A stretch of DNA of 64,000 nucleotides. Source: Syntrophales bacterium (lineage in GTDB: Bacteria > Desulfobacterota > Syntrophia > Syntrophales > UBA2210). The stretch lies in assembly GCA_963666365.2 (NCBI GenBank), contig CAXXNF010000001.1:160001-224000 (forward strand), read 5' to 3'. Shown one piece after another: positions 1-64,000 of the stretch (position 1 is its first letter; each line of letters opens with the position of its first letter). The notes beneath the pieces were generated by a model. That model had not been told where the DNA came from. It searched no databases and was given only the letters and a program-made list of their open reading frames with translations. Made by a program: the position numbers and the translations under genes.

Positions 1-767
1 ATCATGGAAGGCGTGATTCCCCGCGCCAGCAGCTCCATTACCGCTTCTCCCGCTTCCTGGGCAAGCCGCTGTTTTTTTGACGACACCGCAGGCGCCGTGC
101 TGTCGCCGGTGAGACTCATGCCCAGCGCCTCGCAGAGGCAGGCCATCGTATTGGCCGTGCCCATGCCCCAGCAGGCCCCCGCACAGGGATAGAAGGACGC
201 AAGGCCTTCTTCCCGGATTTCTTCGGAAATATCCTGGATAAAGGTCTTTTTGAATGCACCGCCGGCACTGGAAACGGATACCTTGACCTTTTCCCGGGGC
301 CAGAACCCGGGAGGCATGGGACCGCCGGTGACAATGACGGTCGGAATATCCACCCGGGCCGCCGCCATCAGAAAGGCCGGCAGAATCTTGTCACAGGACC
401 CGACGAGCACTGCGGCATCGTAGGCATGGGCCCGAAGCCCCAGTTCAATTGAATCGGCGATGATCTGACGGCTGGGCAGAATGTATTTCATCCCCTCATG
501 GCCGTTGGCAAGGCCATCACAGAGCGACAGCGTGAAGAACTCCGTAGGGGTGCCCCCTGCGCTGTTCACCCCCGCCTTCACCCGTGCCGCAAGGGTTTTC
601 AGATGCATGTGCCCGGGATGCATCTCATTGTAGGTGTTGACGACGGCTACAAGCGGCTTTTTCATTTCCTTGTAGGTAAGGCCGCAGGCATAGAGCATGG
701 AGCGGCGCACCATCGACATTGGATCATTTTCGGAATAGACTCGGCTGAATTTCTTTCCCTCCATCAT
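1..767 (-). CDS. ilvD: Dihydroxy-acid dehydratase, 5' part (runs off window start)
   Basis: Manual minus-strand translation from ATG at 767 (GGAGG RBS upstream): KPLVAVVNTYNEMHPGHMHL, GSCDKILP, YPCAGACWGMGTANTMACLCEALGMSL are IlvD/Edd family motifs. Confidence 0.9.
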   Translation of the reverse strand, partial: MMEGKKFSRVYSENDPMSMVRRSMLYACGLTYKEMKKPLVAVVNTYNEMHPGHMHLKTLAARVKAGVNSAGGTPTEFFTLSLCDGLANGHEGMKYILPSRQIIADSIELGLRAHAYDAAVLVGSCDKILPAFLMAAARVDIPTVIVTGGPMPPGFWPREKVKVSVSSAGGAFKKTFIQDISEEIREEGLASFYPCAGACWGMGTANTMACLCEALGMSLTGDSTAPAVSSKKQRLAQEAGEAVMELLARGITPSM

Positions 768-840
768 ACTTCCTCCATCGTGAAATTTATCGGACTGAAT
801 AGTAAAAAAATATAAGCAACCTCCTACCTATCCTACCCTT

Positions 841-893
841 CCCTACTTTTCATACTTTTCATACTTTTCTTACTTTTCTTACTTTTCTTACTT
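841..893. repeat. Short tandem repeat, about 5 imperfect 9-10 bp units (TACTTTTTC[A/T])
   Basis: Visible directly; overlaps the MFS stop codon and the ilvD upstream region. Confidence 0.75.
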
Positions 894-2177
894 TCCCTCA
901 TAGAGAGCGGGTTCCCGCGGTTTGAGAAACATCATGAGCACGGCGACTATAATCAGTATTACAAGGTTGATCCGCCATGCCGACGTGTAGGATCCCGTCG
1001 TGTCATAGATCAGACCTCCCAGCAGGGGTCCCAGGCTGCCGATGCCGGCCACAAAAAAGGAAAGCGTTCCGTAGGCGGAACCGAGTGTCTGTCTGCCGAA
1101 ACGGTCTGAAAGAATCACCGGCATGAGGGGCGCCATGCATCCATAGCCGAAACCGAATACGACAGCGAACAGATAAAGCATCCCCACCGTGGCAACCTTC
1201 AGCATGAGCGCCATTGCCGCCGCCATGATGCTGAACCCGATGACGGCTGCGTATTTGGGATCGCGAAGCCGGTCACTGACGAACCCGTGAAAGAACCTTC
1301 CGAAGATACTCGCCACGCCGATGATGCCCAGCGACGATGCAGCGGCGATCTTTTCGATATTGCAGTTTGTGGCATGGGCTACCAGGTGTACGAACATCAT
1401 CAGGGGAACAATCGCGGCAGCACTGAAACAGACGGCAAGAATCCAGAAGCGTGAATTCTTTAGAATTGATGTCATGGTAAGGGCGGTATCGTCCTTAAAC
1501 TGTTCAGTGCCCAAAGGTGCACCGGCACGAATCGACTCGCCATCGGGCAGAAGTCCGTGCGCCTCGGGATTTGATTTCCCCATGCAGATTTGGGCAACCA
1601 CTACGCCAAAGAGAACCATACACACACCGATGGACAAAAAGCCGGTGCGCCAGCCGAAATTCTTCACCGCCCATCCCGCATAGGGGGTCATAAGCATGGT
1701 GCCCAGGCCGATCCCCATGCTGGCAACTCCCACGGCAATCCCCTTTTTTCTGATGAACCATTTTCCCACGGAAGAACTGTTAATCACCACACCGAACCCG
1801 GCCGAGCCAAGTCCGCAGAGCACACCGAAAAACAGATAGATTTGATAGGGGTGCCGAGCAATCCCCATAAGACCGAACCCGAGGGCTGACAACACGACCC
1901 CGATGGTCATGATCCACCGGGGGGCCATACGATCCAGAAGCCTTCCCGCCACCACGCCGCTTGCGGCATACATGAGAAGATTCACGGTGGCTCCGAGCGA
2001 AATGGTCGACATGGACCACCCGTACTCGGAAAACATGGGTTTTACGAAAACACCAAAGCTGTACCGGGCGCCGTAATTGATCCCCAGCATAAAAAACGCT
2101 CCGATCACCACCACCCAGCCCCAGTAAATGCCGTTGTGCACCTCTACAGGACCGGTCCCGGACATGTCGGACCTCAT
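888..2177 (-). CDS. MFS transporter (OFA/MCT-like)
   Basis: About 12 hydrophobic segments; YWGWVVV start, GRLLDRMAPR motif A, KWFIRKKGIAVG. Start placed at MRSDM with GGAGG RBS. Confidence 0.9.
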   Translation of the reverse strand: MRSDMSGTGPVEVHNGIYWGWVVVIGAFFMLGINYGARYSFGVFVKPMFSEYGWSMSTISLGATVNLLMYAASGVVAGRLLDRMAPRWIMTIGVVLSALGFGLMGIARHPYQIYLFFGVLCGLGSAGFGVVINSSSVGKWFIRKKGIAVGVASMGIGLGTMLMTPYAGWAVKNFGWRTGFLSIGVCMVLFGVVVAQICMGKSNPEAHGLLPDGESIRAGAPLGTEQFKDDTALTMTSILKNSRFWILAVCFSAAAIVPLMMFVHLVAHATNCNIEKIAAASSLGIIGVASIFGRFFHGFVSDRLRDPKYAAVIGFSIMAAAMALMLKVATVGMLYLFAVVFGFGYGCMAPLMPVILSDRFGRQTLGSAYGTLSFFVAGIGSLGPLLGGLIYDTTGSYTSAWRINLVILIIVAVLMMFLKPREPALYEGK

Positions 2178-2305
2178 CGTCCCTCCTTCGTTATTTTTCT
2201 CGATGTTCTCCCATTTTTCTCCCCCCGGAAGGCTCGCCTTTACGGCAGCCAATAACTGTGATAGGCTGATCCGGCAAAGAAGAAAGTGAGAACACAATTA
2301 TTTCT

Positions 2306-4396
2306 ATGGCACAAGCGGACGAATTCCACAAGCCCGGAAAAAAATCACAAGGATATAGACGCCGGAGGAAAGGGCCTTCCCGCGGACAGGAGCAGGCGCA
2401 TGAACCCCGAAGAATGAAGGCCGAGGTCGAACCGGAGTTACAGGGAATTTTTTCCCGCATCGGCAAACCGGAGCAGGCCCCCTTTATTCCCGATCCCTTC
2501 CAGACCGAGGCGCTTGACGCCATCACCGGAACGGATTGTCTCGTTTCGGCCCCCACGGGGTCAGGAAAAACCTGGATCGCCCAGGAGGCTATCGCCCATA
2601 CCCTGGCCCGTGGTGGACGCTGCTGGTACGCCTCGCCCCTGAAGGCACTCTCCAATGCCAAGTGGGTCGAATTCAGCGAACTTTTCGGCAACAACCGTGT
2701 GGGAATCCTGACGGGAGACACGAAGGAAAACGCCGATGCCGAAGTAATCGTAGGCACGACGGAAATTCTACGAAATCAGCTTTATGACGCGATGCATACA
2801 GGAGAAATGCTGAACTGCGATCTGGTGATTCTCGACGAGGCCCATTTTCTGGGTGACGAAGACCGCGGCGTAGTCTGGGAAGAAATCATGATCTACCTGC
2901 CCACCCGCATCAATCTGCTTCTCCTTTCAGCAACCATCGGCAACGCCGAAGAAATCGCCGGATGGCTCCAGTCCATTCGGGACAAGCAATGCATCGTCAT
3001 AGAGGAAACAAAACGACCCGTTCCTCTCTATCCGCTCTTTCTTCACCCCTCGGGACGGGTGCTGCCCCTGCTTTCAAAACGGGCACTTCATGAGAAGGTG
3101 ACCGCCTTTCTCGAAAAGTCCCGCGGCGGGGGACGCTTCAGACGGGTAGAACCCTTTGACGACATACTGCATGTCCTGCGGGAGCTGAACCTGCTCCCGG
3201 CGCTTTTCTTTCTGAAATCACGCGAAGAATGCAACACCGCCGTCACCCTCTGCCGCAGCCGCGTAGGGCGGATTGATCAGGGAAACTTCGAACATGAACT
3301 TGACACCTATCTTGAACGATACCCTTTCCTCAAAAACCATAAACAGATCGGCGGTCTGAGAAAGCTTCGCGTGGGCGCCCACCATGGCGGCCAATTGCCG
3401 GCATGGAAGTTCCTGGTGGAACATATGATGAAAAGCGGTTACCTCGATGCCGTCTTTGCCACATCGACGGTGGCGGCGGGGGTCAATTTCCCGGCCCGCA
3501 CCGTGGTGATCTTCAATTCCGACCGGTACAACGGCCACGAGTTCCTCCCCCTGGACGCAACGGCCTTTCATCAGATGACGGGGCGGGCTGGACGGCGCGG
3601 TCTGGACAAGATCGGATTCATGGTGGCCGTTCCGGGGCGGTTTATGGATCTTCGGCACGTACGAACCCTGCTCGCCAAACGACCGGAAAAAATCGAAAGC
3701 CAGATAAAAAACGACTTTTCAATGGTCCTGAACCTTCTGCTTTCTCATCACCCCCATGAAATCAGGACCATTTTCGAATCATCCCTTGCCGATTTCCGGC
3801 CATCGCGAAAAAAACGCCCCATGAGCGGCGGCCTCTGGGAAGAATTCAACCGATACCTGGCATTCCTGAAGGAGGAAGGCTACGTGGACCAACGAAACTT
3901 CCTGACCGATAAGGGAATCTGGACCTCACAGCTTCGCCTCGATCAGCCGCTTCTCATCGCCCAGTGCGTCCAGGATAAGGCCTTTCCCGAAGATGATCCG
4001 GCGCTTCTGGCCGCAGTGGTGGCGCCTTTCGTCTATGACCGAAACCATGACATAACGCTCGCCAAGAGCAGCATTCCAAAGAAATTGAGGAAGGCCTACG
4101 GGGTGATGATCAACGCGGTGAATCCTGTATCCCTGAAAATGAACGGCGCAGGATTCGAGGTGACGCCCCTGCTTCCCTGGCCGGCCCTTGCCGTCTACCA
4201 CTGGTCGCGGGGACTGGACTGGAACCTGATCATAAGAACACTGCGCATCGCCGACGGCGACATGGCCATGCTGGTCACGAGAACCGCCGACAACCTCCAG
4301 CAGATCGCATCCCTCAGAGAAACCCACCCCAAAATAGCCGCCTGCGCCGTAGAGGCAAAAAAACTCATCATGAGAGAACCGGTGGTGTTTGAGTAA
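2306..4396 (+). CDS. DEAD/DEAH-box helicase, Ski2/HelY-like
   Basis: APTGSGKT Walker A, SPLKALSN, DEAH, SAT, HHGG, QMTGRAGRRG. Confidence 0.92.
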   Translation: MAQADEFHKPGKKSQGYRRRRKGPSRGQEQAHEPRRMKAEVEPELQGIFSRIGKPEQAPFIPDPFQTEALDAITGTDCLVSAPTGSGKTWIAQEAIAHTLARGGRCWYASPLKALSNAKWVEFSELFGNNRVGILTGDTKENADAEVIVGTTEILRNQLYDAMHTGEMLNCDLVILDEAHFLGDEDRGVVWEEIMIYLPTRINLLLLSATIGNAEEIAGWLQSIRDKQCIVIEETKRPVPLYPLFLHPSGRVLPLLSKRALHEKVTAFLEKSRGGGRFRRVEPFDDILHVLRELNLLPALFFLKSREECNTAVTLCRSRVGRIDQGNFEHELDTYLERYPFLKNHKQIGGLRKLRVGAHHGGQLPAWKFLVEHMMKSGYLDAVFATSTVAAGVNFPARTVVIFNSDRYNGHEFLPLDATAFHQMTGRAGRRGLDKIGFMVAVPGRFMDLRHVRTLLAKRPEKIESQIKNDFSMVLNLLLSHHPHEIRTIFESSLADFRPSRKKRPMSGGLWEEFNRYLAFLKEEGYVDQRNFLTDKGIWTSQLRLDQPLLIAQCVQDKAFPEDDPALLAAVVAPFVYDRNHDITLAKSSIPKKLRKAYGVMINAVNPVSLKMNGAGFEVTPLLPWPALAVYHWSRGLDWNLIIRTLRIADGDMAMLVTRTADNLQQIASLRETHPKIAACAVEAKKLIMREPVVFE

Positions 4397-4536
4397 ACGT
4401 TCTATGTGCTACGTTCTATGTGCTATGTTGGCGGTTGAACTATATTTGTGTTCCCTGTTTTGCGTTCATCATCCTTTTTCCAGTACCTATCGCCCATAAC
4501 CTATAACCTTTTTTATTATATGCCGTCATTTGTTTC

Positions 4537-4566
4537 TTGACAGAAGGAGACCGATCGATATATAAG
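4537..4566 (+). promoter_or_regulatory. Sigma70-type promoter for tRNA-Glu
   Basis: TTGACA at 4537-4542 and TATATA/TATAAG at 4559-4566, about 45 nt upstream of the tRNA. Confidence 0.6.
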
Positions 4567-4611
4567 CCCGGTTTCTATCACGAAGCCTCAGCGATCGCGA
4601 TACAACCATGC

Positions 4612-4687
<76 letters not shown>

Positions 4688-4695
4688 ATAAATTC

Positions 4696-4725
4696 AGGCG
4701 GTTATTAACGTAACCGCCTTTTCTT
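4696..4725 (+). terminator. Intrinsic terminator after tRNA-Glu
   Basis: AGGCGGTTA / TAACCGCCT hairpin followed by a T-run. Confidence 0.85.
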
Positions 4726-5450
4726 ATTTGTGGGCGGACACACATGTGGACACACCGTAAGCCTTTTTTCCGGTTATTTCGAAAAATTTACATATCATAA
4801 CTATCTGATATTAATTATATAATATTTTCTAGGCCACCGGCGTAACAGGTCGATCACCAAGCTGCGAATGTTCAGATATTCATTACGTGATCATACGTCT
4901 CCCTGACTGACAATAGATCTCTTAATTCTAGAGGCAACATGAATGACGCGTGCCATCGTCTTTTGTTTTCACTCCTCTTCCTTCCCTTCGCCGTTCAATA
5001 AATGTCTCATCCTATTTTTATAATGCTGTGAGTACACCACCCCTGAACAAACCGTAATCAAAAGGATTAAAGATTCTCTCCATCAAGGCATCCCTTCAAA
5101 AACGAGAAATACTTCCCTGGACGGACACGTTGCGGGGACTTCAATTTCAGGCCTCCATGCCCCTGATTCGATAAAGAATATTATGTGAATAAATAAAAAC
5201 GGCCATAGCGGAGGGGTTAAAAAAGATTGACCCAGTATGGCCGTTTTATGATGTTTATTCGGAATAGTAGCTACTTACCTTTTCGTTTCGCTTCCTCCTC
5301 TTCCCTTTTGAATATCATCAATTAAACATAGTAAGGCTCGAAACACTTTGGCGCTGTCGGCCACGCAGGTGGAAATCCGATAAAACAATCCCCACAGGCA
5401 GCATCGGTAAAAGCCGGCCTCCTCGGCTAAAAACAAATATATAATCAAGC

Positions 5451-6128
5451 TTATTGAGCCTTCAGCTTCTGATCGCCGCCGCGCACTAATAGCTTCAATT
5501 GTGGCAAGAACATAAACATCAGATTTTCCTTCACCCATTTCTTGTATTCAGGGCTGCCAGGGGCCATCCCGAGAATGCCGGCATGATAGGCGCCGGCACC
5601 CAAATAATTTATGGCGAGTGTGTTGAAATTGTGGGCGAATCGCTCAATTTCCTGATCTGTTGCGCGTACTGAAGACGCTTTTTTAAAGACTGGTATGGTT
5701 CGGGCAACAAAATTCTGCAATAAAAAATAATTGGGAATGATTTGAGATTTGTTGGCCTGAACCAGGTTGAGGAGCACAATCCTCAAGGCCGCGGGATGTG
5801 TGTGCGTAAATGCAATCAGACGATCAATGTATAGAGACAATCCCTCCGTTGCATTCATGCCCCCGGTCTCATTGAGCCACTTCGTATTAGCCTGGTAGTA
5901 TTCATTCAATACATCCGAAAGAACCGCTTCGAAGAGCGCCGCCTTTGAAGAAAAATAGTACATGACAAGCTGGTAATTAAGACCGGCGGCATCCCCAACC
6001 ATTCGTATGCTCGCCGTGTGATAGGGATATTCAGAAAATATTTTTTTTGCGGCAGCGAGTATTTTTGCCGCGGTATCGGTTTTTCTTGTTACGGTTGGAA
6101 CCTGTGTGTGGGCGCTGTCTTTCTTCAA
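5451..6128 (-). CDS. TetR/AcrR family transcriptional regulator
   Basis: N-terminal KILAAAKKIFS...ASIRMVGDAAG...YYFSSKAALF helix-turn-helix; divergent from the dehalogenase cluster. TTG start is uncertain. Confidence 0.9.
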   Translation of the reverse strand: MKKDSAHTQVPTVTRKTDTAAKILAAAKKIFSEYPYHTASIRMVGDAAGLNYQLVMYYFSSKAALFEAVLSDVLNEYYQANTKWLNETGGMNATEGLSLYIDRLIAFTHTHPAALRIVLLNLVQANKSQIIPNYFLLQNFVARTIPVFKKASSVRATDQEIERFAHNFNTLAINYLGAGAYHAGILGMAPGSPEYKKWVKENLMFMFLPQLKLLVRGGDQKLKAQ

Positions 6129-6183
6129 TGAGGGCCATCCTGTTTCACGTATTCTTGGTATGTATTGATTAAACGAAAAGAAA

Positions 6184-6265
6184 TGTCAACATGTATTTTA
6201 CAGTCGTAAAATACATGTTGACAGGAAACGAGTCATAGGATAGGGGATATTTTACGATCGTAAAA
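6184..6265. promoter_or_regulatory. Divergent promoter region with two putative TetR operators TTTTAC-N4-GTAAAA
   Basis: Perfect 18-bp inverted repeat 6184-6223 with TTGACA at each outer end; second palindrome TTTTACGATCGTAAAA at 6250-6265. Confidence 0.8.
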
Positions 6266-6333
6266 AGGGCAGGAGTCATTCTATAGGTATTGGTATAATC
6301 GGATGAAAAACAATCTTATAAGGAGGCAGATAC

Positions 6334-7239
6334 ATGAAAGTGTTGAGAACACCCGACGAACGGTTTGAGAATCTTCCGGGCTATCCCTTCGCGCCACATT
6401 ATGCAGAGGTTCCCGACGGTGAAGACGGAACCCTGAGGATCCATTACGTGGATGAGGGACCACGGGACGCTGAGCCAGTGCTGCTGATGCACGGCGAACC
6501 CAGTTGGTCCTACCTGTACCGCACAATGATTCCCGTTATTACCAATGCCGGGCACAGGGCCATCGCGCCTGACCTGGTGGGTTTCGGTCGCTCTGATAAA
6601 CCGGCGGAGAGGGACAACTACACGTACCAGCGCCATGTGGACTGGATGCAGACCTGGCTGAACAAGACGGATCTGCAGGATATCACCCTCGTCTGCCAGG
6701 ACTGGGGCGGTCTGATCGGACTGCGCCTTGTGGCCGCAAATCTCGAACGGTTTGCCAGGGTGGTTGTCGCCAACACCGGTCTGCCCACGGGCGACCATTC
6801 CATTACCGACGCTTTTTTGAACTGGCGCACGTTTTCCATCGAAACACCGGATTTTGATGCCGGCGCTATCGTCGCCATGTCCACCCAAAATAAGATGACG
6901 GATGAGGTTATCGCCGCATACAACGCACCTTTTCCGGACGACAGCTATAAAGCTGGCGCCCGTATCTTTCCCTCCCTCGTGCCCATTGCACCGGACGATC
7001 CCGCATCCCAGGCCAACCGTCAGGCATGGGAAGTGTTTTCCACCTTTTCAAAACCATTCCTGACGTCCTTCAGTGACGGCGATCCCATCACGCGCGGTGG
7101 CGACCTCATTTTTCAACAAAAGATTCCCGGCGCACAGGGCCAACCCCATACAACGATCAGAGGGGCGGGACATTTTCTTCAGGAAGACAAGGGGGAGGAA
7201 TTTGCTGAGGTCGTTGTCAATTTCATAAAGAACGGATGA
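6334..7239 (+). CDS. Haloalkane dehalogenase (DhmA/DhlA-like alpha/beta hydrolase)
   Basis: LRTPDERF start, HGEPSWSYLYR, QDWGG nucleophile elbow, FSDGDPIT, GHFLQED catalytic His. Confidence 0.92.
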   Translation: MKVLRTPDERFENLPGYPFAPHYAEVPDGEDGTLRIHYVDEGPRDAEPVLLMHGEPSWSYLYRTMIPVITNAGHRAIAPDLVGFGRSDKPAERDNYTYQRHVDWMQTWLNKTDLQDITLVCQDWGGLIGLRLVAANLERFARVVVANTGLPTGDHSITDAFLNWRTFSIETPDFDAGAIVAMSTQNKMTDEVIAAYNAPFPDDSYKAGARIFPSLVPIAPDDPASQANRQAWEVFSTFSKPFLTSFSDGDPITRGGDLIFQQKIPGAQGQPHTTIRGAGHFLQEDKGEEFAEVVVNFIKNG

Positions 7240-7332
7240 TAGGAGATATGGCCGAGCTGGAAGATAAGATCAAAGCGTTCGCAAAAAAAGCGGGGTCTGA
7301 ACGGCAGAATTACACGCGCATCAGGAGGCAGT

Positions 7333-7480
7333 ATGACTGACAAAAATTCGTTTCCCGCCGACAATGGGTTCAAGGACCCGGCAGGCATTTAACAAACGCA
7401 TGGCCGAAGTGGATCAGCACCCCGACGGTGAAGACCTGCAAAAGGCGCGGGATTTCGCCAAAGGCATCCTGGCCAAATAG
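7333..7480 (+). pseudogene. Chimeric scar: RdhA-like N-terminus joined to a flavodoxin-like C-terminus
   Basis: AGGAGG + MTDKNSFPADNGFKDPAG resembles NNGFNDPA of the 17842 protein; a shifted frame then reads AFNKRMAEVDQHPDGEDLQKARDFAKGILAK*. Confidence 0.55.
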
Positions 7481-7521
7481 CAAAGAGAAAATAGGCACAT
7501 CGATTCAAAGGAGGGAAAGAC

Positions 7522-8628
7522 ATGGGTGAGCAGACTTACATTCAGATCGCAGAGAACGTGGACAAGAATTTTCAGACCGCCCCAAAGGCCGGCGATGAAC
7601 TTTCGCAGGCTTTTATCGCCTATCTGAAAATAGTGTATACCCCGGAAGAAGCCAAGGTGGTTCGGCATATGTTTATGTTCCCGATGACAAAGACCTTGGA
7701 GGAGTTGGCGGAGGCAACGGGGAAAAGCCCTGAGAAGGTGCAAAACATCCTCGCTCCGTTGATCGCAAAAGGCTTCATCAACGCTTCCAGGGCCGGGGTC
7801 TGCATCCCGGCTATGCCGGACCTGGTGAACCTGCACATGTTTTACCCTGACATCAAACCGGAGGACCAGGAGGCAGCCAGACTCTACCAGCAGTTTTTCA
7901 TCAAGGAGAAATACTATAAATACTACGCCACTTCGGGAAAGGGCACCCCCGCGCTTCGGGCGATTCCCATCGACAAGACCATTCATCCCGAGGAAAAAAT
8001 CTTTACGGCTGAAGAAGCCCACCAGTTCATCCATAATCTTCCGACCGAGGATTTTCAACTGGTTCCCTGCCCCTGCCGCACACGTACGGAAAAACTGGGT
8101 ATCCGTGAATGCCGGGACAGGTTCCCCATCGGAAGTTGTATTTTTATCGGCGGCACGGCAAGGCATTTCAAGAAACTGGGGTTGGGCGGCCGGGTCACCC
8201 GAGAACAAGCCGTCAAGTACCTGGACGACATGGTGGAACTCGGCCTGGTTCCCACCACCCAGAATCACATGGCCGGAAACTTCGGCCTGATGTGCCTGTG
8301 CTGCGGCTGCTGCTGCTCCAACTTGCGGGGCCGCACGGTCTGGGACAACCCCACGGCGGTACTGCCTTCCTCCTTCATCCCCATCGCCGGAGAAGATTGC
8401 GTGCAGTGCGGAATCTGCGTCGACCGCTGCATGCTCGGGGCACTTCACCTGGACGAGGGAGAAGAAAAGGTGGTGGTGGATGCTGAAAAATGCATCGGCT
8501 GCGGCGTCTGCGCCGTCGCCTGCCCTACGGAAGCCTTGAAGCTCCATCGCATCGATCGGCCGGAAAAGCCCTTCGATACCGGTATGGAGTGGTATATGAC
8601 CGTGGCACAGGAAAACAACCGGCTGTAG
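7522..8628 (+). CDS. Cys-rich 4Fe-4S dicluster protein with N-terminal HTH-like region
   Basis: CPCR, CLCCGCCC and two C-terminal CxxCxxCxxxC motifs. Confidence 0.88.
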   Translation: MGEQTYIQIAENVDKNFQTAPKAGDELSQAFIAYLKIVYTPEEAKVVRHMFMFPMTKTLEELAEATGKSPEKVQNILAPLIAKGFINASRAGVCIPAMPDLVNLHMFYPDIKPEDQEAARLYQQFFIKEKYYKYYATSGKGTPALRAIPIDKTIHPEEKIFTAEEAHQFIHNLPTEDFQLVPCPCRTRTEKLGIRECRDRFPIGSCIFIGGTARHFKKLGLGGRVTREQAVKYLDDMVELGLVPTTQNHMAGNFGLMCLCCGCCCSNLRGRTVWDNPTAVLPSSFIPIAGEDCVQCGICVDRCMLGALHLDEGEEKVVVDAEKCIGCGVCAVACPTEALKLHRIDRPEKPFDTGMEWYMTVAQENNRL

Positions 8629-8655
8629 CCGTCTACAATTTAAGGAGGACTAAAC

Positions 8656-9143
8656 ATGATAGATCCTGTGTACAAAGATATAGTTGATGTCATGAGCGAA
8701 AGAGGAGTGGCTTGGGGGCGATCTCATTTTTCAAAATAAGATCCCCGGCGCGGAGGACCAACCCCGTACAATGATCAAAGGGGCGGGACATTTTCTTCAG
8801 GAAGACAAGGGGGAGGAATTTGCCACGTCATCGTAGACTTCATCGCCAAAACGCCGGTGCGGCGTCGTATGCCCGGTACGCGAAGAAGGTGGACAGGTTT
8901 CTGAAAGATGTCGGGGGCACGGTAACGTACATGGGAAAAATGAATGAGTTGTTGATCGGTCATGAAACCTGGGATGCCATCATCCTCGTGCAGTATCCAT
9001 CCAGAAAAGCGTACCTGAAAATGGTCAACGATCCTGACTATCTGAAAATACATAAGTATCGAGCAGCGGCCATCGATCGTTCCGTTCTCTATGCCATCGA
9101 TGAGATGGATGCGCAAGAGCTCTTCTTTGGGGCGAAGTCATAG
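8656..9143 (+). pseudogene. Three-part scar: Fe-S-protein-like start, haloalkane dehalogenase 3' fragment, 5'-truncated DUF1330 gene
   Basis: AAGGAGG + MIDPVYKDIVDVMSERG; 8779-8823 is identical (45 nt) to 7161-7205; then GAASYARY...WDAIILVQYPSRKAY (DUF1330-like). Confidence 0.75.
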
Positions 9144-9207
9144 GGCAAGACAGCCATCTTGTTCATGCCGCACGTGTACATCTGTTATAGTAAGAAAGGG
9201 GGAAACA

Positions 9208-10272
9208 ATGAAGGACGTATATCAACGATTGGCCGAATTTCTCGATACCCTTCCCCAGCGGTATCCTCTGAACACCGAATCGGGAATCGAATTAAAAATC
9301 CTTAAACACATTTTCACCCCGGAGGATGCGGAATGGTTCATGCGACTCAAACCGGCGCCGGAAACGGCGGAGAAAATTGCCGAACGTATCGGAAAGGACC
9401 CGGAGGAAACCGAAAAGACGCTCTATGACATGTCGAAAAACGGGCTGATCTTCCGCACGGGAAAACCGCGAAACTACCGATACATGGCAACGGCCTTCCT
9501 GGTGGGAATCACCGAGTTTCAGATGAACCGTATGACTCCCGCTCTGGTGAAAGACCTGGAAAAATTCGCGCCGGCTTTGTATGAAGCCACCTGGATGAAG
9601 GGAAAAACGCGAGATCTGCGAACCATCCCTGTCGCCGAAAGCGTATCACCCGATTCCGAAATTATGCCCTATGAAAGTGCCGAGGAGGTGATAAAGTCCG
9701 CCCGACACGTATCCATTTCCGACTGTATGTGCCGCCGAATGAGCGCACTTCTCGACAAACCCTGCGACCGGCCCATGGAGACCTGTTTTCATTTCGGTAG
9801 TGGGACCCACTATTTTGTGGAAAACGGACTCGGTCGCTACATCTCTCAGGAGGAAGCCCTGGCTATCCTGAAAAAAGGCGTTGAGGCAGGTCTGGTCTGT
9901 CAGCTGGGTTCTTCTCAGAATCCCGCTGCTATGTGTATGTGCTGCGATTGCTGCTGCGGAGTTCTAATAGAGTTAAAAAATCATCACGCAAAACCGTCGG
10001 AGCTGGTCAACAGTAACTTCTATGCCGTGGTGGATAAAGACAAATGCACAGGTTGCGAGATCTGTATCGATCGATGCCAGATGGAAGCCATTACCGTCGA
10101 TGATATTGCCCAGGTAAACCTGGACCGCTGTATCGGATGCGGGCTCTGTTCCGTGACGTGCCCCACGGAGGCTATCAAGGTTTACCGCAAGGATAAGGAA
10201 AGGGAATTTATTCCGGAAAGAAATCTGATGGAATCCACCATGGCCATTTACCGGCAGCGGCGGGAAAACTGA
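9208..10272 (+). CDS. Cys-rich 4Fe-4S dicluster protein (paralog of 40344-41399)
   Basis: CMCR, CMCCDCCC and two CxxCxxCxxxC motifs; start at MKDVYQRL after AAAGGGGG. Confidence 0.9.
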   Translation: MKDVYQRLAEFLDTLPQRYPLNTESGIELKILKHIFTPEDAEWFMRLKPAPETAEKIAERIGKDPEETEKTLYDMSKNGLIFRTGKPRNYRYMATAFLVGITEFQMNRMTPALVKDLEKFAPALYEATWMKGKTRDLRTIPVAESVSPDSEIMPYESAEEVIKSARHVSISDCMCRRMSALLDKPCDRPMETCFHFGSGTHYFVENGLGRYISQEEALAILKKGVEAGLVCQLGSSQNPAAMCMCCDCCCGVLIELKNHHAKPSELVNSNFYAVVDKDKCTGCEICIDRCQMEAITVDDIAQVNLDRCIGCGLCSVTCPTEAIKVYRKDKEREFIPERNLMESTMAIYRQRREN

Positions 10273-10370
10273 ACTTTAACAATCGCTTCCAGAACACAAC
10301 ATAAACCGAAACACATGTGGTAAAAATAAAGCTTATCACGCATATAAACCTACAAAAGGAGAAAGTATTC

Positions 10371-11045
10371 ATGGAATTGAAAGAAGCTATAAACAAGCGG
10401 ATCAGCGTCAGAGGCTACAAGACAGACCCTGTTTCTAAAGAGGTATTGGCAGAAGTTATCGAAACCTCTCTTCGTGCACCGTCCGCTATGAACGTTCAAC
10501 CCTGGGAAATCACCATTCTTGCCGGTCAACCACTCGATGAGTTGCGCGCCGCAAATATTGAAAAGCTGAGTACGGGCACGGTGCCCGTTTCGGATTTCGG
10601 ACATTCGAAACCTTATGAAGGGGTCCATAAGGAACGCCAGCGTGCCTTGGGATTCGAACTGTACCGCCTCCTCGGGATCGCGCGGGACGACAAGGGGAAA
10701 CGGATGGAATGGACTATGAAGGGTTTTCGGGGGTTTGATGCTCCGGCCATGATCATCCTGTCGGCCGACGAAAGCCTAGAGTCCCGGCTGGCCAGCTCGG
10801 ATATCGGCGGTCTCATCCAGACCATCTGCCTGGTTGCCCTTGAACACGGCCTGGGCACCTGCATTAACGGGCAGGGAATTATCTTCCCCGATGCGGTCAG
10901 GAAGATTACCGGTATTCCCGATTCGGCAAAAATCTATATATGCATCGCCATCGGCTATCCCGATTGGGAACATCCCGCAAACAAGCTGGTAAGCGATCGA
11001 GAGTCTGTTGAAACCGTCACACGATGGGTTGGTTTTAACCAGTAA
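10371..11045 (+). CDS. Nitroreductase family protein
   Basis: AINKRISVRGY, RAPSAMNVQPW, GLGTC, IAIGYP; AAGGAG RBS. Confidence 0.9.
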   Translation: MELKEAINKRISVRGYKTDPVSKEVLAEVIETSLRAPSAMNVQPWEITILAGQPLDELRAANIEKLSTGTVPVSDFGHSKPYEGVHKERQRALGFELYRLLGIARDDKGKRMEWTMKGFRGFDAPAMIILSADESLESRLASSDIGGLIQTICLVALEHGLGTCINGQGIIFPDAVRKITGIPDSAKIYICIAIGYPDWEHPANKLVSDRESVETVTRWVGFNQ

Positions 11046-11244
11046 TATACCGTTGAGTGAGGGGAATGTAACAGCGAGGTGGCGGCGATCCCACCTGTGG
11101 CGAGGAGTGTTACGGCAATTAGCCCCACAACAAAGGAAAGATTTGTTGATTCGGCTTAGCAGACATCGTTATTGAGATAACGAGTCTTTTCTTCTAGCAA
11201 TGTTTTTTAATCTTCACCAATAATACAAGCGAGAGGAGGAGCAC

Positions 11245-12210
11245 ATGGAGACAACCAACCGTATCATCGATACAAACGGTATCAAAATGCATATTACCGA
11301 GGCGGGTCAGGGACCGCTGGTTATCCTGTGTCACGGGTTCCCGGAGCTGGGATATTCCTGGAGGCATCAGCTCGTGGCACTCGCAGAAGCGGGATATCAC
11401 GGCGTCGCGCCCGACCAGCGGGGGTATGGTAAAACTGAGTGTCCCGAATCTATTGAATCCTACAAGATATTTGACCTGGTTGGCGACATTGTCGGCCTGG
11501 TGCACGCCCTCGGGGAAGACACGGCCGTCATTGCGGGGCATGACTGGGGTTCGCCGGTGGCCTGGAACTGCGCCCTGTTGAGGCCCGACATATTCCACGC
11601 CCTGATTCTTTTAAGCGTCCCCTATGCGCAACGAATCTGGACCGGTATCAAACCCACCGAAGGGATGCAAAAGATGGCGGGAGACAAAAACTTTTATATC
11701 CTCTACTTTCAGGAACCGGGAAAGGTCGAACAGGAGCTGGAAGCGGATGTCAGGAAATCTATCGTAAGCACATTTTATTCACTTTCGGGTGACGCGCCGC
11801 CGGAAGATCGATGGAAGTTTGCATTCGATAAAGAGCAACGCTTCATGGACACGGCATCGATACCTGCGGCGCTGCCGAACTGGCTCACCGAAAAGGACAT
11901 CGACATATTCACCGAGGCCTTTGAACGGACAGGTTTTCGGGGGGGCGTCAACTGGTACCGGAATATCGATAGAAACTGGGAGCTCTCACCCTTTCTCAGC
12001 GGGGCCATGATTCACCAACCCTCTCTGTTCATCGCCGGAGAGCTGGACGGTGTCATCGCCTTTTCCCGCGGGGCATTTGACCGTCTTGAACAATCCATGC
12101 CCAACCTGAAGGAGAAAGTGCTGATACCGGGGGCCGGGCACTGGATCCAGCAGGAGCGCCCCCAGGAGGTGAACGAACGGATGATACATTTTTTAAAAGA
12201 CATCACATAG
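11245..12210 (+). CDS. Epoxide hydrolase (EphA/soluble EH-like alpha/beta hydrolase)
   Basis: HGFPELGYSWRHQ, GHDWG, FYILYFQ and NWYRN tyrosines, GHWIQQE. Confidence 0.9.
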   Translation: METTNRIIDTNGIKMHITEAGQGPLVILCHGFPELGYSWRHQLVALAEAGYHGVAPDQRGYGKTECPESIESYKIFDLVGDIVGLVHALGEDTAVIAGHDWGSPVAWNCALLRPDIFHALILLSVPYAQRIWTGIKPTEGMQKMAGDKNFYILYFQEPGKVEQELEADVRKSIVSTFYSLSGDAPPEDRWKFAFDKEQRFMDTASIPAALPNWLTEKDIDIFTEAFERTGFRGGVNWYRNIDRNWELSPFLSGAMIHQPSLFIAGELDGVIAFSRGAFDRLEQSMPNLKEKVLIPGAGHWIQQERPQEVNERMIHFLKDIT

Positions 12211-12223
12211 AAAGGGGACGACA

Positions 12224-12601
12224 ATGCCTTTTATCATGCCAACTCAGGATCAATTCAAAAAGCTCATGTCCCAGGATTATAAAGGACCGATCGTCATGGT
12301 CAACCTGCTCAAATTCAAGCCCGACGGAGGAGCGGAATCATACCGGAAGTATCAGGAAAACGTTTTGAAGTTGGTGTCGACGAAAGCGATACGGATCACG
12401 CGCATCGTATATCGCGGCACCGGTCTGATGCCGGTCATCGGCGACGAAGAATGGGACGAGATAGCCCTGTATGAGTATCCTTCCATCGACGCCTTTATGG
12501 AAATGAACAGGAACAAGGCCTATCAGGATTCTGTTCACTACCGTACCGAGGCCCTCCTGGATTCGCGACTCTATTGCACTATTCCGGAAGCGGTCGAATA
12601 A
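12224..12601 (+). CDS. DUF1330 family protein, copy 1
   Basis: GPIVMVNLLKF, WDEIALYEYPS, RTEALLDSRL pattern. Confidence 0.8.
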   Translation: MPFIMPTQDQFKKLMSQDYKGPIVMVNLLKFKPDGGAESYRKYQENVLKLVSTKAIRITRIVYRGTGLMPVIGDEEWDEIALYEYPSIDAFMEMNRNKAYQDSVHYRTEALLDSRLYCTIPEAVE

Positions 12602-12624
12602 ATACAAATTACAAGGGAGGAACC

Positions 12625-13686
12625 ATGAACAATTTGGAACTGTACACGAAGTTGGCCGAGCGCCATGACAAGGGGCAACTGGTCGGCGCCCCCATGACCA
12701 AGACGCTCCTGAAGATCTTCATGCACCTGTATACCCCGGAAGAGGCCGAGGTGGCCCTGACGCTTCCCTTCGAGAAGAACCTGTCTCTTAGCGAAGTCAA
12801 CGCCTTGTATCCGGACAAGATCGATCAAATCGAAGCAATACTGGACGGCATGGCAGTGAAAGGCACCGTCTATCGTGACATGAAGCCGGGGAGCGAGAAG
12901 CGGTACCGGCTGCTTCCCTCTCTGGTCGGGTGGCAGGAAACGCCCTTCTGGGGCGGGCAGGAAACCGAACGGACCAAGGCGCTGAGTCCGCTCTACAAGG
13001 AATATCATAAAGAGGCCTTTGCCGCCGAGATGGCCCGGGGCGTGCCGCTGATGCGGGTGATCCCCGTTGATACGTCACTCAAGGAAATTTCCACGATCCT
13101 CCCCTTCGATGTAATCAGGCCCATGGTCGATGCGTCTTCGTATCAGGCGGTAGGTCACTGCCCGTGCCGCGTTATGGCCAGATCCCGAGGCGAAGGCTGT
13201 GACTACTCAACGGAGAACTGCCTCCATTTCGGTAATATGGGGCGGTATATGGTGGCGCATGGCATGGCCAGGGAGATCACAAAAGAAGAAACCATGCAGA
13301 TCGTAAAAGCGGCGGACGACGAAGGGCTGGTCCATATCATCGATAACGTTGACGGGTTCATGCACACCATCTGCAACTGCTGCCCTTGCTGCTGTGCATT
13401 CCTGCGTCCCATCAACGGCAACTGGGGCCTGGACATGCTCTCCTATTCCAATTACCTGGCCGGGGTCGACGGCGATGAGTGTATCGGGTGCGGTGTCTGC
13501 GAGGATCGCTGCCCTATGAGCGCCATCGAGGTCGTCGACGAGGTGGCGCAGGTGAATGAAGCCGTCTGCATCGGCTGCGGGGTCTGTACGGCCACCTGCC
13601 CCACGGAGGCGATCCGTCTCAACCTGAGGAAGGAGGTCAAACCGCCGCCGCAGGTCCATGAATTCGCCGCGGCCAGGTTGAAATAA
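12625..13686 (+). CDS. Cys-rich 4Fe-4S dicluster protein
   Basis: CPCR, CNCCPCCC, CIGCGVCEDRCP, CIGCGVCTATCP; GGAGG RBS. Confidence 0.88.
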   Translation: MNNLELYTKLAERHDKGQLVGAPMTKTLLKIFMHLYTPEEAEVALTLPFEKNLSLSEVNALYPDKIDQIEAILDGMAVKGTVYRDMKPGSEKRYRLLPSLVGWQETPFWGGQETERTKALSPLYKEYHKEAFAAEMARGVPLMRVIPVDTSLKEISTILPFDVIRPMVDASSYQAVGHCPCRVMARSRGEGCDYSTENCLHFGNMGRYMVAHGMAREITKEETMQIVKAADDEGLVHIIDNVDGFMHTICNCCPCCCAFLRPINGNWGLDMLSYSNYLAGVDGDECIGCGVCEDRCPMSAIEVVDEVAQVNEAVCIGCGVCTATCPTEAIRLNLRKEVKPPPQVHEFAAARLK

Positions 13687-13801
13687 GCACCCATTGATTC
13701 TTCCGGCACGAGGACAGACCATGCTTTCCGGAAAAGAGCACCATATAATGGAAGGACACGAGTGGAGAACATCATTTAGCCTTAAGACCTGAATGTACAT
13801 T

Positions 13802-14125
13802 CTCCAATATGAATGGGTGATGGCAAAAAGCATGAATTCTAATGATTTCATGGAAGCGGTAGGGGCATTTATGGAGAAATGCGCTCCGAATTTCACCGAG
13901 ACCTGTTCACCTATCTTTTGTGAAAATGATCAAGAAGAGTCAAAACATGCCGGATGAACAGCGTGAGGCACAGATCAGGGTCGTGACCGGCCATCCCAAC
14001 ACCGAAGAGGAAACCAGGGCCAGGACCTGATATTCTCAATCGCCACCTGGCAGCAGGGACCGCTGGTGATCCTGGTTCACGGGTTTCCCGACCTGATGGT
14101 ACGGTTTTTAACGAATCTTAAATAA
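13802..14125 (+). pseudogene. Mosaic of remnants: enoyl-CoA hydratase C-terminus, flavodoxin-like C-terminus, collapsed epoxide hydrolase
   Basis: SNDFMEAVGAFMEKCAPNFT (13802-13900); IKKSQNMPDEQ...TGHPNTEEETRA (13926-14030); QGPLVILVHGFPDL-MVRFLTNLK* (14054-14125). Confidence 0.6.
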
Positions 14126-14138
14126 AGGAGGAATAACG

Positions 14139-14519
14139 ATGGCTTTTATCATGCCAACTCAGGATCAATTCAAACAGCTCATGTCCCAGGATTATAAAGG
14201 ACCGATCGTCATGGTCAACCTGCTCAAATTCAAGCCCGACGGAGGGGCGGAATCATACCGGAAGTATCAGGAAAACGTTTTGAAGTTGGTGTCGACGAAA
14301 GCGATAAAGCTAACCCGCATCGTGTATCGCGGCAACGGTCTGATGCCGGTCATCGGCGACGAGGAATGGGACGAGATAGCCCTGTATGAGTATCCGTCCA
14401 TCGACGCCTTTATGGAAATGAACAGGAGCAAGGCCTATCAGGATGCCCTTCACTACCGCACCGAGGCCCTCCTGGATTCGCGGCTCTACTGCACCATTCC
14501 CGAAGGGAGTAATACGTGA
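14139..14519 (+). CDS. DUF1330 family protein, copy 2
   Basis: Differs from copy 1 at 8 residues plus the C-terminal tail. Confidence 0.82.
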   Translation: MAFIMPTQDQFKQLMSQDYKGPIVMVNLLKFKPDGGAESYRKYQENVLKLVSTKAIKLTRIVYRGNGLMPVIGDEEWDEIALYEYPSIDAFMEMNRSKAYQDALHYRTEALLDSRLYCTIPEGSNT

Positions 14520-14528
14520 ATCCAACTT

Positions 14529-14664
14529 TTGACAGCCTCGTAAAAAGTCAAATTTCGCCTCTTTTGTCATTCCGTGCTTGACACGGAATCCATTTTTTCA
14601 AGAACTTCTGGATACCGACTTTCGCCGGTATGACGACTTGGGGGACTTTTTACGAAACCATCAA
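14529..14664. repeat. MITE/REP-like palindromic element
   Basis: Terminal inverted repeats TTGACAGCCTCGTAAAAAGTC / GACTTTTTACGAAACCATCAA enclosing GTCATTCCGTGCTTGACACGGAATCCA and TGGATACCG...CGGTATGAC hairpins. Confidence 0.75.
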
Positions 14665-14719
14665 CTTTTTGTTGATACCACATACCATTTGAAGAAAATA
14701 CCATTCGAGGAGGTTTAGT

Positions 14720-15535
14720 ATGTCAAACATGAAAGAATTTCAGGAGGCCGGGCAGACGCTGTATGACAAGATTCACCTGTCCAGTATGCCAATTGCCATC
14801 AAGTACATCAAAGATGTATCGGAGATAGAGGGTGAAAAAATCATGCGCCCCTCGGCCATAGGCGAGGAATGGTCTTTGTGCCAGGGTTTTACCTATGCCC
14901 GCCGCTGGGGTTGGAATGTGGCCATGACCGCTCAGGATAACTTCTGTGTCCCCGGCTCCGCCGGTCTCGGCTGGACGGATATATCCGAAGAGGACCGGTT
15001 TGAGAGTCAGATAAGACAGGGATGGCATAAGGACGCCGATGCGGAACGGCGGGTTTTTGATTTCACCCTGAGATTGTTCGGAGATCAGGTTGAAAAAAGA
15101 AAGGAATATAAAGGGTTCATACTGTCACCCCTACCCAGGACTATCATCGTTCCCGATACGGTTTTGATTTACGGCAATGCGGAACAGATAACCCACATCG
15201 TTCAGGCCCTGGTCTACGAAGGCCGTAATTTCCCGCAATCAGGATACTGGGGCTTTGGGGAATCCTGCATGAAGGGCGGGCTGGCCCCCTTCCTGACCCA
15301 GGTACCCCAGATTGTCATGCCCGGTACGGGAGACCGGACCTTTTCCGGTGTTTTCGACTACGAGATCGCCATCGGCCTGCCGGGGGCGATGATATGTGAC
15401 GCCGTCTCCAACCTGTTTAAAACGGGCGGCCGTTTAAATATGGGGATGCCGGTCAAGACCCTTCTGGCAAGGGGCATCAAGGCCAAGCTGACGCCGGGTT
15501 TTGATTTTTTACGGAAGAAATATGGGAAGGATTGA
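14720..15535 (+). CDS. DUF169 family protein 1
   Basis: PIAIKY, LCQGFTYARRWG, DNFC, PDTVLIYGN, GFGESC, PGTGDR. Confidence 0.75.
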   Translation: MSNMKEFQEAGQTLYDKIHLSSMPIAIKYIKDVSEIEGEKIMRPSAIGEEWSLCQGFTYARRWGWNVAMTAQDNFCVPGSAGLGWTDISEEDRFESQIRQGWHKDADAERRVFDFTLRLFGDQVEKRKEYKGFILSPLPRTIIVPDTVLIYGNAEQITHIVQALVYEGRNFPQSGYWGFGESCMKGGLAPFLTQVPQIVMPGTGDRTFSGVFDYEIAIGLPGAMICDAVSNLFKTGGRLNMGMPVKTLLARGIKAKLTPGFDFLRKKYGKD

Positions 15536-15662
15536 ACACGTTAAACCGATGGCCAGCCGGAGTAGTTATTCCGTGCAAATCCGGACTGTTACACGGAAAA
15601 GCGGAAGGGGGAACGCACGGACGCCCCTCGCTCATACGATATGACATAAGAAGGAGGAAGAC

Positions 15663-16502
15663 ATGGAATTGGAACAATATCGTGAAGTGGGAAATGATTT
15701 GTATCACCGGCTGCATCTGCCTACATACCCGGTGGCGGTCAAGTTCATACAGAGTGAGGATGAGATACCCCCGGAGGCCATCCGGCCCTCAGCAGGCGGT
15801 CAGAAATGGGCGCTCTGCCAGGCCTTCACCTATGCCCGGCGCCATGGCATGCATTCAGCCATGACGGATAAAGACAACTTTTGCGTTCCTTCGTCCGTTT
15901 CAATGGGGTGGGTCGAGGTGCCGATGAAGGGACTGTTCGAGAGTCAGATCCGGCAGGGATGGCATAAGGATCGAGCCGCCGAGAAGCGGAAATTCGATTT
16001 CATCGCGAATACCCTGTACGGCGGCCCGGAAGGTCAGGAGCGCTTATATAAGATGAGTCAGTATATGGGATTCATCTGCTCCCCACTGAACACAACCATC
16101 GTGATACCGGACAGTGTGCTTATCTACGGCGACAACGGACACATCTCCCATCTGATCCAGGCCCTGGTCTACGACTACACCGAACCGGTCACCTCATCAT
16201 TCGAGGGTTTTGGTGAATCCTGCATGAAAGGCGCCCTTCTCCCCTTCATTACCGGAAAGCCGCAGGTCGTCACCCCCGGCATGGGAGACATGGCATTTTC
16301 CGGAACAACGGTCAATGAACTGGCTGTCGGGATCCCCGGCCCGGCTGTGGGTCAGGTGAATGAATATTTGTTCAAGACCGGCGGTCGTCAGAACATGGGA
16401 TTCCCGTTGAAAAGCATGCTGGCCATGGGAGTAACGGAGTCCATAACCCCCGGGTTCAAGTATCTGAGAGAGATTGTGGAGAAGCAGCAGGATAAATCTT
16501 GA
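15663..16502 (+). CDS. DUF169 family protein 2
   Basis: PVAVKF, LCQAFTYARRHG, DNFC, PDSVLIYG, GFGESC, PGMGD. Confidence 0.75.
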   Translation: MELEQYREVGNDLYHRLHLPTYPVAVKFIQSEDEIPPEAIRPSAGGQKWALCQAFTYARRHGMHSAMTDKDNFCVPSSVSMGWVEVPMKGLFESQIRQGWHKDRAAEKRKFDFIANTLYGGPEGQERLYKMSQYMGFICSPLNTTIVIPDSVLIYGDNGHISHLIQALVYDYTEPVTSSFEGFGESCMKGALLPFITGKPQVVTPGMGDMAFSGTTVNELAVGIPGPAVGQVNEYLFKTGGRQNMGFPLKSMLAMGVTESITPGFKYLREIVEKQQDKS

Positions 16503-16553
16503 AGACAAACGGGCAGCTGTTCCTGTTTTACGCTGGTGCCCAAGGAGACAACC

Positions 16554-17366
16554 ATGAAATCTATTGAGAGTTATCAGGAGGCAGGCCGGGAGATTTGGAA
16601 CGACCTGAGGCTCGCGACCCATCCGGTGACGATAACATATATCAAAGATGAATCTGAAATTCCTGACGACTTTATCCGGCCATCCAAAACAGGAGAGAGC
16701 TGGGCTCTGTGCCAGGCCATCACCTTTGCCCGAAGCAACCGGTTACAAAGCGCCATGACGAAGGAGGATAATTTCTGTGTCCCCAGTTCGTATGGGCAGG
16801 GTTGGTTAAAACTGCCTTATAAGGAATTTGTCGAAAGTCAGATATTAAATCAATGGCGCAAGGACTACGAATCCGAGATGCGCTGTCACTTGGCATCCGG
16901 TGCTGATTATGCCTCCACGGCAAACCTGAAGAAGGCAATGGAACATGTTGGTTTTCTGGTGGCGCCACTTACCAGCACCCCTTTCATACCCGACTCAATC
17001 ATCTTTTACGGTAATCCCGGACAGGTTTCACATATTGTTCAGGCCTTGAGTTATGAGGGAAAACATGTGATCACATCCATCTTCAACGGATTTGGTGAAT
17101 CCTGTTGCAAAGGGGCATTAAAACCGTTTTTAACCGGAACACCTGAAGTTATCCTCCCCGGGGTCGGCGACAAATATGTCTCCGGGACCCAGGATGATGA
17201 AATGGCCGTGAGCATACCCGGCACCCTCTTGTCCGATCTCAAAGAAAACCTGTTTAAGACCGGGGGCGAAGCACTGGAGCAGGGCTATCCTTATAAGAAA
17301 ATCCGAAAGCCCCTTGATCACACCTGGTTGCCCGGGTGGGACTATCTGAAAAAGAAATTCTTTTAG
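16554..17366 (+). CDS. DUF169 family protein 3
   Basis: LCQAITFAR, DNFC, PDSIIFYGNP, GFGESC, PGVGD; AAGGAG RBS before ATG 16554. Confidence 0.75.
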   Translation: MKSIESYQEAGREIWNDLRLATHPVTITYIKDESEIPDDFIRPSKTGESWALCQAITFARSNRLQSAMTKEDNFCVPSSYGQGWLKLPYKEFVESQILNQWRKDYESEMRCHLASGADYASTANLKKAMEHVGFLVAPLTSTPFIPDSIIFYGNPGQVSHIVQALSYEGKHVITSIFNGFGESCCKGALKPFLTGTPEVILPGVGDKYVSGTQDDEMAVSIPGTLLSDLKENLFKTGGEALEQGYPYKKIRKPLDHTWLPGWDYLKKKFF

Positions 17367-17446
17367 GGATGGATACAGGGAATGTCAATGGGCTCTGGAG
17401 ATCAGAGCCAGTCGAAAAGGATCATATGTTTGAGGGAGGGATTTTC

Positions 17447-17692
17447 ATGAGAAATTATATTATCGGGCTGTTAACCGGTATCGCTGCAGGGCTCATGTGT
17501 GGTGCCACTCCCCCGCCTGCCTGGTACCTGTCGCTGTTCTTTGTGGCGGGAAGTGGTCTGGTGGCCTTCGGGCTCGATGTCTTTTTCGGATCACGTGAGG
17601 AACATCAATCACGGGCCGCATGGATGGGGTTGACTCTGTTCGGCGTGCCCGGTTTTGTTTTTCTCTCGATTGTGTGGAGATTCGGGTTTTAG
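17447..17692 (+). CDS. rdhB: Small 3-TM protein, reductive dehalogenase membrane anchor-like
   Basis: 81 aa, hydrophobic; IIGL..G / WY...G..L..F / S.EE...AA.M....FG.P pattern recalled from Dehalococcoidia-type RdhB; immediately upstream of rdhA. Confidence 0.7.
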   Translation: MRNYIIGLLTGIAAGLMCGATPPPAWYLSLFFVAGSGLVAFGLDVFFGSREEHQSRAAWMGLTLFGVPGFVFLSIVWRFGF

Positions 17693-17841
17693 GTTTTTCT
17701 TGCCCCTTTTTCCGGGCTGGCGCAGCGTGAAGTTGCCAGCCCCGCGCACATGCCCGTATGCGGGTATTCAAAGTTTGCACTGTAAGGTGACCTGAAAACC
17801 GGGAATGTAGATTCAACAGATCACAAGCAGGAGATATTCAA

Positions 17842-19185
17842 ATGGAAAAAATGACAAGCGATGTGAATAACGGATTCAACGATCCGGCAACCATACCCCA
17901 CGGGTATGTCTATCGAAGTCAAAAGGGGCGCTATCCCTGGTGGGTTAATTCTGTGGATAAAATCACAACGCCGGTGGATGTTTCGACATGGGAGCGCAAG
18001 ACCACCGACATGATTCTGATGACGCAAGTGATGCAGGGCCCCTTGCGTGAGGAAGGTCTTACCAGGCTCGAAAAGGGGCGTGCCCGGATGCTTGAAAAAA
18101 TGCGGAGCAATGCACCGGGCTCAAGAATCCAGGATTTTGCATTGCATTACGCATCGGAAACCTATTTTGCAGCAGGGACCGATATGTTTACATTGAGTCT
18201 TATCATGAAGTTTCTGAAGATTAATGAGATTGTCGGTACGCTGATTCATCCGCCGGATGAGCTCGGCGTTCCCCGCTGGGAGGGATCGGAGAAGGAAGCT
18301 TCAGCGATGGTCGAGGCCGCGGGGATTCACCTGGGGGCATCACAGGTGGGCTTTACGGGTCTCAACCCCTGGTGTCTTGAAGCAAACGTTCACATCAGCA
18401 GTTCCGTTGAAAAGATCAAGACCACCGAAGATGGTCAGGTATTGGTGCCGGAGGATATGAAATACGTAATCGTCCTGGCCGCCCAGGTCCCTATGGAAGC
18501 CCAGTACAGGGCCCCAAGTCAGATCGGTGATGCCGCTGACAGAAGCGGGTATGAAAACCGCCAAATGGCGATGGAGAGAATGATCAATTTTATCCGCGGC
18601 CTGGGCTACAAGGCCAAACCGATACCGGGAATGATACCTCCGGTCATCCCCCTCGCACTTATGGCGGGCCTGGGGGAAATGGGTCGCATGAACCGCCTGA
18701 TTTCACCGCTATATGGGGGCGCTATCCGTCTGGAAGCGCTCGTGACGGACCTGCCTTTGGCTCTGGATAAACCCATAGATTTTGGGTTACAGGAGTTTTG
18801 CAGAGGATGTAAAAAGTGCGCCAGGGCCTGCCCGGCTAATGCTCTCAGCATGGATGATGACCCTTCCTGGGAACCAAAAGGCGTGTATTCCACTCCTGGC
18901 AAGAAGGTCTGGTATGATGACGGTGAGCGCTGTTCAAGCTACAGCGCCAGTACGCATATCTACTGCGGGGCCTGTCTGGGGGCCTGCCCATGGAATAAAG
19001 ACAACAAGACGGCTCTTCACTCGGTGTCCAGGGCAATGGGGGCAACAATGCCGTCTCTGTCCCCGTTTATGGTTTTCATGGATGATCTGTTCGGGTACGG
19101 TCTCGTCCCGGAACAGAGGATGAACGAATGGTGGGACCTGAAACTTCCGAACAAGGGATTCGACAGTAGCAGAACCCGGTCGTGA
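17842..19185 (+). CDS. rdhA: Reductive dehalogenase catalytic subunit-like protein, no Tat signal
   Basis: PWWV, LGVPRWEG, GASQVG, AGLGEMGR, TDLPL..DKPIDFG, FCRGCKKCARACP and C-x10-CGACLGACPW Fe-S motifs. Confidence 0.88.
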   Translation: MEKMTSDVNNGFNDPATIPHGYVYRSQKGRYPWWVNSVDKITTPVDVSTWERKTTDMILMTQVMQGPLREEGLTRLEKGRARMLEKMRSNAPGSRIQDFALHYASETYFAAGTDMFTLSLIMKFLKINEIVGTLIHPPDELGVPRWEGSEKEASAMVEAAGIHLGASQVGFTGLNPWCLEANVHISSSVEKIKTTEDGQVLVPEDMKYVIVLAAQVPMEAQYRAPSQIGDAADRSGYENRQMAMERMINFIRGLGYKAKPIPGMIPPVIPLALMAGLGEMGRMNRLISPLYGGAIRLEALVTDLPLALDKPIDFGLQEFCRGCKKCARACPANALSMDDDPSWEPKGVYSTPGKKVWYDDGERCSSYSASTHIYCGACLGACPWNKDNKTALHSVSRAMGATMPSLSPFMVFMDDLFGYGLVPEQRMNEWWDLKLPNKGFDSSRTRS

Positions 19186-19354
19186 TTTCGCTCAGGCCAT
19201 CATCTTTAACTCTACAAAAATTTGATAGTGGCGTTGAACTAAGAATTGAACCAAAAGAGGATCAAAATAGGGAAACGTCAGTGCATTAGCCGTCTCAGGA
19301 AGAGGTGTTTATAAGAAATTACCGATAAAAAAATACGAAATAGGAGGGACTTTT

Positions 19355-20905
19355 ATGAACCTTTCGACGCTTCTCGATCAGAACTGTGAACAATTTGGAG
19401 AGTATGTAGCCACGATTTGGCTCCCCGAGCCGGATAAGGAAGTGCAAATCACCAACCTCGATGCATTCAGGGAAGTAAAACGCCTCGGAAACGCCCTGAG
19501 AAATCTCGACGTGAAACGGGGAGATAAAATCGCCGTTTTTCTTCCCAATTCTCCCGAAGTCATAGCTACGTACCGGGCCGCCTGGAGAATCGGCGCGGCC
19601 GTTGTTCCCATCCTCTTTCTTTTGAGTGAGCAGGAAGTGCGATATATTTTGGAGAACTCTGAATCCGTCGCCGTCGTCACTCATTCCGATTTGTATGATA
19701 CGGTCGCCGGGGCGGCACGGGGCCTTGATCACGTCAAAAACATTATTTTGATCGATAAAGAACGAGAAGGGGCGCGTTTCTACGGAGATCTCATCGCTGA
19801 AAGCAGTGAAACGCTCGAAGCCGTTGAAACCGCCGATGACGAGATAGCGGTAATTCTCTACACGGCCGGGACCACGGGCAGACCGAAAGGGGTGATGCTG
19901 TCCCACCTGAATCTCTACAGTAATGCACAGAGCAGCTTCGAGCACAGCTTTCCTCCGGAGAAACAGGAGGAGGCACGAGCGTTCACCGGCCTTTTTGTGC
20001 TGCCGCTCTGTCATTCTTACGGTCTGATGGTTTCCAATGTCGGTGCCCTGAGCGGTGCAACGAACATTATGGTTCCCCGCTTTGATCCCGAAATGATCTT
20101 CCGCGCTATTGAAAAATATAAGATCAAAATCATGGCGGCCGTTCCGGCAATGTTTTCCTATTTCCTGATTGCCCCGGAGGCCGAAAAGTATGATACCGGT
20201 TCTATGGAAATGTGGTCTTCCGCTTCGGCGCCTCTTTCAACCGACGTCATCGAAAATTTTGAAAACAAATTCAGCGGTATCATCTATGAAGGTTACGGTC
20301 TTTCGGAGGCCTCTCCGACCGTTGCATCCCACAAGCTTGGGATGCCGACGAAACCGGGATCGGTCGGCATTCCCATCCCGGGGGTAGAAGTCAAAATATT
20401 CGATGAAAACGATCGGGAACAGAAGGCACATGAAATGGGGGAATTGGTCGTGCGGGGCGATAATGTCATGAAGGGATATTATAAGATGCCCGACAAAACC
20501 GCCGATGCAATCAAAAACGGGTGGCTGCATACGGGTGACATCGCCTATATTGATGATGACGGATATATCTTCATAATGGAACGAAAGGATGACATGATCA
20601 TACGAGGCGGCGAGAATATCTATCCGCGGGAGCTTGAGGAGGTGATCTGGTCTCATCCGGAGGTAGCGGAAGTTGCCGTTGTCAGTATCCCCGATCCGGT
20701 GAGGGGAGAGGAAGTGGTCGCCGTGGTTGTGCCTCACCAGGGAGCAACATTGACGGAAGCGGATGTCAAGGAATTCTGCACCGGTAAAATAGCCAAATTT
20801 AAACTCCCCAAGATGGTTGTATTTATGGACGTCCTGCCGAGAAGCTCGATCGGAAAAATACTAAAAAGGGAATTGAAAGAGAAGATGCGAGAACTGGTGA
20901 AGTAG
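19355..20905 (+). CDS. Long-chain acyl-CoA synthetase (AMP-binding)
   Basis: YTAGTTGRPKG, EGYGLSE, GWLHTGD, GGENIYPRE, GKILKR. Confidence 0.92.
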   Translation: MNLSTLLDQNCEQFGEYVATIWLPEPDKEVQITNLDAFREVKRLGNALRNLDVKRGDKIAVFLPNSPEVIATYRAAWRIGAAVVPILFLLSEQEVRYILENSESVAVVTHSDLYDTVAGAARGLDHVKNIILIDKEREGARFYGDLIAESSETLEAVETADDEIAVILYTAGTTGRPKGVMLSHLNLYSNAQSSFEHSFPPEKQEEARAFTGLFVLPLCHSYGLMVSNVGALSGATNIMVPRFDPEMIFRAIEKYKIKIMAAVPAMFSYFLIAPEAEKYDTGSMEMWSSASAPLSTDVIENFENKFSGIIYEGYGLSEASPTVASHKLGMPTKPGSVGIPIPGVEVKIFDENDREQKAHEMGELVVRGDNVMKGYYKMPDKTADAIKNGWLHTGDIAYIDDDGYIFIMERKDDMIIRGGENIYPRELEEVIWSHPEVAEVAVVSIPDPVRGEEVVAVVVPHQGATLTEADVKEFCTGKIAKFKLPKMVVFMDVLPRSSIGKILKRELKEKMRELVK

Positions 20906-20929
20906 AAAAAACAATTGCGATTTTGTAGG

Positions 20930-21694
20930 AAATTCCGGGGACACGATACTAAATTATTGACAATTTGTGCAAATATTTACAGTAGCTGTTTATGGCACGT
21001 ATCGCACGAATAGTAGTCCCCGGATATCCGCATCATATAACGCAGCGGGGGGAATCGCAGACAGGAAACTTTTTTTTGTGATGATGACTACCGGCAATAC
21101 ATCGACTTGATGGCACAGTGGTGCAATCGATGTGGCGTTGAAATCTGGGCCTATTGCTTGATGCCCAACCACACACACCTCGTAGCAGTCCCGCAGACAG
21201 AGGAAGGTATGCGCAAAGCCATCGGTGAAGCGCATCGCCGATACGCCCGGATGATTAATTTTCGTGAGGGTTGGCGAGGCTATCTGTGACAGGGACGGTT
21301 TCACTCATTCGTGATGGATGAGCGGTATTTGCTGACAGCAGTCAGACACATAGAGTTAAATCCCGTAAGGGCACGATTGATCACCGATCCGATAGCATGC
21401 CCCTGGAGCAGTGCGAGAGCCCATATTGAGAAACGAGATGATGCGTTTGTGAAGATATCGCCGCTGTTAGAGTTGATTCCTGACTGGAATAAATTTTTGG
21501 AGGACAAAGTTCAGGAGGAGGAATATAAGGAACTTCGTCAGCATGAACGAACAGGCAGACCGCTTGGCAGTGATTTGCTCATTGATACGCTTGAGGCGCT
21601 GTTAGAAAAACAACTGCAGAAGAAAAAAACCGGGCCAAAAGGTCCATGGAAACACAGGAACAGTAAATAATTTAGTATTGTGTCCCCGGAATTT
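20930..21694 (+). mobile_element. RAYT/IS200-like HUH tyrosine transposase element with 29-bp terminal inverted repeats
   Basis: AAATTCCGGGGACACGATACTAAATTATT (20930-20958) and its reverse complement with one mismatch (21666-21694) bracket the transposase. Confidence 0.85.
20992..21670 (+). pseudogene. REP-associated tyrosine transposase, inactivated
   Basis: MARIARIVVPGYPHHITQRG, one extra G in the run at about 21047-21052, YCLMPNHTHL (HUH), GYL*QGRF (TGA where Trp is expected), IELNPVRA, PWSS. Confidence 0.88.
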
Positions 21695-22741
21695 GGGCAT
21701 AGAGACCCTCTGCGACGCTGCTTGGATTGCCCGGTTCCAGAGCAGCGGCCGTGAATGTCCCGGTTGTCGTCGCTAAAAAGAAAACCATCAGGGATAGGAG
21801 AAAACGTTTCATGGCCAGTTTCCATATGTGAGTTGACGTATGTCTTAGAAGTATAATTCATTCATCACGTCTTCGGATATTCACCGCACCCAATAGAGGC
21901 GCGCCATCGGGGACTTATTCAACACCAGTTCAAAACATTCGCATAATCCGCTGGATTGTCCAGCAGCATCTGACCATCATCAAATCAAAAATGGTACGAT
22001 CCATCAAGCCAAGGTTCATTGGACCGGCCGATTTGGACCGCACAGAGGCCGCTGCCGTTTCGCCCTTTCCCCTCATGTCATCAGCAGGGAGTTGACGGTG
22101 ATCTTCTTTCCCGATTCCAGGTGCAGCGTGCCGGGTTGCGGGTCCGCTATGAACCGGTCAGGCAAGCGCTCCAGACGCGCAGAATGGCCTTTTCCGCTCT
22201 GCAGATTCCAGGCGCCGAAGCCGGCAATCCAAGCCACCATAACGTGATACGCCGGCCCGCCGTTCGTAACCTTTTAGCTGTCTTTCATCAGCCGCTTTTT
22301 GCCCGCCGATTCAGATTGGCTTCGGCGAAAACCAGTTCCACGCTTCAGAGGGGCAAGACAAGATGAAAATTTCATTGTACAGCCCATATGGCGGCCCCTT
22401 CGGCACTCTTCACGGCGAAGGTCAGCGGCATGACTGGAACGGTGTTCATGACCTTTATGCATCTGGACACACCTCCGGACACACAACCTGGTGTTTTATG
22501 ATGCCTCTGAAGACTCTCCTGCAAAAGATTAGTTAATAAATTTAACCGAAAATGAGCAAATATCGGCCTACTGATCCCAAATGCAAGTGATCCCAAACGC
22601 AAGTATGAGGGTTATAGCTCCTTGATTTTTTGTTTTTCAAGCCCTCCGCAATAGTATTCCCCACAGTCAGCCATTATCCGGACACAGGCGTCTCCGGCCA
22701 AAAAACAAAGTGTTGGGAAAATAACTGCTTTAAAAGAACAA

Positions 22742-22770
22742 TCCGCTGTACCTGAAAATGGTACAGCGGA
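22742..22770 (-). terminator. Intrinsic terminator after the ABC substrate-binding gene
   Basis: TCCGCTGTACC / GGTACAGCGGA hairpin; T-rich tract follows on the minus strand. Confidence 0.7.
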
Positions 22771-22845
22771 CTGCCTGTAAAAAATTCTATTATAGGGGTT
22801 GGTCGCACACGTACTCTTCAGGAATCATCAGTGTGTCCGATTCTC

Positions 22846-24171
22846 TTATTTACGGCCGTTTATAATAGGCGGTGTGCAGAACTGCATCGGCACAGGAAAA
22901 GCCTGCGTGTATCCTGCACTAGTGGGATACCATTTATTGGGATAGGTCAGTACGGAAACGTGGATGTTTCTGAGCAACAGATGATCCTGCGGTCTCATAT
23001 AAAGCGTTCCACTCGGAGATTCATAGGTATCTCCTTCCCACTCCTGGATAATTTTTTCTGCATCGGTGCTCCCAACACGCTGTACGATATCTAATAACCA
23101 ATACATGCTTATGGCGCACCGTCCCATAAAACCGGATGGCCATCTATAAAAATTGGTGTTATAGGGTTTCTCCCACTTTTTCCACTGGGCATGCCACAAT
23201 TCGTTGAATTTATTGTTCGAGGGAGTATTAACGCTGGGGATATGATCCCCTAACACCACCAGTCCCGCTCCTGCCGGGCCGCCGATTATCTCAAGCGGTC
23301 GCAAATCGTCAACATACAAACTGGCAATAGGAATCTTCATTCCAAGTTCCCTCGATTGTCTGACCATATTTTCGTTATCCACACCCCAGTCCTGGCTGAT
23401 GATCACTTCGGCGCCCAATCCCTGGATCTTGGTAAGGTAGGGGGCAAAATCTTTCGTAAAGAGCGGATGGAATTGCTCGCCCACAATAGTCGACTCGGGT
23501 CTGTATTTTGCCAACGCCAACTTAAAGGTTTCTGCGAAGGCATGGCCATAGGCATAGTCCTGGCACAAAAGAAAAAATTTCCTTTCCGGCCGGGCGGAAT
23601 AGAAATAGGCAAGCGCCGATGACCACTGAGTAGTATTGGGGGCGGTCTGGAAATAATAGGGATTCCAGTGCTTGTCATCAACGAGCAGATCTGAAAAGGA
23701 ACAGTAATTTACAAATATTTTTTTGTACTTGGCCGCAACTTGCTGGCACACAATGGTAAGATGAGTTCCTGAGGTGCCGACCAGGATGTCAACATTATCT
23801 TCCAGGGCAAGTCTTTCCGCCGCTTTTTTGGTGATTGCCGGTTTCACCTGTGTATCGCCCTTTAAAATCTGAATCTTTTTCTTTTTTCCATCGACCATAA
23901 TGCCGCCCTGCGAATTTACATCATGGGCAACCCAGGACAATGCAAGCCAGTAGAGTTCACCGGCAAAAGATGCGGATCCGCTGAAGGGCTCTAGCATTCC
24001 TATCTTAATGGTATCACCCGATGTCGGATAGGTCGGCTTCATAGTGTCAAAGCTGGCGATATCTCCTTTAAACGGTTCGAACGCATAGACCTGCGAAAGA
24101 CCTATACAAAGCATACATAGAACTACAAAACACACGCCGGTAATGTGAGCTTTCCTGCTACTGCAATTCAT
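22846..24171 (-). CDS. ABC transporter substrate-binding protein, branched-chain amino acid (LivJ-like) family; no permease nearby
   Basis: Signal peptide, IKIG.LEPFSG, VNSQGG, QDYAYGH, KDFAPYLTKI. Confidence 0.88.
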   Translation of the reverse strand: MNCSSRKAHITGVCFVVLCMLCIGLSQVYAFEPFKGDIASFDTMKPTYPTSGDTIKIGMLEPFSGSASFAGELYWLALSWVAHDVNSQGGIMVDGKKKKIQILKGDTQVKPAITKKAAERLALEDNVDILVGTSGTHLTIVCQQVAAKYKKIFVNYCSFSDLLVDDKHWNPYYFQTAPNTTQWSSALAYFYSARPERKFFLLCQDYAYGHAFAETFKLALAKYRPESTIVGEQFHPLFTKDFAPYLTKIQGLGAEVIISQDWGVDNENMVRQSRELGMKIPIASLYVDDLRPLEIIGGPAGAGLVVLGDHIPSVNTPSNNKFNELWHAQWKKWEKPYNTNFYRWPSGFMGRCAISMYWLLDIVQRVGSTDAEKIIQEWEGDTYESPSGTLYMRPQDHLLLRNIHVSVLTYPNKWYPTSAGYTQAFPVPMQFCTPPIINGRK

Positions 24172-24623
24172 ACATTTCCTCCTTTTTTCCTATGCTCTCA
24201 AAATGAAAAGCCTCGGTTCCCTTTTCATACCGATTGAGAATGTCCAAAATCGGCACATGAAATTACGGTCCTATTTCCCCATCAACACCTCCTTTCCTGT
24301 AGTGACTACTTGCCATGATCTTTTCCAAAGATCTTATTTACAATCCTTTGAAGTACGTGTGGGGAGCAGTGGTGATTTCTTTCAGCCGGTCGAGCCCGGT
24401 CTTTCATTGATCAATCTAAAGGGAATACTCTTTCTGAAGAGCCTGTCTCTAAGTTTTCATCAGACTACCATACAACCTATTGCCTTGTCCAGTTTTTGGG
24501 GGGTAAGCATACTCAATGCAGTCTGCTTCATCGAACACCATGACCATGCAGTCAGCGCACTCTCCTGGAAAGTCGCGCGGGAAAGGGGGTTCCCCATATC
24601 CCGCGTCCAGGCTGCTGCCATGC

Positions 24624-25770
24624 CTATCCTTTATTCGCTCGTACGGCTTCGTCACGGAGAACAGTCTTAAGCACCTTTTGCATCGCATTCTTGGGAAGCG
24701 ATTCCCGGAATTCAAGCACCGTTGGTTTCTTATAACTGGCCATTCGCTCACGGCAGTATTCTACGATTTCCTCTTCCGTGGCGTGTTCCCCTTTCTTGAG
24801 GACAATGACCGCCTTCACAATCTCCCCCCAGTATTCATCGGGAACTCCTATAACTGCGGCCTCTTCGATTTTCGGGTGCCTGTGCAGCACCGCTTCTATT
24901 TCGACGGGATAGATATTTTCACCGCCACGTATGATCATGTCTTTTTTCCTGCCGCTCAGGTACATGTACCCGTCTTCGTCCATACTGGCAAGATCTCCGG
25001 TATGAAGCCATCCCCCTTTCATCGTTTCTTCGGTGGCCTTTTCATTTCTCCAATAGCCCTTCATCACCTTGGGACTGCGGGAAACAATTTCTCCGACCTC
25101 GCCGCGGGGAAGTTCCCGATCGTTGTCGTCGAAGATGCGCGCCTCCCCTTCCGGAATAGAACGACCGATACCTGAAAGCCGGTGGATCTTTTTGTCCACT
25201 GTTTCCTTGTCCCCTTCGAGATAATGATCTTCAGGTCCCAGCACGGCGACAATGCCCGTCGTCTCGGTCATGCCGAAGAAATTGGTAAAGTCGGCTTTGA
25301 GGACTTCCTTGGCCCGCAAGAGCAGAGTGACCGGCATCGGTGAGGCGCCATAGCCGATATGGGTAAGGGAATCGGTATTCCGTGTTGCGAAATCGGGATG
25401 GTCAAGCACGGCCTGGAGCATGGTGGGAACAAGATAGGTGGTGTTCACCCGCTCCTTTTCAACGATCTCCAGGAAGACACCGGCATCGAAGGCCGGGAGA
25501 ATAATCATGGTATCGCCGCGATATAGAGGGAGCGAGATACAGACGATGCCGGCGATATGGTACATGGGCACATTGATCAGGAGCGTGCCGGGACCGAATG
25601 TGTGGGTGTCGGTCAGCGGGGTCAGCATGTTTGCATGGGTAATCATCGCCCCCTTGGGCAGTCCCGTGGTACCGCTCGTATAAATGATGCAGGCCGTATC
25701 GTCGTCCGCCATGGGAAGGGGTGAAAACACTTCCGGTGATTGCGAGGACAATGCCTTTTCGTAGGGTTCC
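24624..25770 (-). pseudogene. 5'-truncated acyl-CoA synthetase
   Basis: YTSGTTGLPKG, FGMTE, GWLHTGD, GGENIYP present; the N-terminal region is replaced by unrelated sequence. Confidence 0.8.
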
Positions 25771-26271
25771 GTGCCGGCCTTCTCAATGTATCGCGTCAGG
25801 GAAAGCGACTCAGCAATAAAGGGGTTGTTGGGCACCGAAGGGTGGTCCTTGCGCAGGTCTTCGAGTGTCAGCATCCCCGGGATCCTGGCAAAAGAAGGGA
25901 CGGAAACTGCCGAATTGGTGGTGGCGCCAGTGCTGAAGCAGGCGTGCGGTTTCGGGCGTAACGCCCCAGTCGCTCGGGTGTGGAATGGCCCTCCATCGAT
26001 CTATGTGTTGGCGGAGTTCATTAATGATGGGCGTCGGATCGTATTCCTGCTCCTGAGTCGAAAGGCCTTTGCCTTCGTCGAAGATTAATTGCTGCTGGTC
26101 GCTCGATTCCTTCCGCTTTCTGGGCTTGGGAATCGGTGTGATGTACTCTGCACGGCGGCGATGTTGAAGGATTTGCTGTGTCGGCTGGCCCTGATCGTCG
26201 AGTTCCCAGTGCTGCATCGGATACTCGTATGGAGAATTAATAACGGGATGTTCGAAGAATCGATTATCCAT
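25770..26271 (-). pseudogene. Type III restriction Res-subunit N-terminal fragment followed by a RecG-C/HATPase-like fragment
   Basis: MDNRFFEHPVINSPYEYP..HWELD...TPETARLLQHWR...RPFFCQ stops before any helicase motif; then LTLEDLRKDHPSVPNNPFIAE...YIEKAGT. Confidence 0.7.
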
Positions 26272-26388
26272 GGGAACTGTTTCTCCTGCTATATGGCATA
26301 AAGAATAGCTGCAACTCGTAGGGTGTAATAAAGGATCAGATCTTTTGCACCCATACTTGCCACATTTTTCACGTTGACTTGTTTCAAT

Positions 26389-26422
26389 AAAAAAACCCTG
26401 TTTCTCGTCATGAAAAACAGGG
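26389..26422 (-). terminator. Probable intrinsic terminator
   Basis: CCCTGTTT / AAACAGGG stem with a T-run on the minus strand. Confidence 0.55.
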
Positions 26423-26618
26423 CATCAACATGTACATACTTCCCCCCTTTGATTTCGGGCAATCAAAGTATATAAGAGCATTTAACCGACAACAAAAGAA
26501 AAACAAGGAAGTCCTTAACTCCATTAACATTTCCTGTCAAGTCATTTATGTAGTGAAAGATTCCATCAATTCATTCAAGTTATCAGTTCGTGGTGAAATT
26601 AACGAATGTAGTGCGGAT

Positions 26619-29600
26619 CTATCTCAGACCGGAAATTCCCTGCAGTATATATATCATCTCCTCAGCCCTGATCGTGGAATTACCTGATATGTTTATTATT
26701 TTCTTGATGCCGTCAGGGCTTTCGCCTGTGAGGATGCGGCCTGCCAGTATGGCGTCGGCCAGATCCACACTCCCGGATCCGTCTATGTCGCCGACAATGG
26801 GCTTTGATTCGGGATCATGAGGGTCCGTTCCGTAGAAATACTCCTCGAGATTGGTATAGCTATCCTCGTCCCAATCCATTGATCCGTCATCCAGTAACGG
26901 ATTGAGTGTAGTGTCTACCTCCCAGGCGTCGGACATGCCGTCGCCGTCAGTATCGCCGTTGGTAGGATCTGTCGCATATCGGTATTCATACCTGTCGGTC
27001 AGCCGGTCCTTATCCTGATCTCCCGTGCCTTCGGTGGTGGTGAGATCTTTGAAAAAGGCACGTTCCCAGCTGTCGGCAAGTCCATCACCGTCAGTGTCCT
27101 CGTGCAGGGCCCGCCTGAAGACACCCGAGCCCGCGCTGCCGAAATACAGATAATTTCCGTCGGCCGACATGACCATGGTGTTGGTGACATTGTTGCCGTT
27201 CGTCCCCGGTTTCAGGTTGGTCAGGCCCTCATTCCAGCTCGACCAGCCGGCGCCGCCGTCATGGCTTATAAAGACACCTTCACACTGAGAGGCCAGGTAC
27301 AGTGTGTTCGGGTCATGCCTGTCCACAATGATCTTATAGAATTCATTGTCAAGCTGCAGACCATTTGTGATAGGAAACCAGTTCGCGCCGCCATCCATAC
27401 TCTTCATAACCGTGCCGTGGAATTCTTCCCTGCCCCTCCCTTCGTTTTCACCGTTCTTTGAGCAGGCATACATTATGTCGGGATTTCCCTGGTCAAAATC
27501 GATTGAAAACACCCACTGCTCGTCAGGCCAGCCTTTATCCCACATCTCCCAGTGTTCGCCGGCATCCAGGGACCGATTGACGCCATTATATGTTCCCGCG
27601 TAAATTATTTTGGTGTTGCCGGGCCTGAAGACAAGAGAGAATACGCCATCGTTGGTCCATCCGACATTACGTTCTCTCCAGCTCTGCCCGCCGTCGGTAC
27701 TCTTGTAGATACCTGCGGGAAATGTCCCGACATATATATTTTCTGCATGGACAGGGTCAAAAAGCAGAGTGGTGTATTGATACAGGGGACGATCATCCCA
27801 TAGAGGCCAAAATGTTCCGTAATTTCCGAAGCCAGGCATCTGGCGCCACGTCTTTTCCGGGGGATCATAATAATAGAGTTCATATCCCAGAGTGCCGCAC
27901 ACCAGGGTACCGTCGGACAGCATATCCAGTGTTCTGACCTGCGTGTTATCAAGCCCCGTGCTGAAATCACTCCACGTAACCCCTTCATCGGTTGTTTTAT
28001 ACACGCCCTCTTCCGTTGCGGCGTACACGACGGGAGCGTCGTTGTGGGGATCGACAACCACTTCATAGATGTGTTTCCCATACATTTTCCTGTCCGCGCC
28101 GCTGGCGCCTATATCGAAATCCATTCCATCGTACGATTTGTATATCCCCTTGCCCCAGGTGCCCAGCCATACCTGGCTGCTCTTTTTCGGATTTATGGCA
28201 AAGTTGTAATAGCCCTGACGGTAGGGATCCTCCACCACCACGCTGGGAGTGAGAAAGTTTTTGTCATAGAATGTCGCTCCGCCGTCATCGGACCGGTACA
28301 ATCCCCCCGGATTTGCACCCACGAAGATCCGCTCGGGATTCGCGGGATCGATCTCGATCTGCAGGCTGTAGACCTGAGGCGACGGCTTGTTGCTTCGATC
28401 CGGCTGCCACGTGACGGACATCCCGCCTGTCGAAACCAGGTCGCCCGAATAGACACCGAATCCCTGAGTTCCCACGTATATGGTACTTCCCCCCACCGTG
28501 CATGAAGTGAGAACTTTGGTATCCAGGCCTTCGTTACAGGCTCTCCATGTCTTCCCGGCGTCCGTACTTACCTGCAGGCCATCGTCCATGGCAGAGGCAA
28601 AGAGTGTGGTGTGATCATCCGGGTGCAGTCTTATTGCCCGGCATTCGTTGTCGGTACGCAGAAGCTGTTCCCATGTGGCGCCGGAATCGGTTGACCGATA
28701 GACCCCCGAATCGTCGCTGAATGTATAGCCGTCCGGCGCCATGCACCAGTCCGGAACCGTTCCCCCGCCCATACCGCATGTATATACGATGTGCGGATCA
28801 ACCTGGTCCACTTCGATATCATAGGCGCCTATATCGGGAAAGTTCTGCATCTCTGTCCAGTCTGCGCCCCCGTTTACCGATTTGTACGCGCCGTAGATAT
28901 GCGTCGTTACGTAGACAATGTCGGGGTTGTCTGGATTGACGGCTATGTCCAGCACACTGCGCGGCAAACCTCCTGTGATATCAATCCATTCCTTACCCGC
29001 ATCGGTTGATTTGTAGAGTTTTCCGCCATGCATCCCCGGACCGAATGTGGCTGCGTAAATCCTATCGCCATCAGCCAGCACGCGGTTTACCAGAAACGCC
29101 CCGTTAGACGAGAAGTCTCCAATAACTTCCCATGTAGCGCCCCCATCGATGGATTTCCAGACTTTCGGTGCGGTGCGATCCGAAAGATATATCACATTGC
29201 TGTTAGAGGGGGTCAGACTCAGGGACGTGGCGGAGACAGGCGCATTCTTGAGCAGGGTCCAGTGTGCTCCCGCATTTGTTGTCTTCCATGTGCCGGCGAG
29301 CCAGGTGCCTGCATAGGCGATGGAAGGATCATTGGGATCCACTATGAGCTGGGGCTGCCCCCAGACCGTGTTCATAATGAAGTGTTCATTGAGATTGGAC
29401 CAGTTGTTTCCGCCGTCGGCACTCTTGAATATTTTTCCGCCTGTGCTCCCCGTGCTGCCGGCATAGAGGGTATTGTGATCTGAAGGATCGAACACAACGG
29501 ATGTGATTGCCTCAGCGCCATCCACATGGAGCGAAGTATCCCATGTATTCCCCCCGTCGGTTGTCCTTCGCACCATGGCCCAGTTCTGAAAGGGCTTGGA

Positions 29601-31148
29601 GTTATAGCCGCTGAACACGATATTCGGGTTTTCAGGGTGAACCACCATCGAATAGGAATAGTCGATCTCCGACTGGTGCAGAAAACGCCAGCTTATACCT
29701 CTGTTTTCAGTCTTGAATATCCCGAAACCGCTCTTGAGCGCGTATAGTATATCGGGATTCGACGGGGCGGGAGCCACGGCATGAATTGAACCGTATCTGA
29801 ATCCGGCACCATAGGTATCGATTATCTTTTTCCAGGTTGTGCCGCCGTTCTCCGTCATAAAAACTTCGCCCACATCCGCCACTTCCCATACGGTTTCAGG
29901 ATCATGGGGACTGATCACCAGTTCGTCGGTCCAGGGATGGGTTATCCCTCCCCCTACAACGTTGGTCCATGAATCACCATTATCTTCTGTCACAAAAGTT
30001 CCTTCGCCGTTTACTGTTGCCGCATATACGGTCCCGCTACCTGGAGTGTCTGGAAGCGCAAGAAGGGATATGCTTGTGTTGAGCAGCCCCTGATTGATGG
30101 GAGTCCATGAATCTCCTCTGTCTTCTGTCTTGACTATTCCATGGGCGCGCCGGGGTAGATACAGGACGTCAGTATTGCGGGGATCTACCGCTATATCACA
30201 CATATCCCCGCTTCTTCCGGGCGGAGTAATGTTTGACCAGCTGCTTCCATTATCAGTGGATCTGTATACTCTGTCTCCCGTACCCACATACAGCGCATCA
30301 TCTTCCCGGGCCCTGCCCATAATATTTACCATACCATCAGTACCGGGCAGTCTGAGTGATATCCATGTATTACCGCCATCCACACTTTTCAGGAGGTAAT
30401 TGTCTTTCTCACTGTCAAACACTTCGTTATACACGTCAAATAGCCCCACATAGATACTATTGGTATCCGACGGGTCAACAAAAATGGTATTAACATCCGA
30501 AGCTTCACCTTTATCCAGATCGATCTGATTCCAGGACTTTCCCCCATCGATAGTGTGATACAATCCTCCTTTACCTTGATTGACTGTCCCAACCCAGATT
30601 TCATCTACTGCTCCCATGGAGATTTCCCAGATTTTTTCATCCGGCAGACTGCCTGAAATATCATCCGACCATGTCTCTCCCGAATCTTTGCTGTAATACA
30701 CCTCACCGCTGTGGAGTCCCGCGGCCAGGACGGAGGAATCGGATACTGACATTGAAATGCATTCTATTCCCCCGAAAAAATCCAATTTCAGCCAGTTGAC
30801 GCCTCCGTCGTCACTCTTATATATCAGGCCACCTGCCAGCGCATATATTTGCTGGCTGTTCTCCCATGAGACAATGATGTCGATAGTGTACATGGTCGGA
30901 TCCCCAAACTCTTTTGTCATGAACCATGTTTCGCCCCCGTCAACCGTCTTGTATATTCCTCCGCCGGCGCCACCGGCATAGAGAATATCAGGATTCTGAG
31001 AATCGATTTCCACGACGTTTATCCACCCGCCGGCAGGACCATTGGTCTGAACCCATTGGGATGCCTGTACCGTATTGAAATCCGGGATTATAAGTGTGAG
31101 GAGAGCGAGCAGGGATATCGCTGCGGTTTTTCCAAAGGCGGACATCAT
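26619..31148 (-). CDS. Large secreted BNR/Asp-box (VPS10/YCF48-like) beta-propeller protein with Ca-binding repeats and dockerin-like C-terminus
   Basis: Signal peptide; more than 20 S/T-x-D-x-G-x-x-W boxes; DTDGDG repeats; GDIDGSGSVDLADAIL...YILQGISGLR tail. Confidence 0.88.
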   Translation of the reverse strand: MMSAFGKTAAISLLALLTLIIPDFNTVQASQWVQTNGPAGGWINVVEIDSQNPDILYAGGAGGGIYKTVDGGETWFMTKEFGDPTMYTIDIIVSWENSQQIYALAGGLIYKSDDGGVNWLKLDFFGGIECISMSVSDSSVLAAGLHSGEVYYSKDSGETWSDDISGSLPDEKIWEISMGAVDEIWVGTVNQGKGGLYHTIDGGKSWNQIDLDKGEASDVNTIFVDPSDTNSIYVGLFDVYNEVFDSEKDNYLLKSVDGGNTWISLRLPGTDGMVNIMGRAREDDALYVGTGDRVYRSTDNGSSWSNITPPGRSGDMCDIAVDPRNTDVLYLPRRAHGIVKTEDRGDSWTPINQGLLNTSISLLALPDTPGSGTVYAATVNGEGTFVTEDNGDSWTNVVGGGITHPWTDELVISPHDPETVWEVADVGEVFMTENGGTTWKKIIDTYGAGFRYGSIHAVAPAPSNPDILYALKSGFGIFKTENRGISWRFLHQSEIDYSYSMVVHPENPNIVFSGYNSKPFQNWAMVRRTTDGGNTWDTSLHVDGAEAITSVVFDPSDHNTLYAGSTGSTGGKIFKSADGGNNWSNLNEHFIMNTVWGQPQLIVDPNDPSIAYAGTWLAGTWKTTNAGAHWTLLKNAPVSATSLSLTPSNSNVIYLSDRTAPKVWKSIDGGATWEVIGDFSSNGAFLVNRVLADGDRIYAATFGPGMHGGKLYKSTDAGKEWIDITGGLPRSVLDIAVNPDNPDIVYVTTHIYGAYKSVNGGADWTEMQNFPDIGAYDIEVDQVDPHIVYTCGMGGGTVPDWCMAPDGYTFSDDSGVYRSTDSGATWEQLLRTDNECRAIRLHPDDHTTLFASAMDDGLQVSTDAGKTWRACNEGLDTKVLTSCTVGGSTIYVGTQGFGVYSGDLVSTGGMSVTWQPDRSNKPSPQVYSLQIEIDPANPERIFVGANPGGLYRSDDGGATFYDKNFLTPSVVVEDPYRQGYYNFAINPKKSSQVWLGTWGKGIYKSYDGMDFDIGASGADRKMYGKHIYEVVVDPHNDAPVVYAATEEGVYKTTDEGVTWSDFSTGLDNTQVRTLDMLSDGTLVCGTLGYELYYYDPPEKTWRQMPGFGNYGTFWPLWDDRPLYQYTTLLFDPVHAENIYVGTFPAGIYKSTDGGQSWRERNVGWTNDGVFSLVFRPGNTKIIYAGTYNGVNRSLDAGEHWEMWDKGWPDEQWVFSIDFDQGNPDIMYACSKNGENEGRGREEFHGTVMKSMDGGANWFPITNGLQLDNEFYKIIVDRHDPNTLYLASQCEGVFISHDGGAGWSSWNEGLTNLKPGTNGNNVTNTMVMSADGNYLYFGSAGSGVFRRALHEDTDGDGLADSWERAFFKDLTTTEGTGDQDKDRLTDRYEYRYATDPTNGDTDGDGMSDAWEVDTTLNPLLDDGSMDWDEDSYTNLEEYFYGTDPHDPESKPIVGDIDGSGSVDLADAILAGRILTGESPDGIKKIINISGNSTIRAEEMIYILQGISGLR

Positions 31149-31326
31149 ACCACCTCCTGTGAGTATTCACTCGATTTTAATTAAAAATAGCCTATCACAG
31201 TCGCCTGTCTTGACCTACATAATAATTCCATAGAAATGAAGCTGTCGGCATTTTTCCAACTCAACTATTCTCCTGATAATTTTCGGAGACGATGTAGTTT
31301 CTTCAACAGGATTCGGTAAAAACAAC

Positions 31327-31360
31327 AAATACCCGCACCCTCGAAAGGATGCGGGTATTT
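31327..31360 (-). terminator. Intrinsic terminator
   Basis: AAATACCCGCA / TGCGGGTATTT hairpin just after the stop of the 2053-aa gene. Confidence 0.8.
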
Positions 31361-31384
31361 ATTCATGTATGTCGTTCTTCCCCG

Positions 31385-34300
31385 CTATTCCGTCGACAGG
31401 TTCCTCAGAATAGACAGTGCATCTCCCATATCGATCGCGCCGTTTCGCGTAATGTCGGCTTTTATTTTCCCGATAGTTTCCAGCGTGCCTTCATGTGCGA
31501 GAATATGAAGGATGCAGATAAAATCACCAAGATCAACGACGCCGTCGCCATTTATATCGCCGTAGTTGATGAGTCCCGTCAACGGATAATCGTGGAGCTG
31601 ATTGACTCCCGCGGCTGATTCACACAGGCTCATCACGTGCACGGCGCCGTCGGAACCGCATACCTGCAGGAGAGGCGCGCGAAAATCACCCTCTTTGTCG
31701 GTCACTCTTGACAACAGCAGGATCTCACCTTCTGAGACGTCTATTGTGCCGAAATAAAGGCCGATTCCAGTCCCGTCCCCCTGCGTCCATGTGACGGCCG
31801 ACAGGTCTCTGTCCCCATCCTCGATAACGGCAAGGGACAGCTCGCGAGGGACCGCTTCCGGAAACAGCAGTCCAAGATTCGACCATTCTTTGGTTTCTCC
31901 TTCATATTTACAAAGTCCGATTCCGGCGTTGTCCCCACTGTAGCCAAGATAGGCGCGGCGCTCATCTCCGCAAAGCGCGAAGGCGCTCCCTGCAGCTTCC
32001 AGTAAGAGTGACGGCGCTGACAGGTCCTCTTCCCATGCGAGAGCGTAAAGCTCACGGCTCTCATTTGCATAGACGATCAGACTGGGCTTCTCTGTGAAAT
32101 CATCGCTTCCCAGGGCGTCGAAGCGGAAGATCTCAGACGATGTCAATTCAACCGGGTCGGACCAGGCGCCATCGGTTGCCAGCATGCCGTAGATACCCTG
32201 ATTTCCTCCGGTTGCTCCGTCGGCCGCCCGGGTATAGAGCAGGGCTGTCGCAGTTCCGTGGGGCATGAATTTCAGATGTGCCGCCACATCGGGAAGCGCC
32301 GCCGCCTCGGCGGGCGTCGACCACTGGTTTCCCTCAGCGTTTCCGGTCGCATACATGATGCGTGAAGGCGGATAAAAATTATCGGCCTGCTCCTTGTCGA
32401 TCCGGGTCCAGGCGGCGAGCCATGTACCGTCCGAGCGTGCCATTACGGCCGTATCGGTAATGACGCCTTCCACAACCGCGATTTGCACAGGCGTTCCCCA
32501 GGCGCCGGATTCGTTCCGCCGGCTCGCCTTGAGCGCCATATTCCCTTCGGCGGTCATGTCGGTATAAAGAAGCATATCGCCGTTTCCACTGCAGGTTGAA
32601 AAAACACCCAGCGGCGGAAAGCCATCGACCACGACCGGGTCTTGCCCCTGAAATTCGGCCGGTTCGAACGTTCCCAGATCCCTGCGCTGGGTGACAATCT
32701 CCATTTCAATCAGGTACATGGCAGATTCCGTGCCGAACTGGTAATCGATGGGCCAGGCTTTCCAGTGCCATTTCTTCTGCAACTGGGCGATCCAGGTCTT
32801 CAGATATACATTGAGCACCGCCCGCAGATCGCCGCGGATGCGCCTGAAAATGGGGGAATCGCCATTGGGGTTCACGTCTATCAGCATGGCGGGCGCGCCG
32901 GTCCAGGCGTCGTCGCCAGAAAGTTCAACCGTCCCTTTGGCGCCGACGCTCCCCCGGGCCAGCATGGCGTCCACGCCCACGCCGAAGCCGAAGGCGATGT
33001 CGAGGCTTTCCGTTTTCTGGGGATCCTGTGCCTTCACGGGATCGCCCACTTCGTTTCCCCCGAGGAAATGCCGGCGCCACTGTTTCGTCTCGGCACCCTG
33101 GATCGCATAGTGTTCTTCCTGGCGGGGAAAGACGGTTTTGAAGCCGCTCAGGGACCGCACCCCGATGAGCCCCTTGGTCAGGGCGCGGACATCCATGGCG
33201 CCTGACTTGTAGAGCAGCAGGAGCACAGGACCGATCTTGGGAATGTATTTGAGCACGGGGAAAATGCTCGCCGACACCTCGACGCCCGCCTGACCGCTCA
33301 TTCCATAGAGTACGGCAAGCTCGTCAGGCTTGTTGTCGGGGGCAAACTTGTAGCTGTCGATGTGGTAAAATTCACCCGCCGGCGGAGGCGTCAACCCCAC
33401 CTTGACATCGCCGAATTTTTTGAGAAATCCTGGCGTGTATTCGTTCTTGTTGACGGTGTTTTTCGCGATGCCGCCCTTCATCTGCACATAGAATTCCCGA
33501 TCTTCACCCTTGAGGGTGGCCTCGACGCCGCCGTAGAGACTGAGGCCCATGAATCCGGGCGACAGTCCCAATATGCCGCCGATCTTGCTTTGCATCCCTT
33601 CCTTCACCTGGGTATCGATGCTGTAGACGTAATCGAGGGCGTTCGTCGCGCGGAGAATGATATTGGCCGTGAAGGTGGGAAGGGCGATGATCTTTCCCTT
33701 CGGCAGCGCATTCTGGAGTCCCTCTCCCAGCATGACCTGAGAGCCCGCCACCGATCCCATGATATCGGCCATCCCGGCGAACCACGGCGGAAGCCGCGCA
33801 CCGGTCAGTTCTTTCCCTTCAAAGGCGCCGGTGTATTCAAAATTGTAGACGTTGACGGCCCCCAGCTTCGTGACCACGATGAAGGCGGGCTTGAAAAGGT
33901 CCGGCGGAAGCTGCCAGAGCTTCACCTGACCGGTGGCCTTCACGGTATTTTGATCGGTGGCGTCGGCGGTGAAATTCGTCAGGCGCTGGTAATAGACGTT
34001 CCTGTAGCCCTCGGCGCCGCTGCGGATGTTATTCAGGAACGCGGCAACCTCCCGCGGTTCGGCAGTTTCCGCCAGATTCAGGGCAACGGGCGCATCGTCG
34101 TAACGGTTGTCCGGAAAGGCCTTCATATCGACCAGCCAGACCTCCTGGATACCGTCCTGAAGGGTCACGGTCCGGTTTGCCCCCGCCGATCCGTCATCGT
34201 TATCGAAGCCGGGCAGTGTGACGGTGTATGTCGTCTGTTCCAGGCCCACATCGAGACTCCAGGTCATCGTCAGCGGACCTTCGGCGTTAAAGGCGGTGAA

Positions 34301-37300
34301 TGCCGTCTGATTTCCGGCCTTCTTCGCCCCCGGCAGAAAGGCGCCGCGGCGGTTCATGGTCAGGCTGTCCTTGGCGATAACCGGCCCTTTGATCGGCGTC
34401 AGTGCAATCGCGTTTTCTCCTTCGAAAAGATAGGCATTGGTCCTCGGGTCGGCGGGATCGGGTACCGCCATGGAGGGGTCGAGCCGTTTTCGAAGGGGCT
34501 CGAATCCGGGCGCCGTCACCTCCAGAAACCACCCCACATCGCCCATTTCGAAAGGCCATTTGAAGGCGCCGTCGGCGCCGGTGGGATCGCCCCGCTCAGA
34601 GAACCGGCCGTAGCGGTTCCACAGACGGATTTCGGCGCCTTCGACGGGGTTTCCCGACGCGGCGCTTTTCACCGCACCCTTGAGAGCGATGCCCCTGATC
34701 ATGGTGATGATTATCTTGAATTTCAGCTTCCCGCTTGTCACGTCAAGGGTTTCCAGCCGATAGCCGTTGTAGCGCCAGTTTGTGTGTTCCGCGGTCAGAT
34801 CGTAAAATTCCAGCGGGGAGGTCAGATCAGTCACCCAGGCGCCGCCGGTGGTGGTGATCTTTGTACGGTCTTCCTCCCATTCTCCTTTATCGAACCAGGA
34901 TACCGCAATGTCGTCGATCGCTGAGCCGTCCACGGCATCCCTGGTCTCGACCAGAATGTCGTGGGAGATGGCGAGGGGATCCACGCCCGCTGTCGGAGTT
35001 GGTCCGCCGATGTTGATTCTCGCTTCAAGGTCGCCGCCGCTGCTGGTGAAATGGTACCAGTGTTCGTTGGTGTCTTCGAAATAATAATTTTCCACGTAGA
35101 GCCACATCTCGTAGGGGGTGTTCGGCGTTCCCGCGCGCCAGCGTTCGGTATAATAGAAGATACGGTCTCCCGTGTAGTCCGGGCGGATGAACTGGGGGAC
35201 CACTTCACCGTTCTTCACATAATCATAGTTGTCTTGATCGACCTGCTGCCAGGAGTAGATCTCGACCCTGGCCGTCCCGTAACTGGTGGCCTCCATGATC
35301 CCCTTCAGGTTCAGCACTCCCATGGGAAAAACTGAACTCCAGTAGTCGTAATTCTCCGGGAAGGGCGCCTCGGGGACAAGGCCGGGAGCGGGGAATTCGG
35401 CAAAGGTGAATTCATAGGGATAGGGCCCAGCATACTCCGCAGCCAGATGAGTATAGCGGGGGTGGTTGAGCGCCATAGTGTAGGCGCCCGCCGGAAGGCC
35501 CTCGATCACCCGCCGCGCCGTTCCCTTGCGGTTTTCCAGGGCCTCGCTCCGGTTGACCGGTCCGGTCAGGGTGACGGAACCGCCGTCGGCGATTTCCGCA
35601 TAGAGCGTCTCGTAGCGCACCTCCGGCATCATGACGCTCCCTTCCGACTCGGCCTTGCTGCGGTCCAGGGCCACCACCTGGTGTTCCGTCGGGCTTTTCC
35701 ACATCAGCGCCGGGTCCACCGCCGCTTCGACGGCGCATCTGTTTTTCAGGGCAAAGAGGGTGCCCGCCATGTGCTGCCCGGAGGAAAGGGCCATGCCGCC
35801 GATGCTGGTGATTCTCCCCATCATCTGGTATTTTTGAAAGGCCTGGGCGGATTTCAGGCTGTGGGGCCAGACCTGGTAATAGGGCCACATCGCGCTTATG
35901 TAGCTGCCGGACTTAATATCTTCTCCCACAAAACAGTCGCCCCAGTAATCGGTGAGACCCGGCGCCGTAATGCCATACATGCCGGGGATCAGCGAAAGGG
36001 TAAACTCGCCTATTTCGTTGGTCTTAACTTCGATCAGCCGATATTCTTCCGGTATAAACCGGGCGTAATACTCGGAGGCCCGGATTTCGAGCACCTTGTT
36101 GGCCCCGGGATAGTAGGCCGGCTGGGCGGCCCTGAAGAAATCGAAATCGTGGCTCGCCAGTTCATCGGCCAGGAGAAGCGTGGCGGTGAAGGTTACGGGT
36201 TCTGGGTCGCAGAACAGGGTCGTCTCTCGGTTCACATCGGCCACGGCGTCCAGATAGTCCGAAGCGGCAAGGGTGACGGAAAACCTGCTGTAGGCGTCTT
36301 CATTGCCGGCGTTGATGTCGCTGCCTTCGATCAGAATGGGCACGTGGCGCTCCACGGTATCATTGACCGTGGCGAGGTAGTTTCCCGGAAGAATCTTGTC
36401 GAAGACCGCCACGGCCCGGTTCTTGTCCGCCTCATAGGTGACGGTGCGGGTGCGGTCGATGCCTGCGGTGTTGCTGTCCTTCAGACCCTGCAGGCGCACT
36501 TCAAGGCCGCTAAGCATCTCGGGATCATGGTAGGGCGTGTCCACGACCACGGTAAGCGCCGTGTTCTGGAGGGTCATATCGATGCGCAGCGTCTCCTGCG
36601 GCAGGGCGGTCACCAGGTGTGTGCTCACGTTGTAGCCCAGACGCTTTCCCTGAACATTCCAGTGGACGGGAGGCAGACCGGTGAAGCGCACCTTGCCGGC
36701 CATTGTGTTGTCCCAGTAGGAGTCATTCTCCTTTCGGATGCCGCTTACACCGACCTGGGCGGGAACGAGGACGATATCCTGGTTGTCGGGATGAACGCCC
36801 TCACATTCGACGATGATGCCCTCAAGGGGCACGTTCTCCTCCTCGGTCACCGGGTTGAACCCATAGACCGAAGCGATAATGTGACTGGTGAGGGGCTTCA
36901 ACAGCACGTCGGCCCAGTGGGGACCGGTCAGCTCTTTGCTGACCTGCTCAGAATAGGATTCCCAGCCGGGGTTGCTGTCGGCCCCCTCGTTTATGAAGAA
37001 ACTGTAAAATCCCGGAGAAAGTCCGGCAAACTGGATGAAGCCCAGGCTGTCCGTCTTTCCTGACCTGTCGACGGCGGTCCCGCTGCCCGAGGGGACGCCC
37101 GTGATCCTGACCGGTATATTGGCAAGCTTCATTCCCGTCGTCACACAGGCGACTTCCACAAAGATGTCGAAAAAGGGCTCCTTGAGGGTCAGCTCCTTGT
37201 GCCACTGGTACCGCCCCCCGGCGGTGACGGAAAACTCCGCGTCGCTTGCCGGATGATAGCCGGGATGCTCCGCCTGGATCGTGTAGCTTCCCGGCTCGAT

Positions 37301-37546
37301 TCCGTCGATGGCGTACATGCCGAATCCGTCGGTTCTGGCGGTGTAGGAGCGTTCTGTTGTGTGTACCGTAACCCGGGCGGCATCTATGGGAAGCTTCGTC
37401 GCCTGGTCGGTGATCATGCCCCTCAGTTCGGCGGTATCCGAGGCCAAGGAGTCGGTCGGCGTCTGAAACGCCACGTGGGTAATAAACAGTAAGAAAACAA
37501 AGGACACGATGCGGAGGGTATTGAGTTTGTTACACTGGCTTTTCAT
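31385..37546 (-). CDS. Giant secreted protein with carboxypeptidase-regulatory-like (CarboxypepD_reg/Cna-B-like) domains and dockerin-like C-terminus
   Basis: Signal peptide; G.ITD..T..PI..A.V...TD..G.Y.I....PG.Y repeats; GDINGDGVVDLGD...ADITRNGAIDMGDAL tail. Confidence 0.82.
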   Translation of the reverse strand: MKSQCNKLNTLRIVSFVFLLFITHVAFQTPTDSLASDTAELRGMITDQATKLPIDAARVTVHTTERSYTARTDGFGMYAIDGIEPGSYTIQAEHPGYHPASDAEFSVTAGGRYQWHKELTLKEPFFDIFVEVACVTTGMKLANIPVRITGVPSGSGTAVDRSGKTDSLGFIQFAGLSPGFYSFFINEGADSNPGWESYSEQVSKELTGPHWADVLLKPLTSHIIASVYGFNPVTEEENVPLEGIIVECEGVHPDNQDIVLVPAQVGVSGIRKENDSYWDNTMAGKVRFTGLPPVHWNVQGKRLGYNVSTHLVTALPQETLRIDMTLQNTALTVVVDTPYHDPEMLSGLEVRLQGLKDSNTAGIDRTRTVTYEADKNRAVAVFDKILPGNYLATVNDTVERHVPILIEGSDINAGNEDAYSRFSVTLAASDYLDAVADVNRETTLFCDPEPVTFTATLLLADELASHDFDFFRAAQPAYYPGANKVLEIRASEYYARFIPEEYRLIEVKTNEIGEFTLSLIPGMYGITAPGLTDYWGDCFVGEDIKSGSYISAMWPYYQVWPHSLKSAQAFQKYQMMGRITSIGGMALSSGQHMAGTLFALKNRCAVEAAVDPALMWKSPTEHQVVALDRSKAESEGSVMMPEVRYETLYAEIADGGSVTLTGPVNRSEALENRKGTARRVIEGLPAGAYTMALNHPRYTHLAAEYAGPYPYEFTFAEFPAPGLVPEAPFPENYDYWSSVFPMGVLNLKGIMEATSYGTARVEIYSWQQVDQDNYDYVKNGEVVPQFIRPDYTGDRIFYYTERWRAGTPNTPYEMWLYVENYYFEDTNEHWYHFTSSGGDLEARINIGGPTPTAGVDPLAISHDILVETRDAVDGSAIDDIAVSWFDKGEWEEDRTKITTTGGAWVTDLTSPLEFYDLTAEHTNWRYNGYRLETLDVTSGKLKFKIIITMIRGIALKGAVKSAASGNPVEGAEIRLWNRYGRFSERGDPTGADGAFKWPFEMGDVGWFLEVTAPGFEPLRKRLDPSMAVPDPADPRTNAYLFEGENAIALTPIKGPVIAKDSLTMNRRGAFLPGAKKAGNQTAFTAFNAEGPLTMTWSLDVGLEQTTYTVTLPGFDNDDGSAGANRTVTLQDGIQEVWLVDMKAFPDNRYDDAPVALNLAETAEPREVAAFLNNIRSGAEGYRNVYYQRLTNFTADATDQNTVKATGQVKLWQLPPDLFKPAFIVVTKLGAVNVYNFEYTGAFEGKELTGARLPPWFAGMADIMGSVAGSQVMLGEGLQNALPKGKIIALPTFTANIILRATNALDYVYSIDTQVKEGMQSKIGGILGLSPGFMGLSLYGGVEATLKGEDREFYVQMKGGIAKNTVNKNEYTPGFLKKFGDVKVGLTPPPAGEFYHIDSYKFAPDNKPDELAVLYGMSGQAGVEVSASIFPVLKYIPKIGPVLLLLYKSGAMDVRALTKGLIGVRSLSGFKTVFPRQEEHYAIQGAETKQWRRHFLGGNEVGDPVKAQDPQKTESLDIAFGFGVGVDAMLARGSVGAKGTVELSGDDAWTGAPAMLIDVNPNGDSPIFRRIRGDLRAVLNVYLKTWIAQLQKKWHWKAWPIDYQFGTESAMYLIEMEIVTQRRDLGTFEPAEFQGQDPVVVDGFPPLGVFSTCSGNGDMLLYTDMTAEGNMALKASRRNESGAWGTPVQIAVVEGVITDTAVMARSDGTWLAAWTRIDKEQADNFYPPSRIMYATGNAEGNQWSTPAEAAALPDVAAHLKFMPHGTATALLYTRAADGATGGNQGIYGMLATDGAWSDPVELTSSEIFRFDALGSDDFTEKPSLIVYANESRELYALAWEEDLSAPSLLLEAAGSAFALCGDERRAYLGYSGDNAGIGLCKYEGETKEWSNLGLLFPEAVPRELSLAVIEDGDRDLSAVTWTQGDGTGIGLYFGTIDVSEGEILLLSRVTDKEGDFRAPLLQVCGSDGAVHVMSLCESAAGVNQLHDYPLTGLINYGDINGDGVVDLGDFICILHILAHEGTLETIGKIKADITRNGAIDMGDALSILRNLSTE

Positions 37547-37746
37547 ACCGGCACATTTCTCCTTTTCTGCTTGGTGTCATAGGCATTCGAAGAGTTTATA
37601 CAGGATTGTGTCAATATAATGGAAATTGTGCTAAAAGTACACGTGTTATCTGTTTTTTTCAGACCGGGACGGGGGAAGCAATTCGCGTCATACTCATTAC
37701 ACAATCGGCACATGCCGGTTGAATTTATACCAGGAAGAGTGCACAT

Positions 37747-38091
37747 ATGCCGGAAAGTCAAATTGAGTTAAACGATATCAGGAAGAAACAGCTGGGGAAT
37801 TTGTTGCGCGCCATGCCGGATTTCGCACACATGCTTGGCGAGCTGGTGAATGAAGCCTACAGGGACGGCGCCCTGGACAGCAAAACAAAGCGACTCATGG
37901 CGATGGCCATCGCGCTCGGCGCCGGCTGTCGAAACTGCATTCTCAGTCAGGCCGAGTCGGCCCTGGCGCTCGGCGCAACCAGGGAAGAGTTTCTAGAAAC
38001 CATTTCAGTGGTGATCAGCATGCGGGGCACGACGGGCGTCGCAGAGTCCTTGCGAGTGATCCAGTTTCTGGATGAGCTGGAGAAACTATAG
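37747..38091 (+). CDS. Carboxymuconolactone decarboxylase/AhpD-like protein
   Basis: GALDSKTKRLMAMAIA, CxxC (CRNC), GATREE. Confidence 0.85.
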   Translation: MPESQIELNDIRKKQLGNLLRAMPDFAHMLGELVNEAYRDGALDSKTKRLMAMAIALGAGCRNCILSQAESALALGATREEFLETISVVISMRGTTGVAESLRVIQFLDELEKL

Positions 38092-38154
38092 GTGGCCTGT
38101 TTGTATTCTGCATGTTGATTTTTTCTCAATAGCAGGACATCAGAACCGCTGAAA

Positions 38155-38305
38155 GAGACCTGCATAATTTCCTTTTCTGTCGTTCCGGGCTTGACCCGGA
38201 ATCCAGAAAGTGCGTGAAAAAACTGGATACCTCCCGGAGGACTTGATCCGGGATCTGCCGGCATGACGAAATTGGCGATTTTATAGGATTCTGCAAAGCG
38301 GTCTC
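38155..38305. repeat. MITE/REP-like palindromic element related to 14529-14664
   Basis: GAGACC...GGTCTC ends; internal GTCGTTCCGGGCTTGACCCGGAATCCA and TGGATACC...GCCGGCATGACG. Confidence 0.7.
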
Positions 38306-38380
38306 CGAAAGAGTGTGCCTGCGGGGATATCTGCCGACAAAGGTAAACTGGTTTTTATTAGATACCTGGCACTGAAGAAA

Positions 38381-38716
38381 ATGATGGAAGCGCACACTCC
38401 CTGCCTGCGGTGCGGCAAGTGCTGTTTCGTCGATTTGACGGCCTATGCCCGGGAAAGCGATTTCGACCGCTGGCGCGCCGAACACAGGCAGGATATTCTC
38501 GATATTATCGAACACCGTCGTCGTGTCTGGGCGGGCGACCGATTGGTATCCGCCGACACGGGCGACTTTTCTCAGGTATGTCCATTCCTGGAAAGAGAGG
38601 GCAAACAGTGGCGCTGTGCCATATACGAGACACGGCCTCTCGTGTGCCGCGAGTATCAGCCGGGAACGTCGGAACTGTGTCCGCAGTATAGGAAAAACGG
38701 CATTTATAAAAAATAG
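38381..38716 (+). CDS. YkgJ-type CxxCxxCC cysteine-cluster protein
   Basis: CLRCGKCC...CPFL...CAIYETRPLVCREY; start uncertain. Confidence 0.8.
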   Translation: MMEAHTPCLRCGKCCFVDLTAYARESDFDRWRAEHRQDILDIIEHRRRVWAGDRLVSADTGDFSQVCPFLEREGKQWRCAIYETRPLVCREYQPGTSELCPQYRKNGIYKK

Positions 38717-38809
38717 GTTCCATTCCCTTTAGCGTTTCACCTGTTTTTGCTCTTCGAATGTCGCGCAACCTGTGGTAAAAGGATGCGCATTATTCCCTCA
38801 GGAGGCACT

Positions 38810-40255
38810 ATGAACAGAGACGACGGGTTGTTTGACTGTATCTTCTATCCCCGGAATGTAGCGATCATCGGCGCATCTCCTTCGGACATCGCGACACGGG
38901 CACAGATAAAAACGAAAATCCGCGACCGGCTCTACCTGGTGAACCCCAAGTATGAGGAAGTGCTGGGCAAGAAATGCTACCCGAGCATCCTGGATGTGGA
39001 AGCCGACATCGACTACGTCATTATTTCCGTCTCCGCCTCACGGCTGCCTCAAATACTTGAAGAGTGCATTCGCAAGGGCGTCAGGGTCGCACAGATGTTC
39101 ACGGCCGGATTCAGCGAAACGGGCATCCCCGAGCGGTCACAGCAGGAGGAGGAGCTGAAGCGGCTGGCGGCGGGAAGAATCAGGCTCATCGGTCCCAATT
39201 GCTTCGGCGTGTACTGTCCCGAATCGGGCCTGGCCATCGTGCCAGAGTCTCCCGCCGAGGAGGGGCACATCGGCGTTGTCGCGCAGAGCGGCAGTTTCGC
39301 CGAATCCTTTTCTTATTTTGCAAGGACGAAAAATCTCCGGTTCAGCAAAGTAATCAGTTACGGCAATGCAGCCGACCTGGACGGCGCCGATTTTCTGGAG
39401 TACCTTGCCGATGATCCCGATACGCATATCATCGCCTTTTATATCGAAGGAACAAAACAGGGCCGGCGCTTACGCGCCGCGCTTGCCCGTGCGGCAGCAC
39501 AGAAGCCGGTGATTGCAATCAAAGGAGGCATGACATCGCAGGGCATGAGGGCGGCCGCTTCTCACACAGCCGCCCTGGCCGGCACCCCCGGCGTCTGGCG
39601 CGGGTTCTTTACCCAGTGCGGGGTCCTACAGGTGGAAAATTTCAATGAAATGACAAATGCGCTGATCGCGCTTGACACCTCGCCCTTGCCCTCCGGACGT
39701 GCCATTGCACTTATTTCCAATTCCGGCGGTTTCAGCGTAATCCAGACGGATATGTGCCTGAACGAGGGCATACAGGTGCCGCCCTTTACTCCGGAAACCG
39801 TGGAGGCCCTGCGCGGACTGGTTCCGGCGGCAGGAACGGGCATGGGCAACCCCCTGGATGCGTGGCCCATATATTACAATGTGGGGCCGACACATAACAT
39901 TGCCGACATTATCCGGACAGTGGCCGCCGACCGTCACATTGACACAGTCCTATTCCAGTTCGACCAGTTCCGCTACTTGCGGCGCATCCTGGGAGAAAAA
40001 ATTGATGCCCACATGCAGCGGCTCCTCGAGTTGATGGTCGAAGGGTGCTGGGACGCCCGCCGGAAGGAAGGCAAACCGGTCATGATCACCGTTTCCCTGG
40101 ACCCCTATCTGGAAGATGAGGAAGACAGGCATTACAATCTTCTTCTCAAAAACACCTTCACTGCAGAGGGGTTCCCCGTGTATTCCACACTGGAGGCGGC
40201 GGTAAAGGCAACGGCCAACCTGTGCCGATACCATGAACATCGCAACAAAAAATAG
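38810..40255 (+). CDS. CoA-binding protein, ADP-forming acyl-CoA ligase alpha-subunit-like
   Basis: VAIIGAS, IGPNCFG, AQSG, SYGNAADL, AAASHTAALAG phospho-His motif, NSGG, NPLD. Confidence 0.88.
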   Translation: MNRDDGLFDCIFYPRNVAIIGASPSDIATRAQIKTKIRDRLYLVNPKYEEVLGKKCYPSILDVEADIDYVIISVSASRLPQILEECIRKGVRVAQMFTAGFSETGIPERSQQEEELKRLAAGRIRLIGPNCFGVYCPESGLAIVPESPAEEGHIGVVAQSGSFAESFSYFARTKNLRFSKVISYGNAADLDGADFLEYLADDPDTHIIAFYIEGTKQGRRLRAALARAAAQKPVIAIKGGMTSQGMRAAASHTAALAGTPGVWRGFFTQCGVLQVENFNEMTNALIALDTSPLPSGRAIALISNSGGFSVIQTDMCLNEGIQVPPFTPETVEALRGLVPAAGTGMGNPLDAWPIYYNVGPTHNIADIIRTVAADRHIDTVLFQFDQFRYLRRILGEKIDAHMQRLLELMVEGCWDARRKEGKPVMITVSLDPYLEDEEDRHYNLLLKNTFTAEGFPVYSTLEAAVKATANLCRYHEHRNKK

Positions 40256-40258
40256 CAG

Positions 40259-40343
40259 GTAATTCCGGGGACAGTATACTTAATTAATGTTTAATTAAGT
40301 ATACTGTCCCCGGAATTACGCTGTCCCCGGAATTACGGAATTA
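40259..40343. repeat. REPIN-like palindrome made of RAYT terminal repeats
   Basis: Perfect 29-bp inverted repeat GTAATTCCGGGGACAGTATACTTAATTAA with a 3-nt loop, then tandem partial copies CTGTCCCCGGAATTAC and GGAATTA. Confidence 0.88.
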
Positions 40344-41399
40344 TCATCGCCGCTGCTGGTAAATCGCCATGGTTGCAGTAAACAGATCCTTTTCCGGCAC
40401 GAATTCCCTGTCCTTGTCTTTCCTGAAGATCTTTACGGCTTCGGTGGGACAGGAAACGGCGCATACACCACAGCCGATGCAGCGGTCCAGGTTGATGCGG
40501 GCAACTTCGTCCATTTCGATCGCGTCCATGGGGCATCGTTCCAGGCAGAGTTCGCATCCGATGCACTCTTCTTCATTCACCCGGGCAAAGAAATTGCTGT
40601 TTACCATTTCTGAGGGCTTGTCGTATTTTTTATAGGCAACCAGGGGGCCGCAGCAGCAATCGCAGCACATGCACATGGCAACAGGGTCCTGGGAGGCGCT
40701 CAACTGGCAGACCAGACCAGCCTCCTGGCCTTCCTTCAGGATAGCCAGGGCCTCTTCCTGCGAGATGTACCGCCCCATGTCGTTTTCCACGAAGTAGTGA
40801 CAGCCGCTGCCGAAATGGAAACACACCTCCAGGGGCTTGCTGCAGGGGGTCCCCAACAGATCTTTCATTCTGCGACACATGCAATCGGATACTGCGATAT
40901 ACTTAGCCGATTTTATGGCCTCTTCCGCACTCTCGTAGGGCATGACCTGCGCGTCCGAATCGACGCTTTCCGCAATCGGAATCGTCCGGAGATCCCTCGT
41001 CGTTCCCTTCATCCAGGTAGCCTCGTACAGGATAGGAGTGAATTCCTCCATATCCCTGGCAAACTCCGGGGTCATGCGATTCATCTGAAACTCGACGATC
41101 CCCACAAGGAACGCCGTTGCCATGTATTTGTGGCTTCCTGCCTTTCCCGTACGAAACACCTGCCCCTTGTGAGACATCTCATAGAGCGCCTTTTCCATTT
41201 CTCCCGGGTCGGCGCCGATACGTCCGGCTATCTCCGCCGCCGTCTCCGGCTTTGGCAGCAGTTTCATAAATATTTCGGCTTCTTCGGGAGTGAAAATGTG
41301 CCTCAGGATTCTCAGTTCGATACCCGACTCCGTATTCAGCGGGAACCGCTGAGGAAACGTGTCGAGAAACTCGGCCAATCTTTGATAGACGTCCTTCAT
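40344..41399 (-). CDS. Cys-rich 4Fe-4S dicluster protein (close paralog of 9208-10272)
   Basis: MKDVYQRLAEFLDTFPQRFPLNTESGIEL, CMCR, CMCCDCCC and two ferredoxin motifs. Confidence 0.9.
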   Translation of the reverse strand: MKDVYQRLAEFLDTFPQRFPLNTESGIELRILRHIFTPEEAEIFMKLLPKPETAAEIAGRIGADPGEMEKALYEMSHKGQVFRTGKAGSHKYMATAFLVGIVEFQMNRMTPEFARDMEEFTPILYEATWMKGTTRDLRTIPIAESVDSDAQVMPYESAEEAIKSAKYIAVSDCMCRRMKDLLGTPCSKPLEVCFHFGSGCHYFVENDMGRYISQEEALAILKEGQEAGLVCQLSASQDPVAMCMCCDCCCGPLVAYKKYDKPSEMVNSNFFARVNEEECIGCELCLERCPMDAIEMDEVARINLDRCIGCGVCAVSCPTEAVKIFRKDKDREFVPEKDLFTATMAIYQQRR

Positions 41400-41417
41400 A
41401 TTCATTCTCCTCATAGA

Positions 41418-43121
41418 CTATGCATGGTTGCTCCATGAAACAAACGTTTTCTCACCCTCGTAACTTCCGATCAGGATGAGTTCCGCATTCTCTTCAATAG
41501 GCGCCAGGGGGTCCGGATTGATCGTGATGACGCCGTTCTGATCCATGGCCACAACAGAACATTGCGTTGTCTCCCGAATCTTCGATTGAGTCAGGGATTT
41601 GCCGATCAGGTGGTGCGGCGCCTTCTGGCGGAATATATTCAGTCCTTCCGCCAGCATGAAGGTACCTTCATTTTTGTAGAAATTATAAATCGCATTGGCG
41701 CCTAAAGATGAGTATGACATGACGAAGTCTGCACCGGCGCGGTGCAATGTCGATACGTTGCGTTCCAGCGTCGCCCGGCTGAGAATTTGCATATCCGGTC
41801 GCAAACTCCTTAAATATTTTGTCAGATATATGTTCGTCGCATCATCGTGGGTAGTGATAATCGCTGCAAGGGATTTGTCGACAGATGCTTTCTTAAGAAC
41901 CGAGAGATCCGCCGCATCGCCGATGATCGAGTCTTGCTCCTCATCCCGCACATTACTCGACCTTTTTTCAATGATGCGATAGGGTGTTTCCTGCTCCTTA
42001 AAGCGTGCAGCGATGTTACGCCCCACCCTCCCGCCGCCGATGATCATGATCGGATTGGCCGACAGGTGATAACTATGATAAAAGGAGTAGACTTCGTTAA
42101 AGGCCGCGTGATTCTCCTCCCCACCTGCCATGACCAATACGCTGTTCCGGCTGAGGAGACTGTCTGCAGTGGGAATTTCAAACATTCCCCTGCTCCAGAT
42201 GCCGACTACGGTCACCCCGAAATTTTTTCTTATCTCACTTTCGGCAAGGGTTTTCCCGATCAGCGGGGTGCCGAAAACCGGGAATTCCACTATTACGAGA
42301 TTATCGAAACGGCCTATGATATTGCCGCGGCGGTCGCCGCCGACGGTCCATGCGGCAAGTGAGCGGGCAAGAATTTCATAGATCTGAAGCACCTTCGTAC
42401 TGCCCGCCATCTGCAGAATATCCTCCGAATAGGGAGAATCGGCAGTGGTAATAATAGGCACTTCCCCGCTCAACTCACGGACGGTAAAGGTGATATTTGT
42501 ATTGACCTCATCGGTGTTGGCGGCAACAACGAGGGCAGCATTTTCGACGCGCATTTTTCGATAGGTCGCCGGATCATCGATGTTTCCAACAGCAACGCGC
42601 ATGCCGGCATCATGAAGATCAAGGGCACGTTTGTAGTCCTCCTCGATAAGCACATAGGACTCTTGATAATCTTTCAATTTGTCGATCAGGGCCGAAGTTA
42701 CGGCATTGTAGGCGGTGATGATAATGTGACCTCTGGTTTCCGGCGGCAGTTCGCGGGGCGCACGGCTTCTTGCCTCGGCCTCAATCCAGGGCGCATAGAA
42801 AAACTTGATGAAGGTAAAGGGAAGAAGCGTGAGAAAAAAGATAACTCCGGAAATAAGAACCACGATAGAAAAGGCGCGGCCAAGATCAGAATTGAAAGTA
42901 ATGTCTCCGAACCCCAGGGTGGTCATTACCGTAAGCGTCCAGTAAAAACCTGTAATCCAGGAGTAGCTTCTCCCTTCAAGGGCCATCAGGCCGTGAAAAA
43001 TAACACTGTAAAGCGTTACCATGGCGGCCATGGCGCCAATGAATTTCAGCAGCAGACGCACATTACGTTTCGTATTTTCGCTGTACAGAATAGTGCTCAG
43101 TATGGCAGGTCCGTACTTCAC
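41418..43121 (-). CDS. Potassium channel family protein with tandem TrkA-N/TrkA-C (RCK) domains
   Basis: Two TM helices around MTTLGFGDI pore; IIGGGRVG Rossmann motif; duplicated RCK units. Confidence 0.88.
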   Translation of the reverse strand: MKYGPAILSTILYSENTKRNVRLLLKFIGAMAAMVTLYSVIFHGLMALEGRSYSWITGFYWTLTVMTTLGFGDITFNSDLGRAFSIVVLISGVIFFLTLLPFTFIKFFYAPWIEAEARSRAPRELPPETRGHIIITAYNAVTSALIDKLKDYQESYVLIEEDYKRALDLHDAGMRVAVGNIDDPATYRKMRVENAALVVAANTDEVNTNITFTVRELSGEVPIITTADSPYSEDILQMAGSTKVLQIYEILARSLAAWTVGGDRRGNIIGRFDNLVIVEFPVFGTPLIGKTLAESEIRKNFGVTVVGIWSRGMFEIPTADSLLSRNSVLVMAGGEENHAAFNEVYSFYHSYHLSANPIMIIGGGRVGRNIAARFKEQETPYRIIEKRSSNVRDEEQDSIIGDAADLSVLKKASVDKSLAAIITTHDDATNIYLTKYLRSLRPDMQILSRATLERNVSTLHRAGADFVMSYSSLGANAIYNFYKNEGTFMLAEGLNIFRQKAPHHLIGKSLTQSKIRETTQCSVVAMDQNGVITINPDPLAPIEENAELILIGSYEGEKTFVSWSNHA

Positions 43122-43150
43122 CGCACACTCCGATCATTGCAACATTCCAG

Positions 43151-43183
43151 GGGTGCGTAACGCACACTGTGGATTACGCACCC
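43151..43183. repeat. Short REP-like hairpin
   Basis: GGGTGCGTAA / TTACGCACCC inverted repeat in an intergenic gap. Confidence 0.55.
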
Positions 43184-43200
43184 TGACCCCGGAACCGGCC

Positions 43201-44358
43201 TTACAGGCAGAGTTGCAGCACCTTGCTCACCGTCTCGGGCGTCACGTCCCGCCGCTCGCCGAGGGTGACCATTCCATGCTTCTCCAACTGCGTCACCACC
43301 CGGGGTATGCCGTCGGCGCCGATACCGTAGTCGCTCAGGCGCGTCTTTACCCCGAGATGTTCAAAAAACTCCCGCGTTTTTTCCACAGCCCCGTCGATTC
43401 GGGCATCCTCATCACCTTCCTTCAACCCCCAGACGCGTTCGGCGTACTGCAACAGCTTCTCCCGCTTCTCTTCTCTCCTCACTTTCAGCATGGCCGGAAG
43501 GACGATTGCCAGGGTCTGTCCATGATCCAGGCCGTAGAGTGCCGTAATCTCGTGACCCACCATGTGGGTTGCCCAATCCTGAGGGACACCTACGGCGATG
43601 AGTCCGTTGAGGCCCAGTGTGGCGCACCACATCAGATTGGACCGTACATCGTAATCTTCCGGCGTCTGAAGCGCCTTGGGCCCCTCTTCTATCAAGGTCA
43701 GAAGCAATCCTTCGGCAAAGCGGTCCTGCACCTTGCCGTTGACGGGATAGGTAAGGTACTGCTCAGTGACATGGACAAAGGTGTCGACAATACCGTTGGC
43801 GATCTGTCTCGGTGGCAACGTATAGGTCTTTGTCGGATCCAGGGCCGAGAATTTCGGAAAGACCAGGGGATTGGCAAAGGGAAGTTTCGCCGTAAGAGAT
43901 TTCCGGGAAATCACGGCGCCGCTGTTCATTTCCGAACCTGTCGCAGGAAGTGTCAAGACCGTGCCAAACGGTACGGCACGAACAATTCCGGCACCATATT
44001 TCTCCAGAATAGTCCATGGTTCTCCTTCGTAGTGAACGGCCGCTGAGATGAATTTTGTGCCGTCAATCACCGACCCGCCACCCAGAGCAAGCAGAAAATC
44101 AACCTTTGAGGAACGGACCATCTCAACACAATTCATCAGCGTTTCATAGGTCGGATTCGGTTCGATCCCGCCAAACTCCGTCAGTTCGTATCCCTCCAGG
44201 GCCGCCGACACCTCATCGAACACACCGTTCTTCTTGACGCTGCCCCCCCCGTAGGTAATCAGGACCTTCGATCCCGACGGAATCTCCCTACTGATGCGTG
44301 CGATACAGTCCTTTCCAAATAAAATTTTGGTGGGGTTTTGATAACTGAAATTCAACAT
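43201..44358 (-). CDS. yqhD: Iron-containing alcohol dehydrogenase, YqhD/BdhA-like
   Basis: NPTKILFGK, GGGS twice, TLPATGSEMN, DWATHMVGHE, LDHGQTL. Confidence 0.9.
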   Translation of the reverse strand: MLNFSYQNPTKILFGKDCIARISREIPSGSKVLITYGGGSVKKNGVFDEVSAALEGYELTEFGGIEPNPTYETLMNCVEMVRSSKVDFLLALGGGSVIDGTKFISAAVHYEGEPWTILEKYGAGIVRAVPFGTVLTLPATGSEMNSGAVISRKSLTAKLPFANPLVFPKFSALDPTKTYTLPPRQIANGIVDTFVHVTEQYLTYPVNGKVQDRFAEGLLLTLIEEGPKALQTPEDYDVRSNLMWCATLGLNGLIAVGVPQDWATHMVGHEITALYGLDHGQTLAIVLPAMLKVRREEKREKLLQYAERVWGLKEGDEDARIDGAVEKTREFFEHLGVKTRLSDYGIGADGIPRVVTQLEKHGMVTLGERRDVTPETVSKVLQLCL

Positions 44359-44519
44359 GCTCTCTCTCCTTTTTTGTGATACAAAAATTTTTATAGGCCA
44401 CGCAGTAATTTTCTGTCCACATCACCGACAATGGCTCAATGCATCACACAACTGTGCCGATAATAGTGGACAAGTGCACTGTGACCACAACCTACCTTCA
44501 TTGAACGGGGGGCGTCAAG

Positions 44520-45656
44520 ATGAAAATCGCACAGAAGGTATGGACAGAGGCCCGGGGCTGGGCTCTTCAGAAGGGCCCGGATATTGAAAATGCCGATCTG
44601 ATCTTAATATTTGCACCAGTTGAAATTTTAAAGCGGCATCATTTGTTTGAAGAGATCGCGCAAAGCTACCCGAGCGCTCATCTTTTCGGGTGTTCCACGG
44701 CAGGAGAGATATGCGGCGCCACCGTTTCAGACGACAGCCTCGTCGCAACGGCGGTCCTTTTCGAAAAAACGGGCATCAGGGGCGCACAATGCTTCTTTAA
44801 AGATGCTCCCGACAGTTATGAGGCGGGAGAAATGCTCGCACGGTCCATCCCTAATGAGGGCCTGCGCCACGTATTTGTTCTTTCCGATGGTCTCAGTATA
44901 AACGGAAGTGCCTTGGTAAGGGGCCTGACGCAGGCCCTTCCTGAAGGAGTGACCATTACCGGCGGTCTCGCGGGAAACGGAGACCGTTTTGAAGAAACCT
45001 ATGTTTTCTGTGACGCCACGCCGTCAAAAAATACCCTGGCAATTCTGGGACTATATGGAGACAGCATAAGAATCGGCTACGGCTCAATGGGCGGCTGGGA
45101 TCCTTTCGGACCGGAACGAATCATCACCAGGTCAGAGGGAAACCTGCTTTTCGAGCTTGACGGACAATCGGCATTATATATTTACAAGAAATACCTCGGC
45201 GCACATGCAGCGGGGCTGCCGGCCACGGGACTTCTTTTTCCTTTGAGCATTCGTACAAAAACCGGTGAAACGGGTATTGTGCGCACCATCCTTTCGGTGG
45301 ATGAACAGGAAAACAGCATGACTTTCGCAGGCGATATTCCTCAGGGCGCCTATGCCCGCTTTATGAAGGCAAATGTCGAACGGCTTATTGACGGCGCCAG
45401 CGCAGCGGCTGTCCGAAGTTGTGAAGGAACGGGAGGAAGCCCTCCAGAACTTGCGATTTTGATAAGCTGCGTCGGAAGAAAGCTTGTGTTAAAACAGAGA
45501 ACCGAGGAAGAAGTGGAAGCCATCCGTGAAGTGCTGGGCGGCAATCCTATACTCACGGGGTTTTACTCCTATGGAGAAATTTCCCCCTTCATGCCCGGCG
45601 CGCCCTGTACGCTTCACAACCAGACCATGACCGTCACCACATTTACAGAGGAATAG
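44520..45656 (+). CDS. FIST N/C domain signal transduction protein
   Basis: GCSTAGEI, LSDGL.ING, GGLAG, SCVGR, GFYSYGEI, LHNQTMT. Confidence 0.9.
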   Translation: MKIAQKVWTEARGWALQKGPDIENADLILIFAPVEILKRHHLFEEIAQSYPSAHLFGCSTAGEICGATVSDDSLVATAVLFEKTGIRGAQCFFKDAPDSYEAGEMLARSIPNEGLRHVFVLSDGLSINGSALVRGLTQALPEGVTITGGLAGNGDRFEETYVFCDATPSKNTLAILGLYGDSIRIGYGSMGGWDPFGPERIITRSEGNLLFELDGQSALYIYKKYLGAHAAGLPATGLLFPLSIRTKTGETGIVRTILSVDEQENSMTFAGDIPQGAYARFMKANVERLIDGASAAAVRSCEGTGGSPPELAILISCVGRKLVLKQRTEEEVEAIREVLGGNPILTGFYSYGEISPFMPGAPCTLHNQTMTVTTFTEE

Positions 45657-45663
45657 AAGCCAC

Positions 45664-48600
45664 ATGAAATCGGGTAAGATGCACAGCCTTCTGAAACGCC
45701 AACTGAAAAAATGCTTCGGTGATGCCTTCAGCATTCCGGAAGAGTGGCGAGGTTTTATCAATGCGGTCAACGACGCCTATCATGAATCGGACATGGATCG
45801 GAATATGCTGGAGCGTTCTCTGGAATTAAGCTCCCAGGAACTGCTGCAGGCCAATTCGGAAATGAGGGCGATTTTTGAAGCTGTTCCCGATATCTTCTTC
45901 AGAGTCGATATCTCGGGCACCATTCTCGATTGCAAGACAGGCAATATATCCGATCTCTTCGTTCCCCCTCAGGACTTGATGGGAAAAAAGATATACGACA
46001 TACCGCTCACCTCTGTGGCCAGGAAATTTCGCACGGCCCTGACGGATGCCCTGCACTCAAAAACTGCGGTAAGTTTTGACTATTCACTGGAGCTCCATGG
46101 GAGAGAACAGCATTACGAGACGCGACTGATTCCTCTTCTGGAGGACCAGGCCGTTGTTATTGTTCGAAATGTAACCGAACGCACGCGTGCAGAAAATGCG
46201 CTCAGGGAAAGCGAACGCAAATACCGGCTCCTCACCGAAAAAATGACCGATATCGTATGGATTGCCAACATGGATCTGCGCACAATCTATGTGACCCCCT
46301 CCGTGCAGGCGGTGCTTGGATTCACACAGGAAGAGCGAATGCAGCAGACCGTCGATCAGCAGTTCACCCCGGATTCTCTGGCTGTCGGGATGGAGGCGAT
46401 GGCCAGGGAGCTTGCCCTGGAAGAACAGGGAACGGCCGATCCCGACAGGACGGCAACCCTTGTGCTTGAGTATTACCACAAAGATGGCTCAACCCGGTGG
46501 ATGGAAACAATTATGAGCGGACTGCGCGACGAGGAGGGTACGTTGGTAGGTCTCCATGGCGTGTCCCGCGATATCACCAAGCGAAAGCGAGCGGAGGTAG
46601 CCTTGCGGGAAAGCGAGGCAAGTTACCGCCAACTCTTTGATAATGCACCGGCGGGGATATATCGGGTTGATTTCCGGACCGGCCGGTTGTTGCGGGCGAA
46701 TGATGTGCTCTGTGAATATCTCGGTTGCAGCCGAGAGGAGATACTACAGATCAACCCCTTTGATTTGCTCACGGAAGAAAGCAAAACACTGTTTCTGGCG
46801 CGCCTTAAAAACATGTCGCTCGGCAAAGAAGTACCGGAGGCGGTTGAGTATGAAATTGTGACAAAAAGCGGCAGAAAATTGTGGATTCACCTGCACAACA
46901 GGAACATCTATGACGCGGAAGGCCATGTGATTGCCGCCGATGTCGTTGCCCACGACATTACCGAACGGAAAAAGGCGGAACAAGCGTTGTATAAAAGCGA
47001 ACAGAAATACCGGATGGCGGCGTCTTATCATGAGCAGCTCAATACTATCGCCATTACCTTTACTGAATCGTTCGGCGCCCAGGAACTGTTAGACAAAATC
47101 ACCGACTCCCTTCTTCGTCTCTCAGGCGCCGTGGCGACTATGTTTACCGTGTATGACGACGCAACTCACACCTTGACTCCCGTCGCAGTGTCGACGGATC
47201 CCGTCGCAGGAGACATGCTTCATTCCGTCTTTCGCCCCCTGATGGCGAAACCCATACATTGCAGTGAAAATAACATGACACAAATGCGCACTCGGATTAT
47301 TTCGAGGCGAAAAAACCTCCATGAGCTTTCAGGCGGGGAAATACCCTGGGAAATTTCAGACATGGTCATGGACGCCGTCGGATGCCGGAGGCTCATTGCC
47401 CTGGCCATCAGCTATGCCGATGAGTTGTTGGGCATCTGTATCGCCTTTATTTCCAAAGACCGGCCGCTATTGCCGGACAACGTGCTGAAAACGTTTGTAT
47501 ATTTATCAGGCATGACAATCAAGCGCAACCGGGCGGAAGATTTCATCAGAAAAAGCGAAGAACGCTACAGAACAATCTTCGAAAGCACAGCGACCGCAAA
47601 TATTATCGTCGCGGAAGATACGACAATACTGATGGCGAATCACAACTTCGCCGACCTGGTGGGATATTCAAAAGAGGAACTCGAGGGGAAAATGAAATGG
47701 ACGGAATTGATTGTGTCTGAGGACATGAAACGAGTGAGGCTGAATCAAATGATGCGCCTGACCAATCAGACATTCGTTCCATCCACCTATGAGATCCATG
47801 CCAAAACCCGGGATGGTACAGTCAGGGAACTCTTCATGAGCGTTGCCGTCATTCCCGAAACAAGAGAAACTGTCGCTTCTCTGATCGATCTGACGGAAAG
47901 AAAAAAGCTTGAAACGCAGCTCATTCAGGCACAGAAGATGGAATCGGTGGGGCGATTGGCCGGCGGGGTCGCTCATGACTTCAACAATATGCTCAGCGTG
48001 ATAATCGGCAATACGGAAATGGCCATAACCCGCATTACACGAAACGACCCTCTGTACAAATCACTCCAGGACATTTTGAACGCGGGGAGGCGTTCCGCCG
48101 ATCTTACGCGGCAGTTGCTGGCCTTTGCCCGCAAGCAGACCGTCAGCCCGAAGGTAATAAACCTGAATGATGCCGTCGCCGGCATGCTGAAAATGCTTCA
48201 GCGTCTTATCAGTGAAAACATCGAACTGGGCTGGTATCCCGGTCATAATTTGTGGAAGGTATTGATAGACCCCTCTCAGGTCGACCAAATCCTGGCAAAC
48301 CTGACAGTGAACGCCCGTGATTCCATAAAAAAAACAGGGAGGATCTCTCTCGAGACATCCAACATCACGATTGACGGCACGTACAACCCTGAACGGCCGG
48401 AATGCGTCGAAGGTGATTATGTGGCATTGACGGTTAGCGACGACGGCTGCGGCATGGATAGGGAAACACTGCTTAACATATTCGAACCATTTTTCACCAC
48501 CAAAACTGAAGGAAAAGGCACCGGTCTCGGACTGGCGACAGTGTACGGCATCGTCAGACAGAACAACGGGTTCATCAATGTCTACAGTGAGCCGAACCAG

Positions 48601-49059
48601 GGTACCACGTTCAGGATTTACTTACCCCGGTACCGGGCGGAAGCTTCGGAAATCGACGACGAACCAAAGCTGGAGGTGCAGGGGGGCACGGAAACGATTC
48701 TGATCGCCGAAGATGACGAATCGGTCCTGGATCTGAGCAAGGCTATGCTTGAAGTGATGGGATACAGGGTACTGACGGCTAAAAGTAACACTCAAGCACT
48801 GCGGATTGTCAAGGATTATGACGGAAATATCGACCTGCTCCTTACGGATGTGGTGATGCCGCACATGAACGGAAAGGAGCTTTCGGAACTGATCAGGACC
48901 GTCAAGCCCGATCTGAAATGTCTTTATATGTCCGGCTACACGGCCGATGTTATTGCACATCAGGGAATTCTGGATGAGCACGTAAATTTTCTTTCCAAAC
49001 CATTTTCCCTGAAAGAACTGGCGGCAAAAGTCAGAGAAGTGCTGGATGGAATAAAATAA
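45664..49059 (+). CDS. PAS-domain hybrid sensor histidine kinase/response regulator
   Basis: Several PAS/PAC units, AHDFNNML H-box, FEPFFTTK..GKGTGLGL, receiver domain DLLLTDVVMP...KPF. Confidence 0.93.
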   Translation: MKSGKMHSLLKRQLKKCFGDAFSIPEEWRGFINAVNDAYHESDMDRNMLERSLELSSQELLQANSEMRAIFEAVPDIFFRVDISGTILDCKTGNISDLFVPPQDLMGKKIYDIPLTSVARKFRTALTDALHSKTAVSFDYSLELHGREQHYETRLIPLLEDQAVVIVRNVTERTRAENALRESERKYRLLTEKMTDIVWIANMDLRTIYVTPSVQAVLGFTQEERMQQTVDQQFTPDSLAVGMEAMARELALEEQGTADPDRTATLVLEYYHKDGSTRWMETIMSGLRDEEGTLVGLHGVSRDITKRKRAEVALRESEASYRQLFDNAPAGIYRVDFRTGRLLRANDVLCEYLGCSREEILQINPFDLLTEESKTLFLARLKNMSLGKEVPEAVEYEIVTKSGRKLWIHLHNRNIYDAEGHVIAADVVAHDITERKKAEQALYKSEQKYRMAASYHEQLNTIAITFTESFGAQELLDKITDSLLRLSGAVATMFTVYDDATHTLTPVAVSTDPVAGDMLHSVFRPLMAKPIHCSENNMTQMRTRIISRRKNLHELSGGEIPWEISDMVMDAVGCRRLIALAISYADELLGICIAFISKDRPLLPDNVLKTFVYLSGMTIKRNRAEDFIRKSEERYRTIFESTATANIIVAEDTTILMANHNFADLVGYSKEELEGKMKWTELIVSEDMKRVRLNQMMRLTNQTFVPSTYEIHAKTRDGTVRELFMSVAVIPETRETVASLIDLTERKKLETQLIQAQKMESVGRLAGGVAHDFNNMLSVIIGNTEMAITRITRNDPLYKSLQDILNAGRRSADLTRQLLAFARKQTVSPKVINLNDAVAGMLKMLQRLISENIELGWYPGHNLWKVLIDPSQVDQILANLTVNARDSIKKTGRISLETSNITIDGTYNPERPECVEGDYVALTVSDDGCGMDRETLLNIFEPFFTTKTEGKGTGLGLATVYGIVRQNNGFINVYSEPNQGTTFRIYLPRYRAEASEIDDEPKLEVQGGTETILIAEDDESVLDLSKAMLEVMGYRVLTAKSNTQALRIVKDYDGNIDLLLTDVVMPHMNGKELSELIRTVKPDLKCLYMSGYTADVIAHQGILDEHVNFLSKPFSLKELAAKVREVLDGIK

Positions 49060-49207
49060 CATGTGTACGGGACGCTTCAGACACCGGTCATGGCGGCAGT
49101 AATCTCTTCATCATTAATCTTTTACGGATACGAGGCGTCAACAGTGAGGGAACCGTCCCCTCTTTCAGTCGCTGAAAGCGCCTGAATCTGAGGTCGTTTC
49201 CCCCAAG

Positions 49208-51268
49208 TCACGACTCCTCGACTTTTTCAATGCGGCACATAAAGTTTCGTCCCGACGCAGTGCCGATGACCGGATTGCGCCGATCGTCGTCGGTCATGAG
49301 ATTCAGACTGTAATCAGGCTTATAATCCCCCCACCCCCAGGCAATGCGAAGAACCCCACGGTGGATGACATTCGAAATCGCGGCCCTCATGCGCACCCGG
49401 CCGCGCGGCGTGGCAATCGTCACCCAATTCCCTTCACGGACGGCGTACTCTTGAGCGTCATCGGGATGGATGTCTACCACGCACCCTCGTTCCTGCTGCA
49501 AAAGGGACGGAATCATGCGGTACTGGGAATTGGTAAAACGCCTGTTGCGGGCGCCGCTGATCCCCAGGAGCGGATAGTGATCTGCCTGATCCATGAAGCT
49601 GACCGGTTCCTTTTCATGGCCGCGGGCGAAGGGAACCGGATCATGGCCATGGGCGCTCAACTGTACGGAAAAAAATTCAACCTTGCCGCTGGGCGTTCCG
49701 AATCCATTATCCTTGTACTTCTGATATTGTACCGGTTCGGCCATAATTCCCTCGGGATGTTCCCGCAGCATCGCCACGGTGATCCCCGCCGGTTCAAGCT
49801 GGTAATCGATCGCCTCTTCCGCAGTGCACCAGGGGAATTCTTTTTCCAGTCCGATACGCCGTGCCAGATCAAAGGTAATCTGCCAGTTCGGCCGACTGTC
49901 CCCTACCGGGGCAATCACCTGTTCCTGAATCCGCACAGGGCTTGAACGGACAAAGGCGCGGTTAAGCTGGGTGTGTTCAAAACAACTACCGGCGGGAAGA
50001 ATGACGTCTGCCATTTCTGCAGTTCCGTTCATGAACATATCGATCACCACGAGAAATTCCACCTTTTCCAGTGCCCGTCTTGCCCGGCCTGCATCCATGA
50101 AGGTGACCGCGGGATTTCCCGACTGGACAATCAGGGTTTTAATCGGGTAAGGTTTTTCTTCCAATATGGCGTCAATCACGCAGGACTGCACCTGATTTCC
50201 CCAGTTGCTGTGGAAACGATTGAAAAGATGGTACTCCGCGGTAACAGGCGCAACGGACGCGGGAAGTCGCTCCCGCAATTGCAGATTCCGGTTCGGAACG
50301 GTCTGCGGGATGAGATCGCCGCCCATGATGTCCAGATTGCCGGTGAGGGCGCGCAACATGGCCACCGCCCGTGTGGCGTCAAACGATTCAAGCTGCATAT
50401 CCAGGCCGTTGCCATCAACAATACAGGCCGGTTTGATCGACGTGTACACCCTGACGGCTTCTTTGACCAACGCCCGATCCAGCCACAACGTGTCTGCAAC
50501 TTTTTCAATCGGGTAGTGTGCTGCCGTCTTTTTCAATTCCTCGAAACCGACGGTCCACTGTTCCACGAACTCGTGATCAAATAAATCATGGGAAATAATT
50601 TCATTGATCATCGCCATGGCCAGCAGGCCGTCATGGGCTGGTCTGATCTGAAGCCAGATGTCGGCCATCTCTGCGAAATGCGTTTTCACCGGATCGACCA
50701 CAATCAGCGTTGCCCCGTTTTTCTTTGCCAGAAGGATGCTCTCAGCCGCATTGGGCGCCGTATCCCGGTCATTTTTCCCCCAGATCAGCATGCATTTGGC
50801 CTGCAGCGGCTGGGGTATCGTCATGGCGCCGTAGACGGCGGTGTGGGCAAAATCACGCCCCACGAAGCATATCGATCCATTTCCGATGCTGTTGGGAGAC
50901 CCGTAGGCATTCATCAGCCGGTTCACATAGTCCCAGGGCGCCCCCCAGTCCGCCGCCATGCCTCGCAACCAGCATACCGATTGCGCGCCATACTCTTTCT
51001 TGCAAAAAAGCATTTGCCGGGCGACGCGATCCATCGCTTCGTCCCAGGACGCCTCTCTGAAGCCGCCGTCACCCTGTTTGATCAAAGGCGAGACAAGCCT
51101 CTCGGAAGAATAAATGATGTCGGCCGCAGCGCTGAGCTTCGGGCAGAACAGTTGCTGATCTTCGGCAAGTGCCGATTTTCTTCTGGCCGAGATCCATCTT
51201 CCTTCTGCAGTCTCCACTTCTATGGGACAGCAGGCCGAACATAAACGGCAGACAGAGTGCGTTTGCAT
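49208..51268 (-). CDS. Mo/W-bis-PGD oxidoreductase, acetylene-hydratase-like clade, cytoplasmic
   Basis: CRLCSACC...FCPK 4Fe-4S site, SWDEA, SICF putative metal-ligand Cys, ALTGNLD, ADVILP, TPSGKVE, C-terminal HPDDA; no twin-arginine signal. Confidence 0.9.
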   Translation of the reverse strand: MQTHSVCRLCSACCPIEVETAEGRWISARRKSALAEDQQLFCPKLSAAADIIYSSERLVSPLIKQGDGGFREASWDEAMDRVARQMLFCKKEYGAQSVCWLRGMAADWGAPWDYVNRLMNAYGSPNSIGNGSICFVGRDFAHTAVYGAMTIPQPLQAKCMLIWGKNDRDTAPNAAESILLAKKNGATLIVVDPVKTHFAEMADIWLQIRPAHDGLLAMAMINEIISHDLFDHEFVEQWTVGFEELKKTAAHYPIEKVADTLWLDRALVKEAVRVYTSIKPACIVDGNGLDMQLESFDATRAVAMLRALTGNLDIMGGDLIPQTVPNRNLQLRERLPASVAPVTAEYHLFNRFHSNWGNQVQSCVIDAILEEKPYPIKTLIVQSGNPAVTFMDAGRARRALEKVEFLVVIDMFMNGTAEMADVILPAGSCFEHTQLNRAFVRSSPVRIQEQVIAPVGDSRPNWQITFDLARRIGLEKEFPWCTAEEAIDYQLEPAGITVAMLREHPEGIMAEPVQYQKYKDNGFGTPSGKVEFFSVQLSAHGHDPVPFARGHEKEPVSFMDQADHYPLLGISGARNRRFTNSQYRMIPSLLQQERGCVVDIHPDDAQEYAVREGNWVTIATPRGRVRMRAAISNVIHRGVLRIAWGWGDYKPDYSLNLMTDDDRRNPVIGTASGRNFMCRIEKVEES

Positions 51269-51295
51269 GGAAATAGTCCTCCCTTTGATATAGGT

Positions 51296-52237
51296 TCAGC
51301 GTGTGGCCTTTATATAACAGCTTCTGATGTGCTCATAGTGGTTGGCGTGGGTCCGTATGTGCCACCAGAGCTGCCCCTCTTTTTCAATGTTCCAGGGTGG
51401 TTGCAAAATGTCATTCTCCCCCGCCAGGAGTTTCATGATATGCGCTTGTCCCCGCAAGGTGTAGGGCCCTTCACTTTGTCCCCCCAGCCAGTTGTGTTCC
51501 GGCGCCGCCTCTTCGGACCAGGAAAAGGGATCGGAAAGCAGGAACTGCGCGTTCTCATCTCCGGTCACACGGTTCATCTCCTTTAGATGCATCAGAGGAT
51601 CGGGAACCTTATCCACCAGATTCAGCGAGGCAAAAGAAGATGCCATGTTCGCCCTGAAGGGCAGGGCCAGTGCGTCGGCAACAATAAATTCCGCCTTTTG
51701 ACTGTCCCAGTCTTCCGGTATTGCGAACTCGACAGTCCGGGTCAGCCATCCCTCTTCTTTCAGTGTGATGGTCCTGCGGCGATTCAGGAGAAGGTCTCTG
51801 GCCTCACGGATAAAGGCCCGCGCATTGTCCACCCCGATCACAAAGTCGCATTTACCCGTCATTTCAAAAGCAAACCGGCCGACGGCAGTCCCGACGTCAA
51901 TACAGATACCGGCATGGGGGCGCATCACCTCGCTCCAGCGCCGGTAGGCATCGGAACTGTTCTCCTCCTTCAGGAGATCTCCGTAGTGGCTCCAGAGATA
52001 GGACGACACCACGGCTGGGGTCTCATATTTGTTATGAAGGTATGCCTGCGAGGGGTGCAGTGCCGCATCGAGCAATGCGACGCCCTGTTCAATGCGATAT
52101 GCTCTGCCGCAGGCGGAACAGGTAAGGGCGCCCGTGAGAATATCGTCCCCCCGTTTCTCCTGAATCGCTTCTTTCAGCCGGTGTTCTTCCGGCAGGCACA
52201 CCGGACAGATCAGCAGCTCAAGCAACCGTTCCTTCAT
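51296..52237 (-). CDS. SAM-dependent methyltransferase, Trm112-like N-terminus plus OvoA-C-terminal-like domain
   Basis: LLICPVC...LTCSACGRAY.I..G Zn-ribbon; YETPAVVSSYLWSHYG, DVGTAVGRFAFE, EEG, NLVDKVPDP, DPFSWSEE, WLGG. Confidence 0.8.
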   Translation of the reverse strand: MKERLLELLICPVCLPEEHRLKEAIQEKRGDDILTGALTCSACGRAYRIEQGVALLDAALHPSQAYLHNKYETPAVVSSYLWSHYGDLLKEENSSDAYRRWSEVMRPHAGICIDVGTAVGRFAFEMTGKCDFVIGVDNARAFIREARDLLLNRRRTITLKEEGWLTRTVEFAIPEDWDSQKAEFIVADALALPFRANMASSFASLNLVDKVPDPLMHLKEMNRVTGDENAQFLLSDPFSWSEEAAPEHNWLGGQSEGPYTLRGQAHIMKLLAGENDILQPPWNIEKEGQLWWHIRTHANHYEHIRSCYIKATR

Positions 52238-52381
52238 CGTATCTCCTTATGTTAATGTATACAGTTATTACTTCGTTGGGCACGCGTATTGGTTTTGTAC
52301 CGCGAATCGCGACAACACATTGACAATAATAACGACTTTCGCCACATACCGGCGCGGCAAATACTGAACGATACATGTTGG

Positions 52382-52410
52382 AGTATATGGAGATGGAATA
52401 TCCCTGTCAA
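52382..52410 (-). promoter_or_regulatory. Sigma70 promoter for the methyltransferase/Mo-enzyme operon
   Basis: Minus strand TTGACA-17 bp-TATACT, about 145 nt upstream of the methyltransferase ATG. Confidence 0.8.
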
Positions 52411-52470
52411 GCGGCTTTATGGAACCTTCTCTCACCTATCTCTCGGTAACATTTTATTATGAGGCAACGG

Positions 52471-52500
52471 GTAATTTCGGGGACAGTATACTTAATTATT
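52471..52500 (+). repeat. Solo copy of the RAYT terminal repeat
   Basis: GTAATTTCGGGGACAGTATACTTAATTATT, near-identical to one arm of 40259-40319. Confidence 0.8.
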
Positions 52501-52819
52501 CTGAATACCTCCTTGCCGAGTAAAACAAGCGACTGGGCAGGGATTCCAGAAAGAGGAACAAGCAGGGATGATTTGTCCTCAATGCTGTTGACTGAGCGCC
52601 AGTGGGTTGATTTCGCCGGTACAGACGCTTCATCCGATAAAAACCTCATACAATGTCCCTCTTCCCCTCCATTTCAGCATCACTATTTTTATTATCAGCC
52701 TCTCAAAGTAAGGAAGTACAGGCAAGGAAGCGCCAGTGATAACACGATTCCATGTCTTCTCGAAAACCGGCTGTCTCCTTGCCTGTATTCCTTCACCGCC
52801 ACTATCTCAAGGCTCTGAT

Positions 52820-53974
52820 TTAAAACTCGAAGGCCAGTCTTGCAAACACCTCGTCCGCGGTATCCTGTGCGGCGCTGCCGGCTGCCTTTTCATAATTGCT
52901 CCTGCGATATTCGATCATGAGCGTGGTTGCGAAATCGCCCTTTTCAAAGAGCCTGTAATTGGCGCCGAGAGAGGATCTGTTCTCCAGATGACCGTCCTGA
53001 TCGCCGTCAATATCGTCATCGAAGGCCTCATAGCGGACGGCTATTTCCAATGGATCCGTTACTTGAAAGGCAAGTGCGGCAAACCATGCGGATTCCTTAT
53101 ATTCTCTCCCATCCGTCGTGTGCAGTTCCCGTGCAACCGCAGCGATATATTCGGCATCGAAGGTAACCATTCCAGCCTGATACGCTATTGATCCACCCAC
53201 TGTGGTATTGCGATCCTGCTGTCCCGGTTCCGAATCGAAATACACGCTGAGAGACAGTCCTTCCAGGGGCGCCATAGACAGATTAAGGACATAGGAATTG
53301 ACGTCATCGGTCGGATCTGGGTTCGGATCGGGATCCCTCGTCCATCCATAGGCTGCCGCGGAAACCTTGTCCGCCAGCACCTCTCCCTTGTATATCGTGG
53401 CCGATACATCAAGCCCCCCTACAGCGTGGGTCAGGCCGATTGTCGCCCCGGTTTTGACGATTTCATAGCAGTCCTGGGTAATGGGATCATTGATGAAGTG
53501 GCTGTTGAACACCCCAAAAGGCTGCGTCCGCTTACCTCCGACGAAATACAGGGGGAATCTCTCCTTTTGTATGGTTATCATGGTTTCGTCCCAGAATACC
53601 CGATCGTCTTGGTCGAGGTTTTCTCCCTTGAGGGTTACATTGCCCGTTACCCACTCATTAAATTTCACTTCCAGGCCCAGTTCGGCTGTTCCGATATCGA
53701 ACTCCGAAGAGGAATCGCTGTCTGCATCGTTCAGATTCCTCGGATCCGTATAACTGAAATCCAGCTCAAGGGCGCCGGATATGCTGATTTTATCCAGCCA
53801 GGCTGCCGCCAAACCGGCGGAGGCGCCCTTTTCGATCTTCTGTTCTATTTCCATCACCTTTTGCGCAAGGGCATCGTTCGACATGGCGCCAATGGCCGGC
53901 GGGACAACCGCCAGCGCTACGGAACACACCACGCACACCACAGTTAACAATTTAATATTACGAATTTTCTTCAT
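52820..53974 (-). CDS. LbtU-like outer membrane porin
   Basis: Signal peptide, coiled coil, ISGALELD, PFG.F.SHFI.DP.T, alternating beta strands, C-terminal LAFEF. Confidence 0.78.
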   Translation of the reverse strand: MKKIRNIKLLTVVCVVCSVALAVVPPAIGAMSNDALAQKVMEIEQKIEKGASAGLAAAWLDKISISGALELDFSYTDPRNLNDADSDSSSEFDIGTAELGLEVKFNEWVTGNVTLKGENLDQDDRVFWDETMITIQKERFPLYFVGGKRTQPFGVFNSHFINDPITQDCYEIVKTGATIGLTHAVGGLDVSATIYKGEVLADKVSAAAYGWTRDPDPNPDPTDDVNSYVLNLSMAPLEGLSLSVYFDSEPGQQDRNTTVGGSIAYQAGMVTFDAEYIAAVARELHTTDGREYKESAWFAALAFQVTDPLEIAVRYEAFDDDIDGDQDGHLENRSSLGANYRLFEKGDFATTLMIEYRRSNYEKAAGSAAQDTADEVFARLAFEF

Positions 53975-54077
53975 GTACTTTATCCTCCATTGCATAATCA
54001 TCAATAAAACAAACTCTTGTTCCCGTTGCATGTATCACCGCATAGCGCTCGGTGATGCATTTCATCGGATATTTCAT

Positions 54078-54163
54078 AAAAAAAAGACGCCATGTTCTCT
54101 GTATGATTACAGTTATCCATGCGTCTTCACTTGTTCCGCCCTCTGTCGGACCCGTAAGTTCGC
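54078..54163 (-). promoter_or_regulatory. Leader terminator/antiterminator, copy 2 (upstream of the porin gene)
   Basis: GCGAACTTACGG...AAGTGAAGACGCATG...CATGGCGTCTTTTTTTT. Confidence 0.65.
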
Positions 54164-54199
54164 TTTTTTATAAAATTACCTTGATATATCCATTTCGCC

Positions 54200-54997
54200 C
54201 TACTTCATATCTCTGGCCTGCACCCAAATCACCGCATCCTGCGACAATTCCTTGCCTTTATAGTCTTTGTCCGGTCCGACTCCGAGGGCGCAAAATCCCC
54301 ACCAGCCGGCCCTGGGAATACCGAAAGAGAATTCACCGTTCACATTGGCCTTTATGGTCATGGTCACAAAGGCGTCCTGAGGCGCTTCCACTTCCGCTCG
54401 GGCGGAAAAAGCGTTCTTGTCCGGTTGCGGTTGGTGATTCATGTACTCCACCTCGATTTCCGCATAGGGAATGGGTTTGCCGTCGCTCAGGACGATTCCC
54501 CGGAACACGTTGCCGGTCCAGAGTGCATAGGGTTTGTCAAGCGGAACTATTTCCGCAGGAAGGCCGATCTTTGCATCCCAATCCGTGGGAAACCCACCGG
54601 TATTGACAACCATTTTGCTAATCTGCTGAATATAGCAATTCTCTTCCTTCTCCAAATACGGCGCCGGCACCAGACAGAATACATTGTCTCCCATGCCGCG
54701 CAGCTTGTACGTCGTCTCATAGGCCGCACCGCTGTTGGTAAGGCTGGTCCAGGAAATCGGCTTGACCGTTCGGAGCAAATCTTCTTTCTTTCCCTTGCGC
54801 ACTACAAAAAACTGTTCCGGCGCACCCATGTCCATAGTATGCCCCGCTTCGAAAGGGTGAGTGAAGACAAGTTTAAGGTCAATGGCCTCTGCCTTTCCCA
54901 ATGCCGATTCTGGCGTGTAAATCATCTGGAAATGGGCAAATGCCGGACCGGTCATACACATCATCATTCCAACCAACATAATAATTGCTTTTTTCAT
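54200..54997 (-). CDS. DUF4198 periplasmic metal-uptake protein
   Basis: Signal peptide ending AFA-H, FTHPFE, EIVPL.KPY, AEIEVEY, GWWGF.AL. Confidence 0.82.
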   Translation of the reverse strand: MKKAIIMLVGMMMCMTGPAFAHFQMIYTPESALGKAEAIDLKLVFTHPFEAGHTMDMGAPEQFFVVRKGKKEDLLRTVKPISWTSLTNSGAAYETTYKLRGMGDNVFCLVPAPYLEKEENCYIQQISKMVVNTGGFPTDWDAKIGLPAEIVPLDKPYALWTGNVFRGIVLSDGKPIPYAEIEVEYMNHQPQPDKNAFSARAEVEAPQDAFVTMTIKANVNGEFSFGIPRAGWWGFCALGVGPDKDYKGKELSQDAVIWVQARDMK

Positions 54998-55033
54998 AGA
55001 CACTTCTCCTTATTCTTTGTTTGATTTGGCAAT

Positions 55034-55357
55034 TTATTCAGCAATATCGTTCCCTTCTATCTCCACGACATGCCCCGGACCGGCGTCAAAATAAATCTTA
55101 TAGGGAACGGAAGGCTTCTCGAAGGTAAATTCACTGTTTTTATCCATTTTCCCATTGTTCAGCACCTTCCCCTGAACATCTTCCACACGCATCTGTACTC
55201 CCGAGGCCGAAGAGCCGTCCGAGAACCCGCCCTCGCACGTGACTGTTCCATCTCCGTTGTCGTAACAGGAGCAGAGCGGCGTATGGGCAATCACCCGGCC
55301 GGGCATTATGAATGCCAACGCCAGAATCCCCATAATTACTATTTTTTTTCTACACAT
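55034..55357 (-). CDS. Small exported protein of the feo operon
   Basis: Signal peptide then HTPLCSCYDNGDG..CEGGFSDGS, FDAGPGH. Confidence 0.75.
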   Translation of the reverse strand: MCRKKIVIMGILALAFIMPGRVIAHTPLCSCYDNGDGTVTCEGGFSDGSSASGVQMRVEDVQGKVLNNGKMDKNSEFTFEKPSVPYKIYFDAGPGHVVEIEGNDIAE

Positions 55358-55375
55358 CTTCTTTCCTCCTCTCTC

Positions 55376-57844
55376 TTATTCATGTTCGGATTTGTTTTTC
55401 AAAAAACCGGTTGCAATCGTCAGCGCCAAAGCTACGCCAAAAAAAGCGCCCATGGCCTGAAGCCCGGAAAGACCGAGCGCGCTCCCTCCTGAAAAGATCA
55501 GGCTTGCCGTCGCCAATCCCAGCGCCATGGGATAGACGATGGAAAAGAGCATCCATTTAATGGAACCGGACTGCAGTTTTACGGCGATGGCCGTGGCGAT
55601 GCAGGGCGGATAGAGCACCATGAACAGCATCAGCGCCAGGGCGTGCAGGGACGTAAAGCCCGCTTCACCCCTGGCCATGCGCTGCTCCAGGGCTTCCCCC
55701 TCTTCTTCCGCTTCATACAGCGCCCCAAGGGTGGCCACGCTGCTCTCCTTGGCGGCAAGCGCGCTCAGAAGGGCTACATTTACGCGCCAATTAAAACCGG
55801 CCGCCTGCGTGACCGGTTCCAGCCATTTCCCCAATTTTCCCAAAAAACTGGTATCGATGCGTTCCTGTCGCATGTGGCGTAGAAGATCCCTTCGCTCATT
55901 AAAGAGAGTTTTGAAGGCACGATTGACCTTCCCAGCAGCCTTGTCCGTTCCCGGCTGCACAATGCGGAAAAACACCGGATCACGCGATTCAAAGCGGGCA
56001 TTGAGCGCGGCAACCGCTGAACTGTCCGATTTCCTCATTTTGGCATTCTTGTAGTCATTCCAGTAGAGCACGAGATCCATTATCCGTTCGCCCTGCAGGT
56101 CTTTCTCATAGGATGTACCGTTCACCTTACTGAGAAACACGCCCAAGGCCTTGTCCTTTTCCGCGTGGTAATAGGCCATCCTCTCCTGTCCGATGCCGGG
56201 GAACTGCAGCAACACGAACAGGACCACCGCAACGGCCGCCACAACCGTCGTAATCTTTCTCAGAAACAGCCAGACCCGTTCCAGGGCGCGTCCCAGAACA
56301 CCGCGAACCGAGGGAAGGTGATATGATGGCATCTCCATGACAAAGGGCGCTGTTTCTTTCTTTCTCAAAACGGTCAACGTCAAAATTTTTGCGGTAGGAA
56401 GCACCAGAAGCAGGCTGATGGTGCTTATGAAGAACATGGCCAATCCTTTGTGCGCCGCAAAATAGATATTTATCAAAAGGACATACAGGGGCACCTTGGC
56501 CAGGCAGTTAAGCATCGGAATAATTAAAATGGTGGCAAGCCGCGACCGTTCGTCGGGAATGCCCTTACAGGACATCACACCCGGTACCGCGCAGCCGCCC
56601 ACGTAAATGCCTCCCAGCACCATGGGCAGTGTTGACTGACCATGGAGCCCATAGCGGCTGAACAGTCGATCCATGATAAAGGCCATCCGAGGCATGTAAC
56701 CGCTGTCCTCCAGTATGGCGATAAGACCGAAGAGAATGAAAAAAATGGGAATATAGTTCAGCAGGGCGTTAATGCTGTCGACACACCAGAGCGTAAAAGA
56801 CCGGATCAGCGGTATTTCTATGAACCCGGGATTCGGAGTAACGGCTTCGGCCACACTTCTCAGTGTGGCAAGAAGCGGCCACGTGTAATTGGTGACATTA
56901 TAGCCCTGCACAATGGAAAGATAATACAGCAGCCAGATGACCGTCAGAAGGATAAGCGGTCCGAGGAATTTGTGGCAGACAAAGCGGTCTATGAAATCGG
57001 TCGCTCTGCCCCTGCTGTTCGTTTCGTTCGTAACACAGGATGCAGATATTTCATCGGCCCTTTGATAGCGACGATGGGCAATATGCAGTTCAGGCATCTC
57101 GCCGTGTTCATGTTCGAAATCTTTTCGCAGTTTCTCGACGAATTCAAAGAATGCTGCGGATTGGGCATGGGCATCCTCTATCAGGCGCTTCGCCTCGCCA
57201 TCGCCCTCCATGAGTTTAATGGCCAGCCATCTCAGAGGATAGTGCACCGCCAGAGTGGTTTCAGACGCAAGCCGTTCACTGATGTCGCGCAGAAAAGGCT
57301 CCATATCGCCGTAATCAATGCGAACCGCCTTCGCAGGTTCTACCCCATCCAAGGCAGCATCAATGGCTTTGAGCAAATTCTGCTTCCCGGAACCGTTTTT
57401 CATGGACGTGGGAACGACAGGAACTCCTATCGTCTTCGAAAGCTTTACAACATCTATTTCGGCGCCGCTCCGTTTCGCCACGTCCATCATGTTCAGATTC
57501 AATATAACGGAAATGTCCATTTCCAGTAGCTGAAAAGTAAAGTACAGACTGCGCTTCAGATTCGACGCATCTACGACATTGATGGCAACTGCCGGGTTCT
57601 CATGAAGAATGAAATCTCGCGTGACTCGTTCTTCTGGAGAATAAAAAGTAAGGCTGTACGCACCGGGAAGATCAACCACTTCCACCCTGACACCGTTATA
57701 TCGATACCATCCGACCATCTTGTCCACGGTTACGCCGGGATAATTGGCCACGTGCTGGCTCGCACCGGTAAGTGCATTAAACACGGTGGACTTGCCGCAA
57801 TTAGGCTGTCCGGCAAGAGAGATCAGGTACTTTTGGCCTTTCAT
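55376..57844 (-). CDS. feoB: Ferrous iron transporter B
   Basis: GQPNCGKS, NYPGVTV, DLPG, NMMD G-motifs; EDSGYMPR gate; LYPPC. Confidence 0.96.
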   Translation of the reverse strand: MKGQKYLISLAGQPNCGKSTVFNALTGASQHVANYPGVTVDKMVGWYRYNGVRVEVVDLPGAYSLTFYSPEERVTRDFILHENPAVAINVVDASNLKRSLYFTFQLLEMDISVILNLNMMDVAKRSGAEIDVVKLSKTIGVPVVPTSMKNGSGKQNLLKAIDAALDGVEPAKAVRIDYGDMEPFLRDISERLASETTLAVHYPLRWLAIKLMEGDGEAKRLIEDAHAQSAAFFEFVEKLRKDFEHEHGEMPELHIAHRRYQRADEISASCVTNETNSRGRATDFIDRFVCHKFLGPLILLTVIWLLYYLSIVQGYNVTNYTWPLLATLRSVAEAVTPNPGFIEIPLIRSFTLWCVDSINALLNYIPIFFILFGLIAILEDSGYMPRMAFIMDRLFSRYGLHGQSTLPMVLGGIYVGGCAVPGVMSCKGIPDERSRLATILIIPMLNCLAKVPLYVLLINIYFAAHKGLAMFFISTISLLLVLPTAKILTLTVLRKKETAPFVMEMPSYHLPSVRGVLGRALERVWLFLRKITTVVAAVAVVLFVLLQFPGIGQERMAYYHAEKDKALGVFLSKVNGTSYEKDLQGERIMDLVLYWNDYKNAKMRKSDSSAVAALNARFESRDPVFFRIVQPGTDKAAGKVNRAFKTLFNERRDLLRHMRQERIDTSFLGKLGKWLEPVTQAAGFNWRVNVALLSALAAKESSVATLGALYEAEEEGEALEQRMARGEAGFTSLHALALMLFMVLYPPCIATAIAVKLQSGSIKWMLFSIVYPMALGLATASLIFSGGSALGLSGLQAMGAFFGVALALTIATGFLKNKSEHE

Positions 57845-58065
57845 GGCAGTTCCACCTCGACAAATCGAGCCTCTTCGTGACGGAGACTGATGCAGTAGCC
57901 GTCCAGTGCAACTTCCATGGGATCGTCAAGAGGGGCGTTTCGAATTACCCTCATCCTCAAACCGGGATACACCCCCATATCGAGCAGTCTCTGCCCCAGT
58001 GTATCGACTGTTTTCAATTTTTTAATACGACACTCGCCACCCGGTTTAATCTGATCCAGCGTCAT
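57841..58065 (-). CDS. feoA: Ferrous iron transport protein A
   Basis: RLLDMG, APLDDP, SLRHEEA; 4-nt overlap with feoB. Confidence 0.95.
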   Translation of the reverse strand: MTLDQIKPGGECRIKKLKTVDTLGQRLLDMGVYPGLRMRVIRNAPLDDPMEVALDGYCISLRHEEARFVEVELP

Positions 58066-58084
58066 GTTTCATTCTCCTCAGTTC

Positions 58085-58177
58085 AAAAACAAAAAGGCGC
58101 AACCTGATGCGCTTCGCACGCTTCAAGTTGCGCCTTCGCTTCCATCGCGCCGATAAAGGCCGACGGCCGCAAGCCGC
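58085..58177 (-). promoter_or_regulatory. Leader terminator/antiterminator, copy 1 (upstream of feoA)
   Basis: GCGGCTTGCGG...AAGCGAAGGCGCAAC...GTTGCGCCTTTTTGTTTTT ending about 20 nt before the feoA start. Confidence 0.7.
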
Positions 58178-58331
58178 ACCACATAATGTTCGATTACTAT
58201 ACCTTAAAAATAATTGCCTAATGTACGTACTATTCTTACATCGTCACGCATTTTTAAATGCCCTTGATTCATCTTCATACCCTCATTGATCTTCAACATA
58301 TGATTTGCCCCTTCCGTTTCTGCTCGCGCAT

Positions 58332-58685
58332 TCACAAAAAATTCCTCTGGGACTGTGACACAGGCGATTCGATCAACACCTGCGTCAGTTTTTTACGCAA
58401 AATTTCAAGCTGCCTTGATTTGAAGGCCTTTCTACTCTGCTCCAATACTTCTATGGCTTCTTTAAGCGCATTTTCCAACTTGAGTTCTCTCGTTCGTGCA
58501 TGACACATCCATTCAAGTGCGTGCAGAGAGTGGTCATCGCCCTGTTCTTTCAGAAAAGAAGCTACAAGAATGCAATGTGCAGTTATACCGCGTTGAAGCT
58601 CTTTCATGCTTGCGCTGAGCGCATTAAGTAGAGTTGTATCTGAGATCTGCATAAACTTATATTTACCTTCCAATGTTATATTCAT
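58332..58685 (-). CDS. Hypothetical helical protein (start may be the second Met, MQISD)
   Basis: Open frame between dtxR and feoA; amphipathic C-terminus EAIEVLEQSRKAFKSRQLEILRKKL. Confidence 0.6.
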   Translation of the reverse strand: MNITLEGKYKFMQISDTTLLNALSASMKELQRGITAHCILVASFLKEQGDDHSLHALEWMCHARTRELKLENALKEAIEVLEQSRKAFKSRQLEILRKKLTQVLIESPVSQSQRNFL

Positions 58686-58764
58686 CTAACAATACTGACA
58701 AAAAAAACCAGCGGGACATTTCTTTTCAAAAAACGGATGGCACTTCAGATTCCTTCTCACATAC

Positions 58765-59322
58765 TCACCCCTCATTATCTTCATTGTCACCCAAATCAAT
58801 CTGGCTTCTAAATTCACAGGAAAACGCTGCGCCGTTCTTTCGACATTTGTCAGGATCGCAGCCCTGCTGCCGGTATTCCTCGAAATAGCGAAGCCAGCTC
58901 TCGCCGGTTCGTGGGCATATCTGAACAAATTCCATAAAGTCCGTCAACGTTGCCAGCGTTGAGGCACTGAGTATATGCTCCATTTTGCAGGCCTCTTCGT
59001 CGGCAACGGTGCCTTCGATTCGCAATATTTCAGTCAAAAACCTGCGCAATGCTTCGTGCCTGCGGCGCATCTCCTTTCCGACGGCGGCTCCGCTTTTCGT
59101 CAGCTCTACATATTCATATCGTTCGTAATGGATCAATCCATTATTTTTCAATGTTTTCAACATGCTGGACACGGTGGGCATCTTGACGTTCATCCGCTTG
59201 GCGATATCTTTGACGCGCACCACCCTTTTTTCCTTATCGAGATCGAAAATGGTTTCCAGATAGTCTTCCATGACCGACGTCAAAGGTTTCTCATCCTCTT
59301 TTTTTTCATTATGGAGTATCAC
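58765..59322 (-). CDS. DtxR/MntR family metal-dependent repressor
   Basis: LTSVMEDYLETI, VRVKDIA, PTVSSML, RRHEAL, EACKMEH. Confidence 0.93.
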   Translation of the reverse strand: MILHNEKKEDEKPLTSVMEDYLETIFDLDKEKRVVRVKDIAKRMNVKMPTVSSMLKTLKNNGLIHYERYEYVELTKSGAAVGKEMRRRHEALRRFLTEILRIEGTVADEEACKMEHILSASTLATLTDFMEFVQICPRTGESWLRYFEEYRQQGCDPDKCRKNGAAFSCEFRSQIDLGDNEDNEG

Positions 59323-59335
59323 GATGCATGCTCCT

Positions 59336-59353
59336 TGTTAGAATTATCTAACA
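59336..59353. promoter_or_regulatory. Putative DtxR-family operator TGTTAGA-N4-TCTAACA
   Basis: Palindrome just upstream of the regulator; near-copy at 58674-58691. Confidence 0.65.
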
Positions 59354-59565
59354 TAGATTTGATTAACTAATAATTTACTCTGCCCTTCATGTCAAGCTTT
59401 TTTTGAAATAGTCTTGCGGCACACAGCGCAATATTGTACTCTTCTTCGCGTCGGGAACCGTTTTCCATCGCTGTACTCTTTGAAACTCCAGGGGACTTAC
59501 ACCACACAGACAGCCGCCACTACAAAGGATAGGGCGGTAATAACGCATTTAAAAGGGAGAACTCC

Positions 59566-60816
59566 ATGGCTGACAGGAAGGATTCCATTGTTTTTACGCC
59601 AGGCAGAATCGGCGCCATCGAGCTGAAGAATCGGCTCATCCGTTCCGCAACCTTCGAACATATCGCAACGGCCGAAGGAGAAATATCGGATGCGCTTATC
59701 GACTTTCACCGCACCCTTGCAAAGGGCGGCGTGGGGCTTATCGTAACGGGAATCTCATGGTTTTACCCTTACAGGGAAGCACCGCCGCATATGGCGAGAG
59801 TCGACAGCGATTCTTTCATCCCGGGACTGCGAAGACTTGCCCGCGCGGTCCATGAGGCCGACCGGGATTGCAGGATCATGCTCCAGCTGCATCATCCCGG
59901 CCGCCAGGTGACACGCCCGGAGGAGGCGGAGAAGATCGCCGCCGTAATCCCCCCTGCCCTTCTGAGAGTCATGCAAAATCAACCGGAAACGGGCAGCGAC
60001 AGTCCTGCGCCGCCGCATGCCGTCGAAGAACCGGTGGCCCCATCTGCCGTGCGGGATACCCTTTACGATCGTATCCCCCGGACCTTGACCGTCGACGAGA
60101 TAGAACAGATAATCGACAGTGCCGCCGAAGCCGTTCGCCGGGCCCGGGACGCCGGATTTGACGGGGTCCAGCTCCATGCCGCCCACGGCTGGCTCCTCTC
60201 TTCGTTTTTGTCTCCCAGGACCAATCGCCGCACCGACCGATACGGCGGTTCCACCGAAAATCGCGCGAGGATCGTCACGGAGATCTACCGCCGGGCGAGA
60301 ACAAAAGTGGGGGACCGTTTTCCTCTGTTAATCAAATTCAATGCCACTGATTTTCTTCCCGGCGGCACGGATCTGGAGGAAGGCATCCGGGTGGCGAAGA
60401 TTCTCGCGGAGACCGGCTTTGACGCGGTCGAGGTAAGCGGAGGAATGTGGGAGGCGACAACCCGCAGTGAGGATGAGCTGGGATGGCCGCCCGTGCTCCT
60501 GCCCGAATCCAGGACGAATATCAGGACCATCGATCAGGAAGGCTACTTTCTGCCGGCCGCAAAGGCCGTCAAGGACCACACGGCCAATACCGTCATTTCC
60601 GTCGGAGGATACCGCTCTTTTCGCAAGATCGAGGATGCCCTCGCATCGAAGAGCGCCGATTTTATCTCGCTGTCCCGACCTCTGATCAGACAGCCCGATC
60701 TTCCCAACCTCTGGTACTCGGGAGCGGGACCGGACAGGGCGGAATGCATTTCCTGCAATGCCTGCCTGCCCGTCGGCACCTTAACCACCGTCTGCCGGGC
60801 GAAAGGCCAGAGGTAA
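59566..60816 (+). CDS. NADH:flavin oxidoreductase (Old Yellow Enzyme family)
   Basis: LKNRLIRSAT, QLHHPGRQ, AGFDGVQLHAAHGWLLSSFLSP, YGGSTENRAR, CISCNAC. Confidence 0.92.
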   Translation: MADRKDSIVFTPGRIGAIELKNRLIRSATFEHIATAEGEISDALIDFHRTLAKGGVGLIVTGISWFYPYREAPPHMARVDSDSFIPGLRRLARAVHEADRDCRIMLQLHHPGRQVTRPEEAEKIAAVIPPALLRVMQNQPETGSDSPAPPHAVEEPVAPSAVRDTLYDRIPRTLTVDEIEQIIDSAAEAVRRARDAGFDGVQLHAAHGWLLSSFLSPRTNRRTDRYGGSTENRARIVTEIYRRARTKVGDRFPLLIKFNATDFLPGGTDLEEGIRVAKILAETGFDAVEVSGGMWEATTRSEDELGWPPVLLPESRTNIRTIDQEGYFLPAAKAVKDHTANTVISVGGYRSFRKIEDALASKSADFISLSRPLIRQPDLPNLWYSGAGPDRAECISCNACLPVGTLTTVCRAKGQR

Positions 60817-60818
60817 GG

Positions 60819-60966
60819 GAGACCCGCCTCCGATCGAGCGCTTTACATCACTCTCTTTTCTGCCCGGGCTTGATCCGAAATCAGAAAAGGGCTTAAAAAC
60901 CGGCTGCCTTCCGGACTTGACCCGGGATCTGCCGGCTCAACGAACTTGATGCTGCTATGAGGCTCT
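60819..60966. repeat. Degenerate copy of the 38155-38305 element
   Basis: GAGACC start; CCGGGCTTGATCCGAAATCAGAAA...GGACTTGACCCGGGATCTGCCGGC aligns with 38190-38270. Confidence 0.65.
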
Positions 60967-60984
60967 ACAAGGGAGGGATAGAGG

Positions 60985-61588
60985 ATGGGAAAAATCTTTC
61001 TTGAAACGGTCCGTTCGGAGAGATTGGCGCACCTGTCCTATGTGGTCGGTCGTGGCGGAAAAGCGGCCGTCATCGACCCCCCGCAGGGACAAACGTCGAT
61101 ATATGGACATCGCCTACCGCTATCCCGCACACGGCGCCGGTTCAGTGTGCGGGGCCGGCATGGCCGATCGGAAGTTTACCACACTGGGCTACGAACGAAG
61201 GCACAACCCTGTCTTGCGGAACACAAACGAGGGACTGCATGCATGGCAAATCAGCGGACGCACCTACGATCAGATACCTGCCGTTCACGCCTCGGAATTG
61301 GTCAGGAGAATCCAATCCGAAGAAAGCTTTACTCTTCTGGATATCCGCAAAATCGACGAATATGAAGAGAGACGACTGCCCGGTGCGGTCCATATCTTTC
61401 TGGGGGAACTTCCGGAAAGGCTTAACGAGATTCCTAAGGATCGGCCTGTCGCAACTTTTTGCGGCAGCAGCCAGCGGGCCATCATCGTCGCATCGATTCT
61501 GAAACAACATGGCTTTACAATGGTGGAAGACTCCCTGGGATCGATGGCGGCATGTCAGGCTATCGGCTGTCCTATAGTAGCGCGCTGA
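60985..61588 (+). pseudogene. MBL-fold hydrolase/rhodanese fusion with a frameshift and internal deletions
   Basis: LAHLSY...AAVIDP, extra C, then RRD...YR joined to YPAHGAGSVC (no HxHxDH motif); RHNPVL joined to GLHAW; last rhodanese domain (FCGSSQRA) remains. Confidence 0.8.
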
Positions 61589-61759
61589 GCCCGATGTTCA
61601 TCAACAATGATTAGGGCGCAGGAATTACTCTTGCGATGAAAGCGGTCATAGTATACTCTTCGCAATTACGGGAACCGTTATCATTCATCGCACCCAGGCT
61701 GTGTTCAGGATTGTTCTTTCGCCATCTTTCGCTTCAGTTCCGACTAAGGGGGGAACACT

Positions 61760-62653
61760 ATGAATAGAGCTGCCTCAATCACTATCAAAAACGAAACCTG
61801 CACTCTCTGCGGTCTCTGTGCGGAAGTATGTCCCATCCCGGTTATCAGAAAAGATGGTAACATGGGAATGCGCATTCTCCCGGATCGGACGCCTCTCTGC
61901 ATCAGTTGCGGCCAGTGCATGGCGGTCTGTCCTGTGGAAGCAATCACCGTTGAAGGATTGGACTATCTGCGGGACTTCTTTCCGTTGCCCTCCGACGGGA
62001 CAGTCGAAACGCCCTTTTTGAAGATGATCCAAACGCGCAGATCGATACGGGTGTTCAAGGATACACCGGTACCCCGTAAAGTACTGGAGAAGGTGGTGCA
62101 GGCGATCGCCTTCGCGCCTCCCGGCTTTCCGCCTCTTAAAACCGAACTCGTCGTAGTTGAAGACAGGGGGGTGATTCGCCGGGCTTTGCCGGAAATAATC
62201 ACCTTCTATGATAAATTGATAACGGCAATGAGAAATCCCATTGCCCGTTTTTTCATTCGCCGTAACGCAGGACCATCGACATTCACGACACTGGAAAATC
62301 ATGTGGTGCCGTTGATGAAGAGCCGTCTCTCGGATTTAAAGGGCGGAGTCAATGACACGATTACGCGCAATGCCCAGGCAATGCTACTATTTCATGCCGC
62401 CCGCAATGCCGAGAACTATGAGACGGACATACACATCGCCCTGACTTATGGATTGCTGATCGCACACGAACTGGGCCTGGGGGCGACCGCGATAGACCTC
62501 ATTCCTCCGGCGATCGAGCATAGCCCCGCGTTGCGCAGGCTGTTCTCAATACCGGATGGGAATGTCGTGGTGTCTTCAATGGTCCTGGGCTATCCCCGCT
62601 ACCGGTACCAGCGGAGCATCAAGCGCGACCTCAAGAGCGTAACCTGGATATGA
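61760..62653 (+). CDS. Nitroreductase family protein with N-terminal 2x4Fe-4S domain
   Basis: CTLCGLCAEVCP, CISCGQCMAVCP, RRSIRVF, LGLG, LGYP. Confidence 0.9.
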   Translation: MNRAASITIKNETCTLCGLCAEVCPIPVIRKDGNMGMRILPDRTPLCISCGQCMAVCPVEAITVEGLDYLRDFFPLPSDGTVETPFLKMIQTRRSIRVFKDTPVPRKVLEKVVQAIAFAPPGFPPLKTELVVVEDRGVIRRALPEIITFYDKLITAMRNPIARFFIRRNAGPSTFTTLENHVVPLMKSRLSDLKGGVNDTITRNAQAMLLFHAARNAENYETDIHIALTYGLLIAHELGLGATAIDLIPPAIEHSPALRRLFSIPDGNVVVSSMVLGYPRYRYQRSIKRDLKSVTWI

Positions 62654-62720
62654 GCACTGCAGGCTGATCGCTGAACAGTCGGCGCCATGGCGTTATAGAC
62701 TTCCTGTGTTCAGCGGACCC

Positions 62721-62924
62721 TTATTCATCGTGGTCTTCTTCGTCTTCTTCTTTATCGAATCCCATAACGTTCTCCAGGGCCACTGCTTCACGGCACTGCG
62801 GACAAAGATTATTCACCTGGGAATATCCGATATACCGAAGATATACGTCGGCATGCTCTTCGGAAGGGCTTAAGTTGTACAAATCATCCTCAAAACTCCT
62901 TTCGCAGCGGATACATCGTCTCAT
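62721..62924 (-). CDS. Small hypothetical protein with two CxxC motifs
   Basis: CIRC...CPQC, acidic tail, AAGGGG RBS. Confidence 0.6.
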   Translation of the reverse strand: MRRCIRCERSFEDDLYNLSPSEEHADVYLRYIGYSQVNNLCPQCREAVALENVMGFDKEEDEEDHDE

Positions 62925-63171
62925 AATCGCCCCTTATAAACGTTTCTGAACCAAACTTTCGTGATGGTACTCCCAATTGAGGTATAACACCAGTATCATG
63001 TCATGCCGAAGGAGGTATTGGCATCTATTTTTTACCTCTCTTTCAGGAAAATCAGAGCTCTTGTCCACTCAATGATCACTCCTCTTTCCCGCTCTTTTTG
63101 ACTATCGGGACTGCAGTGGTTATATTGTCATTCAACAGAAAACAGATCAACTACCACCGAAGGAAATCGCT

Positions 63172-64000
63172 TTGACCATTATATTGAACAGCCTGAATTT
63201 CGTAAGAACGTATCTGCAGTATCTGATAATCGGAGTCATCGTTCTGGGACTTTTAAATGTGTATGTGTGTGGAGGGTTCGACACACCCAAATCGGTGCTG
63301 CTTATCATCGTGGTGTTCTTTGTGATTTATCCAGTGCTGATAAATACAAAATTTTCAGAAATTATCGGACATTTACGGGAGCCAAGGCCCATTTTCTGCA
63401 GCATCGCACTAAACTTTATCATATCTCCTCTTATCGCCTATGGTGTCGGCTTAACGATGCTGTCGGATCAGCCGGAGTTCTTTGCCGCGCTGATTCTTCT
63501 CTCGCTGATTCCCACAAGTGCAATGAGCGCTGCCTGGACATCCTTTTCAGGCGGCAGCATGGCGACGGTTCTGTATTTAATTCCATTGAATCTGCTCTTC
63601 GCAGCCTTTGTCGGATTGCCCTTCATACTGCCCGTACTCATCCGGGATGCCGTGTCGATACACCATGCGGCAATAATGAAAAATATCCTTCTTGTCTTTC
63701 TGATCCCACTTATTTTAGGCCAGATTACGCGCGTTTTTATCATTCGATATAAGGGAGCTGCCACATATCAGCGGCGTATTCAACCGGAACTGGGTGGAAT
63801 CAGCGCCATGGGCATCCTGGTGCTTCTGTTTCTTGTAATGTCCCTTAAGAGAAACTCGATTCTACTCCACAATTACCATCTGATACTTACTGCTGTCGTT
63901 CCGGTTATACTCTATTACATTTCGCTGTATGTACTCAGTGTTGTATGGGCGAGGCTCCTTGTCCGGCGAAAGATCCTGTCGCCGGACAAGGCGATAACGA
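63172..64000 (+). CDS. Acr3/bile acid:sodium symporter family transporter (runs off window end)
   Basis: Manual translation from TTG: IYPVLIN, LNFIISPLIAY, LIPTSAMSAAWT..SGG, FLIPLILGQITR. Confidence 0.8.
   Translation, partial: MTIILNSLNFVRTYLQYLIIGVIVLGLLNVYVCGGFDTPKSVLLIIVVFFVIYPVLINTKFSEIIGHLREPRPIFCSIALNFIISPLIAYGVGLTMLSDQPEFFAALILLSLIPTSAMSAAWTSFSGGSMATVLYLIPLNLLFAAFVGLPFILPVLIRDAVSIHHAAIMKNILLVFLIPLILGQITRVFIIRYKGAATYQRRIQPELGGISAMGILVLLFLVMSLKRNSILLHNYHLILTAVVPVILYYISLYVLSVVWARLLVRRKILSPDKAIT

Follow-up and report, generated by a model that had tools for sequence, protein, structure and literature searches.

A conserved gene pair of anaerobic bacteria, an OvoA/OvoM-like methyltransferase and an acetylene-hydratase-like molybdenum/tungsten enzyme, as a candidate oxygen-independent thiohistidine pathway

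The stretch of Syntrophales bacterium DNA analysed here (64,000 nucleotides, hereafter the window) contains a two-gene unit on the minus strand. According to the open reading frames, the methyltransferase gene (P0001) comes first and is followed by the gene of a Mo/W enzyme (P0002). The following features were assigned in the direction of transcription:

52382..52410, minus strand: sigma70-type promoter-like site, TTGACA-17 nt-TATACT, matching the consensus at 11 of 12 positions
52238..52381, minus strand: leader of about 140 nt with a terminator-like hairpin (52361-52338) and an AAGGAG ribosome-binding site (sequence scan)
51296..52237, minus strand: methyltransferase gene P0001, 313 aa, Trm112-like Zn ribbon plus OvoA-C/OvoM/OvsM-like class I SAM methyltransferase (ORF, Pfam, NCBIfam, fold)
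52082..52234, minus strand: Trm112-like Zn ribbon, P0001 residues 2-52, CPVC ... CSAC (Pfam PF03966)
51299..52027, minus strand: methyltransferase domain, P0001 residues 71-313, with motifs YET, SSYLWSHYG, DxGxAVGRxxFE, EG, NLxDKxP, SDPFSWS and WLGG (TIGR04345, OvsM/OvoA alignments, invariant columns)
51269..51295, minus strand: intergenic gap of 27 nt with GGGAGG 8 nt before the second ATG (sequence)
49208..51268, minus strand: Mo/W-bis-pyranopterin-guanine-dinucleotide enzyme gene P0002, 686 aa, cytoplasmic, acetylene-hydratase-like (ORF, Pfam, fold)
51143..51250, minus strand: N-terminal [4Fe-4S] motif of P0002, C7, C10, C14 and C42, with Ser11 at the place of acetylene hydratase Asp13 (alignment to 2e7z)
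50867..50869, minus strand: Cys134 of P0002, predicted metal ligand, invariant (alignment to 2e7z and 2vpw)

The initial annotation had described a two-gene operon with a 27-bp gap behind a near-consensus promoter, and all of these elements were found again, with AAGGAG ahead of the P0001 ATG. Taken alone the promoter scan is weak, as two promoter-like sites were seen in the scanned region and 2.8 were expected from shuffled sequences. A riboswitch or attenuator was considered for the leader and discarded: the Rfam search returned no match at E≤1, the fold was not better than that of shuffled sequences (z 0.76), and no conservation was seen in four related loci. A leader riboswitch is probably absent. 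The pair is flanked by a convergent PAS histidine kinase gene and unrelated genes, and neither an Fe-S subunit nor a membrane subunit nor a desulfurase was encoded among its neighbours.

P0001 starts with the Trm112-like Zn ribbon that had been noted initially. This part, with its two CxxC pairs, matched PF03966 with 38.6 bits (gathering cut-off 22), while NF038101 (Trm112_arch), with 46.5 bits, did not attain its cut-off of 77. C11, C14, C40 and C43 were invariant in an alignment of 22 sequences. Every methyltransferase motif listed in the initial annotation is present in the translation. P0001 also matched Methyltransf_11 in Pfam, and its top NCBIfam match was TIGR04345 (ovoA_Cterm) with 80.2 bits (E 1.6e-22). 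The alignment joined residues 71-303 to positions 1-232 of 242 and covered the model nearly completely. The proposed check of the OvoA C-terminal model against generic methyltransferase models thus fell out in favour of OvoA, the runner-up model scoring 13.7 bits. The curated TIGR04345 cut-off of 170 bits was not reached, neither here nor in the genome-wide search (80.8 bits), in which a second, partial ovoA_Cterm match of the same genome scored 23.5 bits. By sequence, the best solved relatives of P0001 are OvsM (3e-16), OvoA (5.7e-12) and OvoM (3e-11). An AF2 model of P0001 (pLDDT 88.8) was compared with solved structures by Foldseek. Chains of OvoA, OvsM and OvoM made up the first 10 matches (E 5e-21 to 2e-18), the stand-alone OvsM and OvoM chains having TMt values of 0.79-0.84. 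Generic methyltransferases started at E 1e-10, about eight orders of magnitude behind. As judged from sequence and predicted fold, OvoA-C, OvoM and OvsM are the only specific relatives of P0001. In a tree, the P0001 family, comprising >1200 methyltransferase clusters, formed a large clade of its own with a long branch to the true OvoA-C domains. Because of this branch and the score below the cut-off, the substrate of P0001 may differ from that of OvoA-C. The initial assignment to the OvoA C-terminal type therefore stands as a specific kinship, but P0001 lies outside the curated family.

P0002 carries the Pfam domains Molybdopterin, Molydop_binding and Molybdop_Fe4S4. Together with the aligned ligand cysteine, these assign it by sequence to the Mo/W-bisPGD (DMSO reductase) superfamily. 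Cys134 aligns with the cysteine of the 'YMCIGN' stretch of 2e7z (Cys141 by our own count) and with the cysteine of the same stretch in 2vpw; the residue that follows is F or H among relatives. C7, C10, S11, C14 and C42 were invariant in 26 sequences. No Tat signal was found in P0002, and with the Fe-S motif beginning at residue 7 there is no space for one. This fits the picture of a stand-alone enzyme drawn in the initial annotation, as does the composition of P0002, which consists of Mo domains only and is not extended at the C-terminus by a PLP-type cysteine desulfurase and its relay cysteines. Such a module belongs to MES, the metallopterin-dependent ergothioneine synthase of Caldithrix abyssi (Beliaeva & Seebeck 2022, PMC9516567, available sections). 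Mo domains alone were likewise found in the 120 best relatives of P0002 (581-731 aa).

The closest solved relative of P0002 is acetylene hydratase, both by sequence (2e7z, 1.6e-81) and for the model fold (1.3e-56, TMq 0.88; next match 2.3e-45). Its nearest relatives overall are uncharacterised acetylene-hydratase-like paralogues with 33-46% identity, embedded in a wider cloud of paralogues (30-46%) that occur in many copies in single genomes. The family counts 809 Mo-enzyme clusters at E≤1e-100. The top Mo matches in NCBIfam, Fdh-alpha (TIGR01591, 270.8 bits) and PhsA (270 bits), stayed far below the respective cut-offs of 666 and 694. P0002 is 28-30% identical to MES, and in a tree of 146 sequences, which did not include acetylene hydratase itself, the two fell into different major clades with a support of 1.0 each. 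Of the kinship proposed at the outset, the part concerning acetylene hydratase was borne out, but MES proved to be a distant relative in a separate clade. Selenocysteine at an internal TGA was considered for three flagged Mo orthologues and rejected, the TGA being a normal stop in two of them (G133 and G190) and the third (G128) having no in-frame stop.

The survey of pair conservation drew on 232 matching species genomes and covered 80 loci, 77 of them assessable and 3 not. In 70 of the 77 loci the methyltransferase gene was followed immediately, on the same strand, by an orthologous Mo gene, which was full-length in 63, truncated by the end of the contig in 4 and fragmented in 3; in the other 7 it was missing. 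L028, L032 and L038 combine an intact methyltransferase gene with a fragmented Mo gene. The median intergenic gap in related loci was 37 nt. Seen from the other side, all 14 Mo orthologues in 401 genomes of the phylum adjoin a methyltransferase gene. The pair spans distant lineages whose surrounding genes otherwise vary, and its cultured carriers comprise Desulfobulbus rhabdoformis DSM 8777, D. elongatus DSM 2908, Desulfogranum japonicum DSM 18378, D. marinum DSM 2058, Syntrophus buswellii DM-2 and Desulfuromonas sp. CSMB_57. Similarity between two methyltransferases goes along with similarity between their Mo enzymes (r 0.87 for pairwise identities, reached by none of 999 permutations), a result that common ancestry would produce likewise. 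The pairing of methyltransferase and Mo enzyme is strongly conserved in anaerobic bacteria.

Pfam domains of both kinds, methyltransferase and Mo, were noticed in one 550-aa protein; this lone case may result from a gene-calling error. No such fusion occurred among the 120 best Mo relatives.

A second type of pairing was observed in the basal clade of the P0001 family. In 6 further genomes (L136-L141), the gene immediately after that of a methyltransferase with 35-43% identity to P0001 encodes a different Mo enzyme, 735-741 aa in length. This enzyme shares 48-51% identity with the Mo module of EgtD-adjacent MES homologues and has no desulfurase. Hence this one methyltransferase family has been joined to two different lineages of acetylene-hydratase-like enzymes, of which one is MES-like. 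On the level of sequence, the MES-like pairing of the sister clade independently supports a thiohistidine-type reading. Around either kind of pair, no third conserved gene (desulfurase, carrier or transporter) was found. The conserved C-terminal Cys307 of P0001 was considered as a persulfide shuttle resembling Cys1135 of MES. This idea was dropped, since Gln, Arg, Leu, His or Glu takes its place in the clade paired with MES-like enzymes and in several lone members.

Other genes of the carrier genomes were analysed as well. In the genome of the window (94% complete), the best match to the OvoA N-domain (sulfoxide synthase, TIGR04344) reached 36 bits against a cut-off of 400, and EgtD was not found. 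This genome has no other substrate source of these kinds, which counts for the thiohistidine reading. TIGR04344 was above cut-off in 4 of the 37 other family-bearing genomes. As to the question raised initially, whether the pair is conserved in anaerobes lacking ovoA, OvoA was absent from 13 of the 14 pair-bearing genomes; the remaining one (G165) has the pair and a full OvoA. A lone methyltransferase is carried by 3 of the 4 OvoA-bearing genomes (family f33). EgtD and the P0001 family occurred together in only 3 of 401 genomes. No adjacent Mo gene was present in 18 of the 38 family-bearing genomes of the phylum sample, and in these 18 genomes a P0002-type orthologue was found nowhere (0/18) and a full-length MES in only 2. 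Some family methyltransferases adjoin M19 dipeptidases or stand alone. That the methyltransferase family often does without the Mo enzyme (7/77 loci, 18/38 genomes) counts against the thiohistidine reading.

We propose, giving it an even chance, that the pair is a self-contained cassette for the O2-independent synthesis of an N-methylated thio- or selenohistidine of the thiohistidine/ovothiol type. The structure of the genes, the kinship of their families and the conserved pairing are observed, while we infer substrate, product, sulfur source and metal; the ring position may be C5 or C2 and the chalcogen S or Se, so ovothiol is one possible product among several. Sulfur(0) or selenium would reach P0002, which is predicted to hold a Cys134-ligated metal and one [4Fe-4S] cluster, from a donor in trans, for which a persulfide, a polysulfide or a housekeeping desulfurase are candidates. 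A metal-sulfido species would form on P0002 and would be attacked by the imidazole ring of histidine, giving rise to the C-S bond as proposed for MES. P0001 would then transfer a methyl group from SAM to a ring nitrogen of the P0002 product, as OvoA-C, OvoM and OvsM do, although the order of the two steps could be reversed. No sulfur-delivery domain is fused to P0002 or conserved nearby, and this counts against the proposal, since MES required its desulfurase for product formation according to the available sections of the report (PMC9516567). The oxygen-independent pathway suggested in the initial annotation thus came through in part: the specific methyltransferase kinship, the conserved pair and the MES-like sister pairing argue for it, whereas the place of P0001 outside the curated OvoA-C family, the distance to MES, the lone methyltransferases and the OvoA of G165 argue against it.

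Alternatively, the cassette might act on a small molecule other than histidine. Here the Mo/W enzyme would hydrate, hydroxylate, reduce or sulfurise a heterocycle or chalcogen compound, and the methyltransferase would N-, S- or Se-methylate the product, which may be a cofactor, a signal or part of detoxification. The long separate branch of P0001 and its score under the OvoA-C cut-off are consistent with this, as are the placement of P0002 in a large uncharacterised cloud of paralogues (30-46% identity, many per genome) and the family methyltransferases that stand alone or beside M19 dipeptidases. However, P0001 keeps all OvoA-C-specific motifs outside the SAM site, and its specific structural relatives are thio- and selenohistidine N-methyltransferases only. 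Moreover, the sister clade is paired with MES-like enzymes, whose sole known chemistry, as far as the available text of PMC9516567 goes, is the sulfurisation of a histidine derivative. We regard this alternative as rather unlikely. Very improbable is a role in salvage or breakdown. Both enzymes would then work on compounds taken up by the cell, the Mo enzyme by removing or exchanging the sulfur of thio-imidazoles and the methyltransferase by modifying thiohistidines. The lack of a desulfurase in P0002 would suit such a role, as would the lone methyltransferases in OvoA genomes; in addition, the Mo module of desulfurase-inactivated MES still exchanges sulfur between ergothioneine and trimethylhistidine (PMC9516567, available sections). 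Nevertheless, no transporter is conserved beside the pair, a SAM-consuming methylation is unexpected for breakdown, and the compact operon, led by the methyltransferase gene, is reminiscent of biosynthetic MES-EgtD pairs. Least probable of the three, an ordinary formate, polysulfide or thiosulfate reductase/dehydrogenase lying beside a Trm112-type RNA or protein methyltransferase of unrelated role would agree with the database names of orthologues ('formate dehydrogenase', 'thiosulfate/polysulfide reductase chain A', 'Trm112 family protein') and with the rank of Fdh-alpha and PhsA as top Mo matches (271 and 270 bits), but these scores are far under the cut-offs, a Tat signal and PsrB/C- or Fdh-type partners are missing, the adjacency persists in 70/77 loci of distant lineages with variable surroundings, and the predicted fold of P0001 is OvoM-like and not that of an RNA methyltransferase.

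To our knowledge, every known route to ovothiol or ovoselenol requires O2 for a sulfoxide or selenoxide synthase, and anaerobic routes are known for ergothioneine only (EanB, MES). In the openly accessible literature that was searched, no Mo-dependent thiohistidine or ovothiol pathway was found. If the synthesis of N-methylated thio- or selenohistidines holds true for the pair, C-S bond-forming Mo/W chemistry would extend past its single example, redox-active thiols would be made in sulfidic, anoxic habitats, and two large unnamed protein families would gain a function. A broader version, for which we see somewhat less than an even chance, is that ovothiol-like N-methyl-thio(seleno)histidines are made without O2, by means of a metallopterin, in strict anaerobes, among them sulfate reducers, syntrophs and some Nitrospinaceae. 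The route would have arisen twice, at first from the OvoM-like family and a MES-like Mo enzyme and later with the unrelated acetylene-hydratase-like lineage of P0002, and the stand-alone Mo enzymes would draw sulfur(0) or selenium directly from the persulfide/polysulfide pool. As the pair consists of two genes only and is present in cultured strains, the hypothesis is directly testable.

Among known systems, P0001 is to be compared with OvoA-C, OvoM and OvsM (PDB 8khq, 9bxl-n, 9bxh-k), which are N-pi-methyltransferases of 5-thio- and 5-selenohistidine. They share with P0001 the class I SAM fold, the N-terminal YET and YL..HYG elements and the C-terminal P..W.E..P...WLGG element, whereas identity in structural alignments is 17-23%. 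Unlike them, P0001 begins with a Trm112-like Zn ribbon and bears a conserved beta-hairpin (WWKIRTHxNHxE) on its C-terminal side, and its partner is a Mo enzyme instead of a non-haem-iron sulfoxide or selenoxide synthase. PsrA/PhsA (2vpw), the second-best solved relative of P0002 (9e-59), also has a Cys ligand, and PsrA/PhsA chemistry handles sulfur(0) at the metal; P0002 differs in lacking a Tat signal and PsrB/PsrC genes and in its score of 270 bits against the cut-off of 694. Acetylene hydratase of Pelobacter acetylenicus (2e7z) has in common with P0002 that it is a cytoplasmic monomer holding a Cys-ligated metal and a single 4Fe-4S cluster. Only the hydratase subfamily has the essential Asp13 (PMC12096430, available sections), whereas Ser11 occupies this place in P0002 and all 26 aligned relatives. 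The enzyme class of P0002 is that of the Mo module of MES, as described in the available part of PMC9516567. MES differs by its fused cysteine desulfurase and its EgtD neighbour, P0002 having no desulfurase and an OvoM-like neighbour. Both are cytoplasmic acetylene-hydratase-like bisPGD enzymes with a predicted or known Cys ligand and an N-terminal 4Fe-4S cluster, and in strict anaerobes both are encoded beside a SAM methyltransferase that acts, in the case of P0001 presumably, on histidine chemistry.

The pair lies on the minus strand and is organized as follows:

52410-52382, minus: promoter-like site TTGACA-17-TATACT (11 of 12 consensus matches)
between this site and P0001, minus: leader of ~140 nt and an AAGGAG ribosome-binding site
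52237-51296, minus: methyltransferase gene P0001 (313 aa), first gene of the pair
between P0001 and P0002, minus: intergenic sequence of 27 nt with GGGAGG
51268-49208, minus: Mo/W enzyme gene P0002 (686 aa), second gene of the pair

The leader had zero Rfam matches, did not fold better than shuffled sequences and was not conserved among the related loci compared. Downstream of the pair, a FIST/PAS histidine-kinase unit is convergent. Upstream, region 52820-59322 (minus) encodes a 403-aa ORF without Pfam match, DUF4198, a 107-aa ORF, FeoB and a DtxR-type iron-dependent repressor; it looks like metal uptake and is not conserved beside the pair in other genomes. Elsewhere in the window, a paralogue cluster occupies 7522-19185. 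Three of its proteins, of 368-393 aa, carry a 2x[4Fe-4S] domain at the C-terminus, and a fourth such protein is encoded at 40344-41414. The cluster also has three DUF169 genes in tandem (14720-17366), genes for a nitroreductase and two alpha/beta hydrolases, and, at 17842-19185, a gene resembling those of reductive dehalogenases. Two very large proteins are encoded on the minus strand, one of 1509 aa with Sortilin/BNR repeats (26619-31148) and one of 2053 aa that combines a CarboxypepD_reg domain with a dockerin at its C-terminus (31385-37546).

According to Pfam, residues 2-52 of P0001 form a Trm112-like Zn ribbon, which is followed by a class I methyltransferase domain, in which the initial annotation had recognized a motif series of the OvoA C-terminal domain. 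The top NCBIfam model was ovoA_Cterm (80.2 bits, E 1.6e-22, model positions 1-232 of 242). The second-ranked methyltransferase model lay far behind, at 13.7 bits, yet the top score itself falls well short of the curated 170-bit cut-off. Among solved structures, only OvsM, OvoA and OvoM were specific sequence relatives. The same three made up the Foldseek top ten for the AF2 model (pLDDT 88.8), with TMt 0.79-0.84 for the stand-alone OvsM and OvoM chains; generic methyltransferases ranked ~8 orders of magnitude behind. The motif series is therefore real and specific. P0001 is a member of a separate family of its own, with >1200 clusters of ~313 aa and zero functional names. In a tree of 54 sequences (one 206-aa fragment excluded) a long branch lies between this family and five true OvoA C-domains.

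P0002 contains all three bisPGD-enzyme domains and scored far under all NCBIfam cut-offs (Fdh-alpha 271 vs 666, PhsA 270 vs 694). As first described, it is a stand-alone enzyme, with no Tat signal, no partner subunits and no fused cysteine desulfurase. Its closest solved relative by sequence is acetylene hydratase (1.6e-81), followed by PsrA/PhsA (9e-59). Acetylene hydratase was also the top fold match of the AF2 model (pLDDT 89.3; Foldseek 1.3e-56, TMq 0.88; second match 2.3e-45). In the alignment, the cluster cysteines are matched by C7, C10, C14 and C42, and Cys134 falls on the ligand-region cysteine of both acetylene hydratase and PsrA/PhsA. PMC12096430 describes Asp13 as defining acetylene hydratases, its Ala mutant being inactive. 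P0002 has Ser11 at this position, as do all 26 aligned relatives; it thus resembles acetylene hydratase but is not one.

A scan limited to one genome per species gave 232 genomes with the methyltransferase, mainly Thermodesulfobacteriota, but also Nitrospinaceae, Thiotrichales and Desulfuromonas. The neighbourhoods of 80 retained loci confirmed the pair as conserved:

63/80 loci: full-length orthologue of P0002 (52-76% identity), immediately downstream in the same orientation
4/80 loci: orthologue ending at contig edge
3/80 loci: orthologue fragmented (L028, L032, L038)
7/80 loci: no orthologue, locus assessable
3/80 loci: not assessable for the Mo gene

The median gap between paired genes was 37 nt, and clustering of all neighbouring ORFs gave no third conserved gene. 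Pairwise identities of P0001 and P0002 orthologues correlated (r 0.87), as expected of co-inherited genes; shared ancestry would also give such a correlation. Five genomes without adjacent Mo gene were inspected: one had an orthologue elsewhere, four only 34-35% paralogues. The fragmented Mo genes (L028:1320-1875, L038:7100-8611, L032:6955-8998) follow intact methyltransferases; L028 is from Thiotrichales, and 'Candidatus Kentrum' relatives retain intact methyltransferases. A single metagenome sequence, P0273 (550 aa), combines Trm112, methyltransferase, Fe4S4 and Molybdopterin Pfam domains, and is either an artefact of gene calling or a true fusion of the pair.

In a phylum sample of 401 genomes the methyltransferase family occurred in 38, own genome counted, and in 0/13 sampled genomes of the own order or family; the distribution is therefore patchy. 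P0002 orthologues (two candidates scored per genome) were found in 14 genomes, each adjoining the methyltransferase. The other 24 loci were inspected as well. In six (L136-L141) the next gene downstream encodes another kind of Mo enzyme, 735-741 aa long. This position is taken by an M19 dipeptidase gene in six loci from three lineages, by ALAD in two and by inositol monophosphatase in two; the other eight had nothing in common. In the 18 genomes lacking an adjacent Mo gene, searches across the whole genome revealed no P0002 orthologue, and full-length metallopterin-dependent ergothioneine synthase (MES) in only two. The Peptidase_M19 (renal-dipeptidase-type) genes directly follow the methyltransferase (L123:1207-2178, L124:3618-4589, L125:1062-2072, L127:2228-3238, L134:3416-4384, L135:3370-4323); four of the six genomes belong to one genus, three of these having EgtD, the methyltransferase encoded beside MES, and two of the three full-length MES.

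EgtD was present in 36/401 genomes. Within 15 kb around 10 EgtD genes, six loci held a Mo enzyme with 28-30% identity to P0002; in four of these examined, an ORF of 1131-1148 aa immediately adjoins EgtD. This is the MES arrangement as given by Beliaeva and Seebeck (PMC9516567), whose SI table includes Desulfobacterota. The Mo enzymes of L136-L141 are close to the Mo module of the EgtD-linked MES homologues (48-51% identity), but lack the desulfurase domain, and no desulfurase gene was found near these pairs. They form a second two-gene cassette, with a methyltransferase 35-43% identical to P0001 preceding the Mo enzyme; no description of it was found in the literature searched.

Second cassette: L136:2050-5226; L137:2091-5272; L138:2101-5284; L139:2023-5198; L140:479-3654; L141:2234-5077

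P0002 itself is distinct from MES. A midpoint-rooted tree of 146 Mo enzymes comprised the query, 10 orthologues, four MES modules and, out of the 150 best representatives, 131 (19 outside 640-830 aa were left out; acetylene hydratase itself was absent). The P0002 clade and the MES clade (support 1.0 each) lie on different major branches, and the sister of the P0002 clade is P0123, at 46% identity. In the methyltransferase tree, rooted on OvoA-C, the clade paired with MES-like enzymes is basal, lone and M19-linked members form a middle grade, and pairing with P0002-type enzymes marks the crown clade. Lone members that nest inside this crown clade point to secondary loss. One methyltransferase family is joined separately to two different acetylene-hydratase-like lineages.

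The only specific relatives of the P0001 family methylate thio- or selenohistidine, and to our knowledge MES is the only Mo enzyme that places sulfur on a histidine ring. Because two Mo lineages, one near MES, are joined to a family with such relatives, making a methylated thio(seleno)imidazole without O2 is, by analogy, the best-supported function of the pair in this window, with about even chances of being correct. The own genome lacks OvoA and EgtD, which fits this reading. The initial proposal that the Mo enzyme replaces the sulfoxide synthase gains from the MES-like partners of the same family, but P0002 is not an MES orthologue. Also against O2-independent synthesis, P0001 fails the curated OvoA-C threshold, many family members have no Mo partner, and G165 contains both the pair and OvoA. 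OvoA was found in 9/401 genomes, four of which also have the methyltransferase family; three of these four come from one family of genomes. This co-occurrence hints at a thiohistidine link for the lone methyltransferases too, which may serve further thiohistidine methylation beside OvoA. Lone methyltransferases and full-length bifunctional OvoA occur together in G071, G171 and G314 (loci L133, L130, L131; OvoA in L145, L146), three of the four OvoA-bearing genomes of one family.

In the literature searched, no Mo-dependent ovothiol or thiohistidine pathway was found; in PMC9516567, ovothiol appears only in the reference list.

Follow-up and report, generated by a model that had tools for sequence, protein, structure and literature searches.

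A previously undescribed leader RNA, widespread in sulfate-reducer-type bacteria, gates a terminator in front of iron-uptake genes, and it occurs twice in the 64-kb stretch of Syntrophales bacterium DNA analysed here (the window). The two copies lie on the minus strand before feoA and before a porin gene, where the sequence-only reading of this DNA had placed them (Table 1). The RNA almost always travels with a small gene, X, whose product is probably its partner, and the explanation we favour, at a probability of roughly 0.55, is X-dependent antitermination layered on DtxR repression.

Table 1. Coordinates of the features at the dtxR-X-feo-porin locus, numbered within the window
Feature	Position	Strand	Remarks
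Promoter-like site upstream of dtxR	59367..59395	minus	TTGACA, 17 nt, TATTAG; putative function
Palindrome TTAGAATTATCTAA (TTAG-N6-CTAA)	59338..59351		candidate DtxR-family operator; putative binding
dtxR-family iron-dependent repressor gene (185 aa)	58765..59322	minus	Pfam Fe_dep_repress 9e-21, Fe_dep_repr_C 6.6e-19
Gene X (117-aa all-helical basic protein)	58332..58685	minus	candidate trans-acting RNA partner
RNA copy 1, whole leader with terminator	58085-58185	minus	before feoA
RNA copy 1, sensor-like domain	58124..58185	minus	63 bits, E 3e-15 with model R1, of whose training set this copy is a member
Intrinsic terminator of copy 1	58085..58137	minus	5' arm AAGGCGCAAC... shared with P1 as its 3' strand
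feoA	57841..58065	minus	Pfam FeoA 3.6e-20
feoB (822 aa)	55376..57844	minus	Pfam FeoB_N 3.7e-61, also Gate, FeoB_Cyto, FeoB_C
Secreted protein (107 aa)	55034..55357	minus	no Pfam match
DUF4198 protein with signal peptide	54200..55003	minus	Pfam DUF4198 6.2e-56
RNA copy 2, whole leader with terminator	54078-54170	minus	before LbtU-type porin
RNA copy 2, sensor-like domain	54115..54170	minus	36.2 bits, E 1.7e-7 with model R1
Intrinsic terminator of copy 2	54078..54128	minus	GAAGACGCAUGG...CAUGGCGUC then U8
LbtU-family siderophore-porin gene	52820..54031	minus	NCBIfam LbtU_sider_porin, 128.7 bits (cut-off 90); likely true start ATG at 53974, behind GGAGG

Copy 1 reads UGCG-G-CUU-GCGG, the hairpin P2 (58166-58142), AAGC-GAAGG-CGCA and then the terminator (58137-58085); its helix P1 pairs U58178-G58175 and C58173-U58171 with A58136-G58134 and C58132-A58129, and its core sets G58170, C58169, G58168 and G58167 against A58141, A58140, G58139 and C58138, with G58137 bulged. 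Copy 2 reads GCG-AA-CUU-ACGG, the hairpin GUCCG..CGGAAC and AAGUGAAGA-CGC (AAGU-GAAGA-CGCA 3' of the hairpin), followed by the terminator (54128-54078). The likeness of the two is beyond chance and they are true copies of one leader RNA. A 13-mer common to both, AAGYGAAGRCGCA, was found twice in 64 kb with at most one mismatch in comparison to 0.25 expected, and a count of two or more was reached in none of 100 shuffles; the folds of both leaders were also more stable than those of shuffles (z of -3.3 and -4.2), and not one shuffle in 200 was as good. In a set of 61 genomes surrounding a carrier unrelated to this one, a pattern made from the two window copies alone gave 20 matches in comparison to 5 with the reversed control, and 17 of the 20 precede iron genes and have a terminator. 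An orthologue of copy 2 from a metagenome (L089), whose porin is 81% identical, has the same domain and differs in the terminator loop and stem. The 4.0-Mb genome holds only these two copies, by pattern as well as by covariance model.

A covariance model built from the window copies and their homologues gave 76 matches at E<=0.01 in 74 sources. The family fold consists of P1 (AUGUCUU/AAGGCGU, 7 bp), a near-invariant core (CUUACGG / AAGUGAAGG, with a bulged G, an A-U, a C-G and two G-A oppositions) and the strongly covarying hairpin P2, whose loops are of no fixed length or sequence among the 76 members. The 16 core positions are kept in 70 to 76 of the 76 copies and have covarying helices on either side. 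The percentage of paired cells was 90.8% in comparison to 77.5% for shuffles and 37% to 61% when the 3' partners were slid (an earlier MAFFT alignment gave 88.8% in comparison to 79.8%), and changes on both sides were found in 14 of 20 pairs, with 203 such cells, a level reached by 0 of 500 shuffles; covariation in homologues, on which the sequence-only reading had made its proposal depend, is thus present. Within P1, pair 10-88 was UG in 50, UA in 11 and CG in 5 cases, pair 11-87 was GC in 63, AU in 4 and GU in 3, and pair 12-86 was UG in 57 and CG in 11, and rare variants preserve the helix through double changes from CUU/AAG to CCU/AGG or UUU/AAA. That reading had also taken GCTT/AAGC and ACTT/AAGT as one covarying stem closed by GCG/CGC. 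The closure holds and there is a covarying G-C / A-U pair, but the register is shifted: family-wide, CUU pairs with the AAG within GAAGG and not with the first AAG, and the covarying pair is formed by the base that follows CUU on its 3' side and the Y behind the first AAG (A-U in 71, G-U in 3, G-C in 1 and unpaired in 0 of 75 distinct rows). The window by itself cannot separate the two registers, because the bases flanking CUU are the same R within each copy.

An intrinsic terminator was found by script after 70 of the 76 copies, at least four of these detections (L190, L193, L214, L241) having ended at an early T-run within a longer stem, and each starts in the 3' strand of P1. This strand, AAGGCGU, opens the 5' arm of the terminator; the alternative pairing is conserved, and the two folds are mutually exclusive, as had been claimed from the window copies. 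Like a riboswitch, the element joins a conserved, covarying aptamer-type fold to an expression platform, and like a transcription attenuator it has an intrinsic terminator directly upstream of an ORF together with a conserved competing pairing. Folded alone, the sensor-like segment of copy 1 takes the family consensus (-28.2 kcal/mol), and for both full leaders the terminator form has the minimum free energy (-50.1 kcal/mol for copy 1 and -23.9 kcal/mol for copy 2). The U-run ends 10 to 40 nt before the start codon (19 nt for the window's feoA), a gap which holds a ribosome-binding site only and leaves no space for a separate promoter; the downstream ORFs therefore depend on read-through. A RyhB/PrrF-type iron-regulated small RNA gene was rejected on the same spacing.

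The RNA was present in 40 of 151 genomes around a relative, G726, with up to 6 copies each, and in 5 of 150 genomes, from 5 families, in an even sample of the phylum. Searches with Rfam 15 returned only a tRNA for the whole window at the gathering threshold, three weak matches at E<=10 for the region 53900-58400, none on the leaders, and no match at E<=0.1 for the members L166, L168, L194 and L255; as a control, the cobalamin riboswitch in L075 was recovered at 107.5 bits. Membership in an Rfam 15 family was rejected since no model matched the leaders; this covers cobalamin, NiCo, yybP-ykoY, fluoride and T-box, which the sequence-only reading had likewise failed to match. Neither Rfam 15 nor the papers searched describe a leader RNA gating iron-uptake genes.

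The genes downstream of the RNA belong together as a response to iron starvation: feoA/feoB, porins, TonB-dependent receptors, TonB, DUF3450, DUF4198 and flavodoxin, which confirms the expected association with metal genes and ties it to iron acquisition. The 107-aa secreted protein in the window has a weak NikL-like NCBIfam match under the cut-off (51.6 bits against 100). The palindrome upstream of dtxR is the only exact TTAG-N6-CTAA within the window. In other genomes the TTGACA-17-TATTAG form lies upstream of free-standing RNA copies, which begin about 25 to 35 nt downstream of the promoter and so open the transcript, and TTAG-N6-CTAA overlaps the -10 element of promoters upstream of RNA copies. 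The idea of an attenuator acting on top of DtxR repression is supported by this overlap at promoters feeding the element.

The element would be metal-responsive or protein-dependent according to the sequence-only reading, and the evidence leans to the protein-dependent branch because a conserved small gene, X, missed by that reading, is present. X stands in a dtxR-X-RNA cassette and is 40% identical (E 3e-19) to a 95-aa gene at the equivalent position in G726, and its C-terminus RKAFKSxxLExLRKxL is invariant. No match was found in Pfam (E<=0.01), NCBIfam or, by Foldseek, the PDB, nor any fold match or recognisable RNA-binding domain, and membership in the HutP, PyrR, TRAP, BglG/CAT or ANTAR families was rejected accordingly; the 1246 clusters of the family at 90% identity are all annotated as 'hypothetical'. 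X is single-copy in the window's genome and mostly so elsewhere, in comparison to 1 to 6 copies of the RNA.

At 32 of the 76 copies X lies on the strand of the RNA and stops no more than 83 nt before it, the gap being at most 16 nt in 20 of these, so that its placement in the operon and upstream of the terminator is of the HutP/PyrR type; in the window X ends 150 nt upstream of copy 1 and is not immediately adjacent. The genes after X-RNA pairs vary (feoA, feoB, DUF2325, LbtU porin, FmdE), and of the 25 distinct places that have 430 nt or more of upstream sequence, 23 show a DtxR homologue before X on the same strand. For the 151 genomes around G726, 36 had RNA and X, 4 RNA only, 8 X only and 103 neither, and for the phylum sample (n = 150) 4 had both, 1 (a 66%-complete genome) RNA only and 2 X only, tables which overstate the case because related genomes are not independent. 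A variant RNA directly after X was seen by eye in 4 of the 8 X-only genomes, and such a variant was present in one of the two X-only genomes of the phylum sample. In the window's own family (38 genomes) the three genomes with X are the three with RNA, and relatives with a different porin leader are without X. The 4 of 40 RNA-positive genomes without X even at E<=1, one of which has 4 RNA copies, are all draft assemblies, as is the RNA-positive G342, where no X was found; assembly incompleteness may account for the missing X.

The nascent RNA can fold either as the sensor-like hairpin (P1, core and P2) or as the terminator, and by itself it favours the terminator. We propose that X, a small, helical and basic protein, binds the conserved core and clamps P1 closed, so that RNA polymerase would read through. 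At high iron, DtxR would repress the promoters via the palindrome, and little X would therefore be made; at low iron, more dtxR-X transcript would let X build up and open the terminators before feoAB and the porin, as well as those that other genomes have before receptors, TonB/DUF3450 and flavodoxin. Control by DtxR would thereby gain a feed-forward AND gate, and X may also sense a ligand. The position of X upstream of its would-be target terminator, with dtxR in front, speaks for this proposal. Against it, joint inheritance of one dtxR-X-RNA-feo cassette could explain the linkage without direct contact, the X-dtxR linkage is as tight as the X-RNA linkage, riboswitches, too, are known to take the shape of a hairpin whose internal loop is conserved, and in the RNA-positive drafts named above no X was found.

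The strongest rival is a self-sufficient ON riboswitch in which P1, core and P2 would bind a small molecule or ion, lock P1 and block termination, X being merely the first gene of the cassette. The near-invariant core between covarying helices, the overlap of P1 with the terminator, which is the classic ON-platform layout, the free-standing copies at transcript 5' ends, the several copies per genome with one tandem pair and the five RNA-positive drafts without detected X are all consistent with it. Its ligand would signal iron shortage or demand and not iron, because the genes serve iron uptake and sparing, and an unknown ligand must be assumed, because ON logic with an iron ligand would be senseless for uptake genes. 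A riboswitch works without a protein and should be distributed independently of any one of them, but RNA and X hardly ever occur apart, which leans against such independence without deciding the matter; where X lies upstream of the switch it is therefore not regulated by that switch; and the core is a nearly continuous helix with few free bases for a pocket. We consider this riboswitch rather unlikely. It is improbable that another trans factor is at work, either a small RNA under iron control that pairs with AAGUGAAGG or some other protein, with X partnering DtxR or Feo instead: X adjoins dtxR, the conserved purine-rich strand could be a pairing site and DUF2325 genes recur beside X, but neither a candidate small RNA nor a second conserved neighbour was found, and X stays directly before the RNA even with a non-feo gene downstream. 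Least probable of all, and very much so, is the absence of regulation, with ordinary or leaky terminators (operon punctuation or stabilisers of mRNA 3' ends) or small-RNA genes having a functional terminated product, since a plain terminator needs neither 16 near-invariant bases nor a competing covarying upstream hairpin and the ORFs just past the U-run depend on read-through, even though the best fold of the full leaders is the terminator and the free-standing copies, with their own promoter and terminator, resemble small-RNA genes.

Bacterial iron uptake is a textbook case of repressor-operator control by Fur and DtxR, and small RNAs come in at a later step. In the present case a single RNA motif is the common mark of feoAB, porins, TonB-dependent receptors, TonB/DUF3450 and flavodoxin at up to 6 places per genome, the pattern is seen in several families of anaerobic sediment bacteria, and the motif is accompanied by a dedicated protein family without annotation. 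If X binds the RNA, the two would make a testable two-part system of about 95 aa and about 60 nt, and X would found a new antiterminator protein class; otherwise the RNA is a strong candidate for an orphan riboswitch, with a ligand that would report iron shortage. Either way, the motif is a ready annotation marker for the iron regulon of uncultured Desulfobacterota. We suggest only tentatively, well short of even odds, that the RNA, alone or with X, is an iron-status sensor, be it an antitermination counterpart of IRE/IRP or the first riboswitch class switching on iron uptake, giving the Desulfobacterota a regulon control that replaces or stands beside Fur/DtxR operators.

Among the closest known arrangements is the hut operon of Bacillus subtilis, in which the HutP gene comes first, an intrinsic terminator precedes the structural genes and the RNA site of HutP overlaps the terminator, giving read-through. 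Here too a small regulator gene precedes a terminator overlapped by the predicted regulator site, but X is not a HutP family member, having no Pfam or NCBIfam match, the RNA forms a hairpin around an internal core in comparison to the UAG repeats of hut, and up to 6 target sites are spread over an iron regulon. In the pyr attenuators and the trp leader, PyrR and TRAP choose between terminator and antiterminator and promote termination at high end product. As with PyrR, the regulator would be encoded in the regulated operon and have several sites per genome, whereas the architecture here predicts that binding prevents termination, and there is neither sequence nor family relation to PyrR or TRAP. 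The ON-type czcD/NiCo and yybP-ykoY riboswitches, all in Rfam, turn on exporters at high metal; they share the use of the P1 3' strand as terminator 5' arm and the position before metal-homeostasis genes, and differ in that here importers and flavodoxin lie downstream, protein X is a companion and Rfam 15 gives no match. The IRE is a hairpin in iron-metabolism transcripts, with an apical loop CAGUGN and a bulged C, bound at low iron by IRP, an aconitase. The present RNA is likewise a hairpin in iron-metabolism transcripts that would be protein-bound at low iron, but IRE membership was rejected because no apical loop is conserved, the P2 loops varying freely; the action would be on transcription termination in comparison to translation or stability, and X, at about 95 aa, is no aconitase. 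According to Rodionov et al. 2004 (PMC545781), the Fur regulon of other delta-proteobacteria comprises feoAB, OprB-type and other porins, flavodoxin and an AraC-type regulator under a DNA operator, the Fur box, with no such box found in Desulfotalea psychrophila. The same gene set lies downstream here, and the shared signal, unlike the Fur box, consists of an RNA accompanied by a DtxR-type palindrome.

The present analysis, which was computational throughout, identified a conserved RNA upstream of iron-acquisition genes, whose stem P1 competes with a terminator and which is linked to dtxR and to X, a gene for a small protein, predicted to be helical, without known family. All of the motif elements named by the sequence-only reading were found in the window sequence, and its failure to match them to the cobalamin, yybP-ykoY, NiCo, fluoride, or T-box consensus was borne out by a search of Rfam 15, in which no model matched the leaders of the window or four other members. 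The gene identities in the window were taken from Pfam and NCBIfam.

Positions of the leader RNA, its neighbouring genes in the window, and related leaders at other loci
Feature	Position	Strand	Remark
Promoter-like site with palindrome TTAGAATTATCTAA	59395-59338	minus	first in unit, before dtxR
dtxR	59322-58765	minus	Pfam
X, 117-aa gene, no known family	58685-58332	minus	
Spacer from X to RNA copy 1	146 nt	minus	
RNA copy 1 with terminator	58185-58085	minus	
feoA, feoB, 107-aa secreted protein, DUF4198 protein	58065-54200	minus	Pfam (no match for the 107-aa protein)
RNA copy 2 with terminator	54170-54078	minus	
Porin gene	54031/53974-52820	minus	'LbtU family siderophore porin' by NCBIfam (128.7 bits; cut-off 90)
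'Type A' leader	L035:2680-2815	minus (L035)	example; also L036-L041, L074, L076, L081 and about 12 metagenome loci
Cobalamin riboswitch before porin homologue	L075:1993-2180	plus	'Candidatus Desulfaltia' MAG
Tandem RNA copies	L269 (G351:C91:25650-26300)	minus	

A 13-mer shared by the two leaders occurred at only two sites in the window, in comparison to 0.25 expected. Two strict patterns were tried and rejected: CTTNCGG..AAGNGAAGNCGC matched in 53 of the 339 genomes of the order with a reversed control about equally frequent, its recurrent matches being coding sequence such as the HTH regions of sigma-54 activators, and CTTRCGG..AAGYGAAGRCRC gave 4 foreign matches in a phylum sample of 401 genomes, each within a long open frame. 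These early patterns missed true members because the bases after GAAG, which are variable in reality, had been wrongly fixed; the missed members were later recovered with the covariance model R1. Homologues of the window's porin carried several kinds of leader, with the motif of the window in six distinct ones, and the relative G726 carried three copies of the RNA, one each ahead of the porin, feoA-feoB, and a DUF3450 gene. When a pattern derived from the window's two copies alone was applied to 61 relatives of G726, 20 matches were obtained in comparison to 5 for the reversed control; 17 of them were in front of iron genes, and the remaining three (L177, L180, and L181), which had no terminator and resembled chance or coding matches, were discarded.

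R1 was built from 23 aligned sequences (alignment A3) and a hand-written structure. Among 151 relatives of G726 it matched in 40, giving 71 matches that were often clustered and numbered as many as 6 per genome. It further gave matches in 5 of 150 other genomes of an even phylum sample, which belong to five different families, and 76 matches over all the sequence gathered for the analysis (alignment A4), where the assemblies searched were mostly drafts and membership was decided with tools that favour the consensus. For the window's own family, only the genome of the window (1 of 38) matched at E<=0.1, and a variant was seen in two more genomes, at 25.2 and 18.6 bits, with the filters off. The window's copies, both of which belonged to the training set, scored 63 and 36.2 bits, and they were the only two in the whole 4.0-Mb genome by pattern and covariance model.

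The consensus of the RNA reads 5' to 3' AGG-N-AUGUCUU-A-C-GG-[P2]-AA-G-U-G-AAGGCGU, in which P1 is formed by AUGUCUU with AAGGCGU, the core, going inward from P1, consists of a bulged G, an A-U pair, a C-G pair, and two G-A oppositions, and P2 is a hairpin beyond the core that is free in sequence and length. The percentage of paired cells was 90.8% in A4 in comparison to 77.5% in shuffles and 37% to 61% with the partners slid, and both sides changed at 14 of 20 pairs (203 cells), so that the covariation claimed from the sequence is present in homologues. A4 was fitted to the model, which biases it toward the structure; A3, which was aligned independently with MAFFT, gave 88.8% in comparison to 79.8% and change on both sides at 10 pairs. 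P2 holds most of the covariation. For P1, support comes from U-G/U-A/C-G and G-C/A-U exchanges and from rare variants of the otherwise invariant CUU/AAG, namely CCU/AGG or UUU/AAA; its outermost pair is weak, being unpaired in 31 of 75 rows. The stem register proposed earlier held in part: the covarying pair is real, corresponding to the base 3' of CUU with the Y following the first AAG (a G-C there is found in the window's copy 1 alone among 75 rows), but the supposed GAAGR bulge was wrong, as its AAG pairs with CUU. The core letters CUUACGG and AAGUGAAGG were kept in 70 to 76 of the 76 copies, and the true variability of the core must be larger than counted since the searches that yielded the members, by model or by pattern, reward those letters. 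K-turn and loop-E readings of the core were considered by hand, and the way in which the G-A oppositions are ordered over the two strands speaks against a K-turn. In addition, the P2 loop of three feoA leaders (L171, L185, and L186) reads AAGCGAGA or AAGUGAAC, resembling the conserved 3' core AAGUGAAG, and purine-rich P2 loops, ACAGAGGG and AUAGAAGG, occur in the window's copy 2 and L170; if the binder is dimeric, these loops could offer it another point of contact.

The two competing folds of the sequence-only reading were confirmed, as the 3' strand of P1 is the 5' arm of the terminator: by a simple script, a hairpin with a U-run starting within that strand was detected behind 70 of the 76 copies. 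For copy 1, the sensor segment alone folds to the consensus at -28.2 kcal/mol and the full leader prefers the terminator at -50.1 kcal/mol, and the corresponding values for copy 2 were -12.1 and -23.9 kcal/mol. The feoA start codon in the window is only 19 nt past the U-run, so that feoA needs read-through. This is the layout of an ON device, in which anything that stabilises P1 prevents termination. Six copies were without a terminator, and two of these, the feoA leaders L205 and L185 (genomes G731 and G739), run straight into the ribosome-binding site. There, the domain is followed by CUUGGAUCUUUUAUAAA(A/G)(A/U)AGGAG with the start codon behind it, pointing to a translational platform instead of a terminator.

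A simple script was used to take the nearest ORF behind each of the 76 copies, and Pfam and NCBIfam to identify it. This ORF was FeoA for 27 copies, FeoB directly for 1, an LbtU-type porin for about 12 (by homology to the window's porin, several being Porin_4 in Pfam), a further Porin_4 for 1, an OprB-type porin for 3, a Phenol_MetA_deg outer-membrane channel for 2, a TonB-dependent receptor for 4, TonB_C for 1, DUF3450 for 4 or perhaps 5, DUF4198 for 1, flavodoxin for 2, and DUF2325 for 2. ECF sigma, Slp, HU, FmdE, AraC-type, AhpC, a TSP3/dockerin protein, and a 259-aa protein were found once each, the AraC and AhpC assignments being uncertain because those ORFs begin more than 240 nt away; 123-aa proteins without family assignment and short ORFs without assignment followed 2 copies each, and for 3 copies the contig ended with no ORF. 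Judging from the gene functions, the genes behind the RNA would be induced by iron starvation. Rodionov et al. (PMC545781) assigned the same set in other delta-proteobacteria to Fur, namely feoAB, porins with OprB-type ones among them, flavodoxin, and an AraC-type regulator, and reported that no Fur box was found in Desulfotalea psychrophila.

Other leaders were also observed before the same porin family. The 'type A' leader, flagged by regular expression at 20 of 96 porin loci, is a second conserved leader before the LbtU-type porin genes of the window's relatives, whichever gene lies upstream, and consists of a long hairpin, RAARGGUCAGCAAGGGG-[..GGUUUGGCGGCC..]-CCCCUUGCUGACCC, followed by a second hairpin, long, irregular, and terminator-like, whose base is CCUUY-RAAGRCA. 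It had no Rfam match at E<=1, and the idea that it is the RNA in disguise was rejected, as only the GAAGRC terminator base is common to both, R1 had no match in those genomes, and X is absent; it was treated as a putative separate class. The 'type C' leader (25 of 96 porin loci by regular expression; L079, L082, L085, and L101-L160) is a third class, in which a promoter is followed by a hairpin whose loop is AGAA/AAGAA, a spacer rich in A/U (AGAAUAACGNUAAGUAAAAAAGG), and a terminator, GGCCACGRAGG...CUUCGUGGCC with a U-run, directly before the porin ribosome-binding site; four examples had no Rfam match. At L075, a cobalamin riboswitch (107.5 bits) precedes a 67% identical homologue of the porin, which suggests that the family also serves corrinoid or metal uptake.

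The window X and its positional counterpart in G726, a gene of 95 aa, are 40% identical (E 3e-19), and a tblastn search over all collected loci showed that X repeatedly ends just before an RNA copy. X was found on the same strand within 83 nt upstream at 32 of the 76 copies (within 16 nt at 20 of these) and farther upstream at three, namely 150 nt from copy 1 and 4165 nt from copy 2 in the window, and 1115 nt at L203, while 41 copies had no X in the upstream sequence covered, which is usually only 150 nt. Among the 151 relatives of G726, which are not independent of one another, 36 had RNA and X, 4 RNA only, 8 X only, and 103 neither. The 8 genomes with X only included three with the CCU/AGG variant RNA directly after X, a fourth with it about 230 nt on, and two in which the X match was weak and inside larger frames; the four with RNA only, drafts of unknown completeness, had no X even at E<=1, and one of them, G841, carries four RNA copies, all free-standing. 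For the 150 genomes of the even phylum sample, likewise not independent, the numbers were 4 with both (adjacent in 4 of 4), 1 with RNA only (66% complete), and 2 with X only, one having the UUU/AAA variant RNA right after X and the other a weak X match within a 363-aa frame; the two samples overlap, because one handle in each (G475 and G761) has identical coordinates. In the window's own family, X is present in 3 of 38 genomes, the same three that carry the RNA. X is single-copy in the window's genome and most others. At 23 of the 25 distinct places for which sufficient sequence was available, it is preceded by a DtxR homologue on the same strand, and the conserved unit is dtxR-(feoA-like)-X-RNA, with a varying gene downstream of the X-RNA pair.

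The X protein is predicted to be all-helical with three helices (a moderate model with pLDDT 74 and pTM 0.34), its basic and nearly invariant C-terminal helix reads RKAFKSxxLExLRKxL, and there is no invariant Cys or His. No Pfam, NCBIfam, or Foldseek PDB match was obtained, and the ESM Atlas returned only hypothetical proteins and generic helical hairpins for the fold. Its 1246 relatives at 90% clustering, all unnamed, occurred in records labelled Desulfobacteraceae, 'Deltaproteobacteria', and Thermodesulfobacteriota and in sediment metagenomes. A protein of 415 to 425 aa, with DUF2325 at its C-terminus and an N-terminal motif containing Cys, ..FWEI..F.KCPV.G.CLT..EQ.., is encoded immediately behind X or the X-RNA pair in five or more genomes (L219, L225, L261, L262, and L269), and it may be part of the same system. 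At L269, two RNA copies lie in tandem about 35 nt apart behind one X gene, with a terminator after the first and none after the second, followed by the DUF2325-type gene; that genome has two X genes with the RNA adjoining each.

Upstream of free-standing RNA copies there is a TTGACA and, after 17 nt, TATTAG or GATATT, with a palindrome TTAG-N6-CTAA overlapping or following the -10 element and P1 beginning some 25 to 35 nt past the expected start site. The single exact TTAG-N6-CTAA in the 64-kb window is between a TTGACA-type promoter and dtxR, and it stands out strongly because TTAG and CTAA are very rare there (28 and 30 occurrences in comparison to about 250 expected for a random tetramer by our arithmetic); the palindrome is predicted to be the DtxR operator. 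No comparable promoter was found in the spacer before copy 1, and the 6.5-kb unit may thus form a single transcript that is gated at two internal points. The porin-bearing relatives closest to the window's genome (L045-L048 from G254, G250, G242, and G237) have feoB split into two genes, one for the GTPase part (about 225 aa) and one for the membrane part (about 590 aa), and each of two feoA genes lies behind a promoter with a TTAG-N6-CTAA-type palindrome, but the RNA motif is absent from these feoA leaders.

The best reading, to which we would assign a probability of roughly 0.55, is that X binds the core and stabilises P1, resulting in read-through. As X would be made from a DtxR-repressed promoter, the terminators would open only once de-repression had lasted long enough for X to build up, and the outcome would be a feed-forward gate; X may need a ligand as well. 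This role of X is favoured by the mutually dependent distributions of X and the RNA, by the location of X before and not after the gate, by the presence of a single gene for many sites, and by the core itself, a nearly regular helix with a bulge, which is the kind of site that proteins read. Against it, X has no known RNA-binding fold and five RNA-positive drafts are without X, and the main rival, a self-sufficient ON riboswitch whose ligand is a signal of iron shortage, is regarded as unlikely yet deserving of attention. X is equally linked to dtxR, which also argues against its contact with the RNA; that another trans factor acts on the RNA while X serves DtxR or Feo appears quite improbable. 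Least credence is given to the absence of regulation, or to a small-RNA gene, for an element coupled to a terminator in front of iron genes. Ribosome-mediated attenuation through translation of X was rejected as a general mechanism on account of the copies without X in the upstream sequence covered.

A search of freely available full-text articles found no description of the RNA or X, and neither is described in the accessible parts of PMC545781 and PMC2864571. In terms of mode of action, the proposed gate would work like the HutP and PyrR systems, but the RNA and X are not members of these, as all protein families tried failed, and it would also work like ON-type metal riboswitches, of which the RNA is no member, as every Rfam model failed. 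What is new here is the RNA family, its candidate protein partner, and the proposed regulon logic for iron, while the underlying kind of control is attenuation.
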